Position numbers and translations under genes: made by a program | Notes under the pieces: generated by a model | What the model saw: the letters and a program-made list of their open reading frames with translations, nothing else | Told to the model about the DNA's origin: nothing | The model's database searches: none | Origin: a virus | Lineage: Duplodnaviria; Heunggongvirae; Uroviricota; Caudoviricetes | DNA length: 64,000 nt | IMG/VR virus record: IMGVR_UViG_3300021166_000052 | Coordinates: 197,424-261,423 of that record | Direction: 5' to 3' (one strand) | Part shown: piece after piece, positions 1 through 64,000 of the stretch | How the letters are laid out: each line of letters begins with the position of its first letter | Position numbering within the stretch: the first letter of the stretch is position 1

Positions 1-26
1 ACAATTATAAAGGTGGCAATCAGAAA

Positions 27-359
27 ATGTCATCAATGTTGAAGTATATGTTGGCTGAAATTCAACGCAATCCAAATAAAGATTACTCAGATGAAACCGT
101 TATAGGTGTTATGTCTAAAGTAGTGAAAGATTTTGGTGATAATAAATATGTCAATTATTCTGATGAAGTGAAGTATATCGAAGATAATTTTCTACCAAAA
201 AAAGCTACTACTGATGAAATTTTAGCATTTTTACAAACAATTGATTTTTCAACTTTGAAAAATAGATTGATGGCGGTAGGGATGGTTACGAGTCATTTTC
301 CGAAAGGTACGGTTGATGGATCGGCTGTTAAGAATTTAATAATGATGCATTATAAATAA
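27..359 (+). CDS. hypothetical protein
   Basis: Complete 110-aa ORF ending in TAA, no in-frame TAG. No motif recognised. Confidence 0.45.
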   Translation: MSSMLKYMLAEIQRNPNKDYSDETVIGVMSKVVKDFGDNKYVNYSDEVKYIEDNFLPKKATTDEILAFLQTIDFSTLKNRLMAVGMVTSHFPKGTVDGSAVKNLIMMHYK

Positions 360-371
360 AGGTATTCTTAA

Positions 372-773
372 ATGGCATTATTTAATAAAATTTATACAGA
401 TGTAATTGCATCGTTTACACCCGATGATAATCGCATCAAATCGGTTTTAAATTTTTTGATTGTGAATTTGAAAAATACTCAGCCACAGTCAAATGATATC
501 CCCGATGAAGTTGTAGTTATTGAATTGAAAAAAATTATTGTTAACCTGAAAAATGATAAAAAGGTTAATAATTTAAATTTAATCAAAACTCTTTATAATA
601 AATATTTACAAAATTATATTACTAAAGATGATATTATTTTGTATTTGGATATGAGAGAGCCAGCCTCTAATGTTAAACAAATTATTAATCAAGTAGATTC
701 GTTTTTTAATAATTGTAAATTGGATAAAACTTTATTACATAATACGGTAGCCGTATATTGTAATAATAAATAA
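372..773 (+). CDS. hypothetical protein
   Basis: 133-aa ORF 12 nt downstream of the previous stop. No motif recognised. Confidence 0.45.
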   Translation: MALFNKIYTDVIASFTPDDNRIKSVLNFLIVNLKNTQPQSNDIPDEVVVIELKKIIVNLKNDKKVNNLNLIKTLYNKYLQNYITKDDIILYLDMREPASNVKQIINQVDSFFNNCKLDKTLLHNTVAVYCNNK

Positions 774-780
774 AATATAT

Positions 781-866
781 GCCGTTGTGGTGGAACAGGA
801 AATACACGTTGGGTTTAGACCCCAATCCTTAAATGGATGCTAGTTCGATTCTAGTCAGCGGCACCA
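781..866 (+). tRNA. tRNA-Leu (anticodon UAG, class II with long variable arm)
   Basis: Hand-folded cloverleaf. Acceptor gccgttg/cagcggc with one G-U pair. Anticodon stem ttggg/cccaa, loop tttagac giving anticodon UAG. Long variable arm, T-arm gctag-ttcgatt-ctagt, discriminator A and encoded CCA. Confidence 0.8.
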
Positions 867-942
867 TATATAAGACCATTTTATAATACAATATGTTAGT
901 TTTTTTAAATTAATATATTATATTATAGACTGGTCTTTTTTT

Positions 943-2034
943 ATGAGTAAATTAATCATTAATAATCCTAAAAATAACTTTAGTGCAATCATACCACCTA
1001 CAAATAAAGATGGTAGTTATAATGGTTATTCGCGTGGGAGCATGTGGATAAATATATTAACAGGGGTATGTTATTTATGTGTTAATGATATTTTAAATGG
1101 AGCTATTTAGAATCCACTAAGCACTGCTGATATTTCAGCGTTACTACAACGTTTAGATAATTTATCAATAGATTCTACTAATTTCGATTATAGACTTGAT
1201 ATTTTAGAAAATGATTCAACTGAATATGATAATAGATTAAATATTGTAGAAAGTTATGAAAATAGGATAACTATTTTAGAAGATGATTATACTACAACTG
1301 AAAATGATATTACGAGTTTATTTAATGTGATTGAATTAGATGAAAGTATAATTTCCAATCACGATGTGCGTATTATTAGTATAGAAAATTATGATACCAC
1401 TAATACTTCACATTTAAATATATTAACACAAAATATAACGGATTTACAGGATCGGTTATTAACAGACGAAACTAATTTAAAATTAGTTAATTTATTGGAT
1501 GTAGATTTATCAACTGTCCCTATTGATAGTCAAGTATTGAAATATGATTCGACTAATAATATATAGAAAGCTGGTGAAGCTGTTAATGCAGTAGCTGGGC
1601 TGGTTGATGTAGATTTATCTATACCTGCTTTAAATGATCAAGTACTAAAATATAATTCTATTAGCGATAAATAGTCACCACAAAATGTCATGAAGAGTGG
1701 ATCTATAACATTTAATATTACAAATGATATTACTATATTAATGAATAGTGTTAGATAGTATCCATTGGAAGAAATTTAGTTAACATCTGTTCAATGTTTG
1801 GTCAGTTCTCCTCCATTAGGAAATAATATAATTTTAGATATAAAAAGGAATAACGTTTCTATATTAGAGGGAAGGATATTAACAATTACACAATCAAATA
1901 ATATTGGTAATATATTATTATTCGATAATATTAATGTATTATCAACTGATTATATTACGGTCGAAATTAAACAAATAGGATCATCAATGCCGGGAAGTGA
2001 CTTATCGGTTAGATTAAAATATAATTTATATTAA
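943..2034 (+). CDS. tail-fibre-like repeat protein (TAG-recoded, 5 in-frame TAG)
   Basis: Single frame (start mod 3 = 1) runs continuously from ATG 943 to TAA 2032-2034. It is interrupted only by TAG at 1108, 1564, 1672, 1756 and 1777. Two copies of a DxDLSxxxxDxQxLKYxS(TAG)K repeat shared with gene 23604-24131. ORF-track fragments 1327..1566 and 1798..2034 are pieces of it. Confidence 0.6.
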
Positions 2035-2045
2035 AGGGAAAATAA

Positions 2046-4085
2046 ATGTCAGTAACACTTAATACAATAGGAGCCAACTCAAGACAATTAGTAATTACAG
2101 AGGAAGTTGGCCCTACAAATATAATTACCGCAATAAATACATCATTAACTGATCTGGGATAGACGCTGCATGACACTATAGTATCAGGTTCAAAGAATTG
2201 TTATACTTGTAAAGTATATGTTGCTCCAAATAATGATACAGCAACAGGTGGACCAACTTATAAATATTTAATATTAAGATTTGATGCACCTAAACAACAG
2301 TAGTATACTAGTTGTTCTGAAAATTAGAATAATACAACCCACGTAGCAACTAATGAATGTTTTACCAATGGTAGATCAATCCCATTACCATTACAGTATG
2401 ATAATTGTACATTATATATTTTTGCATCTAATAGATATGCTGCATTTTTAGGTAATGTTAATTCTGAATAGAGTGCATAGCAAGGTGTATTTGAATTTGA
2501 ACGGGAAGCCCCTGAAGATACCGCAACACTAGGATATCCGTGTTTTGGATGGACAACCTCTTTAAATATAGGCGAACCATAGGCAGGATCATTAGCAGCC
2601 GCAACTTCTACATATGGTCCTCTTCCATATGTTTTTTCTGTTCCAAGAACACGGACAGGGAATACTGGATTTGCCGCTATAACCGAATTTACAATACATA
2701 CTGCATTTGGAATGTATCCACCTAATAATAGTATATTTACATTATATGGTGTAACAGGTGGATTAACTGCTGTTGATAATAGTCATAATGGGCATTTAGG
2801 CGCATTTAATCATGGATATCGTTAGGATGGTGGTAAAAAAATAGCAAGTTCATTAAAATTGGGAGGATTTTCTATAGCATATCCAACCGGTAGAATATAT
2901 GGATTGACTGTAATTCCACCAACTGGGGCTGTATTAGATACAGTTGTTATTCCTTATGATGTTGATAAAAACTTTTTTAGTACAGATGGAACAAATGTCA
3001 ACACATTCATTTTACCAATCTCTGGTGGTTATTCAGACACTCCCTCAGTTGTTGCAAATGGATTAATTTCAACCGCATTTATTGGCGGTCCAGCTTATAC
3101 GGTTAATAAAGTAGAATTGATTAAAGGTAGAGTTGCATACATGGCAACATCTGGTGGTATTGTAAAACTTGATCTTGGTACTGGTGTATATACTACATTA
3201 AGTACCGCATCACTTCCTATTCAAGATGTTAAATATGATGGAGGATTGTATTTATATTTCTCTACAGCATCTGGTGTAACAAGACTGACAGTTGCTGATG
3301 ATACTTTAACTACGTTAGCATGTGGGACTGGTGGAACCTCCGCATTAGAAGTAGATGATGATTTTGTTTATGCATCACATAGAACTACTAGCACAACACC
3401 TAAGTTGGATATTATTAATAATACGACGTTTACAGTAGCTAGAACCTATACATCTACATATACAATGGCTATTGCACAGTCATAGAATGCATTATGTACT
3501 GCTGATTATGATGGATATGTATATGCGGCTATGCCAATATCAGCTAGTTCAAATATCAATGATTTACGATTGTTTAAAATATTAGGATCAGATGGATCAT
3601 CAACCAATACATTACCTACACAACGAACAGTGTCAAGTACTGGCGGTTTTATGTTTTAGGATGGGTCATTAATAATTTTATGTTATTCAGCGGCAGCAGT
3701 ATCAATTAATGGAATATTACCGACTACACTAGCCGATGGTATAGTTCCTGTCAATTTTGCAGCTACATCACCTTATACTAGAACCGGTTATTTAAATTGT
3801 GTATATCCATTTAAAGGTTATTATATTATACCAATACCAACTGCAACAAAGGTTGCATCTTTTTATAATAGATTAAATCAGCTCAACACAACTGCATTTG
3901 CTACATTTGGGGCAACGAATAATTATATGACAATTTCAACTATTGGGATACCTACGGCAGGAGCTACTGATTGTTGTTCTATGATAGTGGGAGGGGCATG
4001 TAATTCATTTTATAAAATAAGCAACACCCATAATATTTATAATAATGCAGGACAGCCTACATCAAATATATTAATACCCGCATAA
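2046..4085 (+). CDS. large virion/tail structural protein (TAG-recoded, 9 in-frame TAG)
   Basis: Codon-by-codon check of frame 0 from ATG 2046 to TAA 4083-4085. The only interruptions are TAG at 2160, 2301, 2325, 2469, 2478, 2580, 2823, 3483 and 3657. Gly/Thr/Ser/Asn-rich like receptor-binding proteins. Only one TGG in 680 codons. Confidence 0.6.
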
Positions 4086-4089
4086 ACTA

Positions 4090-4560
4090 ATGGCAGAATA
4101 GACCCCCGATTTTACACCGGAAACGTTTTTTAATCACAACTATGCCTATGAATATCCAATTATGTTGGGTACATAGGCAAGTTGCGAGTTTCAAAGACAA
4201 TTGAATTTTACTATTATGCGTTTTTTTATACAATCCCAGATTATATTTAAACAAGATGTGTATAAATATCCTAACGTGATTGGTATGTGGAACAATACAA
4301 AATTTATACCAACAAATGCTTATAAGTATCCAAATTTAAAAGGATTATATACAACGTTGATATTCAATGTAAATCGGTCATTTACATAGTTGAATATAAT
4401 TAAATATGGATTAGCTATAAATTCATATACGTAGGAAATAACTCCCCCAAATGATAATTATTCTAAATGTTTAGCAACCGACTAGAGAGTTTAGAAACAA
4501 ATGTCAACTACCAACCAAACACAAACGATAACAAAATCATCGAATCAATATTAGGCATAA
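4090..4560 (+). CDS. hypothetical small protein (TAG-recoded, 7 in-frame TAG)
   Basis: ATG 4090 lies just after the upstream TAA. A single frame runs to TAA 4558-4560 with 7 TAG. Contains ORF-track fragment 4201..4389. Confidence 0.4.
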
Positions 4561-4583
4561 TAAAAATATATTGACATATACTT

Positions 4584-4626
4584 AAAAAGTGTTATATTAA
4601 CAGTATAACACTTTTTATATTTTATC
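4584..4626 (+). terminator. intrinsic terminator hairpin (13-bp stem aaaaagtgttata/tataacacttttt) followed by T-rich tract
   Basis: Perfect inverted repeat with a 7-nt loop and a downstream U-run, at the end of the late module. Confidence 0.5.
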
Positions 4627-4634
4627 ATATTTAC

Positions 4635-4663
4635 TTGCATTAAATTACTCGATAGTATATAAT
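4635..4663 (+). promoter_or_regulatory. sigma70-like promoter TTGCAT-17-TATAAT
   Basis: -35 at 4635-4640 and perfect -10 at 4658-4663 with a 17-nt spacer. Sits about 50 nt upstream of gene 4713, which has a GGAG RBS. Confidence 0.45.
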
Positions 4664-4712
4664 GACTCTTTAGTATAGAAAAGTATTATTTTAAAAACCG
4701 GAGCATATAATC

Positions 4713-5198
4713 ATGAAAACCGAAGATAAATTTTTATTACATTTACTTGAAACCGCTATACGCATTGCTGTAACTGCTCATGCTGGGGTAATGGATAAAG
4801 CGGGTGTACCGTATATATTACACCCTCTCCGTATCATGGGTGGAGCCAAGGCACTTAAAGAGAAAATAGTTGGTGTTCTTCATGATACCATCGAAGATAC
4901 TGATGAAAACAGTTTATTAAATGTAACATTTGAATATCTTAGGGAAGAAGGGTTTCCTGATGATATCATTGAGGCGCTTGATTCCGTTACCCATCGTAAA
5001 GGTGAACCTTATGCAGATTATATACAACGTGCAAAGAAAAATATAATCGGTAGAAAGGTGAAAATACTTGACTTACGTGATAATTCTGATATATTCAGAT
5101 TACATTCGGTTGAGGAAAAGCATCTTAAACAAATGAAACGATATCATGCCGCAATGCTTGAATTGCGAAAGGATGGTAAAGTTTACATAACGAGGTGA
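4713..5198 (+). CDS. small alarmone hydrolase, RelA/SpoT-type HD domain ((p)ppGpp hydrolase)
   Basis: HD-domain motifs H...HD (LHDTIEDT) typical of SpoT/Mesh1 hydrolases. 161 aa, so a single-domain protein. Confidence 0.6.
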   Translation: MKTEDKFLLHLLETAIRIAVTAHAGVMDKAGVPYILHPLRIMGGAKALKEKIVGVLHDTIEDTDENSLLNVTFEYLREEGFPDDIIEALDSVTHRKGEPYADYIQRAKKNIIGRKVKILDLRDNSDIFRLHSVEEKHLKQMKRYHAAMLELRKDGKVYITR

Positions 5199-5199
5199 C

Positions 5200-5385
5200 A
5201 TGGAAATAGCAGATATTAAAATAAATAACAGTTATAGAGTAGTCTGTGGGTTTGATGAACGTTTTATGAACGATACAGTTGTTACTGTTATGGAAATCAG
5301 AGAAAGTGATTTACCATTCGTTTATTGTTACGGCTCACGGGGTGGATCAGCTTATATTAACATAAATAATTTAAAAAAAAAATAA
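5200..5385 (+). CDS. hypothetical small protein
   Basis: 61-aa ORF immediately after gene 4713. Confidence 0.3.
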   Translation: MEIADIKINNSYRVVCGFDERFMNDTVVTVMEIRESDLPFVYCYGSRGGSAYININNLKKK

Positions 5386-5464
5386 AATTGTAATTAACAC
5401 AATTTAGTGTTATACAAAATAAAAAGTCAACGATAATCAATAACTAATTGATGGAGACTAAACA

Positions 5465-5899
5465 ATGGAAGGATTGCGATACGTTTATTTTGGTGATGTA
5501 ATTGGAAAGCCTGATCATAAGGGCGTAGCTACAATCGGATATGCATATGATCCGGTTGATAAAAAAATGAAATATTCAGTTGCCTTCTGTAATCAGAAGG
5601 ATCGGTTTTTGAAATCCGAAGCACATAAACGCATCATTGCTCGGATGGAAGGTGGTGCAGTGTTTGTTGCGGGGTTTGATATTATTGATGATGTTGCCCC
5701 AAAGTATGAAGATACTATTAAGGACATCATTGACCAGTTTCAGGATTGCTTGACCCGGCCCATCATGGTTAAAGTGAAGGATAAGAAAACCCGTAAATAT
5801 CTCAGAAAACCAAACGGTGACTTTGTGATGGAAAAGGCGTATTTCTTTTGTAAGATTCGTGTTCCAAGCTGGGCCAAAAATATTATTAAACCGCGCTGA
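5465..5899 (+). CDS. hypothetical protein
   Basis: 144-aa ORF. The antisense ORF 5576..5929 is judged spurious. Confidence 0.45.
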   Translation: MEGLRYVYFGDVIGKPDHKGVATIGYAYDPVDKKMKYSVAFCNQKDRFLKSEAHKRIIARMEGGAVFVAGFDIIDDVAPKYEDTIKDIIDQFQDCLTRPIMVKVKDKKTRKYLRKPNGDFVMEKAYFFCKIRVPSWAKNIIKPR

Positions 5900-5955
5900 T
5901 AATATTTTTTTAACTTGTAAAATATCCACTGATGTGCTATTAAGTTAGTATATCG

Positions 5956-6918
5956 GTGGATATTTTTTTATATAGAGGACAAACTATTATGAATAATAAA
6001 TATAATGTTATAATTAGGGATGTTGGTGTATGTGGAATGAGGATTCAGATCGATGATCTTCACGATGCTCATATTGAACTAATTAACATAATGTTGGAAA
6101 CTCATAAACGGCTTATTATTGTACTAGGGGTGCGGCCTATTATATTTACTGCAAAAAATGCATTAACATTTCAAATGAGAAAACAGGCATTTTTTGAAGT
6201 GTTTGGAAATTATAAACATCGTATTACTTTATTATATATAAACGATGTAAGAGATGATCACATATGGTCAAATAATTTTGATAATCTTATCAAAAACAAT
6301 ATTAAGGAAAACGAAACTGTTAGATGTTGCGGAGGGAGGGATTCATTTTTAAATTATTATCATAATAATATTTATGAAAAATGGGTCATTACTGATTTTA
6401 CTCAGTCAGAATTCATTTCTGCAACTGCTAAACGGAATGAGATTGCTAAAACTACAATATTTGATTCTTCATTTAGGCGGGGTGTTATTTATTCCGCATT
6501 AAATTTACCGGGACAATGTGTGCCTTCAATTGATGTAGCAATATATGATCATTATGGTAATATATTAATGGGGCAACGGGTCGATGAATTATCATATCGT
6601 TTTATTGGGGGATGGGTTCAACCGAGAGAAACGTTTGAAATGGCGTGTAATCGAATTGTAAAAACCAAATGTGGAATCGCTATTGATAATTTACAACCAA
6701 TACGTAGTTTTTGTAATTTTGATTGGAAATTTAAAGGTGAACGAGATGATTTGACAACCATGTTATATACTGCATATATAACAGAAGGTACACCTGAACC
6801 ACTGGGAAATCTTAAATATCTACGATGGGTTTCGATTGTTGATATACTGAATGTGGTCGATTCAGAACATTTGGAATTGGCAAAATCTATTTACGAGTTA
6901 CATAATGCATCAAACTAA
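5956..6918 (+). CDS. NMN adenylyltransferase-like / Nudix-fold bifunctional protein (NatV/NadM-like)
   Basis: N-terminal cytidylyltransferase-like segment (G.R.Q....HDAH). C-terminal Nudix-like box GGWVQPRETFEMACNRIV, which is degenerate. Size and architecture match phage NatV, and it sits adjacent to Nampt. Confidence 0.5.
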   Translation: MDIFLYRGQTIMNNKYNVIIRDVGVCGMRIQIDDLHDAHIELINIMLETHKRLIIVLGVRPIIFTAKNALTFQMRKQAFFEVFGNYKHRITLLYINDVRDDHIWSNNFDNLIKNNIKENETVRCCGGRDSFLNYYHNNIYEKWVITDFTQSEFISATAKRNEIAKTTIFDSSFRRGVIYSALNLPGQCVPSIDVAIYDHYGNILMGQRVDELSYRFIGGWVQPRETFEMACNRIVKTKCGIAIDNLQPIRSFCNFDWKFKGERDDLTTMLYTAYITEGTPEPLGNLKYLRWVSIVDILNVVDSEHLELAKSIYELHNASN

Positions 6919-7159
6919 ATTAGGATCATTAATAGAGTCATCCACTAACGTAATCATAGGATATTTTATTGGTGTATTAACACAAATGTTATTATTTCCA
7001 TATTTCGGATTACATGTAACAATTGGCCAAAACATGTTGTTGTGTTTTTTATTTACAACAGTTAGTTTAATTCGAAATTATATAATCAGAAGATGGTTTA
7101 ATAATAGGTTGCATTTGTTTTCAGAAAAGATTAATATGATGGTACATGAAGTAAAATAA
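6905..7159 (+). CDS. small membrane protein (two predicted TM helices)
   Basis: In-frame ATG 6905 overlaps the end of the previous gene. Hydrophobic helices VIIGYFIGVLTQMLLFPYF and LLCFLFTTVSLI. Confidence 0.35.
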   Translation: MHQTKLGSLIESSTNVIIGYFIGVLTQMLLFPYFGLHVTIGQNMLLCFLFTTVSLIRNYIIRRWFNNRLHLFSEKINMMVHEVK

Positions 7160-7184
7160 ACCTTAGATAAAAAAATTAAACAAG

Positions 7185-8624
7185 GTGAATACAATGGAAC
7201 AAGATATGAGAAGTTTGGTAGAAGAATTTAATGTTATGACTGCAACCGATAGCTATAAACTCGGACGCGACCGCATGTTCTCTGAAGGGACCGAAAGTGT
7301 ATCCTCTTATTTTGAAGCTAGAGATGGTGCAAAATTTCAATATAATGTATTTTGTACACTCCAATATTTGTGTATGAAATATCTCTGTGGTAAGCAAGTC
7401 ACGAAAGCTAAAATCGATTGGGCTGAATATCTTTCTGAACTTCACCTCGGTCAGAAGGGCGCATTTGATCGATCCGGTTGGGATTACATCCTTCAAAAAT
7501 ACGATGGCCGGTTGCCTATTGAAATCTGTGCAGTTGCCGAAGGAACCCCTGTTCCAACTGGTAATGTTATGATGCAGATCAGAAATACCGATCCCAAAGT
7601 ACCAGTGTTATCAAATGCGATTGAGTCGATGATTACCCATGTTTGGGCAGGAACTACCGGAGCAAGTTTATCAAGGTATATCAAACAGATGCAAAAACGA
7701 TTTCTTGATATTTGTTGCGATACCCCCGATGAAGTTCTTCCTTTTATGCTGCATGATTTTGGTTATCGAGGGTCGTCAAGCCATGAATCTGCCAGACAAG
7801 TAGGCGCTGGTCACTTGCTCAATTTTTTAGGAACTGATACAGTACCAGCGATGGAATTGCTCATTCAATATTATGGAGCGTCTATTGATAGAGCGACTTT
7901 CAATGCAGGGTTTTCTATTTTTGCAACAGAACATCTTATCATGACTCAAAAAGGTGAAGCTGGTGAATTTGATGTAGTTGAAGAATTGTTGAATAAATAT
8001 CCCACTGGCAACCTTGCGATGGTAATTGATAGTTATAACTGGAAACGTTTTATTGAAACCATGGGAACACCTCGTTTCAAAGACCGTATATTGAACCGGG
8101 ATGGTAAGATTATTTTTCGGCCAGATTCAGGAAAGCCAGTTCCCACATCATTTGGTGTATGGAAAGGGCTTGCTAATATTTTTGGGTATGATACAAATAA
8201 TAAACGATATGATGTATTGAATCCAAAGGTTAGTACAATTTGGGGCGATGGTATTGATGAAGTCGAAGGTGAATCCATCTACCAAAACTTTATTGATAAT
8301 AAAATCTCGATTGAAAACTGTCCACTTGGTATGGGTGGCAATCTACATCAGAAAATCAATCGTGATACACAAAGGAACGCCTTTAAAGGTTCGTTTGTTC
8401 AACGTAATGGTGTTGGTTATGATATCTTTAAAGACCCCATTGATGGTAGTAAAAAATCTAAAAAGGGTAGGCTTGCTTTGATTAAAGATGCGGCGGGTAA
8501 TTTCCAAACCCTTCAGGGTGTGACCGGTCCAGTTGAGGGTGATCTTCTAATCCCAGTATTCCGTAATGGTGAGATGTTGAAAACATATACCCTTAATGAA
8601 ATGAGAGCAAACGCTGCATTATAA
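7185..8624 (+). CDS. nadV: nicotinamide phosphoribosyltransferase (Nampt / NadV)
   Basis: 479 aa. N-terminal TDSYK motif and overall Nampt-like length and composition. No in-frame TAG and six TGG Trp codons. Confidence 0.75.
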   Translation: MNTMEQDMRSLVEEFNVMTATDSYKLGRDRMFSEGTESVSSYFEARDGAKFQYNVFCTLQYLCMKYLCGKQVTKAKIDWAEYLSELHLGQKGAFDRSGWDYILQKYDGRLPIEICAVAEGTPVPTGNVMMQIRNTDPKVPVLSNAIESMITHVWAGTTGASLSRYIKQMQKRFLDICCDTPDEVLPFMLHDFGYRGSSSHESARQVGAGHLLNFLGTDTVPAMELLIQYYGASIDRATFNAGFSIFATEHLIMTQKGEAGEFDVVEELLNKYPTGNLAMVIDSYNWKRFIETMGTPRFKDRILNRDGKIIFRPDSGKPVPTSFGVWKGLANIFGYDTNNKRYDVLNPKVSTIWGDGIDEVEGESIYQNFIDNKISIENCPLGMGGNLHQKINRDTQRNAFKGSFVQRNGVGYDIFKDPIDGSKKSKKGRLALIKDAAGNFQTLQGVTGPVEGDLLIPVFRNGEMLKTYTLNEMRANAAL

Positions 8625-8627
8625 TTG

Positions 8628-8686
8628 TTGACATATTGTTAATTATTAGGTATAGTCTGGGTTATTAAATTAGCTCAGACTATACC
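8628..8686 (+). promoter_or_regulatory. promoter TTGACA-17-TATAGT overlapped by an 11-bp inverted repeat (ggtatagtctg...cagactatacc)
   Basis: -35 at 8628-8633, -10 at 8651-8656. Inverted-repeat arms at 8649-8659 and 8676-8686 bracket the -10 and +1 region. Followed by an AAGGAG RBS and ATG 8708. Confidence 0.4.
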
Positions 8687-8707
8687 TATTTTAAAGGAGA
8701 TAAATAA

Positions 8708-9067
8708 ATGTTAATTAGATCAGTTGCTATTGTTTTAGGCGATAATGATTTTGGCCAGACATTTCATAATTTATTAGAAACTATTTTACGTGTTATCGTG
8801 AATGATCCTATTATTAGTGAATATAGTATAGAAAAAATTATTAAAGAGGGCCTACGCTTTCACTACATTGCTTTTCAAAATAAATATGATCCATATTATG
8901 GGAATGGAGTGGATTCATTTAAAAAACATTTTGATCATATTGAAAATTATTTATCATCAATTCGCATTTATTTTAATGATGATGCCGAGCGAGAGTTTGA
9001 AAACGGGGATCATGATGGCGGAGCATGGATTTTATGTATACAAGATGGTTCGATTACATCATTTTAA
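8708..9067 (+). CDS. hypothetical protein
   Basis: 119-aa ORF with a strong RBS. Confidence 0.45.
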   Translation: MLIRSVAIVLGDNDFGQTFHNLLETILRVIVNDPIISEYSIEKIIKEGLRFHYIAFQNKYDPYYGNGVDSFKKHFDHIENYLSSIRIYFNDDAEREFENGDHDGGAWILCIQDGSITSF

Positions 9068-9092
9068 TGAAATAATAATGAAAGTGTGAAAA

Positions 9093-9614
9093 ATGATTAC
9101 ATTAGCAACAACATGTGGTATCTTTATTATAAATAAATTCAAACAAATACTTACATGTCATCCAACGGGTCATCATCCATTGCAATTGGATATACCAAAA
9201 GGATGTTTAGATCGAGGAGAAACTGTGTCTCAATGTGTTGTTAGAGAACTGTTAGAAGAAACTGGGATTGATTATTATACATTACAGCGGCCATTAATAG
9301 ATATTAGTGCGATACATGGGACATTTATATATAAGCATAAGAAAAAACAATTATATACATTTATGTTACAACTAAATGACACAATAGATGTAACTACCTT
9401 GAAATGTACAAGTATGGTTACGAGTGTACCCATTCCATTTCCAGAAGTAGATTCTTTTGCATGGATAGAATATAACGAAAGAGAGTTGCTACATGAATCT
9501 CAGCAACGTGCCATAGAAGTAATTAATGATCAATATAATATATTTGATTTACATTCATCCAAAGATGAAAATACTCAATATATAACAATTTCTAAAAGTA
9601 ATAATTATGGTTAA
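9093..9614 (+). CDS. Nudix hydrolase
   Basis: Canonical Nudix box GCLDRGETVSQCVVRELLEETGI (G-x5-E-x7-REUxEExGU). Confidence 0.7.
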   Translation: MITLATTCGIFIINKFKQILTCHPTGHHPLQLDIPKGCLDRGETVSQCVVRELLEETGIDYYTLQRPLIDISAIHGTFIYKHKKKQLYTFMLQLNDTIDVTTLKCTSMVTSVPIPFPEVDSFAWIEYNERELLHESQQRAIEVINDQYNIFDLHSSKDENTQYITISKSNNYG

Positions 9615-9642
9615 ATAAAAAATAATAATATTTCAAATATAT

Positions 9643-9676
9643 AGCCAGCACTTAATAGTGCTGGCTATTTTTTTTG
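9643..9676 (+). terminator. rho-independent terminator (agccagcac / gtgctggct stem plus T9)
   Basis: 9-bp GC-containing stem, 6-nt loop and a T-run directly after the Nudix gene. Confidence 0.6.
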
Positions 9677-9714
9677 TAATTAATTAATAAAAGTCAATAG
9701 TATAGGGACATTTA

Positions 9715-11343
9715 ATGTTAAGATATCAGCCTAAATATAATGTTAATGTAGATTCAACTGGATCTGGGGATTCTACAACAATAAATTTAATAAACGCGGG
9801 TAATGTTTAGGTAACAAATATTACATCTGGGGGTATTGTTTCTTCTAAAACATATATTCCCAATACTGTCCCTGCTAATTATATTTTAACTGCTGCTACA
9901 ACAGATCATCAAACTGTAACAATATTTTTTATTGCAGAACCTACAACATTATAGTCTCCAACTATTACAGTAGATGGAATAACGTGTACTAATTTAACAC
10001 AATATGCAGATGATAGACGATTATTTTCAGGGTCTGTTACAATAACAGTCGCATCATCAAAAACGGTTACACTAACTTCGAATACAGGGAAAAGTACAAC
10101 TGTTCAAGTCAATCGAGCCGCAATGGCCCCAACTATAACCGATATCAGATTTATTAATGGATATCCGGGTACTCAAACCGAAGTTAAACAAAATGATACA
10201 TTGACAGTTCGTGTAACATTTGATCCAGCAGGAACTGCCCCCACCCAAATAGATGTTATGGATTATGGTATATCACAATCTAAGACAGTTTTAACATCTT
10301 CAACTGAATTATCATAGGGAACAGTTCACACCGCCACATTTACAATATCCACAAAATATGTAGGCAACACTGCCCAATTATTACCTATACAATTACGAGC
10401 AAGAAATTTATTTGGTACTGCTAGTAATTATATAATTTCCAATGTATATGGTACTACGGAAACTATACAGGTAATGAAAGGATGTGATTTAGTTCCTACT
10501 ATTACTGTTAATGCCACTACATACCCATCGGGGCAGGGAGCTTTTAAAAATACAGAATCTGGTAACATAAATGTTACTATTTCTAATTATACAGGTGTTA
10601 CATATTCTTCTCCAAATGGAAATTTTACAATTACATCTCCAACTATATATGCTGCGTCAAAAACTATAACTTGTACTCATCCCGGAACATATAATGATTC
10701 TGTAAATAATATTAGAGTTGTAGCTACTCGTTCTGCAAATGCAACTTCTACAACAGCAAATTTCATAGTAGAAGTTGCAGATATTGCGCCTACTGTGAAT
10801 GTATATCATTCTGAATCATATTTAAGATCTACTGAAGCCGGTTACACTTATACTATATATGCTACTAGTAATCAAAATCTATTATCAGCCCCATCTTTTA
10901 ATATACCAGTTTCTGGTATATAGGTTGCTGGTGCATTTACTGGTTCTAATAAAAATTAGCAGCGAACAATATCTATTAGGGATAGTGATATAAAAGGAAC
11001 GGCTCCATAGAGTGCTACTATATTACCAACTAATAAAGCTAAAATTGATGCAATAATTACTGGAAACCAAATTGTTAGGGGATTTAGATCGAGAATTTTA
11101 CCATTACCTGCTTTTGGAACCAGTTGTACGTTAGGGACCGCTGTAACAAGTATTGCAAATTTAGTATTTTCATAGAGTTTTAAAACAGCTATGGCATATT
11201 CCCCAATTGGATCAGTTGCACCAATTGTAGGTGGATAGACTATTAGTGCATTAAATAATAATCCAACAACTATTTATATTTTAGATTCTCAGGCGGCGGC
11301 TGCTTCATCAGCGGCCAGCACAATAACTATAGAGGAAACATGA
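9715..11343 (+). CDS. virion/tail structural protein (TAG-recoded, ~9 in-frame TAG)
   Basis: Single frame from ATG 9715 to TGA 11341-11343. ORF-track pieces 10123..10317 and 10474..10923 are in the same frame. Thr/Ser/Asn-rich. No TGG seen in the long fragments. Confidence 0.55.
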
Positions 11344-11400
11344 TTAATATAAATAGTAAATATAATTAATTTAATAATATATTTAATGGGTTTGTAATAA

Positions 11401-12021
11401 ATGCCAACTACCGCCGAATTAGCATTCGAACTAGAACGCCGGATCATTGTTTTCCATAACGCAACATCTTTACCAGATGATACTCAATTAGGTTATATAG
11501 GTGATCCTAATAATGTTGTTAATGGTGCAACTGCTGGTCAAACTTTATTATATAATTGTCCATCTGGAACATTTTTTTTAGATAAATCACAAAATCCACA
11601 TGATATTTATCAAAAAGTACAAGATGGAGCCGGTGGATTATAGATTAAACATAATAGTTCAACTACTACAACCGGGACAATTGAATTTACTGATACAACA
11701 GTATTAGCATCTACTGATATCGGAGGAGGTAGAGTTGTAATAGTTTTTAATAATAGTGCAACATATGCGGATAACACAACTAATTATTTTGGCCAAATGG
11801 GAATTACATTAAATGCAGCATCAATTGGTGCAAGTTTAAAAGTTAGATTAGCTGGTATTATTGATGATGTAAGTTTTAATTTTATAAATGGTCCGTTATA
11901 TTTAAGTAATAATGGATTAATTACACAAGTAGAACCGATAACCAATGCTAGTGTAGTATTAGGTTATCCAAAAGATAACAAATCATTTTTATTTGATCCT
12001 CAGACAATTATAGAAAGGTAA
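11401..12021 (+). CDS. structural protein (1 in-frame TAG at 11641)
   Basis: Fragments 11401..11643 and 11797..12021 share a frame and are joined by one TAG. Ends in TAA. Confidence 0.5.
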
Positions 12022-12026
12022 ATTAT

Positions 12027-12533
12027 ATGGCTGATAAATATTTAAAGAACAATGGCGCTTCTTATAAAGAAGTAGGATTTTTAGTAACAAGTACTGGTGC
12101 AAGTGATGCTGGTAAAGGTGTTGGGTTGAATGCACAGGGCCGTCTGGACGAATCTTTGATGCCCGTGGGTCTTGGTGCGGATACTAAACAAATCGTGGCT
12201 GGCGAGGCTCTGGGTGCTGGTAATTACGTTAATGTTTATAGTGACTCAACAGTTTTTAAAGTCCGTAAAGCGGATGGAACTATTGAAGGAAAATTTGTCG
12301 ATGGCTTTGTATTGGCAGCATTTGCAGCCGATGATTTAGCAACTGTATACTTTGAAGGAACTAATAATCAATTAACCGGACAAGTTGCAGGGGATGTATT
12401 TTTAGCAACAACCGCAGGTGCTGGTACATCTACACCACCTAGCGCATCTGGAAATGTTGTTCAGCGAGTAGGTGTTGCAATTAGTCCAACTGAAGTTAAT
12501 TTTGAACGCGGAATGCCTACTGTATTAGCATAA
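12027..12533 (+). CDS. structural protein, Gly/Ala-rich
   Basis: Complete 168-aa ORF. No TAG and no TGG. Confidence 0.5.
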   Translation: MADKYLKNNGASYKEVGFLVTSTGASDAGKGVGLNAQGRLDESLMPVGLGADTKQIVAGEALGAGNYVNVYSDSTVFKVRKADGTIEGKFVDGFVLAAFAADDLATVYFEGTNNQLTGQVAGDVFLATTAGAGTSTPPSASGNVVQRVGVAISPTEVNFERGMPTVLA

Positions 12534-12559
12534 TCTTTGTTTTTTTGGTTTAAAAAATA

Positions 12560-13285
12560 ATGGCACGTAAACGACCACTAGCAATATACAATGGTATACT
12601 TAGAGAAATTAACAAAGGAGATACACTACCGCCTGATGTTTTAACGGATACTATCTCTTTTGGTAATGGGGTTGAAATAGTACTATCACAACACGGTGAT
12701 AGTACTTCAACCACCTTCACTCTATCTCGTCCTGTTGAGAAAGTATTAGTTGCTGTTAATGGTTTATTACAAACAAATTATATTCAACCAAATGGAACAG
12801 ATCAATTAGTATTAGGATTTACACCTGCATCCGATGATTTAATTATTGCATATTGTTTTGGCGAAACTACCACAACAGGAATAGCAACACTTAATCGCGT
12901 TTTGGATACAACTACTGATGGAACTACTAGTAATTATACATTAGATACCACTGCATATAATGTGATGGTTTTTTTAGATGGTATATTACAATATGATTTT
13001 GTTCATGGAAACGATTCTGATTATTTATATTTAGGATTTGTGCCAATAGCTGATAAAAAATTACAAGTATATTCTGTAGTTGGTGGTATAAAAGGACCAA
13101 AGGGTGATAAAGGTGAACCCGGTGAAGCGGCGGATCACGGCTTATTAACAGGACTTGGTGATGATGATCATCCCCAATATTTAAATGAAAGCCGTGCTGA
13201 TGAAATTTATATCAGATTAGATAATACTGATATTGGAGTAGACACTAGTTATCATCATATTCAATCAATATCATTGGATACGTAG
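12560..13285 (+). CDS. tail fibre protein with short collagen-like Gly-X-Y segment
   Basis: GPKGDKGEPGE triplet repeat. An upstream domain repeated in gene 14985..15926. Ends at TAG 13283-13285. Reading through would run about 150 nt further to TGA, so the end is uncertain. Confidence 0.5.
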   Translation: MARKRPLAIYNGILREINKGDTLPPDVLTDTISFGNGVEIVLSQHGDSTSTTFTLSRPVEKVLVAVNGLLQTNYIQPNGTDQLVLGFTPASDDLIIAYCFGETTTTGIATLNRVLDTTTDGTTSNYTLDTTAYNVMVFLDGILQYDFVHGNDSDYLYLGFVPIADKKLQVYSVVGGIKGPKGDKGEPGEAADHGLLTGLGDDDHPQYLNESRADEIYIRLDNTDIGVDTSYHHIQSISLDT

Positions 13286-13437
13286 TATATTGAACATAAT
13301 TTAAATAAATATCCTTCCGTAGTTATAATTGATTCATCTATGGATAAGGAAGAAGTATATGGAACAATAAAACATATAGACTTAAATAGACTTAATGTCT
13401 ATTTCTCATCAAACTTTACTGGAGAGGCATACTTATC

Positions 13438-14967
13438 ATGAAATTTTTAAATAATATTAATCTAACATTAAATGAAATCCAAAATGTAAAATTACATAAT
13501 CTAGGATCGGCACCTACTGGTTATGAAGGTTTAATTTACTACGATACCGCATTAAAACGTACCGGCGTTTATATGAATAGCACCTAGAAGTATTTTGTAA
13601 CATATGATTTACTAGGTGCTGCTTCTGGTGTTGCAACCCTGAATGCAAGTTCATTAGTGGTTCAAAATCCAGCAAGTGCTGCTTCTACATCAGGCGGAGC
13701 CGCTGGAGTTATCCCAATTACCCCCGCTGGTGGTAGATTAGACGGTTCATTTATTCCGCTATTAAATAATATACCAGCACCAACTGGGGCGGTATCGTTA
13801 AATTCACAAGCTATTACTAATTTAGCTAATCCTACCAATCCTCAAGACGCTGCTACTAAAAATTATGTAGATTCTGCTGTACAGGGACTTGATACTAAAG
13901 CATCTGTTCGTGTTGCAACTACGGGTGCTATTACTTTAACAAATACTCAAACAGTTGATGGTGTTTCATTAATTGTAGGTGATAGAGTATTAGTAAAAGA
14001 TCAAGGAACAGCTTCTGCTAATGGTATTTATATAGTATCTGCTACAGCATAGACAAGAGCTACTGATGCTGATTCGTGGAATGAATTAGTTGCAGCATAT
14101 GTGTTTATTGAAGAAGGTACAACTTATGCAGACACTGGTTAGGTTTGTACCGTTGATGCTGGTGGTACACTTGGAACAACTGATGTAACATTTGCTCAGT
14201 TTTCTGCCGCCGGTACTGTAACTGCTGCCAATGTAGGGGCAGGAACTGGTACTATCTTTAGAGATAAAACAGGAAATGTAATCAATTTAAAATCTATTGC
14301 CGCTGGTTCTACTAAATTAAGTATTACTAATAATGCAGATAATATTACATTGGATGTTAATGAAGCAAACTTAGTATTTGCTAATATGACATCTTCTGGA
14401 ACATTAGCTGTTGCAAAAGGTGGTACTGGAACTACTACTTCAACTGGTACTGGTTCTGTTGTATTATCAAATTCACCTGCATTAGTTACGCCAACTTTAG
14501 GAGTAGCAACTGCTACATCTATAAATAAGGTAACTATTACTGCTCCAACATCAGGAGCTACATTAACTATTGCAGACGGTGCAACATTATCTACTGCTGG
14601 ATCATATACTTTAATGTTAACTGCTACTGGAGCAACAAATGTAACTTTTCCGACATCTGGTACATTGTTAAGCACAGCAGCAGCAGTAACAGTTGCACAG
14701 GGTGGTACAGGTTCAACTACAGCGGCTGGAGCTAAAACTAATTTAGGTTTTATGACTCGTTATTCTGCTGACATTGGTAATGGTTCATTGACTACTATTC
14801 CAGTTGTACATGGTTTGAGTACATTAGATGTTCAAATTACGGTATATGAAAAAGCTGGAAATTCTGTAGTGTATCCTGATATTATGTTAACTGATGCTAA
14901 TACTGCTTCAATTGTATTCTCAGTAGCTCCAACTGTAAATCAATATAGAGTAGTTGTAATAGGATAA
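13438..14967 (+). CDS. tail fibre protein (conserved phage tail-fibre N-terminal domain; 3 in-frame TAG)
   Basis: The segment VRVATTGAITLTNTQTVDGVSLIVGDRVLVKDQGTASANGIYIVSATA(TAG)TRATDADSW...ADTG(TAG)VCTVDAGGTLGTT..FAQFS matches a widespread phage tail-fibre domain. An AKGGTG...TNLG motif lies downstream. Frame is continuous through fragments 13657..14052 and 14350..14967. Confidence 0.65.
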
Positions 14968-14984
14968 TTAAAGGAGATTGACTA

Positions 14985-15926
14985 ATGCCTAAAATATTGG
15001 GACAGACGGAAGTAGTTGGTAGTTTAACGGCTACTTCCGTCAATGGTATTACTGGTTTAAATTCCAACGATGGTACAATTCAACCAAATGGTAGTGTAGC
15101 AGACGCTGGTATATCTAATTATGCAGCAAGGGCAGATCATGTTCATGTTGGTGGTATCGGTGGCGGTGCGTCTTATTTAAATGATTTACTTGATGTCAAC
15201 ATTAGTTCTGTTGCAGATGGAAATGTATTATTATATGATTCAGATACTACCAATTAGGTTAATGTGGTATCAAATATAGAAAGTATCGAAACTGTTTTAG
15301 ATACTACAGGAAATGGAACTACTACATTTACTTTATCTAAAGCGGTTGGTAAAGTATTAACTACAATAGATGGTATAGTTCAAAGAGATTTTACACAACC
15401 AAATGGTACAAATCAGTTAGTTTTTGGTTTTATACCAGATACAACAGAAAATGTTACAGCATATAGTTTTAATAATATATCAGTAGGCGGTGGTGGAGGA
15501 GCTAGTACATTAGATGAACTAACTAATGTTAATGCTCCATCTCCAACTGAAGACCAAATATTATCATAGGATTCTACGAGCGGCCAGTAGATTGCAAAAA
15601 CATTAGTTATTGGTGATGACACATCTGGTATAGTTTTATCAGAAATTGGAACTGCTACTATAAATTTCGGTGATTAGCCCGGTCAAAATGAAGCCACAAT
15701 TATATTAGATACATTAACTAATATAACATCTACTGCTAAAATTACAGCATAGATAACCGCTGATTCTACATCGGAAGATCATTCAGAGAGTGACCACCGA
15801 TATTTAGCATTATTTACAAAATTAGTTTGTACATCTCCGATTGCTGGTGTTGGATTTACTATATATTGTATATCAGAACATAAATTAGAAGGACATTTTA
15901 CTATCAATTAGGCATAGACTGATTAA
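14985..15926 (+). CDS. tail-fibre-like protein (7 in-frame TAG)
   Basis: Frame 0 is continuous from ATG 14985 through TAG 15255, 15567, 15588, 15675, 15750, 15909 and 15915 to TAA 15924-15926. Shares a domain with 12560..13285. Confidence 0.5.
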
Positions 15927-15939
15927 GAGGAGATGAAAC

Positions 15940-16707
15940 TTGCCACCATATAAAACATATATTAGAGAGTAGGATTGTAAGCCACCATCACATATACCAA
16001 TTAGAACAGATAATCATTAGTCTACACAAGGATTAGTTTATTGTAATATGTTTAATGAATCGTTAATGGAAAGTATTTCTGGGGTTGTTGGTGATCCAAC
16101 TGGTAATATAATAACACCAGATGGTGTAAGATTTACTGAAGATACTGATAGATTGGTATATCCACCACATATAAAACCTATGCAACTAAATCAAACTAGC
16201 ACTGTTATTGTAACTACTAAATTTGATGTTAAAAAATAGACACCAAATATGAAGTTATTAGCTGTTGATGGTAATGACATTACATTTTATAATTTAGGAA
16301 AATATATTTATTTGGATTTTTATTATGCTGGCAACGCTTCTGTTATTGCTTATAATGATAGTTATAATAAGTAGACGCAATGGATTTCTATACGGGCCGC
16401 TACTTATAAAAGTATATATATAAATTGTGAAATGGCAACGCAAGTAATGGATATGAATGGTGGGTATATTAATTCAACATCTAGTATGACATTTGGTAAT
16501 AGTGTTATAGATGATAGTAATCCATTTAAAGGTACTATTGGATATATGTTAGTTTATAATAGAACTCTTACTGAAAGAGAAATGACACTATTATAGCAAA
16601 ATCCATATCAAATGTACGAACCCGAAGTATTGTATATTGACCAAGAAAGACCATATAATTATCAAATCACTAAAACAAACCGAAGTAAAATATTTAATTT
16701 AAGTTAA
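15940..16707 (+). CDS. LamG/concanavalin-like jelly-roll protein (paralog 1; TTG start; 5 in-frame TAG)
   Basis: AAGAGGAG RBS 7 nt upstream of TTG 15940. C-terminal FKGTIGYMLVYNRTLTEREMTLL resembles the LamG fold. N-terminus parallels gene 17114 (YKxYIxE(TAG)DxKPP...H(TAG)S). Confidence 0.4.
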
Positions 16708-16718
16708 AGGGAATAAAA

Positions 16719-17114
16719 ATGGCATAGTCTAATAAAACGACCCTCACTGGAGTTGGGGCCGAATTAAGTGAGATCACAAATATTGATGCTAATTATGTAG
16801 ATGTTAATCATTATACTGAGTGGGTAACATTAAACCCCGGTGAAATTGCAGATTTAGAAATTAATGTGGTTTTTGGTGCAGGTGGAACCGATGTTTGGTA
16901 CAGAGTTGTGAAAACATTAGATGAAACTTCTGAAGCTCCACAAAATATACCATATATAGCAGGAGTATTTGCATATTCATCTAGTGGCAATTATAAAAAA
17001 TCAGTAGTAATATCTAATTGTTATAAATTTAGAATCGAATTTAGAAAAGGTGGAACCACTGCTGGTACATATACACCTTATGTATATATGAGAAAGAATG
17101 GTGTGTCTGTGTAA
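16719..17114 (+). CDS. small structural protein (1 in-frame TAG)
   Basis: ATG 16719. Fragment 16866..17114 is in the same frame. Stop TAA overlaps the next ATG (gtgTAATGg). Confidence 0.4.
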
Positions 17115-17914
17115 TGGCGGCATATAAACAATATATTAAAGAATAGGATACTAAACCTCCATCTGGTACAAAATTAAGAACCGATGGCCATTAGTCTGTT
17201 AAAAATCTAGTATATTGTAATACATTTAATGATTCATTTACAGAAAGTGTCAACGGAATAATTGGTACACCTTATGGTAATATATTAACACCAGATGGTG
17301 TTTGTTTTACAAATGATACTGATAAATTAGTATATCCAGCTAATACATTTAAAATGTTAGGTTCACTAATTGGCCCCTATACAATTTTATTTTCGTTTAG
17401 ACCACCAGATATATATCAAACAGAAGCAAATTCATATATTATTGGCAACGGATCACAAGAAATAGCTTTATTTTAGGTAGGCCCATCTACATTTAATATG
17501 GATTTTACAATGGGACTATCATCATTAAATCAATTAAATACGGCTCTACATTACGACCAATAGCAACACTGGCAATTAATACGTACATTACAGGGAACAA
17601 TATCATTTTTAAATGGTGTTATGATAGAAGCATCAGACGAACCGGAGTATGGTGATATAATAACTACAAATCCATAGATTTTTGGTAATAATAGCACAGA
17701 TACAGGGGTATTTAAAGGAACAATCGGGTATTTTTATATTTATAACACTGATTTTGTTAATTATCATACCCCGACATAGGAACTAGATTCTTTATAGAAA
17801 AATCCATACCAGATGTTTGAATCAGAAGTATTATATATTGATCAAGAAAAACCAAAAATGTATAATATAACTGAAACTAATAGATCACAAAATTCGATGT
17901 TAATTGGTTAGTAA
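17114..17914 (+). CDS. LamG/concanavalin-like jelly-roll protein (paralog 2; ~8 in-frame TAG)
   Basis: Read by eye in frame 2 from ATG 17114 to TAG-TAA at 17909-17914. N-terminal 60 aa are about 60% identical to gene 15940. C-terminal FKGTIGYFYIYN motif. Confidence 0.4.
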
Positions 17915-17957
17915 TGTTAATAAAATAAATTAATTATTAAATATAAGGTTTTGAAAA

Positions 17958-18275
17958 ATGATTCCAAAAATAGAAGATAGAGATTATAAATATCAAGGTA
18001 ACAATATTTGTAGTATTTTTGCTACTTTAAATATATATGCTGATGACAACACAACTATCGTAGATAGTGTAAAGTTACAAGCAAATTTTGATATATCTGA
18101 TGTAGATAATGTTGTTGCGTTTGCAACCGAACAATTATCATCACAAGTAATGGATTATATGTCAAAATTAGTTTATATTGATAATTTAAGAAAACAGATA
18201 TTTCCAACGTCAATAGACTTTAAAGACGCAATTAATTCTATATTAGATCCAATTCAAGCATCACTTGTTGGATAA
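17958..18275 (+). CDS. hypothetical protein
   Basis: Complete 105-aa ORF. Confidence 0.45.
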   Translation: MIPKIEDRDYKYQGNNICSIFATLNIYADDNTTIVDSVKLQANFDISDVDNVVAFATEQLSSQVMDYMSKLVYIDNLRKQIFPTSIDFKDAINSILDPIQASLVG

Positions 18276-18309
18276 TATAATAAAATAAGAAATAAATAGG
18301 AGATCAAAC

Positions 18310-19776
18310 ATGTCATTAGATACAACAATTAAAGGATCGACAACTGGAAATGGTGCAGAAGTTGATTCTGTTCATAGATTAAAAGTAAACTTAGCAACCG
18401 GTGATGTACCAGCGGAAGTGGGCGGGGTACGCAATTTTTCCGAAGTAGATCCCGGTACACGAACAGGCTCTCCTTTATTACGATCAAATGAAGTTAGTAT
18501 GGATTATCGAGCTAGAGTTGGAACTGATACTGTTCTATTTAGTGATATCTTTAATGCTGGTGCCCAAAATATTAGTTTATATAAATGTGCATTCACCACA
18601 ATGACATTAACTCAATCTGCTGGATTTTTGAATATAAATGCAGCGGGAACATCTACAGTATCTGGTAACTATGCACAATTACAAACATAGAGATATTTTC
18701 CTTTGATTGGAACATCGCCACTCGCTGTAGAATTTGTAATAATGGTTGATAGATATCCAGTTGCAAATGAAACATTTTTATGTGGTTTGGGCGTAGCGAA
18801 TGCTGCAAATGAACCAATTGATGGTGTGTAGTTTGAATATACTGATGCTGGATTGAAGGGTTGTCAAAAATATAATAGTGGCGTTACTGATAAAGTACTA
18901 TTAATGAATGCTAATGAATTAACTTTTAATACTACTAAAAAATTTGTATTAGTTGTTAGTTATGATAAAATAGAATTTTAGATCAATGATATTTTATATG
19001 GTACATTAAATAGAGATGCTGCAACTGGTATACCGTTTATTACTGGGGCATTACCATGGTTTTGTACTAAATATAATAATGCTGTAATTGGAACATCTCC
19101 AAATATGAAAGTAATGATTGCTAATGTAAATATTACTTTAATGGATATTTCCTCTAATATGACATAGAGTGGCCAGATGGCCAGTGCTGGTCTTGTTATG
19201 CAGCAGATGAATGGTGGTACTGCTGGTTCCCCACAAGTCCAATGGGCTAATACTGCATTACCTACAGCAGCAGCAGCAACAAATACTACAGCGGCATTGG
19301 GGGCATTTTTAGGAGGTATTTTCCAAATGAACGCTCCTGCAACATCCGCAACTGATATTATTATAGCTAGTTATTTAAATCCAGTCGGTGGCGTTGCACA
19401 GACTCCACGAACAATTAAATTAAGAGGAATTAAAGTAGATTGTGTTAATGCAGTTGTTGCTGTTGCCACAACAGCTACTACATTTGCAGTAGCTGTAGCA
19501 TAGGGTGGAACAACTTTAACATTAGCAGCCACTGAATCTGCAAGTTTCGCAACTGCAACTGTCAAAGCTCGTAGAATACAACCAATTGGTGTAATAACAT
19601 TCCCGATTGCATCACCGGTAGGATATGCAGCATCGCCAATTCAGTTCGATTTTGAAGCACCACTTCTTATAAGTCCGGGTGAGTATGTTCAAATAATAGC
19701 AAAACCACTAATTGGAACAGCGACATCAACTGAAGTATTTCAATGGATTATATCACCAAATTTGTATTGTGAATAA
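18310..19776 (+). CDS. large structural protein (5 in-frame TAG)
   Basis: Fragments 18310..18690 and 19177..19503 are in the same frame. Continuous to TAA 19774-19776. Ala/Thr-rich. Confidence 0.5.
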
Positions 19777-19795
19777 TATTGTGGTATATTGATAT

Positions 19796-20278
19796 ATGAA
19801 ACAAAAAATAAGTAAATCTATAATTAGAGACTTATCTGAAGCAGCATCGGTTGTACTTATAAATGATAGTACAACCGATGCTGCTTGGTATCCTATAGTA
19901 GCATCAATATCATCTGGTACTGTATCTAATATATATACAAGTTCTACTAAATTAACATTTAATCCCGCAACTGGAAATTTTAGTGCAACTCAATTTACGT
20001 CATTATCAGATAAAAAATTAAAAGAAAATATACAACCAATAGAAGATGCGCTTTATATAATAAATCAGTTAGAAGGTGTAGAATTTGATTGGAAAGATTC
20101 TAAAAATCATAGTTCTGGTTTAATAGCACAGGATGTAGAAAATATACTACCATTTTTAGTTGTTGAAACAGAAAATAAATCTATAAATTATAATGGTATT
20201 ATAGGATATTTAGTAAATGCTATCAATGAGTTACATCAAGAAGTTAATATATTAAAACAAAAACTAGAAGATAAATAA
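19796..20278 (+). CDS. short tail fibre/spike with C-terminal intramolecular chaperone autoprotease (peptidase S74) domain
   Basis: LSDKKLKENIQPIEDAL...LEGVEFDWKD...GLIAQDVENILPFLV is the classic S74 / endosialidase-chaperone signature. Confidence 0.7.
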   Translation: MKQKISKSIIRDLSEAASVVLINDSTTDAAWYPIVASISSGTVSNIYTSSTKLTFNPATGNFSATQFTSLSDKKLKENIQPIEDALYIINQLEGVEFDWKDSKNHSSGLIAQDVENILPFLVVETENKSINYNGIIGYLVNAINELHQEVNILKQKLEDK

Positions 20279-20280
20279 AG

Positions 20281-20844
20281 ATGGAAAATAGTAATTTTAT
20301 TGGTTACAATAATACTTATTATTGTAACTCTGACTTAGATTCAATTTATGTAACTGAACAATATATCATTGATAGATTTGGTGGTTTTAATTTGATGAGT
20401 TAGGGATGGAACAACGGTGGCCAACTAGGCTCAGAAAATATAGTAAATCGGTCTTCCCCAGTACAAGTGGGTAGTTTAACTAATTGGAAGTTGGTTTCAT
20501 GCGGAAGCTATTCAACATTTACATTAGCAATTAAAAATGATGGTACTTTATAGTCTTAGGGAAATAATAATGAAGGTCAATTGGGATTAAATGATACTAC
20601 CCCTTATTCTTCACCTGTACAAGTTGGAAGTTTAACTGATTGGAAGTTGGTTTCATGTGGATTATATCATACCATGGCAATTAAAACCAACGGAACGCTG
20701 TAGGCGTTTGGTTATCATGGTAATGGTGAATTAGGATTAAATGATATAATAAGTCGCTCTTCACCTACTCAAGTTGGTAGTTTAACAACTTAGAAAGATG
20801 TCTCCGCTGATTGGGGACAGACTGTGTTATTATTAAATGATTAA
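20281..20844 (+). CDS. RCC1-repeat protein (5 in-frame TAG, each at a conserved Trp position)
   Basis: Codon-checked single frame. Repeats of GTL(TAG)S(TAG)GNNNEGQLGLND..SSPVQVGSLTDWKLVSCG match the RCC1 consensus GTLWAWGxNxxGQLG. The third repeat has SLTT(TAG)KDVSA where the other repeats have SLTNWK / SLTDWK with TGG. Confidence 0.7.
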
Positions 20845-20896
20845 ATATATTTCTTGATATATATAGTTTTTATACTATACCATATGGAGATAATTA

Positions 20897-21448
20897 ATGA
20901 ACATAAACATCGGATCTGGTTATAAAAAATATAAAGATTACATAAACTTAGATGCTGATTTCAATTGTAATCCTGATATTTTATTTGATTTAGAAAATGA
21001 CATCTTCCCATTTGAAGACAGTTCTATTGATAAAGTAATAGCACATCATATTTTAGAACATATTGGAGATGGATATTTTCATGTTTTAAAAGAATTGTAT
21101 AGAATATGTAAACATGGAGCAATTATCGATATCCGCGCCCCACATCATAATCATGAAGTATTCCATAATGATCCAACCCATAAAAGACCCATCACAGTTG
21201 AAGGTATGCGTCTTTTTTCAAAAAAATATAATAAATATGAAATTGATAGAGGGGGATCTTCTTCTACACTCGGTATTATTTATAATATAGATTTTGAAAT
21301 TGTTGCATTTGATTATGTATATGATTCGTTTTATAATGAAATATTTAAAACAAACACCCAAACTCAAAATATTAGGTTATGTAGAGAGTTTATAAACACT
21401 ACATTAGAAACCCATATTATTATTACACCAATTAAGGACGTTATATAA
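20897..21448 (+). CDS. class I SAM-dependent methyltransferase
   Basis: N-terminal IGSG..Y.....N.D motif and overall Methyltransf_11-like pattern. No TAG. Confidence 0.55.
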   Translation: MNINIGSGYKKYKDYINLDADFNCNPDILFDLENDIFPFEDSSIDKVIAHHILEHIGDGYFHVLKELYRICKHGAIIDIRAPHHNHEVFHNDPTHKRPITVEGMRLFSKKYNKYEIDRGGSSSTLGIIYNIDFEIVAFDYVYDSFYNEIFKTNTQTQNIRLCREFINTTLETHIIITPIKDVI

Positions 21449-22788
21449 TGCATTTACAAACTATTATAGATTTTTTAAGTAAGGTCGATGAATTAGAAAC
21501 TGCTAAAATAATATTAACAACATTTTCTAAATATGCAAAAAATTTACAACAGTATGATGAGTTGGGTATGTTATTTGAAAAGATTAAAGACTATAATGAT
21601 TCAATAGCTATGCTAGAAAACTGTTTAAATATAGCAACATCAACAGAACAGTTATATTCAATTCGTGCAAATTTAGCAAAAGTGTATAATCATCTCAACG
21701 AACCTTATAAATCATTATTCTATTCTAACTTAAATTATGAATTAGTAAAGACGGATTATGATACTCAAATGGAACAGAGTTTTTCATACTATTTAATAGG
21801 TGATTTTAATAAATCATATCAAATACAATTAGACCTTTTGAATATTAATAATATATCAGATGAAATTCATAAAAAAATCCGTTTTAACATGGGAACATTT
21901 GAAATTGCAAATGGTGATTTTAAAAGTGGGATGAGGAATATTGTAGTCGGTGGTAAAGATATAGGAATTTGGAAATCTATAAATAGATTTTATGATAAAT
22001 GGGATGGAGGTGTAACCGATAAAACATTGTTAATATTTGCAGAAGGTGGAATCGGTGATGAAATTATTAATGTTAGATTTATGAGTGTTTTAAAAAATAA
22101 AGGTATAGATGCCATTTGGATTGGTCATAATATTGAATTGATTAATTTATTTCAAAGAAATGGATTTAATGCATGTTTAGAATCTAATATTGATCCACTA
22201 CAAGATTATGTATATTGTGAATCAATGATGTTATCAGTGTTATTAAATATAGAAGAATTTGAATTATATAACGGGTCATATTTTAAACCATCTCAACAAT
22301 ATATTGATAAGTGGAAGTTACTATTACCTGATAAATTTATTACTATTAAATGGTCAGGCAATCCATTTTATGATCATGATTTACATAGGACCGTCCCAAT
22401 TGATAGATTAATAAATACAATTAGAGAAAAAACTGATATACCCATTATTTCATTACAACTAGATGATACCGCTGGTATTCATAATGATTATATATTATAT
22501 GATATACAATCATGGGAAGATACATTAGCTATTCAATCATTAGCTAAATTAAATATTACATCTTGTACAAGTACCGCTCATACAGCATCTGCAATGGGAG
22601 TTGATTGTGTAGTTATTCCACCAATATGTACATACTTTCCATGGTTAAATTTAAATGAAAATCATACTAGTAAATGGTATGGAAAAACCACAAGAATATA
22701 TCCACAAACCAAATGGAAAGATTGGTCAGATCCACTTGAATATATTGCACAAGAATTATTATTATTAAATAAAACGGAGATTATATAA
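21448..22788 (+). CDS. putative glycosyltransferase (GT9/heptosyltransferase-like core with N-terminal helical extension)
   Basis: TLLIFAEGGIGDEIINVRF resembles the GT9 ILIIRxxxIGDVI motif. Weak. Confidence 0.35.
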   Translation: MHLQTIIDFLSKVDELETAKIILTTFSKYAKNLQQYDELGMLFEKIKDYNDSIAMLENCLNIATSTEQLYSIRANLAKVYNHLNEPYKSLFYSNLNYELVKTDYDTQMEQSFSYYLIGDFNKSYQIQLDLLNINNISDEIHKKIRFNMGTFEIANGDFKSGMRNIVVGGKDIGIWKSINRFYDKWDGGVTDKTLLIFAEGGIGDEIINVRFMSVLKNKGIDAIWIGHNIELINLFQRNGFNACLESNIDPLQDYVYCESMMLSVLLNIEEFELYNGSYFKPSQQYIDKWKLLLPDKFITIKWSGNPFYDHDLHRTVPIDRLINTIREKTDIPIISLQLDDTAGIHNDYILYDIQSWEDTLAIQSLAKLNITSCTSTAHTASAMGVDCVVIPPICTYFPWLNLNENHTSKWYGKTTRIYPQTKWKDWSDPLEYIAQELLLLNKTEII

Positions 22789-23574
22789 ATGAAAACTTTT
22801 TATTTTTTAGCGGGGTTGCCTCGATCTGGGTCAACTGTATTGGCCTCAATTTTAAATCAAAATCCGGGTATATATGTGACACCCACAAGCCCAATGTTAG
22901 ATTTATTGATAGCTAATCAAAATGCTTGGTATGATGCCCCATCGGTAAAAGCAAATCCTTTTCCAGAACAATTGACAAATATTACAAGGGCAATGATTGC
23001 TGCATCATGGCAACACCGACCCGAAAATATTATAATTGATAAAAATAGAGGATGGATGAAAAATATTGAAGCGTCTGAAATATTATTTAATAAAAAAGTT
23101 AAGATGGTTGTCACTACCAGAGATTTACCTAGTATAATGGCATCGTGGTTACGATTGATAAAAGATAACACTGACTGTTATTTTATAAGAATGCTAAAAG
23201 GTAAACATCTTAAAATTACAGATGATAGTATATTATCAGAAATGTGGTTTAATATGGTAAAAGATTGTATGGAAGGTTTAAAAAATGTTAAATTAATTGC
23301 ATCTGATAGGATACTCTTAATTGATTATGATAATTTTGTAAATAATCCATATGATATATTAAATAATATAACTACATTTTTAGAATTACCTATTTATAAT
23401 TATGACATTAATAATATTATAAATGATACTCATGATGATGATCTTACTGCGTGGGGTTTAGATGGTATGCACACAATACGGCCAATTTTACAAAAACAAT
23501 CAAATGATCCACGAATGTTATTAGGTGATCATTTATATAATAGATTTATTCATATAGAAAAACAATACAATTAA
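22789..23574 (+). CDS. sulfotransferase-family protein
   Basis: N-terminal GLPRSGSTVL matches the PAPS 5'-phosphosulfate-binding loop (PKSGTT-like) of sulfotransferases. Confidence 0.5.
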   Translation: MKTFYFLAGLPRSGSTVLASILNQNPGIYVTPTSPMLDLLIANQNAWYDAPSVKANPFPEQLTNITRAMIAASWQHRPENIIIDKNRGWMKNIEASEILFNKKVKMVVTTRDLPSIMASWLRLIKDNTDCYFIRMLKGKHLKITDDSILSEMWFNMVKDCMEGLKNVKLIASDRILLIDYDNFVNNPYDILNNITTFLELPIYNYDINNIINDTHDDDLTAWGLDGMHTIRPILQKQSNDPRMLLGDHLYNRFIHIEKQYN

Positions 23575-23603
23575 TTATATATAATTTTAATTAGGATGGT
23601 AGT

Positions 23604-24131
23604 ATGGCTGAACAACAAATTGATAAAAATGTACTTAAAAACTTACCCGATATATTACTTGATAATTTAATTGATGTGGATTCAAGTGGTGTATTAAGTG
23701 GCCAAATTTTAATTTATGATTCAACTTCAAACACTTAGAAAGCAGGAGAAAATTTAATTGATATATCATTTGAAGATATATCAAATATTGACCTAAGTGT
23801 ACCGCCCATAGATGGCCAAACGTTAATTTATGATGCTACTAGTGATAGTTAGAAACCCGGTGAAAATACATTTATATTATCATTAGATGATATTTCTGAC
23901 ATTGATTTAAGTGTCCCGCCAACTGAAGGTCAAATATTAAAATTTGATTCAACAAGTGATAATTAGAAAGCTGCTGATAATATAATTGAAATTGAATTAG
24001 ATGATATTTTAAATGTTGATTTAAGCGTTGCTCCGACAGATGGACAAATATTGATGTATGATTCAACATCAAACACATAGAAAGCCGGTGATGGTGGAGG
24101 CACTGGTATTTTAGATGGAGGTACATTTTAA
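23604..24131 (+). CDS. tail-fibre repeat protein (4 tandem ~40-aa repeats, each with one TAG)
   Basis: Four copies of DLSVPPxDGQxLxYDSTSxx(TAG)KAGE. Same repeat family as 943..2034. TAA overlaps the next ATG. Confidence 0.5.
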
Positions 24132-24343
24132 TGATTATAATTACAAAACATACACCAACCCCCGGAAAAGTTCCAACAAGTACAGATTTAGTTGTTGGTG
24201 AATTGGCAGTAAATACGAACGATAAAAAATTATTCACTAAACATACTGATAATAATATTATAGAGATTGGAGGTGGTTCCGGTGGAACTTCTGGTACATT
24301 TCCAGAAGTAGATTTATTACGAATGGCACTAGGAATAATTTAA
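24131..24343 (+). CDS. hypothetical small structural protein
   Basis: 70-aa ORF in an overlapping TAATG junction. Confidence 0.4.
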   Translation: MIIITKHTPTPGKVPTSTDLVVGELAVNTNDKKLFTKHTDNNIIEIGGGSGGTSGTFPEVDLLRMALGII

Positions 24344-24355
24344 TAGGTTAATTAA

Positions 24356-24733
24356 ATGGCAAGCAGTCCACAATATACAGCGATTCCTAAAGTAGGAATA
24401 GGAAAAATTTCAGTAGCAAATACTAGTTTAACTGGTACAGGAACACTTGTTAATGTTGTTAGTGCTGGTACAAATGGGTCAAGAGTTGATAGTGTAACAG
24501 TTAAGGCAACTACAACTACCACAAATGATATAGTACGATTATTTTTATATGATGGATCTATATATTCACTATTAACAGAAATATTAGTGTCGGCAATAAC
24601 AATAAGTTCAACTATAAAATCATTTGAAACTACCATTACATTGGGTATTGTTATTCCATCTGGTTATAGTTTATATGCATCAACTCATGTTGGACAGAGT
24701 TATAATATTCTTTCATTTGGCGGTGATTTTTAA
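24356..24733 (+). CDS. hypothetical structural protein
   Basis: 125-aa ORF. TAA overlaps the next ATG. Confidence 0.4.
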   Translation: MASSPQYTAIPKVGIGKISVANTSLTGTGTLVNVVSAGTNGSRVDSVTVKATTTTTNDIVRLFLYDGSIYSLLTEILVSAITISSTIKSFETTITLGIVIPSGYSLYASTHVGQSYNILSFGGDF

Positions 24734-26121
24734 TGAACTATGGTACATTTGGGTTTCCACTAAAACAAACTACATCGACATCATTAGCTGATTCATCATA
24801 GGCTACTGTTACATATGATTGGGTATCAGATGATAATTTTATTCCCGGTGATGTTGTTACAATGACCAAAGGATTAATAAAAAAACCGTTTTAGCCTTTA
24901 CCAGAATTATCAACTGTAACAGATACTGAATTATCTAAAATTACACATGCTGGTCAAGTGGGACTGGGCGCAGGTACTTCTATATGTAGTTTAAATAATG
25001 GTAACTATGCAACAATTGTTAATATGAGTTTTTGTATTTTCGATTATAATGATAGATTAATATCACAAGTAGCATTAGATATTTATGCGGCAGAGTATTC
25101 TGTGGTTAAACAATTAAGTGATGGTAATATATTAGCAGCGTAGTCAGCTAATGGTGCGCTTAAATTTATAATTTATAATACATCAGGGTCGGTTGTTGTT
25201 TCCGTTAAAACTATATTAGCTTCTGGTTCTCCAACTTATATAGATGCTGCTGTTTATAATGGTGGATTTTTAGTTTGTTATCGACCAGCCACCCCATATT
25301 ATCCAACTTATACTAGATATAATAATGCAGGAACTCAACAGCTTGCACCAAGAACAGTAGGAACGGCAGCTTGTACTTTTGCACATATAACAGTTTTATC
25401 AAGTGGTGATTATATATTATCATTTCTTGATACAACCGCTACTTTTGTTAAATAGCAACGGTATAATAGTTCAGATGTAGCACAGGGATCATTGACATCA
25501 TTAAATGCAATTGCTACTAGTGTGTTTGATGTTACCGCACAAAAAGATGGGGGCTTCGTGTTTGTTTAGAAAGCCACTGCTACTTATAATTTATATGTAG
25601 ATAAATATAATTCATCATTTACAAAAATAGTTACTTCATCATGGGTTTGTAAAGGAGAATCATCTGCTACCAGAGTATTAGATATAGAAGAAGCATATGG
25701 TACAAATGAAATATTGATAATATGTAGAGCAGAAACATCAGCAGGGGCTTATATAAGTAGATTAGAGCCAACTACATGTATTTTAATAAAAACCATTTAT
25801 AAAGTACAAAATGTTGGGTCGTATGCAAATATATGTGGCCTAACAAATGGTAATTATATATATACTTTCGGATTATCTGGGTCGGCTGCATTATATATAT
25901 ACAAACATGCAACTTATACTATAACTATATTAGGAATAGCAGAAAACGTTGCACCCACTGGAAATATAGTAACTGTGAGATTTCATGGAAATAATGCGAC
26001 TGATACAATCGTTCCGGCCAACGTCGATTATGGGACCGAGGCCAAACTATTTGATCATAGTTCGACAGGGGGATGTAGAGGAACGTTCATAAATAAAAAT
26101 TGTTTTTTACGAGGAATGTAA
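24733..26121 (+). CDS. structural protein (~6 in-frame TAG)
   Basis: ATG 24733. Fragments 24958..25143 and 25714..26121 are in the same frame. Confidence 0.5.
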
Positions 26122-26236
26122 TCAATTTAGTAAATATATAATAATTTAAAAAGGTTAACTAAAACATAAAAATATTGACAATATGATATATATAGTTTAA
26201 AGTATCTCTAATTAACTCAAACAAAGGAGAATTGAG

Positions 26237-27322
26237 ATGCTGAAAGTACAAAGCTATATTTTAGAAAAAGGTATCGAGTCTTTGACCACTGAGTTTGGAA
26301 TCAGTGTCAGAAAGTACGAAGAATTTGGAATTATGACACTTAATTATTCCCAAATTGATTCACCTAAACATGACGATATTGTAAAAGAGTGCCGTGCATT
26401 AATTTTAGAATTGGATGCACCTTATACTGTCGTTTCGAGAACTTATGATCGGTTTTTTAATTACGGGGAATGTCCCCTATCAGATCAGTTCAATGTAACA
26501 GATTATGTATTCTGGGAAAAACTTGACGGAAGTATTATTCCGGTATATAATCATTCAGGCGCATGGTACGCCGCAACACGTAAATTGGCTTTTGCCGAAG
26601 GAGAAAATTCACAGGGTTTTTGTTTCAACGATATGGTTAGAAATACCATTGATTTCAATGTGTTTGATGCCATTGACTCTGATTATACTGTAATTTTTGA
26701 ATTTGTATCTCCTAAAAATCGTATAGTAAAACGATACCTAGAGGATGAGGCATATCTTACCGGTGTTCGGAATAAAAGAACCGGTGAGGAACTTAATGAT
26801 CGTGAACTTATTGACTTCGCTGCGAAATATGGATTTAAAATCCCTAAATCGTACAAGTTCAAAACTCTCGATGATGCATTGGCAAGTTTGAAAGATTTTG
26901 ATCCTTTTGATGAAGGGTTTGTATGTGTCAATTATGATAATATGCACCGCATCAAAATTAAAAATCCATCATATGTAGCAATTGCTCACTTGAGGGACAA
27001 CGGTGTGATTTCTCCAAAACGAATCGCGTTGTTAGTTCTTGAACAGGATCATGAAGAATATTTAGCACATTTCAGTGAAGATGCACAATTTTTCCAACCA
27101 TTTATTGATGCCTATGAAGTAATGAGAGCGGATATTAATGATTGTGTTGAAAAGTACATGGGAATTGAAAATCAAAAAGAATTTGCGCTGTCAATTGCTG
27201 ACATCCCCGCAAAAAGTATTTTGTTTCAGATGCGAAAGGGTTTTTCTTTCGGGGAAGTCTTGAAAAAGGTTACATCTGAAGGTAAGCTAAATCTTCTTAA
27301 TAATTACATTAAGGATGAATAA
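26237..27322 (+). CDS. ATP-dependent RNA ligase, T4 Rnl1-like
   Basis: Nucleotidyltransferase motif I EKLDGS (KxDG), motif IV EGFV and motif V KIKIKN. About 360 aa like Rnl1. Confidence 0.6.
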   Translation: MLKVQSYILEKGIESLTTEFGISVRKYEEFGIMTLNYSQIDSPKHDDIVKECRALILELDAPYTVVSRTYDRFFNYGECPLSDQFNVTDYVFWEKLDGSIIPVYNHSGAWYAATRKLAFAEGENSQGFCFNDMVRNTIDFNVFDAIDSDYTVIFEFVSPKNRIVKRYLEDEAYLTGVRNKRTGEELNDRELIDFAAKYGFKIPKSYKFKTLDDALASLKDFDPFDEGFVCVNYDNMHRIKIKNPSYVAIAHLRDNGVISPKRIALLVLEQDHEEYLAHFSEDAQFFQPFIDAYEVMRADINDCVEKYMGIENQKEFALSIADIPAKSILFQMRKGFSFGEVLKKVTSEGKLNLLNNYIKDE

Positions 27323-27968
27323 TACGATTATGATAAAAAAGTGTTTAGTTGTAATGATAACGCTTTTGGTTATGACCCCGAATGCTTATGCACATAAAAA
27401 TAAAAAACATGTGCATAAGCATTCGCACAAAGTAGAAAAGTTTCACAAACCAGTAGTAAAACCAAAAGCAGTAAACGAATTGAATTATGGACGGTTGTAT
27501 AGTTGGTGTAAAGATCAAGCGCACCCCAAAGTAAATGATACCGATCTTCAACGAATTGTTGATCATGTATTAGTCAAAAAAGACCCACTTTTATTAATCA
27601 GTATGATTGATACCGAAAGTGAGTTTAGAAAAAACGCAATCTCAAAAAAACATGCAATTGGGTTGATGCAAGTTAGACCAAGTGTGTGGTTGTCAGAACT
27701 CCGAAAGGAATTCCCTCATATTAGAAATTATAATGATCTTTTAAATATTAATAATAATATCGATGCGGGAGAATATATTCTAGCAAAATATATAGAACAA
27801 ACTGGTAGTTTAAAAAAAGCTCTATATTGTTATAGCGGCGGCAGCAGTCGATATGTAAATAAAGTTTTACGAACATATTATACAGTATCGGTTGCAAGTT
27901 ATTTAGCCCAACCAATTTATCAGCAATATTTAGCTACAATAAATGTGATTGGTAAATTATTAATTTAA
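27315..27968 (+). CDS. lytic transglycosylase (SLT domain) with signal peptide, candidate endolysin
   Basis: N-terminal signal peptide. SLT catalytic motif TESEF...AIGLMQV. Confidence 0.7.
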   Translation: MNNTIMIKKCLVVMITLLVMTPNAYAHKNKKHVHKHSHKVEKFHKPVVKPKAVNELNYGRLYSWCKDQAHPKVNDTDLQRIVDHVLVKKDPLLLISMIDTESEFRKNAISKKHAIGLMQVRPSVWLSELRKEFPHIRNYNDLLNINNNIDAGEYILAKYIEQTGSLKKALYCYSGGSSRYVNKVLRTYYTVSVASYLAQPIYQQYLATINVIGKLLI

Positions 27969-27971
27969 AAT

Positions 27972-28000
27972 AAATGGGGGCCAATTGGCCCCCCATTTTT
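27972..28000. terminator. bidirectional intrinsic terminator (aaatgggggcc aatt ggcccccattt)
   Basis: Perfect GC-rich palindrome flanked by A-run and T-run, between convergent genes. Confidence 0.65.
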
Positions 28001-28524
28001 ATTTAATAATTTCAATTTCTTCGACCGGAAATCCTTGATCGTCTAAACGAGAGCGTCTAAGTGTTTTTTGTGATTTACTACCATCGGCTCTACGTTGAAG
28101 TAATTGAGCATATATACCAGTTACTTTCCTTTTAACTTTTTTAGGATAAACTTCAAATCCAGAAATATACCCTTCTTTATCCCCAGATTTAACTAGATCA
28201 CCAACTTTAAAAGTACAGTTATCTTTAATATATTTATCATTTAATCTTTTAAGTAAACTATGATATCTATATGTATCAATATTTTTATTAGTGAAATCTT
28301 CTTCAACAATAACAGTTTCTACTATTAAATTAGGATCATGTTTATTACGTAATTGATATGCTTCTTTATTATCAATTCGTACCATTGCTCTGATTTCATG
28401 TTTAATTAAATTTATTTTATTTAAGATGTCTTTACGTTCTGTATGTTTTTTAGCATTTTCTGGATTATTAATCTATTGCTTGAGAACTTTTAATGACTCT
28501 TCTAATTCATCTTTTGTCATTTTA
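27999..28524 (-). CDS. hypothetical protein, only clear minus-strand gene (1 in-frame TAG)
   Basis: On the minus strand, ATG at 28524 reads MTKDELEESLKVLKQ(TAG)INNPENAK... in frame into ORF-track entry 27999..28385. Divergent from the + strand promoter region. Confidence 0.45.
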
Positions 28525-28853
28525 ACTCCTTATAATTGTTAGTTTATATAATTAATTCATTTTAAATAAATAATTATTAATTATTTATAAAACTAATTTT
28601 GGGGATTTTTTATGTCATATATGAAAAAGTTTGCTCGATAGAATTCCACAAGTTTTCAAGTTCAAATATATCCTTACTCAACAACCAAAGAAGAACTTGG
28701 TAAAATTGTCTTTTCTGATACTTATAATTATGATTGGTATGTTAATCCATGTGTCACATGTCCCGAAGAATAGGACGTACCAACAACCATTTAGGGCACC
28801 GAAGATACGTTCAGAAAAGCTAAGTCAAAGATCGAAAGTTTCATTAAAAAAAG

Positions 28854-28882
28854 TTGACATAATACGAAATTTCATGTACATT
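28854..28882 (+). promoter_or_regulatory. sigma70-like promoter TTGACA-17-TACATT
   Basis: -35 at 28854-28859 and -10 at 28877-28882. GGAG RBS precedes ATG 28913. Confidence 0.4.
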
Positions 28883-28912
28883 GTTTATATAACTTCAACT
28901 GGAGAATAAACG

Positions 28913-30241
28913 ATGAAACAAGTAGAAATTCCTAATGATTATTTTTTGAAAATGTCCCAGAAAGATTACGGTCAGTTTGAAACTGCCCTCATTAGGGAAT
29001 TCTTTCAAAATAGCTATGATGCCCATGCAACACAAGTGGTGTTTGATTATGATACCGATTCAGGTGAATTAATCGTGTTTGATGATGGTATTGGTATGGA
29101 TTATGATACCATCACAACTAAGTTGTTAGTAATGGGTATGTCCCAGAAGGATTCCCCAACCGCAGTAGGGGCCTTCGGTCATGCTAAAATATTATTATAT
29201 TTTTCATGGGAACAATGGGAAATCAGAACTCATAATTATATAGTCAGTGGTTGTTCACATTATTATACCATTACTGAAACTGATGATTTTGTAGACGGTA
29301 CAATTTCAACAATTAAAGTTAATAATACACTGCAACAATTTAGCTATCATTTTCGTCAATTTTTTACAAAATGTGATACTAAATGTAAAGTGTTTTTGAA
29401 ATATGGAACCGATGATATGGTTGAGGTTCTTCAATCATATCAAATTGGTGATAAAATTTATTCCGATGATAGTTTTGATATCTATAAATCGGAGCATACT
29501 GGTTATTATGTAATCATCCGCCAAAATGGAGTGTTCATGTTCCAAGAATTTATTAGTGGAACAATGAAAAAACAAGCCATTGTTGAAATTAATCAAAAAC
29601 CAGAGCTACTTTTTCTTCAAAATCGAGATTATTTCAATAGTGCTATTAGTGATAAATTTAATAAAATTAAACAGGAATTTGTTAGTGATTCTATTGAATC
29701 GTTTACTGTTAATCACGATACAACTGAAACCACATTTAAACAGTATGAAATACAATCAGTGGATGAAACCAGTAATCAACTTGTAACAACTAATAAAATT
29801 GTTACCCATCAAATGGATACCGACGATGGTATTAAAGAAATAAATCGTCATAGATCAAAACGGTTGCTTCATATTGCATATGCTTACTCACAACTGATTC
29901 AAAATGATTACACTTTTGGTCGTAATATTATTTTTGGATTCACCAATGATAATAATCTTAGGGGCTTGTGGAAATATAATTCGGATTCATCAGAACATGA
30001 AATCTATATAAATTTGAAAGAAATAACTGCACATTCTCCAAATTATCGTAAGATGTCAATCATTTTACTTAATGTTATTAAACATGAAATGTCTCATGCA
30101 TATAATTATGAAGCAAATTCAAATATTCGTCACGATGAAGAATTTGTTAAAACTCTTGAACGTATGAATGATGAATATTGGGATACCACCCCATTCACAA
30201 CAAAGTTTAAAGAAATTTGGAAAAAGACCTCCAGAGGATAA
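28913..30241 (+). CDS. GHKL-family (Bergerat fold) ATPase domain protein with C-terminal HExxH motif
   Basis: N-box REFFQNSYDA, G1 box FDDGIGMD and G2-like GAFGHAKI. C-terminal IKHEMSHAY zincin-like HExxH. Confidence 0.5.
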   Translation: MKQVEIPNDYFLKMSQKDYGQFETALIREFFQNSYDAHATQVVFDYDTDSGELIVFDDGIGMDYDTITTKLLVMGMSQKDSPTAVGAFGHAKILLYFSWEQWEIRTHNYIVSGCSHYYTITETDDFVDGTISTIKVNNTLQQFSYHFRQFFTKCDTKCKVFLKYGTDDMVEVLQSYQIGDKIYSDDSFDIYKSEHTGYYVIIRQNGVFMFQEFISGTMKKQAIVEINQKPELLFLQNRDYFNSAISDKFNKIKQEFVSDSIESFTVNHDTTETTFKQYEIQSVDETSNQLVTTNKIVTHQMDTDDGIKEINRHRSKRLLHIAYAYSQLIQNDYTFGRNIIFGFTNDNNLRGLWKYNSDSSEHEIYINLKEITAHSPNYRKMSIILLNVIKHEMSHAYNYEANSNIRHDEEFVKTLERMNDEYWDTTPFTTKFKEIWKKTSRG

Positions 30242-30244
30242 TAT

Positions 30245-30598
30245 ATGATCAATAATATAACAACCATTATTATTCGAAACGATGCACTGGAATCTATCGA
30301 CCGGGATAAAGATTTTGGTAAGAATCTCGTTAACGCTATTAAATCAAATAATTTAACTAATAAACAGGTTGATATTCAGGCATCCGGTCATATAAACGCA
30401 GCTACTGTAGTTGAACAACACCCCCATACTGAAGTTCGATTGGTTGCGGTTGGTTATAATTATGGGAGTGTGTTTTGTGATACAAAAGTTAGTATTGAAC
30501 ATCACACACCTGAATCTAAAATATTGATTTTACGGGAAATTGTGAACAAATTTGGATATTTCTTGAAAAAAAGAAGTAAAACATGGGACAAATCTTGA
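30245..30598 (+). CDS. hypothetical protein
   Basis: 117-aa ORF. Confidence 0.4.
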   Translation: MINNITTIIIRNDALESIDRDKDFGKNLVNAIKSNNLTNKQVDIQASGHINAATVVEQHPHTEVRLVAVGYNYGSVFCDTKVSIEHHTPESKILILREIVNKFGYFLKKRSKTWDKS

Positions 30599-30634
30599 CA
30601 TATTAAATAATATATATTATAATTAGGAGTAAAT

Positions 30635-30838
30635 ATGGCAATTGTTAATTTAAAGTGTAAATGTATTATATGTAATACTAATCAAACAATCTTAGTACTA
30701 CAAAGTAGTATAGATGCATACAAAAGTGGAACGCTGGTTCAACATGCATTTCCATATTTAACACCAGCGGATCGTGAGATGATTATAAGTGGTGTATGTG
30801 ATATGTGTTTTGATACTATTTTACGGGATAAAGAATGA
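30635..30838 (+). CDS. small zinc-ribbon protein
   Basis: CKCIICN...CDMC Cys pairs. Confidence 0.4.
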   Translation: MAIVNLKCKCIICNTNQTILVLQSSIDAYKSGTLVQHAFPYLTPADREMIISGVCDMCFDTILRDKE

Positions 30839-31113
30839 AAAAAACAACTCAATGTAAAGGAATTTACTTGAAAGTTAAGGTAAATTCGTATATATTTGGT
30901 AATGAAAAGAATGACGGGACGATTCATCAAAATAAAGTTCTGAAACTTATTAAACGTAAATCTTGTTCAGGATGTAGCGATTGTCAAGTTATTTGGGATT
31001 ATTTACGGCAGAATCTTGATCATGACGAAACGATGCTAAATAGTTTAGAAAATAATATTATTTATAATGTCATTAAAACTGATACTGGTATACAGTTTAA
31101 TAAAATAAAATAA
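30835..31113 (+). CDS. hypothetical protein
   Basis: 92-aa ORF overlapping the upstream stop (ATGA). Confidence 0.4.
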   Translation: MKKTTQCKGIYLKVKVNSYIFGNEKNDGTIHQNKVLKLIKRKSCSGCSDCQVIWDYLRQNLDHDETMLNSLENNIIYNVIKTDTGIQFNKIK

Positions 31114-31131
31114 AGATGGAGGGAACATAAT

Positions 31132-31347
31132 ATGTCAGCAATTTACACCATATGTATATTTTTATTCATTGCTATTATTGCAAGGAACGTGTATAAATGT
31201 TTTAAACCAGTAATTGACAAAAACTCACAATTATTTGATGAACAACTACAATCATCGGTATTAGATAAAGATATCGATGTGACTGTTGTAAACAAAGATA
31301 ATAAAAAACTGGAAGATGAATTAAAAAAATTTAAACAGGAGAACTAA
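31132..31347 (+). CDS. small membrane protein
   Basis: N-terminal TM helix. Confidence 0.35.
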   Translation: MSAIYTICIFLFIAIIARNVYKCFKPVIDKNSQLFDEQLQSSVLDKDIDVTVVNKDNKKLEDELKKFKQEN

Positions 31348-31351
31348 TTGT

Positions 31352-32680
31352 ATGGATGGTACATGGGAAGAACGGCATGAAAAAATGAAGCAACAGCGAA
31401 CACAATTGGCATGGAAATTGTTGAAATTGGTAGTGTTGCCAATGATTTGTTTCCTGATTTTTATCAATATTATCAGTCATTGCATTGGTAATAATGCAGC
31501 AGGGACACGTACTGTTGTACAATATGTAAACGGGTCAATGTTTGTAAAATTTGATCCGGGTTGGTATATGAAGTGGTTCGGTAAAACGACAGTCTATAAA
31601 GATGTATTGACGTTTGATTTTGACCGTGATCAAAATTCATCACAAGCAACGATTGACCAGAAAGGTATCAGTGTTCGATATGGTCAAGATGGCGGTACTG
31701 GTCATGTATATGGTATTGCTCGGTTTATTCTTCCTGCTGATGAACCATCGATGATTTTGATTCATCGAGAATTTATGTCGTTTGAAGGTATTGCCTATAA
31801 ACTGGTGAAATCTGTTACGGAAGAATCAATGAACCTAACTGCTAGTTTGATGTCATCGGAGGATGCATATGCAACGAAACGAGCAACGTTCACTGATATG
31901 ACTCGCCGCCAGATTGCCAATGGACCATTTATTACTGATCAAAAATCAGTTGAACATAAAGATGAAATTACAGGAAAAACGACGACAGGTGTTATTTCAG
32001 TAATTAAAAATGACCCGTCAACCAATCTTCCAATGCATTCAAATTCGGATTTGAAAAAATATAATATCACGCTTACTAGCATTCAGTTGGGTGATCCTGA
32101 TTTTGAGGGTAAAACACTGGAACAGATCGCCGCCAAACGGGAAGCGACCAATGCTATTATTACCGCCAAAGCCAATGCAGAACGCGCAAAACAAGACGCT
32201 ATTACCGCAGAGGAACAGGGCCTAGCTAATGTAAAAAAAGCTCAATATGAAAAAGAAGTATTAAAACGACAGGCAACTGTTGACGCTGAAAAAGAGAAAG
32301 AGGTTGCTACCATCAAAGCTCAACAGGCGGTCGAAGTTGCTAGACAGTCAAAGCTGGAAGCAACTGAACGGAAGTTGGGGGCGGTTGAATATAAACAAGA
32401 GCAGGTATTAAAAGGTGAAGGTGATGGTGCATATAAGCGGCTGGTAATGGAAGCCGATGGCGCATTGGCACAAAAACTTGATGCAATTGTTAAAATCAAT
32501 ACCGCATATGCCCATGAATTTGGAAAACAAAAATGGGTTCCAGAAATCCAATTCAATGGTACTGGCGCAACAGGTCAACAGTCAGCGGCTTCTGATTTTA
32601 TGAGTATCTTAACGGCTAAAACTGCCAGAGATATAGGGGTTGATATGGGAGTGGGAACCCATTCTGGTTCAAAAAAATAA
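31352..32680 (+). CDS. SPFH/band-7 (flotillin-like) membrane protein with C-terminal coiled coil
   Basis: N-terminal TM helix. SPFH-like core. Long Ala/Glu/Lys/Gln-rich heptad region. Confidence 0.45.
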   Translation: MDGTWEERHEKMKQQRTQLAWKLLKLVVLPMICFLIFINIISHCIGNNAAGTRTVVQYVNGSMFVKFDPGWYMKWFGKTTVYKDVLTFDFDRDQNSSQATIDQKGISVRYGQDGGTGHVYGIARFILPADEPSMILIHREFMSFEGIAYKLVKSVTEESMNLTASLMSSEDAYATKRATFTDMTRRQIANGPFITDQKSVEHKDEITGKTTTGVISVIKNDPSTNLPMHSNSDLKKYNITLTSIQLGDPDFEGKTLEQIAAKREATNAIITAKANAERAKQDAITAEEQGLANVKKAQYEKEVLKRQATVDAEKEKEVATIKAQQAVEVARQSKLEATERKLGAVEYKQEQVLKGEGDGAYKRLVMEADGALAQKLDAIVKINTAYAHEFGKQKWVPEIQFNGTGATGQQSAASDFMSILTAKTARDIGVDMGVGTHSGSKK

Positions 32681-32699
32681 AATATATTATTAACGAGGG

Positions 32700-32727
32700 G
32701 GGAGTGATAACCACTCCCTTTTTTTTT
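32700..32727 (+). terminator. intrinsic terminator (gggagtg / cactccc plus T9)
   Basis: Stem-loop followed by a T-run after the SPFH gene. Confidence 0.55.
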
Positions 32728-32753
32728 AAAATAATAACCAAAGAGAGGAAAAT

Positions 32754-34529
32754 ATGTATAAACGATGGCTTGCTACTTTTTTGTTAGCTGTTTATTTTAT
32801 TACATTTGGAACCAATGTATTTGCTGCTGTTTCGGTACGAGTGTCATCTGTACCAAGTGTAAGGGTATCGGCCCCATCATCCGCGCCAAGAGTATCCAGT
32901 TCCAGTGTATCAAAGCCAACATCAACATCAGCAACAAAATCATTTACACCATCTACGGTAGTTACCAGTTCAGGTGCATCAGTTGCTAAAGTTGGATTTG
33001 CGGGGCCTAAAAATAATACATTCGCATTTTCAGAAAGTGCCCCTAAACCAACCACATCAATTGGTACAAAAAACGCTTATGCTCAAAAGGTTTCCCCAAA
33101 TACACCTGTAAAACAGGGATTTATGGGAACATCTATGTTCGATAAAAAGTCGGCAGTTGATATGAAAATATCAAGAGCAAACGAATCTAAAAAAGCGTTA
33201 ACTGCCGAAACAACTAAATATAAACAACAGGTTTCAACACCGTATACATTTAATAAATCAAGTCCTGTTTTTACAACCAGATCTAATACCCCGCCCCCAG
33301 CAGGTGGTTATCGTGTTTGGAAAACTCATAGGGAACATTATTATCAACAACGGAATTGGACACCGCCTACTTTTATTTATATTGGACAACCATATTATGG
33401 ACATTATCACAGTCAATATATGTGGTCAAATTTGGATAATATAAATGATGAAGAACAAATGCGTCTGGCATACCACCATATGCAAACCGAAGAATTTCAA
33501 AAATGGCGGGAAGATGTTAAAAAGGCAGGAGTTGAAAACCCTGAAGTTTTAGCTAAATTGAATGCGATGGATGCGAAATTATCGGCTATTACAGAACCTA
33601 AAAACCCGGATTATGTATCTACTAAAATACCAGCAGTGGTAATGTATTCAGATGAAGCATTGGAACAGATGCCGAAGGATGCAATTCCAACGGTTTATGA
33701 TTCTGGTAGTAAGGGTGGTGTATATCATCGATACTGTCAGTTTATTACAAACGCAAGTAAAGATGTACTTGATATTAAAGAAAACATGGAGCCCGATTTG
33801 TATAACAAAGTTCAGCGTTATATGAGAGGCGAAAGTGATATGTTTTCTGGGCCGGTTGATGGAATCAGTTTATTAACAAAATATAATACTGATGAATTTA
33901 AAAAAATGACATTCACCACGATCCCAATGTATAAAGAAGTCATTGTTATGATTTCTAGTAAAAAAGGACCGGTTGATGAAATGTCAGATTTAAATGAAAC
34001 AAATAATATTATTACCAGTATTAAGAATAGTGGTACTGATATTATGTGGAAAAATTTTGTTGACAGTGATAAGAAAAACAAGTATAATAAAGTGAATGTA
34101 GTCAATATGTCATTCGAAAATCCTGATAACGAAAATGGCGTGTTTGGTTACTTGGAAAAACATCCAAACACGGTTATTGTATTTCAGGGAGGTTTGAATT
34201 CTGATTTCCTAAAAGCTGCTGATGCACAAGCTGCTAAATATAATCTGCGGCTGATTAATATGGACGCTGATTTTATTGGGGATATTCAAAATACTGCAAC
34301 AAAAGAACCGTTGTATAGTGAAGTGACGATCCCTTCTGATAAATTTAAGAATCTTCAACATGGCTTTTTATTTAATCATTCAATTGATGCATATGTAATT
34401 GATTCAGTATTGGTGATTAGCAATAAATGGAAAGATGCCAATGGTGAAGATGTGGTAGATGAATTGGTAGCCAATTCTATTATCATTCAGGATAAAGTTG
34501 AGTCCTATGTTAATGGATATGAACTTTAA
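32754..34529 (+). CDS. secreted protein with Ser/Thr/Pro-rich low-complexity N-terminal region
   Basis: Signal peptide MYKRWLATFLLAVYFITFGTNVFA. S/T/P/V-rich linker. Confidence 0.5.
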   Translation: MYKRWLATFLLAVYFITFGTNVFAAVSVRVSSVPSVRVSAPSSAPRVSSSSVSKPTSTSATKSFTPSTVVTSSGASVAKVGFAGPKNNTFAFSESAPKPTTSIGTKNAYAQKVSPNTPVKQGFMGTSMFDKKSAVDMKISRANESKKALTAETTKYKQQVSTPYTFNKSSPVFTTRSNTPPPAGGYRVWKTHREHYYQQRNWTPPTFIYIGQPYYGHYHSQYMWSNLDNINDEEQMRLAYHHMQTEEFQKWREDVKKAGVENPEVLAKLNAMDAKLSAITEPKNPDYVSTKIPAVVMYSDEALEQMPKDAIPTVYDSGSKGGVYHRYCQFITNASKDVLDIKENMEPDLYNKVQRYMRGESDMFSGPVDGISLLTKYNTDEFKKMTFTTIPMYKEVIVMISSKKGPVDEMSDLNETNNIITSIKNSGTDIMWKNFVDSDKKNKYNKVNVVNMSFENPDNENGVFGYLEKHPNTVIVFQGGLNSDFLKAADAQAAKYNLRLINMDADFIGDIQNTATKEPLYSEVTIPSDKFKNLQHGFLFNHSIDAYVIDSVLVISNKWKDANGEDVVDELVANSIIIQDKVESYVNGYEL

Positions 34530-34540
34530 CAACAGGAGAT

Positions 34541-35302
34541 GTGATGTTAGATACTTTTAAAAAGAAGGTTGCTCAAGCGTTTTTTAAAACTGAACAAGTT
34601 GAAAAAACTCATGGACAGCAGCTAATAATGAACCCACTCGAAATGAAAGTTGGTAGTGTTTTTGAAATTAAAACAAATAATGATAGGATTTATAAATCAT
34701 TATTTAAAAAACAATCGGAATATAATGTTGTTGCGATTGGTGTAGCTAAATTGACCGAATTTGTAACGGCATATAGATTTTATGATTCGGTTAAAAATTC
34801 AGCAATAGCGGGTGTTGCTGATAGTTTTCTTCAAATATTGGTTAGTTCAAGAGGTAATGAACAGACCGTATTGGAGCGCCGGATGTTTCAGTTGAAAGCC
34901 GAAGATTTTCCTAAAAGCACCCTTGCTTGGAATAATTGGGTGGGCATGGAAGGAAGTATCATCGGTAAATTTGACGCATCATTTGAAGACCGGGCCTTCG
35001 AAAGATTAGAAGGTTGGTCAAGTACTGATGGTGAATGGTCCCCTGCCAAACATTATGTTGAACAGGTTGTAGAAAAAGTAGACGCATCGGTTATTACAGT
35101 TGTCACACACGATGCAATGTTGTATGGTAGATGGCTCAATGAGCAAAACCAAGTTGCTGAGTATATATTATATACAAGCGATTCGGTTAAAATAAATACA
35201 AAATCTAATGTATATCTTACTGCATCATTTGATGTGATTGAAGCAGTTGGAACATATGTTGGAATTGATGTAACTGAAAACGATATCGTTGTAAAGTTCT
35301 AA
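34541..35302 (+). CDS. hypothetical protein
   Basis: 253-aa ORF. Confidence 0.45.
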   Translation: MMLDTFKKKVAQAFFKTEQVEKTHGQQLIMNPLEMKVGSVFEIKTNNDRIYKSLFKKQSEYNVVAIGVAKLTEFVTAYRFYDSVKNSAIAGVADSFLQILVSSRGNEQTVLERRMFQLKAEDFPKSTLAWNNWVGMEGSIIGKFDASFEDRAFERLEGWSSTDGEWSPAKHYVEQVVEKVDASVITVVTHDAMLYGRWLNEQNQVAEYILYTSDSVKINTKSNVYLTASFDVIEAVGTYVGIDVTENDIVVKF

Positions 35303-35331
35303 ACCCAAACTAATCTTAAAGGAGATACATC

Positions 35332-36108
35332 ATGGGTAAGTTGGCACAGTTTTTTGGTAATTATGCAGTTGTAAAGAAAAATCAGGCATTCACCGGTATC
35401 ATTTCATCAATCGTTAATTTCGATCTTGATGGTGCGTCAGAAGCTGATTTGATGTCATATGAACAGAATTTGGATAAGTTGACGGTGATGGCCGCTGAAG
35501 CAAAGGATAATTTGAAAGTCCAACGGGACGAAGCGACCGCCATTGTTGAAGAATATAATACCAAGTTGGCCGGTATCAATATTCTGAAAGAGGATTATGC
35601 AACCGAAACCAATGAAACTGAAAAAGCAGACATTGAGCAGACCATTCGGGATGAAGTTACTGCCCTTCGTGCCCTTGAACCCGAAGTTGCTCGGGAAAAA
35701 CAGGAAGCCCTCGATGCGGAAGTTGATTATAATGAATTGAAGGAATTGGCCACCGCTTCCCGTGATGCATTGATTGGGGCGCGTAAGGCTATTGAAAATT
35801 CCCGTAAAAGTGTTGAACGGAGTGAACGGGCAATCGAACGGGAAAAAATCCGTGTTGATCGTGCCGCCGCCCTGAAGGGTCTGACTGACCGGGTGAGTAA
35901 TGTATCAGTCGCTCTTGAATCAATGAATAAACAGGCCAAGGAAAATCAGATTCAGGCCGATGCCCTTCGGATGAAAGCGGATCTTCTTGGTGGTGATAAA
36001 GAAAAGAAAAGTGATCGTATGAAAGATGCAATGGCTCGGGCCACTGGTAAAGGGTCAGTCGCTACTGAAAACATCGATGACCTTTTGGGTGGATTGAAGC
36101 CCATGTAA
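35332..36108 (+). CDS. coiled-coil protein, possibly PspA/IM30-like
   Basis: All-alpha, charged heptad-rich, about 250 aa. Resemblance is by composition and length only. Confidence 0.3.
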   Translation: MGKLAQFFGNYAVVKKNQAFTGIISSIVNFDLDGASEADLMSYEQNLDKLTVMAAEAKDNLKVQRDEATAIVEEYNTKLAGINILKEDYATETNETEKADIEQTIRDEVTALRALEPEVAREKQEALDAEVDYNELKELATASRDALIGARKAIENSRKSVERSERAIEREKIRVDRAAALKGLTDRVSNVSVALESMNKQAKENQIQADALRMKADLLGGDKEKKSDRMKDAMARATGKGSVATENIDDLLGGLKPM

Positions 36109-36130
36109 TTGGTTCCACCTGCTTGTATAT

Positions 36131-36160
36131 AAAAGGCCCCCATAATGGGGGCCTTTTTTT
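36131..36160 (+). terminator. intrinsic terminator (ggccccc ataat gggggcc plus T8)
   Basis: Perfect 7-bp GC stem and T-run. Confidence 0.65.
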
Positions 36161-36219
36161 TGTTGATTTATTTATAGTTATGTAGTATAAGTATAAATAA
36201 CTAATTTGGAGGCTCTATT

Positions 36220-37050
36220 ATGAATACAAAAAAATGTAATCAATGTATAGATTTTATTGGGACATATAAATATTGTCCAATGTGTGGTTTATATATTGGT
36301 GAAAATGATTATCATAAAACACAGGAACCCATTATTACAAATGAGGGGGGTGGTGATAATAAACAAAAAGAAACTCACCCTGCCTATGCACAGTTATCAT
36401 TTTCTCGTATTAACTCTTCGAAAAATGATAATAATACATTATATGGATCTGCAATTCGCCATCAAACTATTATCAGTATGAAAGTTTATAAATCTGAAAA
36501 ATATTATTCAAATTATACTGAAAATTATTTTGGATATGGTGTACCATATATTGAAGTGGAAATGTCACAAGCTCAGTTTTCTGAAGCCATTACTTCTATG
36601 AATATTGGATCGGGTGTCCCTGTAACACTGCGTTCTATCCGGGGAGAAGTTATTCCTCATTGTACAGAACTTACTATTCAAGAAAAAACCCAACGTGATT
36701 TAACTAATGTTTTAAAAACATTTGCTAATAGTTTAGTGTCATATAAACAAACTATTAATAGTATTTTGGATAAAAAAGGCCCCCTAACACAAACCGAAAA
36801 AACAAATATTAAAGGTGTATATTCTCAATTGTTTACAGAGATATCTAGTAATATCCCTTTTCTCAATGAATGTATGCAGGAAGCACTTGATAAAAATACT
36901 GCTGCTGCTAAAGCTGATGTAGAGGCTTTCTTTTTACATGCAATTACAAAGTTGGGTATGGATGCCATTCAAAATAATACTGATGTATTAAATGAACTAA
37001 CTCAAGATATGGATTTACGATTAATTAGTAATAACGATAACGAAAGGTAA
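36220..37050 (+). CDS. zinc-ribbon-containing protein
   Basis: N-terminal CNQC...CPMCG. Confidence 0.45.
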   Translation: MNTKKCNQCIDFIGTYKYCPMCGLYIGENDYHKTQEPIITNEGGGDNKQKETHPAYAQLSFSRINSSKNDNNTLYGSAIRHQTIISMKVYKSEKYYSNYTENYFGYGVPYIEVEMSQAQFSEAITSMNIGSGVPVTLRSIRGEVIPHCTELTIQEKTQRDLTNVLKTFANSLVSYKQTINSILDKKGPLTQTEKTNIKGVYSQLFTEISSNIPFLNECMQEALDKNTAAAKADVEAFFLHAITKLGMDAIQNNTDVLNELTQDMDLRLISNNDNER

Positions 37051-37057
37051 TAATTTA

Positions 37058-37414
37058 ATGCAAACATCATATTTTGCAAAATATCGTGGTGATAAAGGTT
37101 GTAATATTGCAGCATGGCCCATAAAAGGATTTACTGGTATGCTATATCCTAAACTCTATCCATATTGGAGTTTTTTTAGTGCATATAAAGACACCATGAG
37201 TCAAACACCAGAAAATTTTCTTCAAGCACAAGAAGCATATACTAAAGAATATTATAGAATGGTATTGGATAGACTTGACCCTAAACAAGTTTATAATGAG
37301 TTGAAGGGATATGTATTATTATGCTATGAGAAACCCGGAGATTTTTGTCATAGGAGGTTGGTTGCTGATTGGATCGAAAAATCTATCGGCATTGAAGTAC
37401 CAGAAATAGTTTAG
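37058..37414 (+). CDS. hypothetical protein
   Basis: 118-aa ORF. Confidence 0.4.
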   Translation: MQTSYFAKYRGDKGCNIAAWPIKGFTGMLYPKLYPYWSFFSAYKDTMSQTPENFLQAQEAYTKEYYRMVLDRLDPKQVYNELKGYVLLCYEKPGDFCHRRLVADWIEKSIGIEVPEIV

Positions 37415-37434
37415 CCAGTGAAAGGGAAGAAAAA

Positions 37435-37923
37435 ATGAGTAAAATGGTTTTTGTTATTAATAATATTTTTACATTTTCATGTGATCATTGTGGGTATATC
37501 GCTCGGTTTAATGTTAATAAAAAAATTATTAATACTCAGCTTGTTTGTAGAAATTGTTTGACCCGTCATGATATTCAACTATGTTTCCGTAAATATGCAC
37601 GAAAAGAATGTAGTATAGATGGTTATATTACAATCAATCAATCTCCTGTGAAATATATAATCAATATTGAAAATATATCATTGCATGGTTATAAGTTTAA
37701 ATTTTTTAATAATAATAGAATAACTATAGATGACGTAGTTATGATTAATTATCAATTACCCAACGAAAAAAAAGACGTTATTATTACAGAAGAGATAAAA
37801 ATTGTGCATCAAGATACCGATACACATTATTATGGATCAGTTGTAACCAATCCAGTTGATTATTCACATAATATAAAAGAAAAAGGATTCTGGTTAATGG
37901 GTGTAAATGTAGATGGTTTGTAA
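37435..37923 (+). CDS. Cys-rich hypothetical protein
   Basis: CDHCGY...CRNC. Confidence 0.4.
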   Translation: MSKMVFVINNIFTFSCDHCGYIARFNVNKKIINTQLVCRNCLTRHDIQLCFRKYARKECSIDGYITINQSPVKYIINIENISLHGYKFKFFNNNRITIDDVVMINYQLPNEKKDVIITEEIKIVHQDTDTHYYGSVVTNPVDYSHNIKEKGFWLMGVNVDGL

Positions 37924-38057
37924 AATATGTAATAATACATTAAAATATTCAAAAGAATACGACGCATATTATTGTACTGAATGTAATGAATGGGTAGAGT
38001 CAACTTGTATTGATCCGACCTGTGAATTTTGTATCAATCGACCGGAGAAACCAATAA

Positions 38058-38567
38058 ATGAATAAAGCTGATTTTCAACGATTACCTATAGGTTATAAAT
38101 ATTGTATGGATTGTTTTGGATTTACACCCCATACTAAAATAAATCAAAATGGTAACGATGTTTTTATATGTGATGTTTGTACTAATGAAATTGTTTGGTA
38201 CAATAATCCATGTGATTTATGTGGATATATTTTTGGAACTGAAGAAATATATGAACCCGATTATCACGAAGAAATTATTCATGGGGAAGGGTGCCATCTT
38301 AATACTAATCTTTTTGATTATACATTGCGTAGTTTTGTTGATAGTTTATCATATGAAGATCGGTTTAAATTATCTAATAAAATTAGATATGAAGAATCCA
38401 TTGAATGTGGTTGTAAATCGGTTGTAATCTTTCATAATAATCACAGAGTTGCATATCGGTCATGGTCAGTTTATTCGATGGATTGCATGAATGCAACGGA
38501 GTGGGAAGTTACAATGAAATGTCCTATTTGCGGTGAGTTATCAATATTTAGTGATGGTAGTTGTTAA
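38058..38567 (+). CDS. Cys-rich (multi zinc-ribbon) protein
   Basis: Multiple CxxC pairs. Confidence 0.4.
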   Translation: MNKADFQRLPIGYKYCMDCFGFTPHTKINQNGNDVFICDVCTNEIVWYNNPCDLCGYIFGTEEIYEPDYHEEIIHGEGCHLNTNLFDYTLRSFVDSLSYEDRFKLSNKIRYEESIECGCKSVVIFHNNHRVAYRSWSVYSMDCMNATEWEVTMKCPICGELSIFSDGSC

Positions 38568-38620
38568 ATATCAACAAAAAAATAAAGGTAAAACAATTGA
38601 AAAAAATTATAATTTAGACA

Positions 38621-39055
38621 TTGGGTTTGTTGGGATTATGTGTTAATGCAAACGCCACAATATCAACTAATACTCAATGTGGTTATGTATGTAATGTCGA
38701 AACAACCTATCAAGAAATCAGAACACTTGTTTATAAAAAAGTTATACATAATGATGATAAATCATTTGAGGATATGATTAACTCTCTACCACCCCCATCA
38801 GCGGGGCCGGGAAGTAAATTTCTTCAAAATAACATACCCAAACATAATGAATTACATGATTGTAAAAATTATCAAGATTGGGATAAATTATCACAAGAAA
38901 TAGCTAGTGGTGTTGACAACGGTTATAAAATGATTAATAATAAACTATTCACTAATTCTGGGAAAAGATATTTAAGGTGTAATGATCCTGATAATGTATT
39001 TTCAAAATATATTCAAAAATATCCCGATCTAGTCGATAAACGACCAGAAAAGTAG
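38621..39055 (+). CDS. hypothetical protein
   Basis: 144-aa ORF. Confidence 0.35.
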   Translation: MGLLGLCVNANATISTNTQCGYVCNVETTYQEIRTLVYKKVIHNDDKSFEDMINSLPPPSAGPGSKFLQNNIPKHNELHDCKNYQDWDKLSQEIASGVDNGYKMINNKLFTNSGKRYLRCNDPDNVFSKYIQKYPDLVDKRPEK

Positions 39056-39261
39056 GAAGAGTTTATACCAATATTACAAATAAGTTGGGTTGCTATTGAA
39101 AAGTAGGTATGTTATTATATATGTACACCACGCGATCATCCTTCCCATTGTGTTCCTCCTCCAACCCAACCTGTACCAGAGGGATCTACTATGATACTTT
39201 TTGGAATCGGTATATTGGGTTTGCTTGGTATATATAAATCTAAAAAATAATAGAGTATAAA

Positions 39262-39726
39262 ATGAATGAAATAACTGGTAATATTATAGATTTGGCCGAA
39301 CAAGGGCATTTTAATGCTATAATTCATGGTTGTAATTGTTTTGGAAATATGGGCGCTGGCCTCGCTAAAGAAATAAAACAACGATACCACTGTGCATATA
39401 AAGTGGATTATAGAACAATTAAGGGCGACAAATCTAAGTTGGGTACATATTCTTCAGTTTTAACAACGTCTAATGTCAACCCCGATTATAAATTTTATAT
39501 AATTAATGCATATACCCAATTCAGATATGGTGGTAGAACTATCAATGCAGACTATAGGGCCATCCGTAAGGTTATGAGGGCCGTGGCTGAAGATTTTAAA
39601 GAATGTGTACTAGGTATCCCATTGATTGGTGCTGGCCTCGCTGGGGGCGATTGGAGCCTAATTAAGGGTATTATAGAAGAAGAGTTGGTAAATAATAATT
39701 ATACTATTGTACATTTTAAAAAATAA
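39262..39726 (+). CDS. macro-domain protein (ADP-ribose binding/processing)
   Basis: FNAIIHGCNCFGNMGAGLAKEI and later GIPLIGAGLAGG resemble macro-domain Gly-rich loops. Confidence 0.5.
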   Translation: MNEITGNIIDLAEQGHFNAIIHGCNCFGNMGAGLAKEIKQRYHCAYKVDYRTIKGDKSKLGTYSSVLTTSNVNPDYKFYIINAYTQFRYGGRTINADYRAIRKVMRAVAEDFKECVLGIPLIGAGLAGGDWSLIKGIIEEELVNNNYTIVHFKK

Positions 39727-39728
39727 TC

Positions 39729-40256
39729 ATGAATGATAAAAAAATTACATTCAATGCAATTGATTTTGAAGCAAGTACGGGTCTTCGAACATCAGCATGT
39801 GCGGTTGCTATAGTTCGAGTTGAACAGGCTGAAATAAAAGAAGTATGGAGTACTTTAATTAAACCACCTAATAATTACTATTCACAAATGTGCATTGATG
39901 TGCATGGGTTGACACCTCAATGTACTATCAATGCACAGCCTTTTCATAAAATTTATCCAGAAATTATCAAACGTATTGATGGAATGCCTATTGTGGCCCA
40001 TAACGCTCGATATGACAAAAGTGTATTTGATGCATGTAGAAGTGCTATGTTTGCGTCTGATACATTAAATATGACCGAAAAGTGGTATTGTACATATAAA
40101 TTATATAAATCAATCCGAGAAGATAAATCTGAAGGATTGAAATTAAATAATTTATGTGATAAGTATGGAATCTCTCTTAATCATCATGATGCAACATCAG
40201 ATGCACTTGCATGTGCCCATCTATTTATTCATTATCTAAGAAATCATATCAAATGA
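39729..40256 (+). CDS. DnaQ-like (DEDDh) 3'-5' exonuclease
   Basis: Exo I DFEAS, Exo II HNARYD and Exo III HHDATSDA. Confidence 0.65.
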   Translation: MNDKKITFNAIDFEASTGLRTSACAVAIVRVEQAEIKEVWSTLIKPPNNYYSQMCIDVHGLTPQCTINAQPFHKIYPEIIKRIDGMPIVAHNARYDKSVFDACRSAMFASDTLNMTEKWYCTYKLYKSIREDKSEGLKLNNLCDKYGISLNHHDATSDALACAHLFIHYLRNHIK

Positions 40257-40675
40257 ACAGTAATTTTATACAACCATATATATACCTAAAACCATGTCCT
40301 TTTTGTGGAGAAGTGTATGATATATCATTAAAGATTGTTAAAGAAAATGGACAACCAGTATTACAAAATAATGAATATATTTGGTTTGTTGAGTGTCTAC
40401 CTTGTGATGCTGCGACCGGTTGGTATTCCATAGATAATCACAATCAACCAAATAAATCTGGGAAGGATTTGGCAGTAGATGCATGGAATCGGAGAAAATT
40501 TCCAGATTTTGATCAAACTACATGTGAAGAAATAATAATATATGCATCGACCATCGAAGAGTTAATAAATAAAATAAAAATATTAAAAATCGAAACAATT
40601 TTATCCATAAATTATGATATAAATAATCATAATAAAATAAAATGTACGATTATTCATGAGTTTAAATTAGGATAA
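40253..40675 (+). CDS. small zinc-ribbon protein
   Basis: ATG 40253 overlaps the upstream TGA (ATGA). CPFCGE...CLPCDA. Confidence 0.4.
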   Translation: MNSNFIQPYIYLKPCPFCGEVYDISLKIVKENGQPVLQNNEYIWFVECLPCDAATGWYSIDNHNQPNKSGKDLAVDAWNRRKFPDFDQTTCEEIIIYASTIEELINKIKILKIETILSINYDINNHNKIKCTIIHEFKLG

Positions 40676-41013
40676 TGTTCTATATGAAGTTTTATAGGTT
40701 TCAGTATAATAACTCTATAAATGATATAGAGTTAAAAGAATATCGTTTATATAAAGAAACCCCTAAAGGATATTGGATCATTCCTTTTTGGTTAGATAAA
40801 TATTCTTTTCGGTATGAAGATGATGCTAGTTTATTTAAAAAATTCATTTTAAAATCATCTAGGAAGAGGTTTGCATATCCTACTAGAGAAGAAGCATTAG
40901 AAAATTACATTAAACGAACTGAACGGTATGTTAAAATATTAAACGCACGACTTATAGATGCTAACATTGGTTTACGCCTCGCTAATAAATATACTATAAA
41001 TAAACAAAAATAA
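40675..41013 (+). CDS. hypothetical protein
   Basis: 112-aa ORF. Confidence 0.4.
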   Translation: MFYMKFYRFQYNNSINDIELKEYRLYKETPKGYWIIPFWLDKYSFRYEDDASLFKKFILKSSRKRFAYPTREEALENYIKRTERYVKILNARLIDANIGLRLANKYTINKQK

Positions 41014-41030
41014 TAATAGGAGTCATGTAA

Positions 41031-41954
41031 ATGGTAGATTTAAATAAAATTGATTTATTGGATAAAAAAAATAATAATATAAAATTATCACCTGCTCAAA
41101 TTAAAAAAATTTATGATTCATTTGTAACGGATAATCCTATTTTGATTAATATGACGATTGCAAAAAATAATGGTATGGTAAAATATTACACGGGAAAATT
41201 GTGCAAACAGGGTCATATTACGTGTCGATATACTTCAAATCGTAGATGTGTAAAATGTGATTCTAATAATCCCGTCCTAACACAATACAAACCTATAGTA
41301 GATACAAAACATATTATATTAGATCGAATATCACAACTAAAAAAAACAAAAAAACCTAACAAAATTATAGAATTTAAAAATTATATTATTATAATCGCTA
41401 AAAGTAAATCAAAAAATCCTCATTTAATTAAAGTAGATAAAGATGATTATTATGGACTGTTACAATATTATTCATGGCATATAACTGCCCATGGGTATGC
41501 ACAAACCTCCAGTATTAGTCCAACTGGTAATTGTATTAATATCAAGATGCATCAAATGGTTTTGTTAACAAGGGGAATTGATCACCGAGATTTTAATAAA
41601 TTGAATAATTGTAAATCTAATTTACGTCCAGCTAATGCTATATTAAATAATATAAACCATCAAATTGTTGGCACATATAGAGGTGCATCCTTAACTAAAG
41701 CTGGTACATATAAGGCTTATATTGGATTCTTAGGTAAAAAATTTAGTATTGGCACATTTCCTAAAAAAATAATGGCGGCAAATGCATATGATATTATTCA
41801 TAGTTATATACATGGACCAGATACGGTTCTAAATGTGAACTCTTTTGAAAATTTTGAAGAAGAACTTAATCAATTAACACAACAGGAAGTTGATTTAATT
41901 TATACAAAAACTAATAATTTTATTAAAAATAAACTTTCCCAATTAGTAGGATGA
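41031..41954 (+). CDS. HNH homing endonuclease with AP2 DNA-binding domain
   Basis: HNH core WHITAHGYA...IDHRDFNKLNNCKSNLR. AP2-like GTYRGASLTKAGTYKAYIGFLGKKFSIGTF. Confidence 0.65.
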   Translation: MVDLNKIDLLDKKNNNIKLSPAQIKKIYDSFVTDNPILINMTIAKNNGMVKYYTGKLCKQGHITCRYTSNRRCVKCDSNNPVLTQYKPIVDTKHIILDRISQLKKTKKPNKIIEFKNYIIIIAKSKSKNPHLIKVDKDDYYGLLQYYSWHITAHGYAQTSSISPTGNCINIKMHQMVLLTRGIDHRDFNKLNNCKSNLRPANAILNNINHQIVGTYRGASLTKAGTYKAYIGFLGKKFSIGTFPKKIMAANAYDIIHSYIHGPDTVLNVNSFENFEEELNQLTQQEVDLIYTKTNNFIKNKLSQLVG

Positions 41955-42907
41955 TGTATATGAAATATGAAATGTATACTAATAAAGATGGGTCTATATC
42001 TAAATATGTACATAATGATGGATCTGAAACATCTATTAAAACATGGCCCGAAGGAGTAGAAACATGCGGTGGCTCTGGTAGAAATAAGTTTAATGTATTT
42101 GCGTCATGTAGTGTTGGATGTGCAATCAATTGTGAATTTTGCTTCTTAACAAGTAAAAAGTTTCCTTATAAATTTCTCGATTGCATTGAAATTGCTCAAA
42201 ACGTTGTAACTGCAATTAAAAGTGAATTGATTAGACGACCAGAATTAAAAGATATTCCATTTAATTTAAGCTGGATGGGAATGGGCGACGGTTGGCCAAT
42301 TTTAGATCATATTACTAAAGCAACGTATTTTATTATGAAAGAAATTGCGCCACTTGTATCATCTATTGAAGGAGTTGATATTGCAACGACATTACCAAGC
42401 ATTAGATATAATGATATAAATTTTTTGGATGCAATTGATAGTACATTGCGTAAAACTGGTAAATTAACACCCAAACCAGATACCAGAACAAATGTTAGAA
42501 TTTTTTATAGTTTACATAGTATGTTTAATAATATGAGAACCAAACTTATTCCACATACAATTAATGTTAATTGCGCGTTACCTTATTTAGAAGAAATTTC
42601 TAAACATTATAATGTAATATATCATTATTTATTATTAAATAATTTTAATGATTTTGGGGATTATATTACTGAGCTTGTTAGTTATTTTCATAAGAGAGAT
42701 TCCCAATTACGAATTTTACGTTATAATACATGCCCAAATTCAATATTTACTGAATCTGATAATTTTAACAATGTAATTGATATTTTAAATTATAATCTTA
42801 AAGATAAAGTTAAAATTCAATTATCACCGGGTAGCGAAATATCGGCGGCGTGTGGTATGTTTCTAATGAAAGAATCTTATAATTATCAAGGAACGTTAAA
42901 TGTCTGA
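41951..42907 (+). CDS. radical SAM enzyme (Cx3CxFC, RlmN/Cfr-like core)
   Basis: SCSVGCAINCEFCFLTS matches the CxxxCxFC(S/A)T pattern. Confidence 0.55.
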   Translation: MMYMKYEMYTNKDGSISKYVHNDGSETSIKTWPEGVETCGGSGRNKFNVFASCSVGCAINCEFCFLTSKKFPYKFLDCIEIAQNVVTAIKSELIRRPELKDIPFNLSWMGMGDGWPILDHITKATYFIMKEIAPLVSSIEGVDIATTLPSIRYNDINFLDAIDSTLRKTGKLTPKPDTRTNVRIFYSLHSMFNNMRTKLIPHTINVNCALPYLEEISKHYNVIYHYLLLNNFNDFGDYITELVSYFHKRDSQLRILRYNTCPNSIFTESDNFNNVIDILNYNLKDKVKIQLSPGSEISAACGMFLMKESYNYQGTLNV

Positions 42908-43085
42908 TTTAATTGATGATGATGATATATTAGATCCATTCGATGTAGCCTTTAATGATTGGTATAATAGTGAAGAAACGCAGAGAAGGTTCCATTGTGG
43001 ACATTACGATGACCGCCAAATGATAATGGCGGGGGCGTACTGGGCCAAAGCCTTTTTGAACAAAAATAAAACGTTATTAACGTAA
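42900..43085 (+). CDS. small acidic protein
   Basis: 61-aa ORF overlapping the upstream stop. Confidence 0.35.
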   Translation: MSDLIDDDDILDPFDVAFNDWYNSEETQRRFHCGHYDDRQMIMAGAYWAKAFLNKNKTLLT

Positions 43086-43093
43086 TATAATTA

Positions 43094-43152
43094 TTGACAA
43101 CAAAGCCACCATTTAGTATTAAGTATATATAAACTTAACTAATGGTGGCTTT
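43094..43152 (+). promoter_or_regulatory. TTGACA-17-TATTAA promoter plus 12-bp inverted repeat (aaagccaccatt ... aatggtggcttt) covering the first ATG of the next gene
   Basis: -35 at 43094-43099. Inverted-repeat arms at 43103-43114 and 43141-43152. The second arm contains ATG 43142 and is followed by TTTT. Confidence 0.35.
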
Positions 43153-43966
43153 TATGTTAAATGAAAAATGTAATCGTACTTTTGCTAACGGTATCGTATA
43201 CTTAATGGAAACCGAGGATGGTTATCCCATTGAAGTGACCGATACATTTTTACCATATTATACCAAAGATGCAGTTGGTCCCCACCAAAATAAACTTTCA
43301 TCCACGGATTTAGGAAGCAGGAATGAGCGGTGGATGGTGGGTGTTTCCACAATGTCCGGTTGTCCCGTAAGATGTAAATTTTGTGCAACTGGTAAATTAA
43401 ATAAGGTTCGCAATCTTACTTGGCAGGAGATTTGTGATCAAGTCCTTTTTGTTATTTATAAGAATCGGGACAGTGAAGGAAATGTAATTTTCAATCCCGT
43501 TGAAGCGAAAGAATTTAAGATTAACTATACTCGAATGGGCGAACCCTTTTTGAACATTGAAAATGTTCGCAAAGCCATTGAGTGGTTGGATGATAGGTTT
43601 CCCGCTATAAGAATTCATCATTATGTTTCAACAATTGGTATTACGGGCGCTGATTATTCATGGATTAAAGATAATGTAACATTACAATTTTCAGTGCATT
43701 CATTTACTGAATCATATCGTAACTGGTTAATCCCATATAAAAATAAAATTTCACTGGAAGAAATGGGAAAAGTTCGAACTAGTAGTAATCTTAAAACAAC
43801 TATTAATTTAACTTTAACTAGACCTGAAGATTTTGATATCGTTGCATTAAAAAACTATTTTAATAAAGAGCATTTTTTTATTAAATTGAGTCCAATTAAT
43901 ACAAATACCATCTCAGAAAAAAATAATATTGTAGATGGTGTTATTCATACGGAGAATATTAAATGA
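43142..43966 (+). CDS. radical SAM enzyme, RlmN/Cfr-family-like
   Basis: GCPVRCKFCATGKLNKVRNLTWQEI closely parallels RlmN [25 protein letters not shown]. True start may be ATG 43154. Confidence 0.6.
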   Translation: MVAFMLNEKCNRTFANGIVYLMETEDGYPIEVTDTFLPYYTKDAVGPHQNKLSSTDLGSRNERWMVGVSTMSGCPVRCKFCATGKLNKVRNLTWQEICDQVLFVIYKNRDSEGNVIFNPVEAKEFKINYTRMGEPFLNIENVRKAIEWLDDRFPAIRIHHYVSTIGITGADYSWIKDNVTLQFSVHSFTESYRNWLIPYKNKISLEEMGKVRTSSNLKTTINLTLTRPEDFDIVALKNYFNKEHFFIKLSPINTNTISEKNNIVDGVIHTENIK

Positions 43967-44157
43967 TACAAGTTGTATTATTGGTTTGCATAGCAGTTAT
44001 AGCTGGAATTTTTTTGGTTAGTTTACTTGACTTTATGTTATATATATCGTCGTGCTTATTTAATAGTTTAAGTTGTTGTATTGTCAAAAAACAAAAAAAC
44101 CATTATATATTAGGCATAAACAAAACTACCAATGAATGGGAAATTAAATATTTTTAA
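43963..44157 (+). CDS. small membrane protein
   Basis: Hydrophobic 64-aa ORF. Confidence 0.35.
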   Translation: MIQVVLLVCIAVIAGIFLVSLLDFMLYISSCLFNSLSCCIVKKQKNHYILGINKTTNEWEIKYF

Positions 44158-44171
44158 ATTGGAGATATACA

Positions 44172-44444
44172 ATGGCACCTACTAAAAAAAATAAAGAAGT
44201 TGAAATTATTTCTAAATTACGATTACGTTTTGCAAGTAGTAAAGAATTTGTAGAAGCTATTTTTGATATGTATGATGGGGGTATGATTTCAAGAGAATCT
44301 TTAATTGATGTCATCTGTTCAAATTTAACAGATGCTCCGTCAATTAGTAAAGTAATTAAATCAGAAACCCCGGCTGTAACAACTAAACCCACAATAACTA
44401 GCGACCCATGTAGAGGTAGTAGTTCTAGGAGTTCATGTTCATAG
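44172..44444 (+). CDS. hypothetical small protein
   Basis: 90-aa ORF with Ser/Thr-rich C-terminus. Confidence 0.35.
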   Translation: MAPTKKNKEVEIISKLRLRFASSKEFVEAIFDMYDGGMISRESLIDVICSNLTDAPSISKVIKSETPAVTTKPTITSDPCRGSSSRSSCS

Positions 44445-44641
44445 TGAAAATATTGAAAAATGTTATATCATTTCGTGAACGATATATATTACATTCATAT
44501 AATCTATACGGTAATATAAAAGTTTTTAATAGGATTCAATATTGTAGATGGTACTGGCCCATCAATTTAATATCTTGGATATTGAACCGTATATTTAATT
44601 ATAATTGTAATATATATCAAAAAAACATATAATAATGGGGG

Positions 44642-45532
44642 TTGTATAATTATATCATGAGTGATTTTATTGATAAAATAAAATTTAAAAATAGTGATTG
44701 TAGTTTAAATCAACAACCACCCCAAATTATTAATGAACGGTATGTTAATTTGTATGTTAAAATTGCAGACACTTGTAATGCTAACTGTCCATTTTGCGTT
44801 TATCATAATAAATTCCCCAATTTTATCTTTGATTTTAAAAAATTTAAATATATAATTAACACTTTACTACGAAATGATATTGAAATTCATAAAATTTCGT
44901 TTACAGGTGGAGAACCGACAACTAATAGAAGCGGTTTACATGATGTAATAAAATTTTTAGGACATCTTCCTATTAAACCATTTATAGTGGTCAATACCAA
45001 TGGGTTCCGTTTGGATTGGTTAACTACTTTAGATGGTATTGATAGTATAGCATTATCACGTCATGCAGTTTCTGATAATGATCAATATCAAATAATGAAC
45101 ACCAAAACGTGCCCAACTGCGAGTAATATACAATTTCATGCAAGTGATAAAATTCACTTGACATGTAACCTTATTAATGGTTATATTGATAGTGTATATA
45201 AGGTTGAGGAATATTTGGAATTCTGTCAATCTATTGGTATTTATGATGTCGGGTTCGTTAGTTTGATGAAAGTAAATCACTATTGCGAACAACATCACTT
45301 GGATTTTGATGATATTAAAATTGAAACATCCGGGAGGGTAGCATGTAACAGAGAATGGAATTGCACCGATATATGCAAATGTAAAAATTATTTATATTTA
45401 CCCACCAAAGGCACCAGATTAGTGAAGTTCTATTCACGATATCGATGTAAGGATAATGTTGACATGGGTAGCACATTGGTATATGATGGAACTTCACTAA
45501 GAACAAATTTTTCTTCAGACGTTTTAATATGA
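44642..45532 (+). CDS. radical SAM enzyme with Cys-rich C-terminal (SPASM/twitch-like) extension
   Basis: CNANCPFC near the N-terminus. C-terminal CNREWNCTDICKCKNY. Confidence 0.55.
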   Translation: MYNYIMSDFIDKIKFKNSDCSLNQQPPQIINERYVNLYVKIADTCNANCPFCVYHNKFPNFIFDFKKFKYIINTLLRNDIEIHKISFTGGEPTTNRSGLHDVIKFLGHLPIKPFIVVNTNGFRLDWLTTLDGIDSIALSRHAVSDNDQYQIMNTKTCPTASNIQFHASDKIHLTCNLINGYIDSVYKVEEYLEFCQSIGIYDVGFVSLMKVNHYCEQHHLDFDDIKIETSGRVACNREWNCTDICKCKNYLYLPTKGTRLVKFYSRYRCKDNVDMGSTLVYDGTSLRTNFSSDVLI

Positions 45533-45762
45533 AAGTAATACGAAAAAAATTAAATGATCTATTTGAACAGAATTGGTGTCCGCGTTGTGGAAAGATAACA
45601 CCAATGCAGGGTATTGCATATTTACCCGGTATTTTACGTAAACAATGTAAAATTTGTAAAGGTAGTATAGTTGCAAATTTTCTTGATAGTGAATCAGATA
45701 TGATCACTATTCCCGACGATTTAATAATTCCAACAGAAGGTGATAACAATGACACAGACTAA
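45529..45762 (+). CDS. zinc-ribbon protein
   Basis: CPRCGK...CKICKG. Confidence 0.4.
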   Translation: MKVIRKKLNDLFEQNWCPRCGKITPMQGIAYLPGILRKQCKICKGSIVANFLDSESDMITIPDDLIIPTEGDNNDTD

Positions 45763-45907
45763 ACAAGAATATGTAAATGACGTTGTTGAAGATTTGATCA
45801 AAGCTGAACTTGAAGAAGCTGGCTATGACTATGCAATTGCAATTGCTACCAATGCTGAAATTGCAGCAGGGGCAGCATGTGGACAACTAGCCATTATTGG
45901 TGAATAA
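45749..45907 (+). CDS. 52-aa peptide MTQTKQEYVNDVVEDLIKAELEEAGYDYAIAIATNAEIAAGAACGQLAIIGE, candidate modified-peptide precursor
   Basis: Unannotated short ORF directly downstream of three radical SAM genes. Acidic helical N-terminal part and Gly/Ala/Cys-containing C-terminal part. Confidence 0.25.
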   Translation: MTQTKQEYVNDVVEDLIKAELEEAGYDYAIAIATNAEIAAGAACGQLAIIGE

Positions 45908-46020
45908 CCACGTTATGTTTGAGTTTATATTAATATTACTAGACAAAATTATTAATTGGATTAGTAATATTATTGAATTTTTACCAATATTAACAGTATT
46001 ATTTTAATTGGAGATATCTA

Positions 46021-46641
46021 ATGAATAAAACGATCATTACATTTGTGGTCATTTGTCTGTTTACATTTATTTTTAGCATTGATGATGTATTTGCTAGAAA
46101 TGATTCTAATGATATTATTATAACTACTAATGATCTCATTAATATGTCCCCTGATGCCCGTAATAAGTTGTTGGAAGAAATGAAAAAAGTAGATCCGGCC
46201 CTTAGAAAAGATGCATTGAAACTAATTGGTGATATGGATGTAGCTGGATTTAAAGGTAAAGCGGAAGCCATTGCCGATACGATGGTGTTATTTTGTGATA
46301 AATTGGGGATGAAAGTTAATGAATTTGTAACTACTCCAGTTGGTTTTATGGCAACGTTTGGTATCATTTATAAACTGGGTGTATTTGGGAGTGTTTGGTC
46401 ATTTATTAAAGGTAGTTTATGTATTATTTTTTTTAGTGTAGTATTATTTAATCTTAATACAAAAACTATAAAACTAATTAAGAAATATGACGGCCAAGGT
46501 GAAGTTTTTGAGATTAATGAAGTTTTAATTCCTAAACTTACTGCTATATCAGGTAATATTAATGATGAATATACTGCATATTCAGTAGTAGGTTCAATAA
46601 TTTGTGTAATTGTTATTATCCTAGCATTTATTAATATGTGA
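46021..46641 (+). CDS. membrane-anchored/secreted protein
   Basis: Signal peptide and hydrophobic C-terminal segments. Confidence 0.45.
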   Translation: MNKTIITFVVICLFTFIFSIDDVFARNDSNDIIITTNDLINMSPDARNKLLEEMKKVDPALRKDALKLIGDMDVAGFKGKAEAIADTMVLFCDKLGMKVNEFVTTPVGFMATFGIIYKLGVFGSVWSFIKGSLCIIFFSVVLFNLNTKTIKLIKKYDGQGEVFEINEVLIPKLTAISGNINDEYTAYSVVGSIICVIVIILAFINM

Positions 46642-46985
46642 GAATTAAAATGATTACTATTAAAAAGAATATATGGACCCTAGTCCAAATCGATCACTGT
46701 AATAAACGTATTAACATTTTTGATACATGGCTTGATATTGCAATTTCAGTTTTGCCAATATATAAACATGGAATATATATGTATTTGGCACTGAGTTTAG
46801 ATATCATTAGAAATGTATATCAATGTCAACCACTATCAATATATTCTATTATCAATTTGATGTTAATTATATTTATTGGAATATACAACGTATATCATTA
46901 CGATGATTTGGTATTTTTTCATAAAATACCAGTTGAAGTAGATATACGGGCATCTAAAACAGGACCAGAATATATAATTCATTAA
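46638..46985 (+). CDS. membrane protein
   Basis: Multiple hydrophobic helices. Confidence 0.4.
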   Translation: MRIKMITIKKNIWTLVQIDHCNKRINIFDTWLDIAISVLPIYKHGIYMYLALSLDIIRNVYQCQPLSIYSIINLMLIIFIGIYNVYHYDDLVFFHKIPVEVDIRASKTGPEYIIH

Positions 46986-46992
46986 TCTTGAT

Positions 46993-47343
46993 ATGGAAAC
47001 AAAAATATTTACAATAATGGCCCCCTCAAAAATAATGAGGAGATTGGAGCGTTTTTTTGCATTATTAAATTGGTATAGCAATAATAACGAATCTACAATA
47101 TGCGCTATGTCTCTCGATGCAAAAGGTAGCGAATGTATAAGAGTTGAAAATATATTTAATAATCAATTACAACATGAAGTAAAGGCGATTAGTTTATGTA
47201 ATTTTGATATAAATATTGCATATGATGATTCATATTCAGGTGGGGAATTACTAAACGAACAAAATCATTATCACACTCGACCAGTTGCTACATTATATAA
47301 AAATAATGAAATTATTTATATTTCAGATATAAAGGAATTTTAA
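46993..47343 (+). CDS. hypothetical protein
   Basis: 116-aa ORF. Confidence 0.4.
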   Translation: METKIFTIMAPSKIMRRLERFFALLNWYSNNNESTICAMSLDAKGSECIRVENIFNNQLQHEVKAISLCNFDINIAYDDSYSGGELLNEQNHYHTRPVATLYKNNEIIYISDIKEF

Positions 47344-48015
47344 ATGATTATATCGACAGCTTTTCAAGATGAATTATTAACGAATTCATGGGAACGATGT
47401 TGGGGATATATCGCATTAAATAAAAATGATATGTTACGAGATATGATTATTTGGAAGTACTCTGATCCACGTAGGCATTATCATAATATTAGTCATTTAA
47501 TTGGGTGCGTTCAAGAGTTTAAGGCTAATTATGAATTAGCAATTGATCCCTTTTTAGTTGAGTTGGCAATATGGATTCATGATATTGAAAATGATATCAA
47601 TTCAAAAACCAATGAATTTGATAGTTTTATGTTTTTTATGGATCATATAGGATCAACCGAAGTTGAGCAATTTGGATTGAGTAAAATTCCGCTTAGAAAA
47701 TTGGTATTGAGCACAAAGCATAACTTATCTATCACAGAAAGTTCACCGGACCAAAATCTTATATGTGATATTGATTTAGTGACACTGGGCGCAGATGATT
47801 TTACTTTTGATAATTATTGTCGTAAAATTCGTAAAGAATATAGTACTATACCCGATGATATATATTATCCAGAGCGTTTAAAAATATTATTATTATTTTT
47901 AAATAAAGATAATATATATAGAACTAAACAATTTAGAAAAAAATATGAAAGCAAAGCCAGAGAAAACTTGACAAAAGAAGTTAATCGGATTAGTATGATA
48001 ATCAATAACCTATAA
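47344..48015 (+). CDS. HD-domain phosphohydrolase
   Basis: H...H (YHNISH) and HD (IWIHDIEND) motifs. Confidence 0.45.
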   Translation: MIISTAFQDELLTNSWERCWGYIALNKNDMLRDMIIWKYSDPRRHYHNISHLIGCVQEFKANYELAIDPFLVELAIWIHDIENDINSKTNEFDSFMFFMDHIGSTEVEQFGLSKIPLRKLVLSTKHNLSITESSPDQNLICDIDLVTLGADDFTFDNYCRKIRKEYSTIPDDIYYPERLKILLLFLNKDNIYRTKQFRKKYESKARENLTKEVNRISMIINNL

Positions 48016-48020
48016 CTTAA

Positions 48021-48257
48021 ATGGGTGGTATCATGGCATTTATAAAAATTGAATTGGATCGATGTGTTGATATTACTAGAAATATTAAATGCCCGTATGT
48101 CACTGAAAAATTGACAAAAGGTTATGGTTATGCAGTTGATTATATGTGTAGATTAAATGATAATAAAATTGTATCGGGTTATGTTGAATGGGATAGAGAT
48201 GTAAACCCCGTTCCAGATTGGTGCCCATTGTTAATTAAGGATAATATTAATGACTGA
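48021..48257 (+). CDS. hypothetical protein
   Basis: 78-aa ORF. Confidence 0.4.
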   Translation: MGGIMAFIKIELDRCVDITRNIKCPYVTEKLTKGYGYAVDYMCRLNDNKIVSGYVEWDRDVNPVPDWCPLLIKDNIND

Positions 48258-49269
48258 TTTTAAAATAACTTACGAGCGAGACATTGAACATTGTACTGTC
48301 TCACCTTATATTAAATTTGTGACTATATCAGATGTATATAATGCAATCAATTCTGATATGTTAGATTGTGTAAAATTTGATGAAATAGGGTGGCAAGCTG
48401 TGTCAGCTAGGGGTACACGAAAGGTTGGTGATCGTGTATTATTTATCCCAGCCGAGTCAGTATTACCATTCGAGTTGGGTGAGTTACTTGATGTGACAAA
48501 ATATCTTTCTAAGGGAAGAGTTCGAGTCACATCGTTACGTGGCAACCGTTCAGAGGGTATTATTGTTGAAGAGGATGTTATTGGTCCTTATATTCCATAT
48601 ATTATGAAATGGGAAGATTTACCATCTATTTCAATGTGTGGTCAGCAACTAGCAGCGGCTGAAATAAGCCCATATATACATAGATTTTATAAAATGCCCA
48701 ACATTTTAAATGAACCAAAGACATTTGATGTGGGAGAAACTATACATTATAGTGAGAAAATTCATGGAACTAATTGGAGAGTTGGTATTTTACCACATCC
48801 TGTTACAGAAGAGTTAATGTTATATACGGGTAGTCATGATGTGGTATTGCAATTAACCGGTGAGAATGTATATGTCAGAGCCGCTACTGCTGTACAAGAA
48901 AATTTACCAGAAGGAATATTATTTTTTGGTGAAATTTTTGGCAGGGGTATTCAACATTTAAATTATGGCACTGTATTTGGGTATAGATTTTTTGCAGCTA
49001 CCAGAAGAGGTGAATATTTACCAATTGATGAATTTACTCAAATTTGTAAATTACATAATTTACCATATGTAGAGTTGAGTAAAATTATATTCACAGGTGA
49101 CATTGAACCAATTCGTCAATTATCAGAGGGCCAATCTGAATATGCAGACCATATCAAAGAAGGTATTGTTATGGTTTCTGATAAATACCCCGAACGGATG
49201 GCAAAATGTATCAGTTTTGTCTATTTGGAAAATAAGAATGGAAAACGAAAACGAACTGAACGACATTAA
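48250..49269 (+). CDS. ATP-dependent RNA ligase, T4 Rnl2-like
   Basis: Motif I EKIHGTN identical to T4 Rnl2. Motif III FFGEIFG, motif IV EGIVMV and motif V K..K. Confidence 0.7.
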   Translation: MTDFKITYERDIEHCTVSPYIKFVTISDVYNAINSDMLDCVKFDEIGWQAVSARGTRKVGDRVLFIPAESVLPFELGELLDVTKYLSKGRVRVTSLRGNRSEGIIVEEDVIGPYIPYIMKWEDLPSISMCGQQLAAAEISPYIHRFYKMPNILNEPKTFDVGETIHYSEKIHGTNWRVGILPHPVTEELMLYTGSHDVVLQLTGENVYVRAATAVQENLPEGILFFGEIFGRGIQHLNYGTVFGYRFFAATRRGEYLPIDEFTQICKLHNLPYVELSKIIFTGDIEPIRQLSEGQSEYADHIKEGIVMVSDKYPERMAKCISFVYLENKNGKRKRTERH

Positions 49270-49497
49270 TGATACTACCAATCACCAACATTATAATATA
49301 GTATTGGTGATTGGTAGGGGTGCTATGCAATCAACCATTCAACAATTACAACAAATTGCAAATCAAGATAATACCTTTCTTATAATGGATATACTTGACC
49401 AATCGATACCTCCTACTATTTTAAATGATATCCCAAAAATAGGGCAACCAGTACATCCGTGGCAAAATTATTATAAAAACCCCTCTAAAAGGAAATA

Positions 49498-49782
49498 TTG
49501 ATGGTTGGTTGGTATAGATATGCATCGGGTACATCTGGTGCTATTATTGTATATAATCAATGTACTACATCGGGTGGTACATTGGTATATCCAACAGATG
49601 TTAGTGAATATCATAAACAACACAGACGCACTATTGCCGATATTAAGCCTTGTAAAATGAAACGGCCCAAAATTGCACAACCAATCAATCCATGGAGTCC
49701 TCATTTTAATTTTAAAAATAAAATTAAATATTTGAATAAAAAACGAACATACTATGGATGTTGTCACATTAGTTTAAAATAA
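49498..49782 (+). CDS. hypothetical protein
   Basis: 94-aa ORF. Confidence 0.35.
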   Translation: MMVGWYRYASGTSGAIIVYNQCTTSGGTLVYPTDVSEYHKQHRRTIADIKPCKMKRPKIAQPINPWSPHFNFKNKIKYLNKKRTYYGCCHISLK

Positions 49783-49805
49783 TTATTATATAACGGGGTG
49801 TATAA

Positions 49806-50207
49806 TTGAAAAGATTTTGTTGCCAATGTGAAAATCATATTATTATAAATGATGCTGATCCAAAAGACATTGAAACTGTTAATGATGTAGCAGTTTTATG
49901 TAAATTAGTAGAAAATGATTATATTTTACCAAACTCCCGATTTCCATCAGAAAGATCGGAATATAGAGCCGTTACAGTTGCATGTAGTCCTGACAATATT
50001 AAGGAAGCGTTGCCATTAGAATGGTGTCCCATCCCCGAAGAAGAATTTAAACAAATCGAAATACCTACATTAAAAAAACAACGAAAAAAAAGAGAAACTA
50101 AACAAAATACGTCATTTTCAAATATACCAGACGTTGTAAAAAAAGTAGAAAAAGCTGTAATCCCTATTATACATGAGGAAATTAAAATTGGACGAGTCGT
50201 TGGATAA
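49806..50207 (+). CDS. hypothetical protein
   Basis: 133-aa ORF with a non-ATG start in the track. Confidence 0.35.
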   Translation: MKRFCCQCENHIIINDADPKDIETVNDVAVLCKLVENDYILPNSRFPSERSEYRAVTVACSPDNIKEALPLEWCPIPEEEFKQIEIPTLKKQRKKRETKQNTSFSNIPDVVKKVEKAVIPIIHEEIKIGRVVG

Positions 50208-50335
50208 AAAATATTGGTATTTAACTACATTTGAAGAATGTCCCGTTTGCGGTAAAAATGAAACTTATAAAGAACGACAATATACCAAAAAACCGGACGA
50301 TCCTAACTTGAGAATAAAATATCTTTATATGAATT

Positions 50336-50725
50336 GTGATTGTATTTATAACATGTGAGGAAATTATGAGCGAAACAGTAATTTATAGAGGCAAGTTACA
50401 AAAATTGGATGTAACTGATAAAGAACAATTTTCATTGGATATGTTAAGTACATATAACATTCCAAGGAATACATTTTGGGATACTGCATATGAACAATTA
50501 CGTGAAGATTTGTATGATGAATTTATAATTTTAAAAGATAATACTATATATAAAGTATTATCTAAGTCAGATAATGAAATTGATGATGATATATTTGAGT
50601 TGACTTCAAATGAAGATGGTACATTCAATTATTTGGTAATGTATTATAATGGTGGATGTGGTTTTAGTGAAGCTATCGAATATGCAGTTACTGAATATAA
50701 TGAAACTAAGGAGATTGATAAATGA
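50336..50725 (+). CDS. hypothetical acidic protein
   Basis: 129-aa ORF. Confidence 0.4.
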   Translation: MIVFITCEEIMSETVIYRGKLQKLDVTDKEQFSLDMLSTYNIPRNTFWDTAYEQLREDLYDEFIILKDNTIYKVLSKSDNEIDDDIFELTSNEDGTFNYLVMYYNGGCGFSEAIEYAVTEYNETKEIDK

Positions 50726-50943
50726 CAAGGGGAGAATTACTTGATTTATTAACCGTATATGCAAAAGATTATCATATTAACGCGGCAGAAACAATTGCCC
50801 GTAATGATCATATGAATAATTTAAAAGGTGTCCCAGTTCATACTGATGTAATTGACGCAGTTTTGGTGGATTTTATTAATTATATCGGTGTGAAAAATTG
50901 TATCGATTATGCACTTTACACATCTGATTTAACTAAAAAATAA
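50722..50943 (+). CDS. hypothetical protein
   Basis: 73-aa ORF. Confidence 0.4.
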   Translation: MTRGELLDLLTVYAKDYHINAAETIARNDHMNNLKGVPVHTDVIDAVLVDFINYIGVKNCIDYALYTSDLTKK

Positions 50944-51014
50944 CCGCTGATATAATTAATATCATATAACAACGTATATACGGAGTTAATTAAAATTAAA
51001 ATAGGTAATAATTT

Positions 51015-51752
51015 ATGCAAACCATTAAATACCGATAGACCCCCGATACACCCGATTTTAGAGATTATTCATATTCAATTAAATCAGTAACAATTCCCGA
51101 TAGAGTAGATTTACGATCATTATGTTCTCCCATTGAAGATCAATCATCATTGGGTAGTTGTACGGGCCAAGCTATCGTCGGCGCATTAGAAATTTTAGAA
51201 AATAAAAATAAATCTAATTTTGTTGATTTATCAAGATTGTTTGTATATTACAACGAACGAATGTTGGAACGGACCATTTTGATAGACGCTGGTGCAACAC
51301 TTCGAAGTGGTATTAAAACCATGGCAATTTATGGTGTTTGTAATGAAACGCTATAGCCGTATGATATTTTAAAATTTAAGCGCAAACCTACCACCAAATG
51401 TTATAAAGACGCTACACAAAGAAAAATTACATCATATTATCGTTTAAATACTTTAAATGATAAATTAAATTGTTTAGCATCTGGATACCCATTTGTATTT
51501 GGGTTTATGGTGTATGATTCGTTTGAAACTGAAGAAGTTACATCGACCGGTTATATGAGTATGCCTAATATTACCGATAAAGCATTGGGGGGCCATGCGG
51601 TTTGCGCGGTTGGATATGATAAATTAAAAAAATTATTTATTATAAGAAATTCATAGGGTAAAAACTGGGGCGACTGTGGCTATTTCTATATGCCATTTGA
51701 TTATGTCACAAATAATAATTTATCGGATGATTATTAGCAAATTGTAAAATGA
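51015..51752 (+). CDS. papain-family (C1) cysteine peptidase (4 in-frame TAG)
   Basis: Codon-checked frame 0 from ATG 51015 to TGA 51750-51752. VDLRS / IEDQSSLGSCTGQAIVGALE matches VDWR...QGSCGSCWAF, the catalytic Cys region. GGHAVCAVGYD matches the catalytic His. IIRNS(TAG)GKNWGDCGY matches IKNSWGxxWGxxGY. TAG codons at 51036, 51354, 51654 and 51735. Confidence 0.7.
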
Positions 51753-51832
51753 AAAGGTAATAAATTACTTGATATTGAGTTAATTATGGGGTATATATAC
51801 TTATTCAATTAACTCAATATTAAGGATTTTTT

Positions 51833-52918
51833 ATGAAAATAGTTATAACTGGTGGTATTGGATCGGGTAAATCTACAATTGCTAAATTTGTTAGAGATAA
51901 TCTATTACCATCATTTGATTTTATTAGTGTTGATGACATTGTTGCAAATATTTATTCATTGGAAGACATTCGTGATAAATTGATATCAACTTTTAACACA
52001 TGTGATAAAAAAACTATCAGTAAATTGGTATTTAATGATTCTATATTATTAAATAAACTCTATAATATTTTGAATCCTACTATATTTCATCAACTTCAAA
52101 GTTTTATTTCACTATCCAATAACATTATTATTGAATTTCCTTTATATTTTCAATTTGGTGATTCTTTTAAAGATGACATTGATTATGTATTACATGTCAA
52201 ATGTAATAATACTGCTCGTAAACAGAGAGTTATATCACGTGATAATATAACAGAAGATATGTTCAATAAAATTGATGCATGTCAATGGTATAAAACCGAA
52301 ACAACTGATAATATCATACCAATTTATAACGATGATATTAATACCGCTTATAATCATGTAATATTAGCTATCAATGCTATCAAGAAAAAAATAAAATATA
52401 ATAAAAAAGGTATAGTATCAGGATCATTCGATCCTATTACACATGGACATCTTCATATTATTAAAACTGCGATTACTATTGTTGATCAAGTTTATGTAGT
52501 GGTCGGACGAAATTACGAAAAAAAACATTACTTTGATATATGGGAACGGATCAATCTAGTACGACAATCAATTGACGAACACTTTACAGCAATTGAAAAG
52601 GAGAAAATTGTATTTGATATTCTCGAAGAAAATGAATTACTTGTTACATTTGCTAAAACCAATGACATAGGTTTTATTTTTAGAGGACTACGTGATTTTA
52701 TCGATTTGGGTTATGAAACTAAATTAAATTTGGTTCAAAAAAAGATTGCACCGACGATTGAAACGGTTTATCTTTTTACCCCTAGAGATAAAATTGAAAT
52801 CAGTAGTTCTATGATTAAAAGCAATTTAAGTTTACATGAATGGGAACTGGTTGTAAAAGATTATATACCAACTTGTGTTTTCAATGCATTAAAGGATAAA
52901 AGAAATCATGGTAAATAA
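51833..52918 (+). CDS. bifunctional P-loop kinase (dephospho-CoA kinase CoaE-like) / nucleotidyltransferase (PPAT CoaD-like, HxGH family)
   Basis: N-terminal KIVITGGIGSGKSTIA is the CoaE signature. C-terminal GIVSGSFDPITHGHLHIIK is the PPAT/NMNAT (T/H)xGH motif. Confidence 0.55.
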   Translation: MKIVITGGIGSGKSTIAKFVRDNLLPSFDFISVDDIVANIYSLEDIRDKLISTFNTCDKKTISKLVFNDSILLNKLYNILNPTIFHQLQSFISLSNNIIIEFPLYFQFGDSFKDDIDYVLHVKCNNTARKQRVISRDNITEDMFNKIDACQWYKTETTDNIIPIYNDDINTAYNHVILAINAIKKKIKYNKKGIVSGSFDPITHGHLHIIKTAITIVDQVYVVVGRNYEKKHYFDIWERINLVRQSIDEHFTAIEKEKIVFDILEENELLVTFAKTNDIGFIFRGLRDFIDLGYETKLNLVQKKIAPTIETVYLFTPRDKIEISSSMIKSNLSLHEWELVVKDYIPTCVFNALKDKRNHGK

Positions 52919-53108
52919 ATATTGTCATATATGTGGAACGTTAGTGGCTAAAGTGGTTGCTGGGAGTACAATGAAGAAAAATACAATTATGATATGTTCC
53001 GATTGTAATCATTTGAAATATAATAAATCATATGATAAAGATGATTTGGAAGGCCCTAAAAGTGATAAAATTTTTAGTGATCTCTTCGATAACTTATTTA
53101 AACGATAA
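52908..53108 (+). CDS. small zinc-ribbon protein
   Basis: CHICG...CSDCNH. Confidence 0.4.
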   Translation: MVNKYCHICGTLVAKVVAGSTMKKNTIMICSDCNHLKYNKSYDKDDLEGPKSDKIFSDLFDNLFKR

Positions 53109-53116
53109 CATTATAT

Positions 53117-53596
53117 ATGATATTATCTGATATTGTAGATATAATTCATATTCATTGTGATGGTGGATGTAGTGTTCATACAACCAAAATTGGTGGATAT
53201 GGTATTGTATTAAGATGCGGTGCTAGGGAAAAGCATATATGGGGGTTTGCTGAAAATACAACCAATAATCAAATGGAATTAATGGGTGCAATAACCGGAC
53301 TACAGGCTGTTATTAAAAAAGATATTGAAACACTTGTAACAACCGATTCAAAATATGTAGTTGAAGGTATTAACTCATGGGTTGATAAGTGGTATCTCAA
53401 TGATTGGAGAACCGCGAAAAAAAAACCTGTAAAAAATTGCGAGCTATGGCAAATATTATACAATGAAAAGGAAAAATTTCAAAATATAACATTTGAGCAT
53501 TGTTATGGTCATAAAGATAATAAATATAATAATATAGCAGATTCATTAGCAACTAAAGCAATATCAACCAAAACAAATGGTTCCATATTATGTTAA
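53117..53596 (+). CDS. rnhA: ribonuclease HI
   Basis: HCDGGC, TNNQMELMGAI, TDSKYV and HKDNKYNNIADSLA match the RNase H catalytic D-E-D-D/H motifs. Confidence 0.7.
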   Translation: MILSDIVDIIHIHCDGGCSVHTTKIGGYGIVLRCGAREKHIWGFAENTTNNQMELMGAITGLQAVIKKDIETLVTTDSKYVVEGINSWVDKWYLNDWRTAKKKPVKNCELWQILYNEKEKFQNITFEHCYGHKDNKYNNIADSLATKAISTKTNGSILC

Positions 53597-53958
53597 TTTC
53601 CGTTAAAAAATTACTTACTCAAATTGTAAGCCCAGTTGAATGCCCACCGTGGGAATATAGTGATTTTACGAAGGAAGATGTAATACTTGCTTATAAAAAT
53701 AAAGAATTTGCTGATAGTTATTTAGGTGTACAGTTACGTGATACACAATTTAATATCAAACGAATTGCATATTTTATTAAACGGATGCCAATAGATCCTA
53801 TTCAAATTGATGTGGGAGTTCCATGTGTAGGATACTATCCAGATAATATCATAATGGATGGGTGGCATCGAATATATGCGGCTATTATACGAAAAGATAA
53901 GTTTATACATGCTGAAATATCAGGTCAAGTTGACTATATACAACATTTATTTAAATAA
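53590..53958 (+). CDS. ParB/sulfiredoxin-like nuclease domain protein
   Basis: IIMDGWHRIYAA resembles the ParB N-terminal domain DGxHR motif. Confidence 0.35.
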   Translation: MLISVKKLLTQIVSPVECPPWEYSDFTKEDVILAYKNKEFADSYLGVQLRDTQFNIKRIAYFIKRMPIDPIQIDVGVPCVGYYPDNIIMDGWHRIYAAIIRKDKFIHAEISGQVDYIQHLFK

Positions 53959-53967
53959 TGAGATACT

Positions 53968-54474
53968 ATGAATAATACAATTGGTTTGTTTGGAACATGT
54001 GGAAAATCTATTTGGCGTGATGAATTTATTAAATATTATAATAACCTCAATATACCATTTTTCAATCCCCAAGTACCTGATGGTATGTGGTATCCAAGTA
54101 TGGTTGAGGATGAAAATAAACATCTGGTAAATGATGCTATTATATTATTTCCAGTAACAAATGAAACGACAGGAATAGGAAGTTTGGCCGAAATTGGGTT
54201 TTCTATTTTAGCCTCAATCAAACGTAATCCAGATAGATATTTTATTATTTTAATTGATGATAATTGTATTGATTCATCAGCCACTGAAAATCAAATAAAA
54301 GAATCTATACGAACACGGGCATTAGTAAAATCAAAAGTTAAACAATTTCAACTAGATAACAGTGGTGTATATTTAGTTGACACCATTGATGATATGCTGG
54401 CGTTGAGTTTAAGTCTTTACGATATTGTTAAAACTTTTAATCATTTACATAATAGATTTCATAAAGTTAACTAA
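53968..54474 (+). CDS. possible nucleoside 2-deoxyribosyltransferase-like (Rcl/DNPH1 fold) protein
   Basis: AIILFPVTNETTGIGSLAEIGFSIL resembles the NDT catalytic-Glu region. Weak. Confidence 0.3.
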   Translation: MNNTIGLFGTCGKSIWRDEFIKYYNNLNIPFFNPQVPDGMWYPSMVEDENKHLVNDAIILFPVTNETTGIGSLAEIGFSILASIKRNPDRYFIILIDDNCIDSSATENQIKESIRTRALVKSKVKQFQLDNSGVYLVDTIDDMLALSLSLYDIVKTFNHLHNRFHKVN

Positions 54475-54752
54475 TGGATAATTTACTATATAATAAATCA
54501 AAATTAAAAGAATATATTATATATTCATGGGAAGATGTTAGTTTAGCGGCCAATCGCTTATATCAATTGATAGGTCATAGTAATATGAGCAATGCAATTG
54601 ATGATATTTATGATGGTAATTTACCGCGTTTAATTGAATACATCTTCATTAAATGTTTTTTATATAATATAAATCGAGAGGATAACGATATTCAAATTTT
54701 AATAAATGCATATAAACAATTGCATCACATGGGATATATCGGGAAAAAATAA
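54474..54752 (+). CDS. hypothetical protein
   Basis: 92-aa ORF with ATGA overlap. Confidence 0.4.
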   Translation: MDNLLYNKSKLKEYIIYSWEDVSLAANRLYQLIGHSNMSNAIDDIYDGNLPRLIEYIFIKCFLYNINREDNDIQILINAYKQLHHMGYIGKK

Positions 54753-54826
54753 ATATATCAAGTTTTATCATTGACAGGCCCCTATAATTTGTGTATAGTA
54801 AACGAAATACTTAACAGGAGCTATTC

Positions 54827-55306
54827 ATGATCCAACAAATTATTGATTATATAGATAGTGGTAAATCAATTGTTATTGAGTGTACTAAAAGAATTAGCAA
54901 TTGTGAAAGTTTTCTGGAAGTTAATATGAGGGGCCGCATCGTTTCATATCAGCTTCAACATGATGATATCTATAAATTAACAATTGACGTAAGTGAATTT
55001 GAAGATTACAATATTCCTTTAATGTCTAATGATTATTTTGATAAAGAAGGAAATCCAATACTTAATGCAATTGAAGCCGGTTATTATCCAGTTAATAAAA
55101 AAGAAATTATTTATATTGATAAAGTTGATGCATCAGACGGTGGTGGTTATTTTAATGTAATAACAGACTGTACTTTATTTAATAAATGGAAAAATAGTAA
55201 ATCTGATTTATCATATGTATGCTGGTTAGAAGAATTGGCAGCGTTATCGATACAATATGAAACTAAAATACAATTTCTTGTTGACAAGTTACAAATGATG
55301 TTGTAA
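54827..55306 (+). CDS. hypothetical protein
   Basis: 159-aa ORF. Confidence 0.4.
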   Translation: MIQQIIDYIDSGKSIVIECTKRISNCESFLEVNMRGRIVSYQLQHDDIYKLTIDVSEFEDYNIPLMSNDYFDKEGNPILNAIEAGYYPVNKKEIIYIDKVDASDGGGYFNVITDCTLFNKWKNSKSDLSYVCWLEELAALSIQYETKIQFLVDKLQMML

Positions 55307-55403
55307 CATAACAACTAGCAGTAATTGATTACATACGAGTTTTCCAATCAAAGGAAAAAGGTTAATACCCTTTTATAAAAAACATCAATTACGATTTTTT
55401 ATT

Positions 55404-55850
55404 ATGAAAATATCACAAGTTTATAATTACATTAATAAATATGGCCAGCTTGATGTTGAGGGCTACCATTGGTTGTCAATAGCACGTATTATTTGTGAAA
55501 AGAAAGAGTATGTTGGTATTTGGTGTGATGATTATAAACAGAAATATTATCCCCCACCTGATATCCAAACAGAAACAACGTTCGATAGATGTGTCAGGGC
55601 AACTTTTGTTATTAATAATAATGATGTTATTATGAAAATTATTATTTATAATGGTGATTCATATAATGGAAGAAGGACAGATAAGCGTTGTATATTTGAA
55701 GTCCCAATTAAATCAGTCTTTACTAATTTAAAATTATTAATTGTTGATTATATAAAAGTTATCGCAACCGATGTGTGCGTGGAAGAAGATCAACGGGCAT
55801 TCAATATACGTGTCAACGCTCACATGGAAAAAATTTTAAATGAGTTATAA
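55404..55850 (+). CDS. hypothetical protein
   Basis: 148-aa ORF. Confidence 0.4.
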   Translation: MKISQVYNYINKYGQLDVEGYHWLSIARIICEKKEYVGIWCDDYKQKYYPPPDIQTETTFDRCVRATFVINNNDVIMKIIIYNGDSYNGRRTDKRCIFEVPIKSVFTNLKLLIVDYIKVIATDVCVEEDQRAFNIRVNAHMEKILNEL

Positions 55851-56128
55851 GGGGTCAGTATTCGCTTACATCTAGGGATGGAGGTAGTAACTGAATAAAC
55901 AGTATCAACAATAACGCAATTGATCGTTGAAGAGTTGTTGTATGTTTTTGTAAATCGTTTAAGCAAAATTTGATTTCGAGAAAATGATGTATAAAACGAT
56001 TTATAGATAATGTGTAGGATATCGAGGCCCATGATCGATCTCGAAATAAGTTATGGGATAGAGAAAGTATAACATTATAAATACATGATGCTGATTCCTT
56101 TTTTATTTTTTTCAATGGATGACTATTA

Positions 56129-56395
56129 ATGAAATCATCAACTAAACAATACGCTTTATTTAAACGGGATAATGATGGTAAACTTTGGGCAATGTATGAT
56201 CAAAGTACATGTTCAATGGGCTGGTCAAGTAACATGGCAAATTTATGGGACAGTCCGCCCCTTCACTATTTCGATCCGGCTGAAGGTCATTTTATCATAA
56301 AAGTAACTCGAAAATATCCTGATATTGAGTTTACTGGTAAAGTTATGAGAGGTCGTGAACGTAATAAACATTGGATAAGGAAAACTAATGATTGA
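56129..56395 (+). CDS. hypothetical protein
   Basis: 88-aa ORF. Confidence 0.4.
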   Translation: MKSSTKQYALFKRDNDGKLWAMYDQSTCSMGWSSNMANLWDSPPLHYFDPAEGHFIIKVTRKYPDIEFTGKVMRGRERNKHWIRKTND

Positions 56396-56954
56396 TGAAA
56401 CTAATATAACAAATTATCATTTAACATATGATGAATTACAAGAATATATTATATTTTGGATATTAGCGGCGGGAAAACGAGGTGATAGAGCCGCAAAAAT
56501 TGTCAATGATTGGATTTTAAATATTAAAAAAACTGAACATATATTTGATACATTTAAAAAATATACATTAACGGAGTTGATTGAATTGTGTAGACAATCC
56601 GGCACTGGTTGCCAATCAATTAAAGGTAGATCAATTCATTCAATTATCCATTCTAATTTAGATTTAACAACATGTACACCTGATGATTTAGAAAAAATTT
56701 ATGGAATAGGTATGAAAACATCTAGGTGTTTTATTATTCATTCACGTGAAAATGCGGCATACGCAGGGTTGGATGTTCATATATTAAAATTTTTGTCTCG
56801 ATTAGATTTGAATATCCCTATTCCAAAATCAACGCCGCCCAGAAAAATATATTTACAATTGGAGCAAATTGTATTACGGTTAGCAAATGAATTCAATATG
56901 ACACCTGCTGCATTCGATTTGATGATATGGAACACTTATAAATCGGAGACATAA
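56388..56954 (+). CDS. helix-hairpin-helix (HhH-GPD-like) DNA glycosylase-family protein
   Basis: LEKIYGIGMKTSRCFIIHS resembles the HhH motif LxxLPGVGxKTA. Confidence 0.4.
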   Translation: MIDETNITNYHLTYDELQEYIIFWILAAGKRGDRAAKIVNDWILNIKKTEHIFDTFKKYTLTELIELCRQSGTGCQSIKGRSIHSIIHSNLDLTTCTPDDLEKIYGIGMKTSRCFIIHSRENAAYAGLDVHILKFLSRLDLNIPIPKSTPPRKIYLQLEQIVLRLANEFNMTPAAFDLMIWNTYKSET

Positions 56955-56955
56955 T

Positions 56956-57150
56956 ATGACAATAATTTTATGGATATTTGCAACAGTTGGATTTATTATT
57001 GTAACTGCTATAATTGGTTGTTATTTCATAAATAAAATAAATCCACCCGCTCATTATAGCTGCGGTGCTGATGGTGATTGGGAACGTTATTGTGATAAAT
57101 GTAAAGGAATTTATGATCCTAAAACAGATCGGCCCATTAAAAAAATATGA
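56956..57150 (+). CDS. small membrane protein
   Basis: N-terminal TM helix. Confidence 0.35.
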   Translation: MTIILWIFATVGFIIVTAIIGCYFINKINPPAHYSCGADGDWERYCDKCKGIYDPKTDRPIKKI

Positions 57151-57301
57151 ATAAAAAACCCACCTTAGAGGATGTAATTAGATGTTATATAATTGGGTTG
57201 TATGATATATTAGTGGCGGCGGATGCCCTCGTACATTGGCACTATTTTAAAGATATTGAATCTGCTAAAGTTTTTTTAGAACAGATGCATGTAATTAAAA
57301 A

Positions 57302-57532
57302 ATGAATAAATATATTCAAAAATTTGTGAGAGATACGCTTAAACGTGATCTATTTTGGTGTACTCCTGAACAACAAATGATTTTTAAACGGATGTATGCA
57401 TTTAAAAATATTGAATGGTGTATACATAAAGTAGTTGACAACATGCCTAGTGATAAGTTAGATTGGGCAATGCAACAAGTTAAACAAACACTTATAAAAA
57501 ACGAAAAAGTGAGACAAAACACCTGTTTATAA
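57302..57532 (+). CDS. hypothetical protein
   Basis: 76-aa ORF. Confidence 0.35.
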   Translation: MNKYIQKFVRDTLKRDLFWCTPEQQMIFKRMYAFKNIEWCIHKVVDNMPSDKLDWAMQQVKQTLIKNEKVRQNTCL

Positions 57533-57534
57533 TG

Positions 57535-57674
57535 GGGGCGCTTGCGCTAGGAAGGCACTGATTGTGGATAACTGAAACGAAAAGCAATCATAGTAAAGGT
57601 AACTCTGTACGTTCAGACGGATGACCCAATGGGTGAAAATCCCACACCCCCATACCAATTTATAGGATTATATT
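57535..57674 (+). ncRNA. GC-enriched structured intergenic element (candidate cis-regulatory RNA / small RNA)
   Basis: 140-nt non-coding gap much more GC-rich than its surroundings. Long-range GGGGG...CCCCC pairing encloses local hairpins (gcgcttgcgc, acccaatgggt, gggtgaaaatccc). Confidence 0.3.
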
Positions 57675-58448
57675 ATGAGAATTTTTAGTGAATTTAATGA
57701 TTATTACGATCATATTGGGTTTTACGCAAAAGAAGACCGGGTATGGGAACGTCATACAAAAACGTTCGATTTAAATACTGAATTATATAAAGATAGAATT
57801 CATACTGGTCTAACAATTGATACTGAAGAAACGCTTGTTAAATTATTAAAAACGCTTCCAACAATTTCAACTGCTCATAAAGTTTATAAATATAGTAATA
57901 GACATTCTGATTTTGTGACATTTTTTGGATTTTGTGGAACCTTACAAATATTTATTATTCATGATTCTGGCCCTGCTTTTATAGCATTCACTGATTTTAA
58001 TGAATATGTTGAATATTTTACAACTAAAAGACCTAATGAAAAATTGATTATTGACAAAGATAATTATTTTTGGGGTAAACCTTTTAATAAAAAATACCTA
58101 AATGATTTAAGAAATCAATTTTGTAATAAAGGTCAATTTGAACAGGTTTTTGTTGAATTAAATACTCCTATATTTTTATTACGCGATAAACGATTAGGAT
58201 ATTATACTTCTAAAGGATATGATAATCATTTGATTGTCAATCCTAATTTACAAGAATACAAAATACAATCAATTATTCATCCCTATCAAGCCCATCAAGA
58301 AATTGATATGTATTTAAATAATGTGTTGACAGTTCGAGAAAATCCTGATATAAAGAGATCAGATGAACTGATACGAGATTCTAAGGGGATGGACAAATTC
58401 AGCTTTAGACAAACATGTGCGAAGCCAAGAAAATTAAAGAAAAAATAA
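57675..58448 (+). CDS. hypothetical protein
   Basis: 257-aa ORF. Confidence 0.45.
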   Translation: MRIFSEFNDYYDHIGFYAKEDRVWERHTKTFDLNTELYKDRIHTGLTIDTEETLVKLLKTLPTISTAHKVYKYSNRHSDFVTFFGFCGTLQIFIIHDSGPAFIAFTDFNEYVEYFTTKRPNEKLIIDKDNYFWGKPFNKKYLNDLRNQFCNKGQFEQVFVELNTPIFLLRDKRLGYYTSKGYDNHLIVNPNLQEYKIQSIIHPYQAHQEIDMYLNNVLTVRENPDIKRSDELIRDSKGMDKFSFRQTCAKPRKLKKK

Positions 58449-58720
58449 ATTTACAATTTTAAAAGGCAACCATACGGTGAGCCTTTGGAGAAGATGAATA
58501 GAAAAATACCATTGATATAAATTTCCCTCTAAAGGAAAATTATACTGGAAACTAACTTAGGTGCTATCAGTAAAACTTATGAAAAATTGTTCACTTGTTA
58601 CTGATAATAAATAGGGCGCTTGTTTATTGTTTATTGTATATTGACTTTTGAGTTTTGTTTTTTATCTTTGGGTGATTTATTCATCTTCTTTTTTATCATT
58701 TACTATATGGAGTTTTTATT

Positions 58721-59293
58721 ATGTCAGATTTTAAAATTACACTTAAAAAGGCACATGCATTACAATTGGAATTGGATACAATCGCAGCCTCAATCAATGT
58801 CCCTGTTAATGTTGAGATTGCGCCATTTCAAATTGATGATGTTGAAAATCTTTTAACAACGTCGTTTGAATCGCTATTTAATAAAATTGAACATCGGAAT
58901 TTACTTATTACAACCAGATTTAAATTACGTGATTTGATTGATATTGCTAATCACAAATGTGGAATTTCTAGTAAATTAACAATATTATCATCTTTACAGA
59001 AACGTATTAGCGTATATGAAGATATTATTAAAAATTCATTACGTGATATAACCGATGTCAATGCACTTAGAAATAAACTAAGTGGTATGTCTAAATCAGA
59101 ACATTATGCATTCGATTCATTTCGTGTACATATTGTTGATGAATTGAACGTTGGTCGTTTTAAAGATTTGTTAATTAAATTGAAACGTGAAAAATCCATC
59201 ATCAAAGATGAAGTTGATGGTGCAAATTTAACTACATTTATTACCATACCAGTTGATATTGAACAGGTACTGGTGAATGAAAACCTAATTTAA
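58721..59293 (+). CDS. hypothetical protein
   Basis: 190-aa ORF. Confidence 0.45.
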   Translation: MSDFKITLKKAHALQLELDTIAASINVPVNVEIAPFQIDDVENLLTTSFESLFNKIEHRNLLITTRFKLRDLIDIANHKCGISSKLTILSSLQKRISVYEDIIKNSLRDITDVNALRNKLSGMSKSEHYAFDSFRVHIVDELNVGRFKDLLIKLKREKSIIKDEVDGANLTTFITIPVDIEQVLVNENLI

Positions 59294-59294
59294 A

Positions 59295-59927
59295 ATGAAG
59301 TACTTTAAATATCCAAGAACGCCACATCTACCGTTTTCATTAGGAGCAACTGATGATGATAAAATGTTGTCATCAGTTGCTCATTTTGAGGGGAAAACAG
59401 TTGTAATTACTGAAAAACTAGATGGTGAAAATACAACAATAGCGTATAATAAAATACACGCTAGGTCACTGGATTCAAGTGATCATGTATCTCGTCATTG
59501 GGTAAAAGCGGCATTTGGTTGGGTATCTAAATGTATCCCATCTGATTATAAAATTTGTGGCGAAAATGTATTTGCAGAACATTCCATTCCATATGTTAAT
59601 TTAGAAAGTTATTTTTATGGATTTTCGGTATGGAATAAATTTAAATGTTTATCATGGGATGATACATTAGCATTTTTTAATCAATATAATATTATTTCTG
59701 TTCCTATTCTTTATGTGGGTATATGGGATGAATCTATATGTAAAAATTTAATTAAGAAAAACACAGAAAAGGGTTTAATGGAAGGTTTGGTAGTTAGAAC
59801 AATTGATGAAATTCATTTAAATGAATTTTCTATGAACTTCGCCAAATGGGTTCGAAAGGACCATGTTACAACTGATGAACATTGGATGAATCGTCCAGTT
59901 ATTAAAAATAAACTCAAGGAATGTTAA
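59295..59927 (+). CDS. third RNA ligase-family nucleotidyltransferase
   Basis: Motif I TEKLDGEN (KxDG), motif III GENVFAEH, motif IV EGLVVRT and motif V K.VRK. N-terminal KYPRTPHLP. Confidence 0.55.
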   Translation: MKYFKYPRTPHLPFSLGATDDDKMLSSVAHFEGKTVVITEKLDGENTTIAYNKIHARSLDSSDHVSRHWVKAAFGWVSKCIPSDYKICGENVFAEHSIPYVNLESYFYGFSVWNKFKCLSWDDTLAFFNQYNIISVPILYVGIWDESICKNLIKKNTEKGLMEGLVVRTIDEIHLNEFSMNFAKWVRKDHVTTDEHWMNRPVIKNKLKEC

Positions 59928-59930
59928 CTA

Positions 59931-60095
59931 ATGAAAGAATCAATTAATTTAACTATAGAAGAGAAACATTTAGTTGTTGATTTGGTTTATAAGTTAACAA
60001 CAGTAGATGTTACTAAAGTTATAATTGATGAAAATGATAAACATATGTTGAGAAACGTTCTACTGAAGGTTGTTAATACAATCCATGAAAACTAA
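59931..60095 (+). CDS. 54-aa hypothetical protein
   Basis: Short ORF not in the track. Overlaps the start of the next gene. Confidence 0.25.
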   Translation: MKESINLTIEEKHLVVDLVYKLTTVDVTKVIIDENDKHMLRNVLLKVVNTIHEN

Positions 60096-60822
60096 TAACG
60101 AAGCGACTGACAAAGATGTACTTGATCCAAGCTATCCTCTTATGATTAAATTAAAAGAGCGGTGTCCGGGTACATATTCACATTCTAAAAATGTGGCAGA
60201 TATACTAGAAGCTCTATCAATGGAACTTCAACTGGATAGTAAAAATTTAAAAATTGCTGGATTTTATCATGATATCGGGAAAACTCGTTGTCCAGAAATG
60301 TTTTCAGAAAACCAACCAGAAACAGAAAATATTCATGATAATCTTGATCCTCATATATCATATTTATTAATTACAGGACATGTTGCAAATACGACGCAGA
60401 TGTTGTATGATGATCCTAATATTGATGATAAAGTAGTACAGTGGTGTTCACAGCATCATGGTAGTTCATTGGCCGGTTATTTCTTTCAAAAAAGTGGAAG
60501 TGATAATGAAGATGAATACCGTTATAAAACACGTACACCACAGTCACTAGAAGCCGCCCTGTTAATGATTTGTGATCACCTTGAAGCTAGGTTGCGGTCA
60601 GAACGAAAGAGCCGTAAAATCACAACTAAGGATCAAGTTGAACAACTAGTTGAAACCGTACTTGATAGTTTAATGAATGATGATCAATTGGATGAAGTAT
60701 CATTACCCCGGTTGAAAATTCTTCGGCAAATTAAAAGAATACTAAAAAATGAATTGTATAGTAAATTTGAAGACCATAAACGTATAGATTATGGTGAAGT
60801 TGCTGCTAATGACAAATCGTGA
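60085..60822 (+). CDS. HD-domain phosphohydrolase
   Basis: HS...VA and HDIGK motifs. Probable start at ATG 60085 (MKTNNEATDKD). Confidence 0.6.
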   Translation: MKTNNEATDKDVLDPSYPLMIKLKERCPGTYSHSKNVADILEALSMELQLDSKNLKIAGFYHDIGKTRCPEMFSENQPETENIHDNLDPHISYLLITGHVANTTQMLYDDPNIDDKVVQWCSQHHGSSLAGYFFQKSGSDNEDEYRYKTRTPQSLEAALLMICDHLEARLRSERKSRKITTKDQVEQLVETVLDSLMNDDQLDEVSLPRLKILRQIKRILKNELYSKFEDHKRIDYGEVAANDKS

Positions 60823-60973
60823 AGCATATGAACAGATGATAGGAGAGTTGTTAAGTAAAGATTTTTTTAAACTTCTTAACATTAAACCAGATGATGAATA
60901 TGATTCGCGTATAAAATATAATAAAAAAATTTTTAATGTGGATACAATGTCTATCCCGTTTAAAAAAGATTAA
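60791..60973 (+). CDS. hypothetical small protein
   Basis: 60-aa ORF. Confidence 0.3.
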   Translation: MVKLLLMTNREAYEQMIGELLSKDFFKLLNIKPDDEYDSRIKYNKKIFNVDTMSIPFKKD

Positions 60974-61164
60974 CCATTAAATACCCCCAACAAATCAATC
61001 ATGGGCACATGATTAGAAAAGTGACGTTTCGAGTACGTAAAATGGCAACCACTAAGTAATGGAAATGGGTATATACGACTACCGCACGGGCCTTAGTAAA
61101 TAGTGCAAAACGACTTGGATATGTAGTTCTTTCAAGTAATGGTTATTTTCATGGAGTTAATATA

Positions 61165-61455
61165 ATGGATAGTGTTATTAAACAATATTTATATGCGTTA
61201 TTTAATATTATTATTGAATTTGTTATAACCAATAAAAAAATACTTGGTTATGCTGGTTATGTACACTATGTACATTATATAAATGAACAGGATATTTATC
61301 GATTTCATTTATCATCTATATCAACTGCATTTATTAATCAAATCATTAGCAATGATAATATTAAAGATGTATTAAAAATGGTCGATGATGATGATGTTGA
61401 GTATTTTAAATTTGACAACAAGACTCTCTGGTTTACATTAAAATTAAAAAAATAA
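61165..61455 (+). CDS. hypothetical protein
   Basis: 96-aa ORF. Confidence 0.4.
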   Translation: MDSVIKQYLYALFNIIIEFVITNKKILGYAGYVHYVHYINEQDIYRFHLSSISTAFINQIISNDNIKDVLKMVDDDDVEYFKFDNKTLWFTLKLKK

Positions 61456-61571
61456 AAATAATAGTTGTCATTTTTCATCTAATACGCTATAATTTTTTTA
61501 ATATAATGGATATGGTTACGATAATGTAAGTTATTGATTTTATTAAAAATTAAAATGAGGTTGGTTTAACT

Positions 61572-61871
61572 ATGCAAGAATTGATGGATGCTACCAATTT
61601 TGTTGGACTGGCCATAACCGCGCTTAATGGTAAAAATTATTACGAAGATGAATTTATACTTATTACACGGAAAAAATCTGATAATATTACAATCTCCATA
61701 AAACCAGAAGTTATTTTTGATGTTCAATTATATGAAATTTATCCTGTAACAATTATTAAAGATGGTAGAATTGTTTTTCATCAAAAAGAACATATTTATT
61801 TAACAAACCATTTAAAAATTTTGTGCGGAATTGGATTAAAAACACATTGTATATTTAATGAGGTTAATTGA
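61572..61871 (+). CDS. hypothetical protein
   Basis: 99-aa ORF. Confidence 0.4.
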   Translation: MQELMDATNFVGLAITALNGKNYYEDEFILITRKKSDNITISIKPEVIFDVQLYEIYPVTIIKDGRIVFHQKEHIYLTNHLKILCGIGLKTHCIFNEVN

Positions 61872-61874
61872 TTT

Positions 61875-62141
61875 ATGGAAAATAATATTACACCGGGAAA
61901 ATGGTCCGTATATAAACTCGATAAACGGTTAGTTGTTGATGATAATGATTTAGTAATTGCTGATGTTAGGACCGCATTAGATACCGCCGACGCAATGGCA
62001 ATTTCGCTTGTTCCTGATATGGTAAAAATAGTACAAAAATTGAAAGATTATTATTTACTTAATTCAGATGATAGTAGAGCAATTTTATTTGAATTAGTTA
62101 CAAAATCACATAAAATTGCTCAAAAAATACAATCATATTAA
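61875..62141 (+). CDS. hypothetical protein
   Basis: 88-aa ORF. Confidence 0.4.
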   Translation: MENNITPGKWSVYKLDKRLVVDDNDLVIADVRTALDTADAMAISLVPDMVKIVQKLKDYYLLNSDDSRAILFELVTKSHKIAQKIQSY

Positions 62142-62154
62142 TTTAAAATAATTA

Positions 62155-62242
62155 GGTGGGTTGGCGGAGTCTGGTCTATCGCGCTTGTTTGCTAAACAAG
62201 TGAACGCAAGTTCCACTAGTTCGAATCTAGTACCCATCGCCA
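62155..62242 (+). tRNA. tRNA-Ser (anticodon GCU, class II)
   Basis: Acceptor ggtgggt/acccatc. Anticodon stem cttgt/acaag with loop ttgctaa gives GCU. Variable-arm hairpin gaac-gcaa-gttc. T-arm actag-ttcgaat-ctagt. Discriminator G and encoded CCA. Confidence 0.75.
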
Positions 62243-62255
62243 TTGAATAAAAAAT

Positions 62256-62324
62256 GCCTTCACCGGGGGAACCGGCTCAGTGACTACGAATCATTCATGG
62301 AACGTTCGACTCGTTCTGGAGGCT
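62256..62324 (+). tRNA. atypical tRNA-like element, possibly tRNA-Arg (anticodon ACG), non-canonical D-arm, no encoded CCA
   Basis: Acceptor gccttca/tggaggc. Anticodon stem agtga/tcatt with loop ctacgaa gives ACG. 4-nt variable loop. T-arm gaacg-ttcgact-cgttc. D region ccgggggaaccggct does not fold canonically. Confidence 0.4.
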
Positions 62325-62335
62325 CGATTTTAATA

Positions 62336-62364
62336 TTGACATATTTAGTAGTATTTAGTATATT
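62336..62364 (+). promoter_or_regulatory. sigma70-like promoter TTGACA-17-TATATT
   Basis: -35 at 62336-62341 and -10 at 62359-62364. AAGGAG RBS before ATG 62399. Confidence 0.4.
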
Positions 62365-62398
62365 CATAGAACGAACATTAAATTAAGGAGATATTATA

Positions 62399-63448
62399 AT
62401 GTTTATTTCTACTAATAAGTTTGGTACTGCTAATATTTATGAAGAGTCTGATATATTAAATAAAAAAATATATATTTATAACTGTGCTTGTTTAACAATT
62501 CATACCGAAACTTTGGGATGGGCTAATAAACATAAGAATTGCATTGTTAATAATCCGGTTGACGCTGATGTTATCATTGTATTGGGATGTCAAGTAACGG
62601 ACTTAGCCATTCATAATGATATTCAAACCCTCCTCGCTTTTCAATTTAAATATGGTTGTGAAGATAAACTTATATTGTTTGGTGGTTGTATCGGCCAACG
62701 ATTTGATATTTTTCCAACTGTTTTTAATCGCATCGATTTATTATATTCAAATTATCAACCAGTTACTGATGATTCATTAATAACGTGGCAACATCCATTC
62801 TGGATAAAACAATCAGAAACTAATTCATTTTTACGAACTGATAAAAAAGATTTCAAATATATTAGAGTTGGAAAAGGTTGTCATGGTAGATGTCAATATT
62901 GTACCATTCGTATTACTCGTAAAGATCCGGTTACATTAGATTTAAATAAATTACTTCCTCAGTTCGAAGAGTGTGCAGGGTCTAATAAAATAATCATACC
63001 GGTTGCTGACACGCTTACAATTCCTCAAATTGAACACCTATATGGAATTGCTATTCAATATAAAATAAAATTTGCATTAAGGAATATAGAACCTAGTAAT
63101 GCAGTTGCTACTAGTGATACCTTATTAAAATTTTCAGAAAGTGGACTACTTGATACAATTCATATACCAATTCAATCAACAAATAAGGATTCATTACGCC
63201 AAATGAACCGAAGTATTAATGATACGTTTGAATCAATTGAATTGATTAAAAATATTAAATCAAATGGGGTATATACTGCAACTAATGTAATTATTAACTA
63301 TAATGATCAATCAAGTGGATATAATACCATTAAAGAAATTTTTGATCATGTTGCATGGAACCCCTATTGGAATGGGAAATGGGATATCGTTACCGCCGCT
63401 AGACGGATGACCCAATATATCCCATTTTATCAAATTTCAATTAACTAA
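62399..63448 (+). CDS. radical SAM methylthiotransferase-like (MiaB/RimO-family core, no TRAM domain)
   Basis: N-terminal MTTase-like Cys triad region (YNCAC, VLGCQVTD). Radical SAM CHGRCQYC. Confidence 0.5.
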   Translation: MFISTNKFGTANIYEESDILNKKIYIYNCACLTIHTETLGWANKHKNCIVNNPVDADVIIVLGCQVTDLAIHNDIQTLLAFQFKYGCEDKLILFGGCIGQRFDIFPTVFNRIDLLYSNYQPVTDDSLITWQHPFWIKQSETNSFLRTDKKDFKYIRVGKGCHGRCQYCTIRITRKDPVTLDLNKLLPQFEECAGSNKIIIPVADTLTIPQIEHLYGIAIQYKIKFALRNIEPSNAVATSDTLLKFSESGLLDTIHIPIQSTNKDSLRQMNRSINDTFESIELIKNIKSNGVYTATNVIINYNDQSSGYNTIKEIFDHVAWNPYWNGKWDIVTAARRMTQYIPFYQISIN

Positions 63449-63778
63449 TTGGTGATTTATATGAAAAATAATGATATACACAATGATTATGATGATAAAA
63501 TTATTCGTGATTTTCTATCACAAGAATATGAATCAAATTATAAAAACTGTGATCAAATTGGTAATATTGAATATTTACAAAATCAAATTGATAAATTAAC
63601 TCGACAACTTGTATATGCTAAAAAATCTCAAGCTGCATTAGAATTGATTCATAGTCGTGGGTGGGAAATATTCGATTGTTCTGATGAAATTATTGATTAC
63701 ACTTCTAGTAATTGGTTCCCTTTTGTTGGGACTATTGATGAATGGCAGCAATTTAAAAAAAATCTAATTGAAGATTGA
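63449..63778 (+). CDS. hypothetical protein
   Basis: 109-aa ORF. Confidence 0.4.
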   Translation: MVIYMKNNDIHNDYDDKIIRDFLSQEYESNYKNCDQIGNIEYLQNQIDKLTRQLVYAKKSQAALELIHSRGWEIFDCSDEIIDYTSSNWFPFVGTIDEWQQFKKNLIED

Positions 63779-63818
63779 TATGATACCTCATTATAAAGAT
63801 TGGGAATTATTGGTTATA

Positions 63819-64000
63819 ATGGATTGGCGATTGAAACCTTACATCGCCCCCGATCTCCAATGTTTAAAATGCCGAGGAACAGGAAACCGCTCAAGTATGG
63901 GATATGGTCCAACATATAAAGATATACCATGTCAACCTTGTGGGGGAACTGGGAGAGTTGCTAATCTTCAATTGGAACCGAAACCACCTCTACCTACAGA
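63819..64000 (+). CDS. hypothetical zinc-ribbon protein (3' partial, runs off window)
   Basis: ATG 63819. CLKCRGTG...CQPCGGTG. No stop before the window end. Confidence 0.35.
   Translation, partial: MDWRLKPYIAPDLQCLKCRGTGNRSSMGYGPTYKDIPCQPCGGTGRVANLQLEPKPPLPT

Follow-up and report, generated by a model that had tools for sequence, protein, structure and literature searches.

A TRAM-less, methylthiotransferase-like radical-SAM family associated with NAD+ operons, encoded in a phage next to a compact tRNA-Arg(ACG)

The stretch of phage DNA analysed here, a window of 64,000 nucleotides, encodes a protein that by its sequence belongs to a discrete, uncharacterised family of radical-SAM proteins without a TRAM domain, and is not a MiaB, MtaB, or RimO. 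Among some 140 relatives, this family is found mainly in operons for the salvage and synthesis of NAD+, in genome assemblies as well as in phage contigs. Because the family is conserved in such operons and also occurs in the NAD+ modules of large phages, its substrate or function may well be NAD-linked, and we put at roughly 45% the probability that this methylthiotransferase (MTTase)-like enzyme is tied to pyridine/adenine nucleotide (NAD) metabolism and not to position 37 of tRNA. Operon membership is linkage and does not identify the substrate. The features of the window are collected in Table 1.

Table 1. Positions of the features in the 64,000-nucleotide window
Feature	Positions	Strand	Basis or remarks
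tRNA-Leu(UAG anticodon)	781–866	+	ARAGORN and Rfam; reads CUN
RlmN/Cfr-like radical-SAM protein	41951–42907	+	CAINCEFC and C-terminal AACGMF; NCBIfam, alignment to RlmN 4PL1
Second RlmN/Cfr-like radical-SAM core	43142–43966	+	Without equivalents of both RlmN catalytic cysteines
tRNA-Ser(GCU), class II	62155–62242	+	ARAGORN default; A37 present; canonical
Non-canonical tRNA-Arg(ACG)	62256–62324	+	ARAGORN at 90% and 80% thresholds only
Sigma-70-like promoter match, TTGACA-17-TATATT (11 of 12)	62336–62364	+	Followed by AAGGAG and ATG
TRAM-less methylthiotransferase-like radical-SAM protein	62399–63448	+	349 aa, TAG-free; Pfam, NCBIfam, structure
N-terminal auxiliary-cluster Cys triad (predicted)	62489–62689	+	C31, C64, C97; invariant in 27 sequences
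Radical-SAM motif C161-x3-C165-x2-C168 (CHGRCQYC)	62879–62902	+	Alignment, Pfam
C-terminal motif W-N-P-Y-W-N-G (family consensus WNPYFDG)	63356–63376	+	N321, P322, Y323 invariant
Downstream ORF, 109 aa	63449–63778	+	No Pfam match; syntenic in L009

The Pfam profile Radical_SAM (PF04055) matches residues 156–302 of the protein above its gathering score (2.2e-12), and UPF0004 matches below its own (5.6e-5; 23.5 bits against 27). The three N-terminal cysteines, C31 (codon 62489–62491), C64 in LGCQVTDL (62588–62590), and C97 in GGC (62687–62689), correspond in alignment to the three cysteines that bind the N-terminal cluster in MiaB. Of the radical-SAM cysteines, C165 never varies in the alignment of 27 sequences, and conservation of C161 and C168 is 90% or more. 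Together the six cysteines suffice for two predicted [4Fe-4S] clusters. A profile search retrieved MiaB (7MJV) and RimO (4JC0), both at 1e-11, with matches covering the N-terminal domain and the radical-SAM core. The AF2 model, with a pLDDT of 90, has RimO 4JC0 and MiaB 7MJW as its best Foldseek matches (TMq 0.63), and the protein as modelled has the MTTase fold. The model ends about 45 residues past the radical-SAM core, in a β-α-β-α segment.

MTTases are defined by three domains, the third of which is TRAM (PF01938) (PMC2952846). The window protein has the UPF0004-type Cys triad and the CxxxCxxC motif, but it lacks TRAM and stays under the curated superfamily cutoff, reaching 62.5 bits against 251 for the NCBIfam MiaB/RimO model TIGR00089. 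For the subfamily models the scores are 32–46 bits against cutoffs of 315–357 (MiaB TIGR01574, 34.2 against 355.3; RimO TIGR01125, 45.9 against 357; MtaB, 40.7), and the protein is equidistant from RimO, MtaB, and MiaB. Among 27 family members, UPF0004 matches 24, and TRAM was found in none at E≤0.01. The position at which classical MTTases carry TRAM is occupied by the WNPYxDG motif, which is specific to this family. The family has lost the TRAM substrate-clamp domain and has instead a short acidic α/β C terminus with the invariant WNPYxDG motif. Its median pI is 5.9, compared with 9.1 for MTTase hits of classical length, a crude comparison with an unannotated control set.

Homology searches found 46 homologues, and a pattern search with the WNPY motif brought 135 relatives from metagenomes and 51 from genomes. 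In an exhaustive family search, about 75 clusters (50% identity) reach E≤1e-30, and a score gap separates them from the classical MTTases of 400–440 residues. Full-length members have some 330–390 residues, except the 475-residue P0021 with its C-terminal WDGH domain, and none of those found in this search was seen fused to an NAD or RNA enzyme. A metagenome scan gave only relatives at ≤42% identity. In cultured and GenBank phages, tblastn gave one weak match (24% identity), and megablast with 24 kb gave none.

The earlier note, made from the sequence alone, had called the gene MiaB-like. This stands in so far as the protein is MTTase-like, with two Cys triads and with MiaB and RimO as its best sequence and fold matches; at the subfamily level it is not a MiaB. 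Compared with MiaB (PDB 7MJV–7MJZ), the window protein shares the UPF0004-type domain with three cluster cysteines, the CxxxCxxC core, and the overall fold. It differs in size (349 residues rather than about 440–475), in the missing C-terminal TRAM domain, and in an identity of 12–14% in the Foldseek structural alignment, and its family is acidic and located in NAD operons, unlike the basic MiaB. With RimO, the methylthiotransferase of Asp88 of ribosomal protein S12, it shares the two-cluster architecture, and with MtaB and e-MtaB (CDKAL1-type; writers of ms2t6A37) the MTTase N-terminal domain and radical-SAM core, but in relation to these too TRAM is absent and the scores are far too low (32–41 bits against cutoffs of 315–357 for TIGR01579 and TIGR01578). 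The only viral MTTase in BFVD, an MtaB-like protein of Megaviridae, is the top viral fold match; with 489 residues, it lies outside the TRAM-less family. Four of the homologues found carry the JGI label "tRNA A37 methylthiotransferase MiaB," an automatic annotation that has begun to spread and that the present analysis corrects.

The genomic context of the family was counted at loci flanked on either side by 2 kb or more of sequence, taking NAD gene families within 5 kb. At the loci from GTDB genome assemblies, at least two NAD gene families are present in 34 of 38 and at least four in 32 of 38; the corresponding numbers for metagenomic and viral loci are 16 and 12 of 51. The neighbours (NMNAT, NadE, PncA/B/C, Prs, NrtR, and NadK) lie on the same strand with tight spacing. 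At locus L102, for instance, where the homologue occupies 7986–9017, the order is PncA-PncB-NUDIX-NadE-PyrH-Prs-NMNAT-(MTTase-like)-PncC-x-NrtR-NadK. The assemblies with such operons are labelled as uncultured Bacilli/Tenericutes, Bacteroidota (Muribaculaceae), and DPANN archaea (Woesearchaeota), and members are also found inside large-phage NAD+ modules. Of the neighbours, NadE and Prs score above curated cutoffs. The neighbouring PP-loop gene was also considered as LarE, which would have tied sulfur chemistry to nicotinate nucleotides; this was rejected, since these genes pass the curated cutoff as genuine NadE, against only 29 bits for LarE.

In this respect the setting of the family resembles the NARP1, NARP2, and NARP3 phage modules and NrtR-regulated bacterial operons, its members being found amid NAMPT/NAPRT, NMNAT-Nudix, Prs-like, PnuC, NadR, NadE, and NrtR genes. 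Neither the NARP3 paper (PMC13464706) nor a survey of viral NAD+/ADPr systems (PMC9503650) describes a radical-SAM component. The window phage itself encodes NAMPT, 54 kb from the MTTase-like gene. Two other window ORFs were tried as NAD enzymes and rejected: for 5956–6918, taken as an NMNAT-Nudix (NadM), the Nudix domain alone is supported and BLASTP against a NadM-like reference was not significant, and the CoaE/cytidylyltransferase fusion at 51833–52918 is CoaE plus CoaD.

Directly upstream of the MTTase-like gene, ARAGORN and Rfam agree on the tRNA-Ser(GCU) that the earlier note had placed there (51 bits for RF00005 against a gathering score of 29); positions 62240–62242 encode its CCA, and a syntenic tRNA-Ser(GCU) lies at L009:976–1065. 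The note had also described an atypical Arg-ACG element without CCA and with an odd D arm between this tRNA and the gene, and this description is borne out. The acceptor stem has 7 bp (GCCTTCA/TGGAGGC), the anticodon stem AGTGA/TCATT carries the loop CTACGAA with anticodon ACG and A37, and the T arm is GAACG-TTCGACT-CGTTC. The discriminator is T (U in RNA), followed by CGA; CCA is not encoded. Only 16 nt separate the acceptor and anticodon stems, leaving no 8–9 linker, and they fold as a compact D arm of 4 bp with a 5-nt loop that abuts the acceptor stem (ARAGORN proposes a 3-bp stem). Four covarying helices, a 7-nt anticodon loop with U33, and a TTCRA T loop make up a cloverleaf. Canonical bacterial tRNA-Arg(ACG), a substrate of TadA, has the same C-U-A-C-G-A-A loop with A34 and A37, the 7-bp acceptor stem, the 5-bp anticodon and T stems, and the TTCGA T loop; unlike it, the window element has the hairpin in place of a normal D arm and fails both Rfam RF00005 and default ARAGORN.

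These features could also be read as those of a decaying tRNA pseudogene or of a processing signal. Default ARAGORN made no call, Rfam RF00005 gave no match at E≤10, the D arm is non-canonical, and CGA stands where CCA is expected. At the 90% threshold, ARAGORN reports the element and a single other extra match in the whole window. The homologue at L009:3075–3146 is called as tRNA-Arg(ACG) at default ARAGORN settings and encodes CCA. The alignment of the two sequences is gapless; each has a standard pair at all 21 positions, and 5 of the 21 show compensatory changes (a comparison of two sequences only); the 17-nt anticodon stem-loop is identical, and the minimum free energy fold is the cloverleaf for both. 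Agreement of this kind is more than chance, and the maintained helices, the identical anticodon arm, and the canonical T loop make a pseudogene or processing signal improbable. The sequences rather point to a conserved, structurally compact, functional-looking phage tRNA-Arg(ACG). A pattern search with its anticodon arm had no matches in IMG/VR and, among the fetched loci, found L009 alone; an exact 18-mer of the conserved intergenic element had 5 IMG/VR matches, unrelated beyond the 18-mer. Default tRNA finders thus overlook functional-looking phage tRNAs of this kind, which is relevant to any search for suppressor tRNAs in such genomes.

The earlier note also listed two RlmN-like radical-SAM genes as possible modifiers of A37. 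E. coli RlmN methylates A37 of tRNA-Arg(ICG), and its mechanistic cysteines are C118 and C355. Both window proteins contain CxxxCxxC and score 70–71 bits against the NCBIfam RlmN model TIGR00048 (cutoff 290). In the first, AACG(M) matches Cys355; the C118 column has F, with a Cys three residues later. The second matches the radical-SAM core only and has neither mechanistic cysteine.

TAG encodes Trp in the window phage, as the earlier note supposed; the alignments confirm this strongly. In the capsid-sized ORF at 18289–19776, all five TAGs align with Trp (W in 109–120 of 120 homologues), in the papain-like ORF three of four do, and in the RCC1 repeat ORF the TAGs fall at Trp positions. Genetic code 15 (TAG = Gln) was rejected because the in-frame TAGs align with Trp. 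The reassignments reported for phages are TAG = Gln and TGA = Trp, and TAG = Trp differs from both. As the note had also stated, the 64-kb window contains no convincing tRNA with a CUA anticodon at any ARAGORN setting: none was found by default, in a run that permits introns, or at the 90% threshold, and at 80% the three "cta" calls among 36 noise-level matches all lie inside ORFs. Besides the Ser/Arg pair, the only tRNA of the window is tRNA-Leu with a UAG anticodon, which is not a suppressor. The MTTase-like gene is presumably early, because it is TAG-free. ORF coverage of the ±10-kb flanks, taken as a gauge of stop-codon recoding in relatives that carry the gene, is dominated by short ORFs, the gene being located in early regions without recoding. 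The match in Table 1 gives only a lead to a putative promoter of its own, as such sites are no more numerous in the region than in shuffles. The 109-residue ORF that follows has 42% identity to L009:4972–5280 (tblastn).

From this setting the earlier note had proposed that a phage-encoded methylthiotransferase could boost a UAG-reading tRNA-Trp. On this model the enzyme would modify A37 of phage or host tRNAs in the manner of MiaB or MtaB, perhaps including a tRNA-Trp(CUA) encoded elsewhere, and would so aid decoding of TAG as Trp in late genes. Modification to ms2i6A37 favours both the reading of UNN codons and amber suppression, and this phage does use TAG for Trp. Only 74 nt separate the gene from the two tRNA genes upstream, both with A37, and the order is syntenic in L009. 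The closest relatives with usable flanks, L009 (53% identity) and L008 (44%), lie inside tRNA arrays; seven homologues (L008, L050, L056, L067, L080, L089, and L101) are within 300 bp of tRNA genes, and in L080 a tRNA(CUA) lies 2 kb upstream. Within 300 bp of the family gene, tRNAs are about twice as dense as at greater distances, and RNA-repair genes (Tpt1, RtcB) are neighbours at several loci. Yet only some 8–10% of the family loci are in tRNA arrays, about 90% have no tRNA within 1 kb, and the 34 NAD-operon loci among the 38 from genome assemblies have no tRNAs nearby. Adjacency is weak evidence, as in large phages the same accessory regions house both tRNA arrays and NAD modules. Neither window tRNA reads UNN codons. 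The substrate of MiaB is i6A37, made by MiaA, and no MiaA/IPPT domain was found among about 50 scanned window ORFs, although the host could supply MiaA. Together with the missing TRAM domain, scores far under the MiaB and MtaB cutoffs, and an acidic family, this makes tRNA A37 an unlikely target. Nothing links the enzyme to a suppressor tRNA, and the proposal that it boosts a UAG-reading tRNA-Trp finds no support in a family located mainly in NAD operons.

A RimO-like enzyme, acting on an aspartate or other residue of S12 or of another protein, would agree with RimO 4JC0 as the top Foldseek match, with the best NCBIfam equivalog score (46 bits), with the tie with MiaB in the profile search, and with an acidic enzyme for a basic protein substrate. 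We consider it very unlikely, since the score is far under the RimO cutoff, none of the examined loci has a ribosomal-protein context, and RimO binds S12 through TRAM (PMC2952846), the domain that is absent here. Alternatively, the neighbours would say nothing about function: a mobile accessory gene that acts on something else, for instance a different small molecule or a DNA base, would have reached operons and hypervariable accessory regions by chance or through co-transfer. Indeed, at about two-thirds of the well-flanked metagenomic and viral loci, NAD genes and tRNAs are both missing from the neighbourhood, which consists mostly of small hypothetical ORFs. But the same set of NAD genes keeps turning up in tight, same-strand linkage, in assemblies labelled Bacilli, Bacteroidota (Muribaculaceae), and DPANN archaea as well as on phage contigs. 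Without functional coupling this would be difficult to account for, and placement by chance or co-transfer is rather improbable.

The link to NAD metabolism, which we prefer, has its own difficulties. We know of no biochemical MTTase reaction on any metabolite of the NAD pathway, the salvage pathway in the NAD operons has no obvious missing step, and the window gene itself has no adjoining NAD genes. The low pI of the family, crude as that comparison is, counts against an RNA substrate. As in other MTTases, the CxxxCxxC cluster would cleave SAM to abstract a hydrogen atom, and the N-terminal auxiliary cluster would deliver sulfur or a methylthio group to the substrate. In the window phage and its closest relative, the gene would by now have come to stand apart from the NAD genes, in an accessory region with tRNAs and RNA-repair genes.

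It is conceivable, if on balance doubtful, that this TRAM-less MTTase-like family is an unrecognised radical-SAM part of NAD+ metabolism, performing sulfur insertion, methylthiolation, or related radical chemistry on a pyridine/adenine nucleotide or on a pathway enzyme; it would be a conserved part of NAD operons in uncultured Bacilli and DPANN archaea with reduced genomes, taken up by large phages along with their anti-defence genes for NAD+ reconstitution. If the NAD link is functional, it would attach an undescribed radical-SAM/Fe-S step to one of the best-mapped cofactor pathways and add an undescribed component to the phage NAD+ modules that are now studied as counter-defence.

The gene at 62399-63448, described in the earlier note as MiaB/RimO-like, is free of TAG and encodes a radical-SAM protein of 349 residues. 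Pfam assigns Radical_SAM to it and, below threshold, UPF0004, the N-terminal domain of classical methylthiotransferases (MTTases). In an alignment of 27 family sequences, Cys-31, Cys-64 (LGCQVTDL), Cys-97 (GGC), and Cys-165 are invariant, and Cys-161 and Cys-168 are at least 90% conserved; these six cysteines are predicted to hold two [4Fe-4S] clusters. The family profile matches MiaB (7MJV) and RimO (4JC0) equally (1e-11) across both the N-terminal domain and the radical-SAM core, with the three N-terminal cysteines in register. The best Foldseek matches of the AlphaFold model (pLDDT 90, pTM 0.89) were RimO and MiaB (TMq ~0.63), followed by B12-dependent radical-SAM enzymes. In contrast, the NCBIfam scores are far below the cutoffs: 62 against 251 for generic MiaB/RimO, 46 against 357 for RimO, 41 against 357 for MtaB, and 34 against 355 for MiaB. 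TRAM, the C-terminal and third defining domain of MTTases (PMC2952846), was found in 0 of 27 family members, and the protein, whose C-terminus bears an invariant WNPYxDG motif, terminates ~45 residues past the radical-SAM core. The earlier description thus holds for the fold but not for the identity with MiaB, and by these scores and the lack of TRAM the protein is not MiaB, MtaB, or RimO.

An exhaustive HMM search for the family gave ~75 clusters (50% identity) at E<=1e-30. Full-length members have ~330-390 residues, except for one of 475 (P0021), and between them and the classical MTTases of 400-440 residues there is a gap in score. No member was found among GenBank phages or in the BFVD viral structure set, where the sole MTTase is a giant-virus MtaB-like protein. 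The gene encodes an MTTase-fold enzyme with two predicted clusters and no TRAM, which belongs to a discrete family. The family is acidic, with a median pI of 5.9 compared with 9.1 for the classical-length MTTase matches of the same search, which argues weakly against an RNA substrate.

The protein collection has a single record of the protein, and the JGI contig on which it lies is 276,095 bp long, which puts the window in a genome of jumbo-phage size. The window has a G+C content of 31.5%, carries essentially all of its genes on the + strand, and resembles none of the GenBank phages at the DNA level. Upstream of the MTTase-like gene are AAGGAG and a sigma-70-like match (11/12); the latter is no more than a lead, as this type of site is no commoner here than in shuffled sequences.

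Features of the window
Feature	Position	Strand	Basis or remark
tRNA-Leu, anticodon UAG	781-866	+	ARAGORN and Rfam; normal decoder of CUN codons rather than a suppressor
Two Nudix-domain proteins and a Macro-domain protein	5956-6918, 9093-9614, 39262-39726		Domain matches
NAMPT (NAMPT_N + NAPRTase)	7185-8624		Domain match
Three RNA ligases (T4 Rnl1-like, DRB0094-like, short RNA_ligase), HDIG phosphohydrolase, RNase T-like exonuclease	26237-27322, 48250-49269, 59295-59927, 60070-60822, 39729-40256		
RlmN-like proteins	41951-42907, 43142-43966		
Third radical-SAM ORF, unclassified	44642-45532		Radical-SAM match; next in row after the RlmN-like pair
CoaE-CoaD fusion (dephospho-CoA kinase + phosphopantetheine adenylyltransferase)	51833-52918		Both halves above NCBIfam cutoffs
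tRNA-Ser(GCU)	62155-62242	+	ARAGORN and Rfam; CCA encoded
tRNA-Arg(ACG), atypical	62256-62324	+	Inspection by eye; ARAGORN at 90% threshold
MTTase-like gene	62399-63448	+	

To place the family in its genomic context, we gathered its loci from GTDB genomes (47) and from metagenomic or viral sequences (97, non-redundant). Clustering of the neighbors revealed an unexpected signal from NAD genes, far stronger than that from tRNAs. Recurrent neighbors identified with Pfam and NCBIfam are NadE, NMNAT, NMNAT-Nudix, PncA, PncB/NAPRT-like proteins, PRPP synthetase, PncC (CinA), NrtR, NAD kinase, PnuC, and NadR. On a 200-kb contig of an uncultured Bacilli MAG (L102), the same-strand order is PncA-PncB-NUDIX-NadE(Gln)-PyrH-Prs-NMNAT-MTTase-like-PncC-x-NrtR-NadK. 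When different NAD gene families within 5 kb were counted at loci flanked by 2 kb or more on each side, two or more were present at 34 of 38 genome loci and four or more at 32; for metagenomic and viral loci the figures were 16 and 12 of 51. The genome assemblies are labeled Bacilli, Tenericutes, Erysipelotrichaceae, Muribaculaceae, and Woesearchaeota, with contigs of up to 1.49 Mb. The family is thus recurrently operon-linked to NAD+ metabolism. NAD-linked and unlinked members interleave in distance clustering and share the invariant residues, so that it is simplest to assume one biochemical activity. This association is previously unreported for a TRAM-less MTTase-like family: neither the NARP3 paper (PMC13464706) nor a survey of viral NAD+/ADPr systems (PMC9503650) mentions a radical-SAM or MiaB-like component of NAD modules, and a literature search on phage MTTases gave nothing relevant.

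At other phage loci (L003/L004, L005, L006), the MTTase-like gene has as neighbors Tpt1/KptA (PTS_2-RNA), NADAR, an HD_4 protein, RtcB, deoxyhypusine synthase, and arginine decarboxylase; NAD-consuming RNA repair and polyamine metabolism are thus represented in these accessory regions. In the window, the NAMPT, Nudix, and Macro genes belong to NAD+/ADP-ribose metabolism and are located 54 kb from the MTTase-like gene. The RNA ligases, phosphohydrolase, and exonuclease, which lie in the TAG-free region, look like an RNA/tRNA repair toolkit. CoaE and CoaD catalyze the final two steps of CoA synthesis.

A tRNA lies within 300 bp of the MTTase-like gene in 7 of the 97 loci, and the window is an eighth case. 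The tRNA density within 300 bp is ~2-fold that further out, and ~90% of loci lack any tRNA closer than 1 kb. Of the relatives with flanks, the two closest, L009 and L008, are among the tRNA-adjacent loci, and in L008, L080, and L089 the gene is inside large tRNA arrays.

Only two tRNAs in the window are called by both ARAGORN and Rfam. In agreement with the earlier note, ARAGORN detects no tRNA with a CUA anticodon in the window by default, when introns are permitted, or with the threshold lowered to 90%; at 80% it gives three "cta" calls, all within ORFs, among 36 noise-level matches. The recoded codon and the anticodon of the tRNA-Leu have the same three letters, and 8 nt separate the end of this tRNA from the start of the first TAG-rich open frame (stop-to-stop 874-2034). 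In L080, a tRNA with anticodon CUA (7854-7928; loop CUCUAAA, A37, discriminator U) is part of an eight-tRNA array 2 kb upstream of the MTTase-like homologue, and is unlike the tRNA-Trp(CCA) of that locus.

Both tRNA elements reported next to the MTTase-like gene were confirmed, the atypical one through a conserved homologue. The tRNA-Arg(ACG) has a 7-bp acceptor stem, an anticodon loop CUACGAA, and a canonical T loop TTCGACT, but only 16 nt between acceptor and anticodon stems and no encoded CCA; with the Rfam tRNA model it gives no match, even with the limit raised to E<=10. The 10.3-kb contig L009, whose MTTase-like protein is the closest retrievable homologue (53% identity), is syntenic with 59.3-64 kb of the window: RNA ligase, small ORF, tRNA-Ser(GCU), tRNA-Arg(ACG), MTTase-like gene, and a 109-residue ORF. 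Its tRNA-Arg (3075-3146) encodes CCA and is found by default ARAGORN. The two copies align without gaps and share an identical 17-nt anticodon stem-loop. Neither copy departs from standard pairing in any of the 21 base pairs, five of which are altered on both sides (three in the acceptor stem, one each in the D and T stems), whereas shifted-register controls collapse. An independent ViennaRNA prediction folds both into this cloverleaf, in which a D hairpin of 4 bp and 5 nt directly abuts the acceptor stem. A pattern search found no further copies. Judged from these two sequences, the element is most probably a tRNA under selection, conserved and with a compact D arm, and not a chance match. 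On the same contig, positions 226-398 are 88% identical to the intergenic stretch 60972-61144 of the window, and the flanking proteins are just 35-45% identical. Rfam has no match for this stretch. Its RNAalifold consensus structure is closed by AACCATTR/YAATGGTT and has five pairs altered on both sides, which makes the stretch a candidate structured RNA, again from two sequences only.

In E. coli, tRNA-Arg(ICG) carries m2A37 made by RlmN, and the compact tRNA-Arg is therefore a candidate substrate of the RlmN-like protein at 41951-42907. The alignment of this protein with RlmN starts at the radical-SAM motif and reaches the C-terminal AACG motif (Cys-355), with a Phe in the Cys-118 column and a Cys three residues on. 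That at 43142-43966 has the radical-SAM core only and lacks both cysteines. Each scores ~70 bits against an NCBIfam RlmN cutoff of 290. Calling the two proteins m2A37 writers goes beyond the evidence.

The premise that TAG is read as Trp in this phage proved correct. In-frame TAGs are numerous in genes of 874-26121, 38555-39250, and 51012-51752, and nearly all other genes have none. The ORF 18289-19776 (488 residues, five TAGs) has >120 full-length uninterrupted homologues at 60-67% identity, and in each of the five TAG columns Trp is present in 109-120 of 120. In a papain-like ORF, three of four TAGs fall on Trp residues of xylellain (3OIS), including that of the canonical NSWG, and in an RCC1-repeat ORF the TAGs coincide with the Trp of the repeat. 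TGG is about halved in TAG-containing genes (0.48% versus 1.08%), where TAG makes up 1.69%. These alignments indicate that in-frame TAG encodes tryptophan, not glutamine. A survey of phage recoding observed only TAG to Gln and TGA to Trp, and literature phrase searches for TAG-to-Trp gave nothing relevant; the reassignment is notable in itself. Two ORFs of the TAG-free region (37412 and 44442) end at TAG with a TGA 1-8 codons on, and in early genes TAG may still terminate or be backed by another stop. Among the TAG-containing, structural-looking genes, a sulfotransferase-family ORF (22789-23574) and a methyltransferase-domain ORF (20897-21448) are TAG-free.

By analogy with MTTases, a 5'-deoxyadenosyl radical would abstract a hydrogen from the substrate, and the auxiliary cluster would supply sulfur or a methylthio group. 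We tentatively favor a substrate or role tied to NAD metabolism (probability about 0.45). Modification of tRNA at A37 would fit the genes within tRNA arrays and the synteny with L009, but it has no positive evidence beyond adjacency and conflicts with the missing TRAM domain, with the context in genome assemblies, and with the fact that neither adjacent tRNA reads UNN codons; we consider it unlikely. That the substrate is unrelated and the neighbors are meaningless is also rather improbable, and a RimO-like protein substrate is very unlikely. The proposal that a MiaB-like enzyme boosts a UAG-reading tRNA-Trp accordingly finds no support, and the reading of TAG as Trp is unconnected to this gene. 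The locus instead combines a TRAM-less MTTase variant, of a family whose role may be tied to NAD metabolism, with an adjoining conserved, non-canonical tRNA-Arg.
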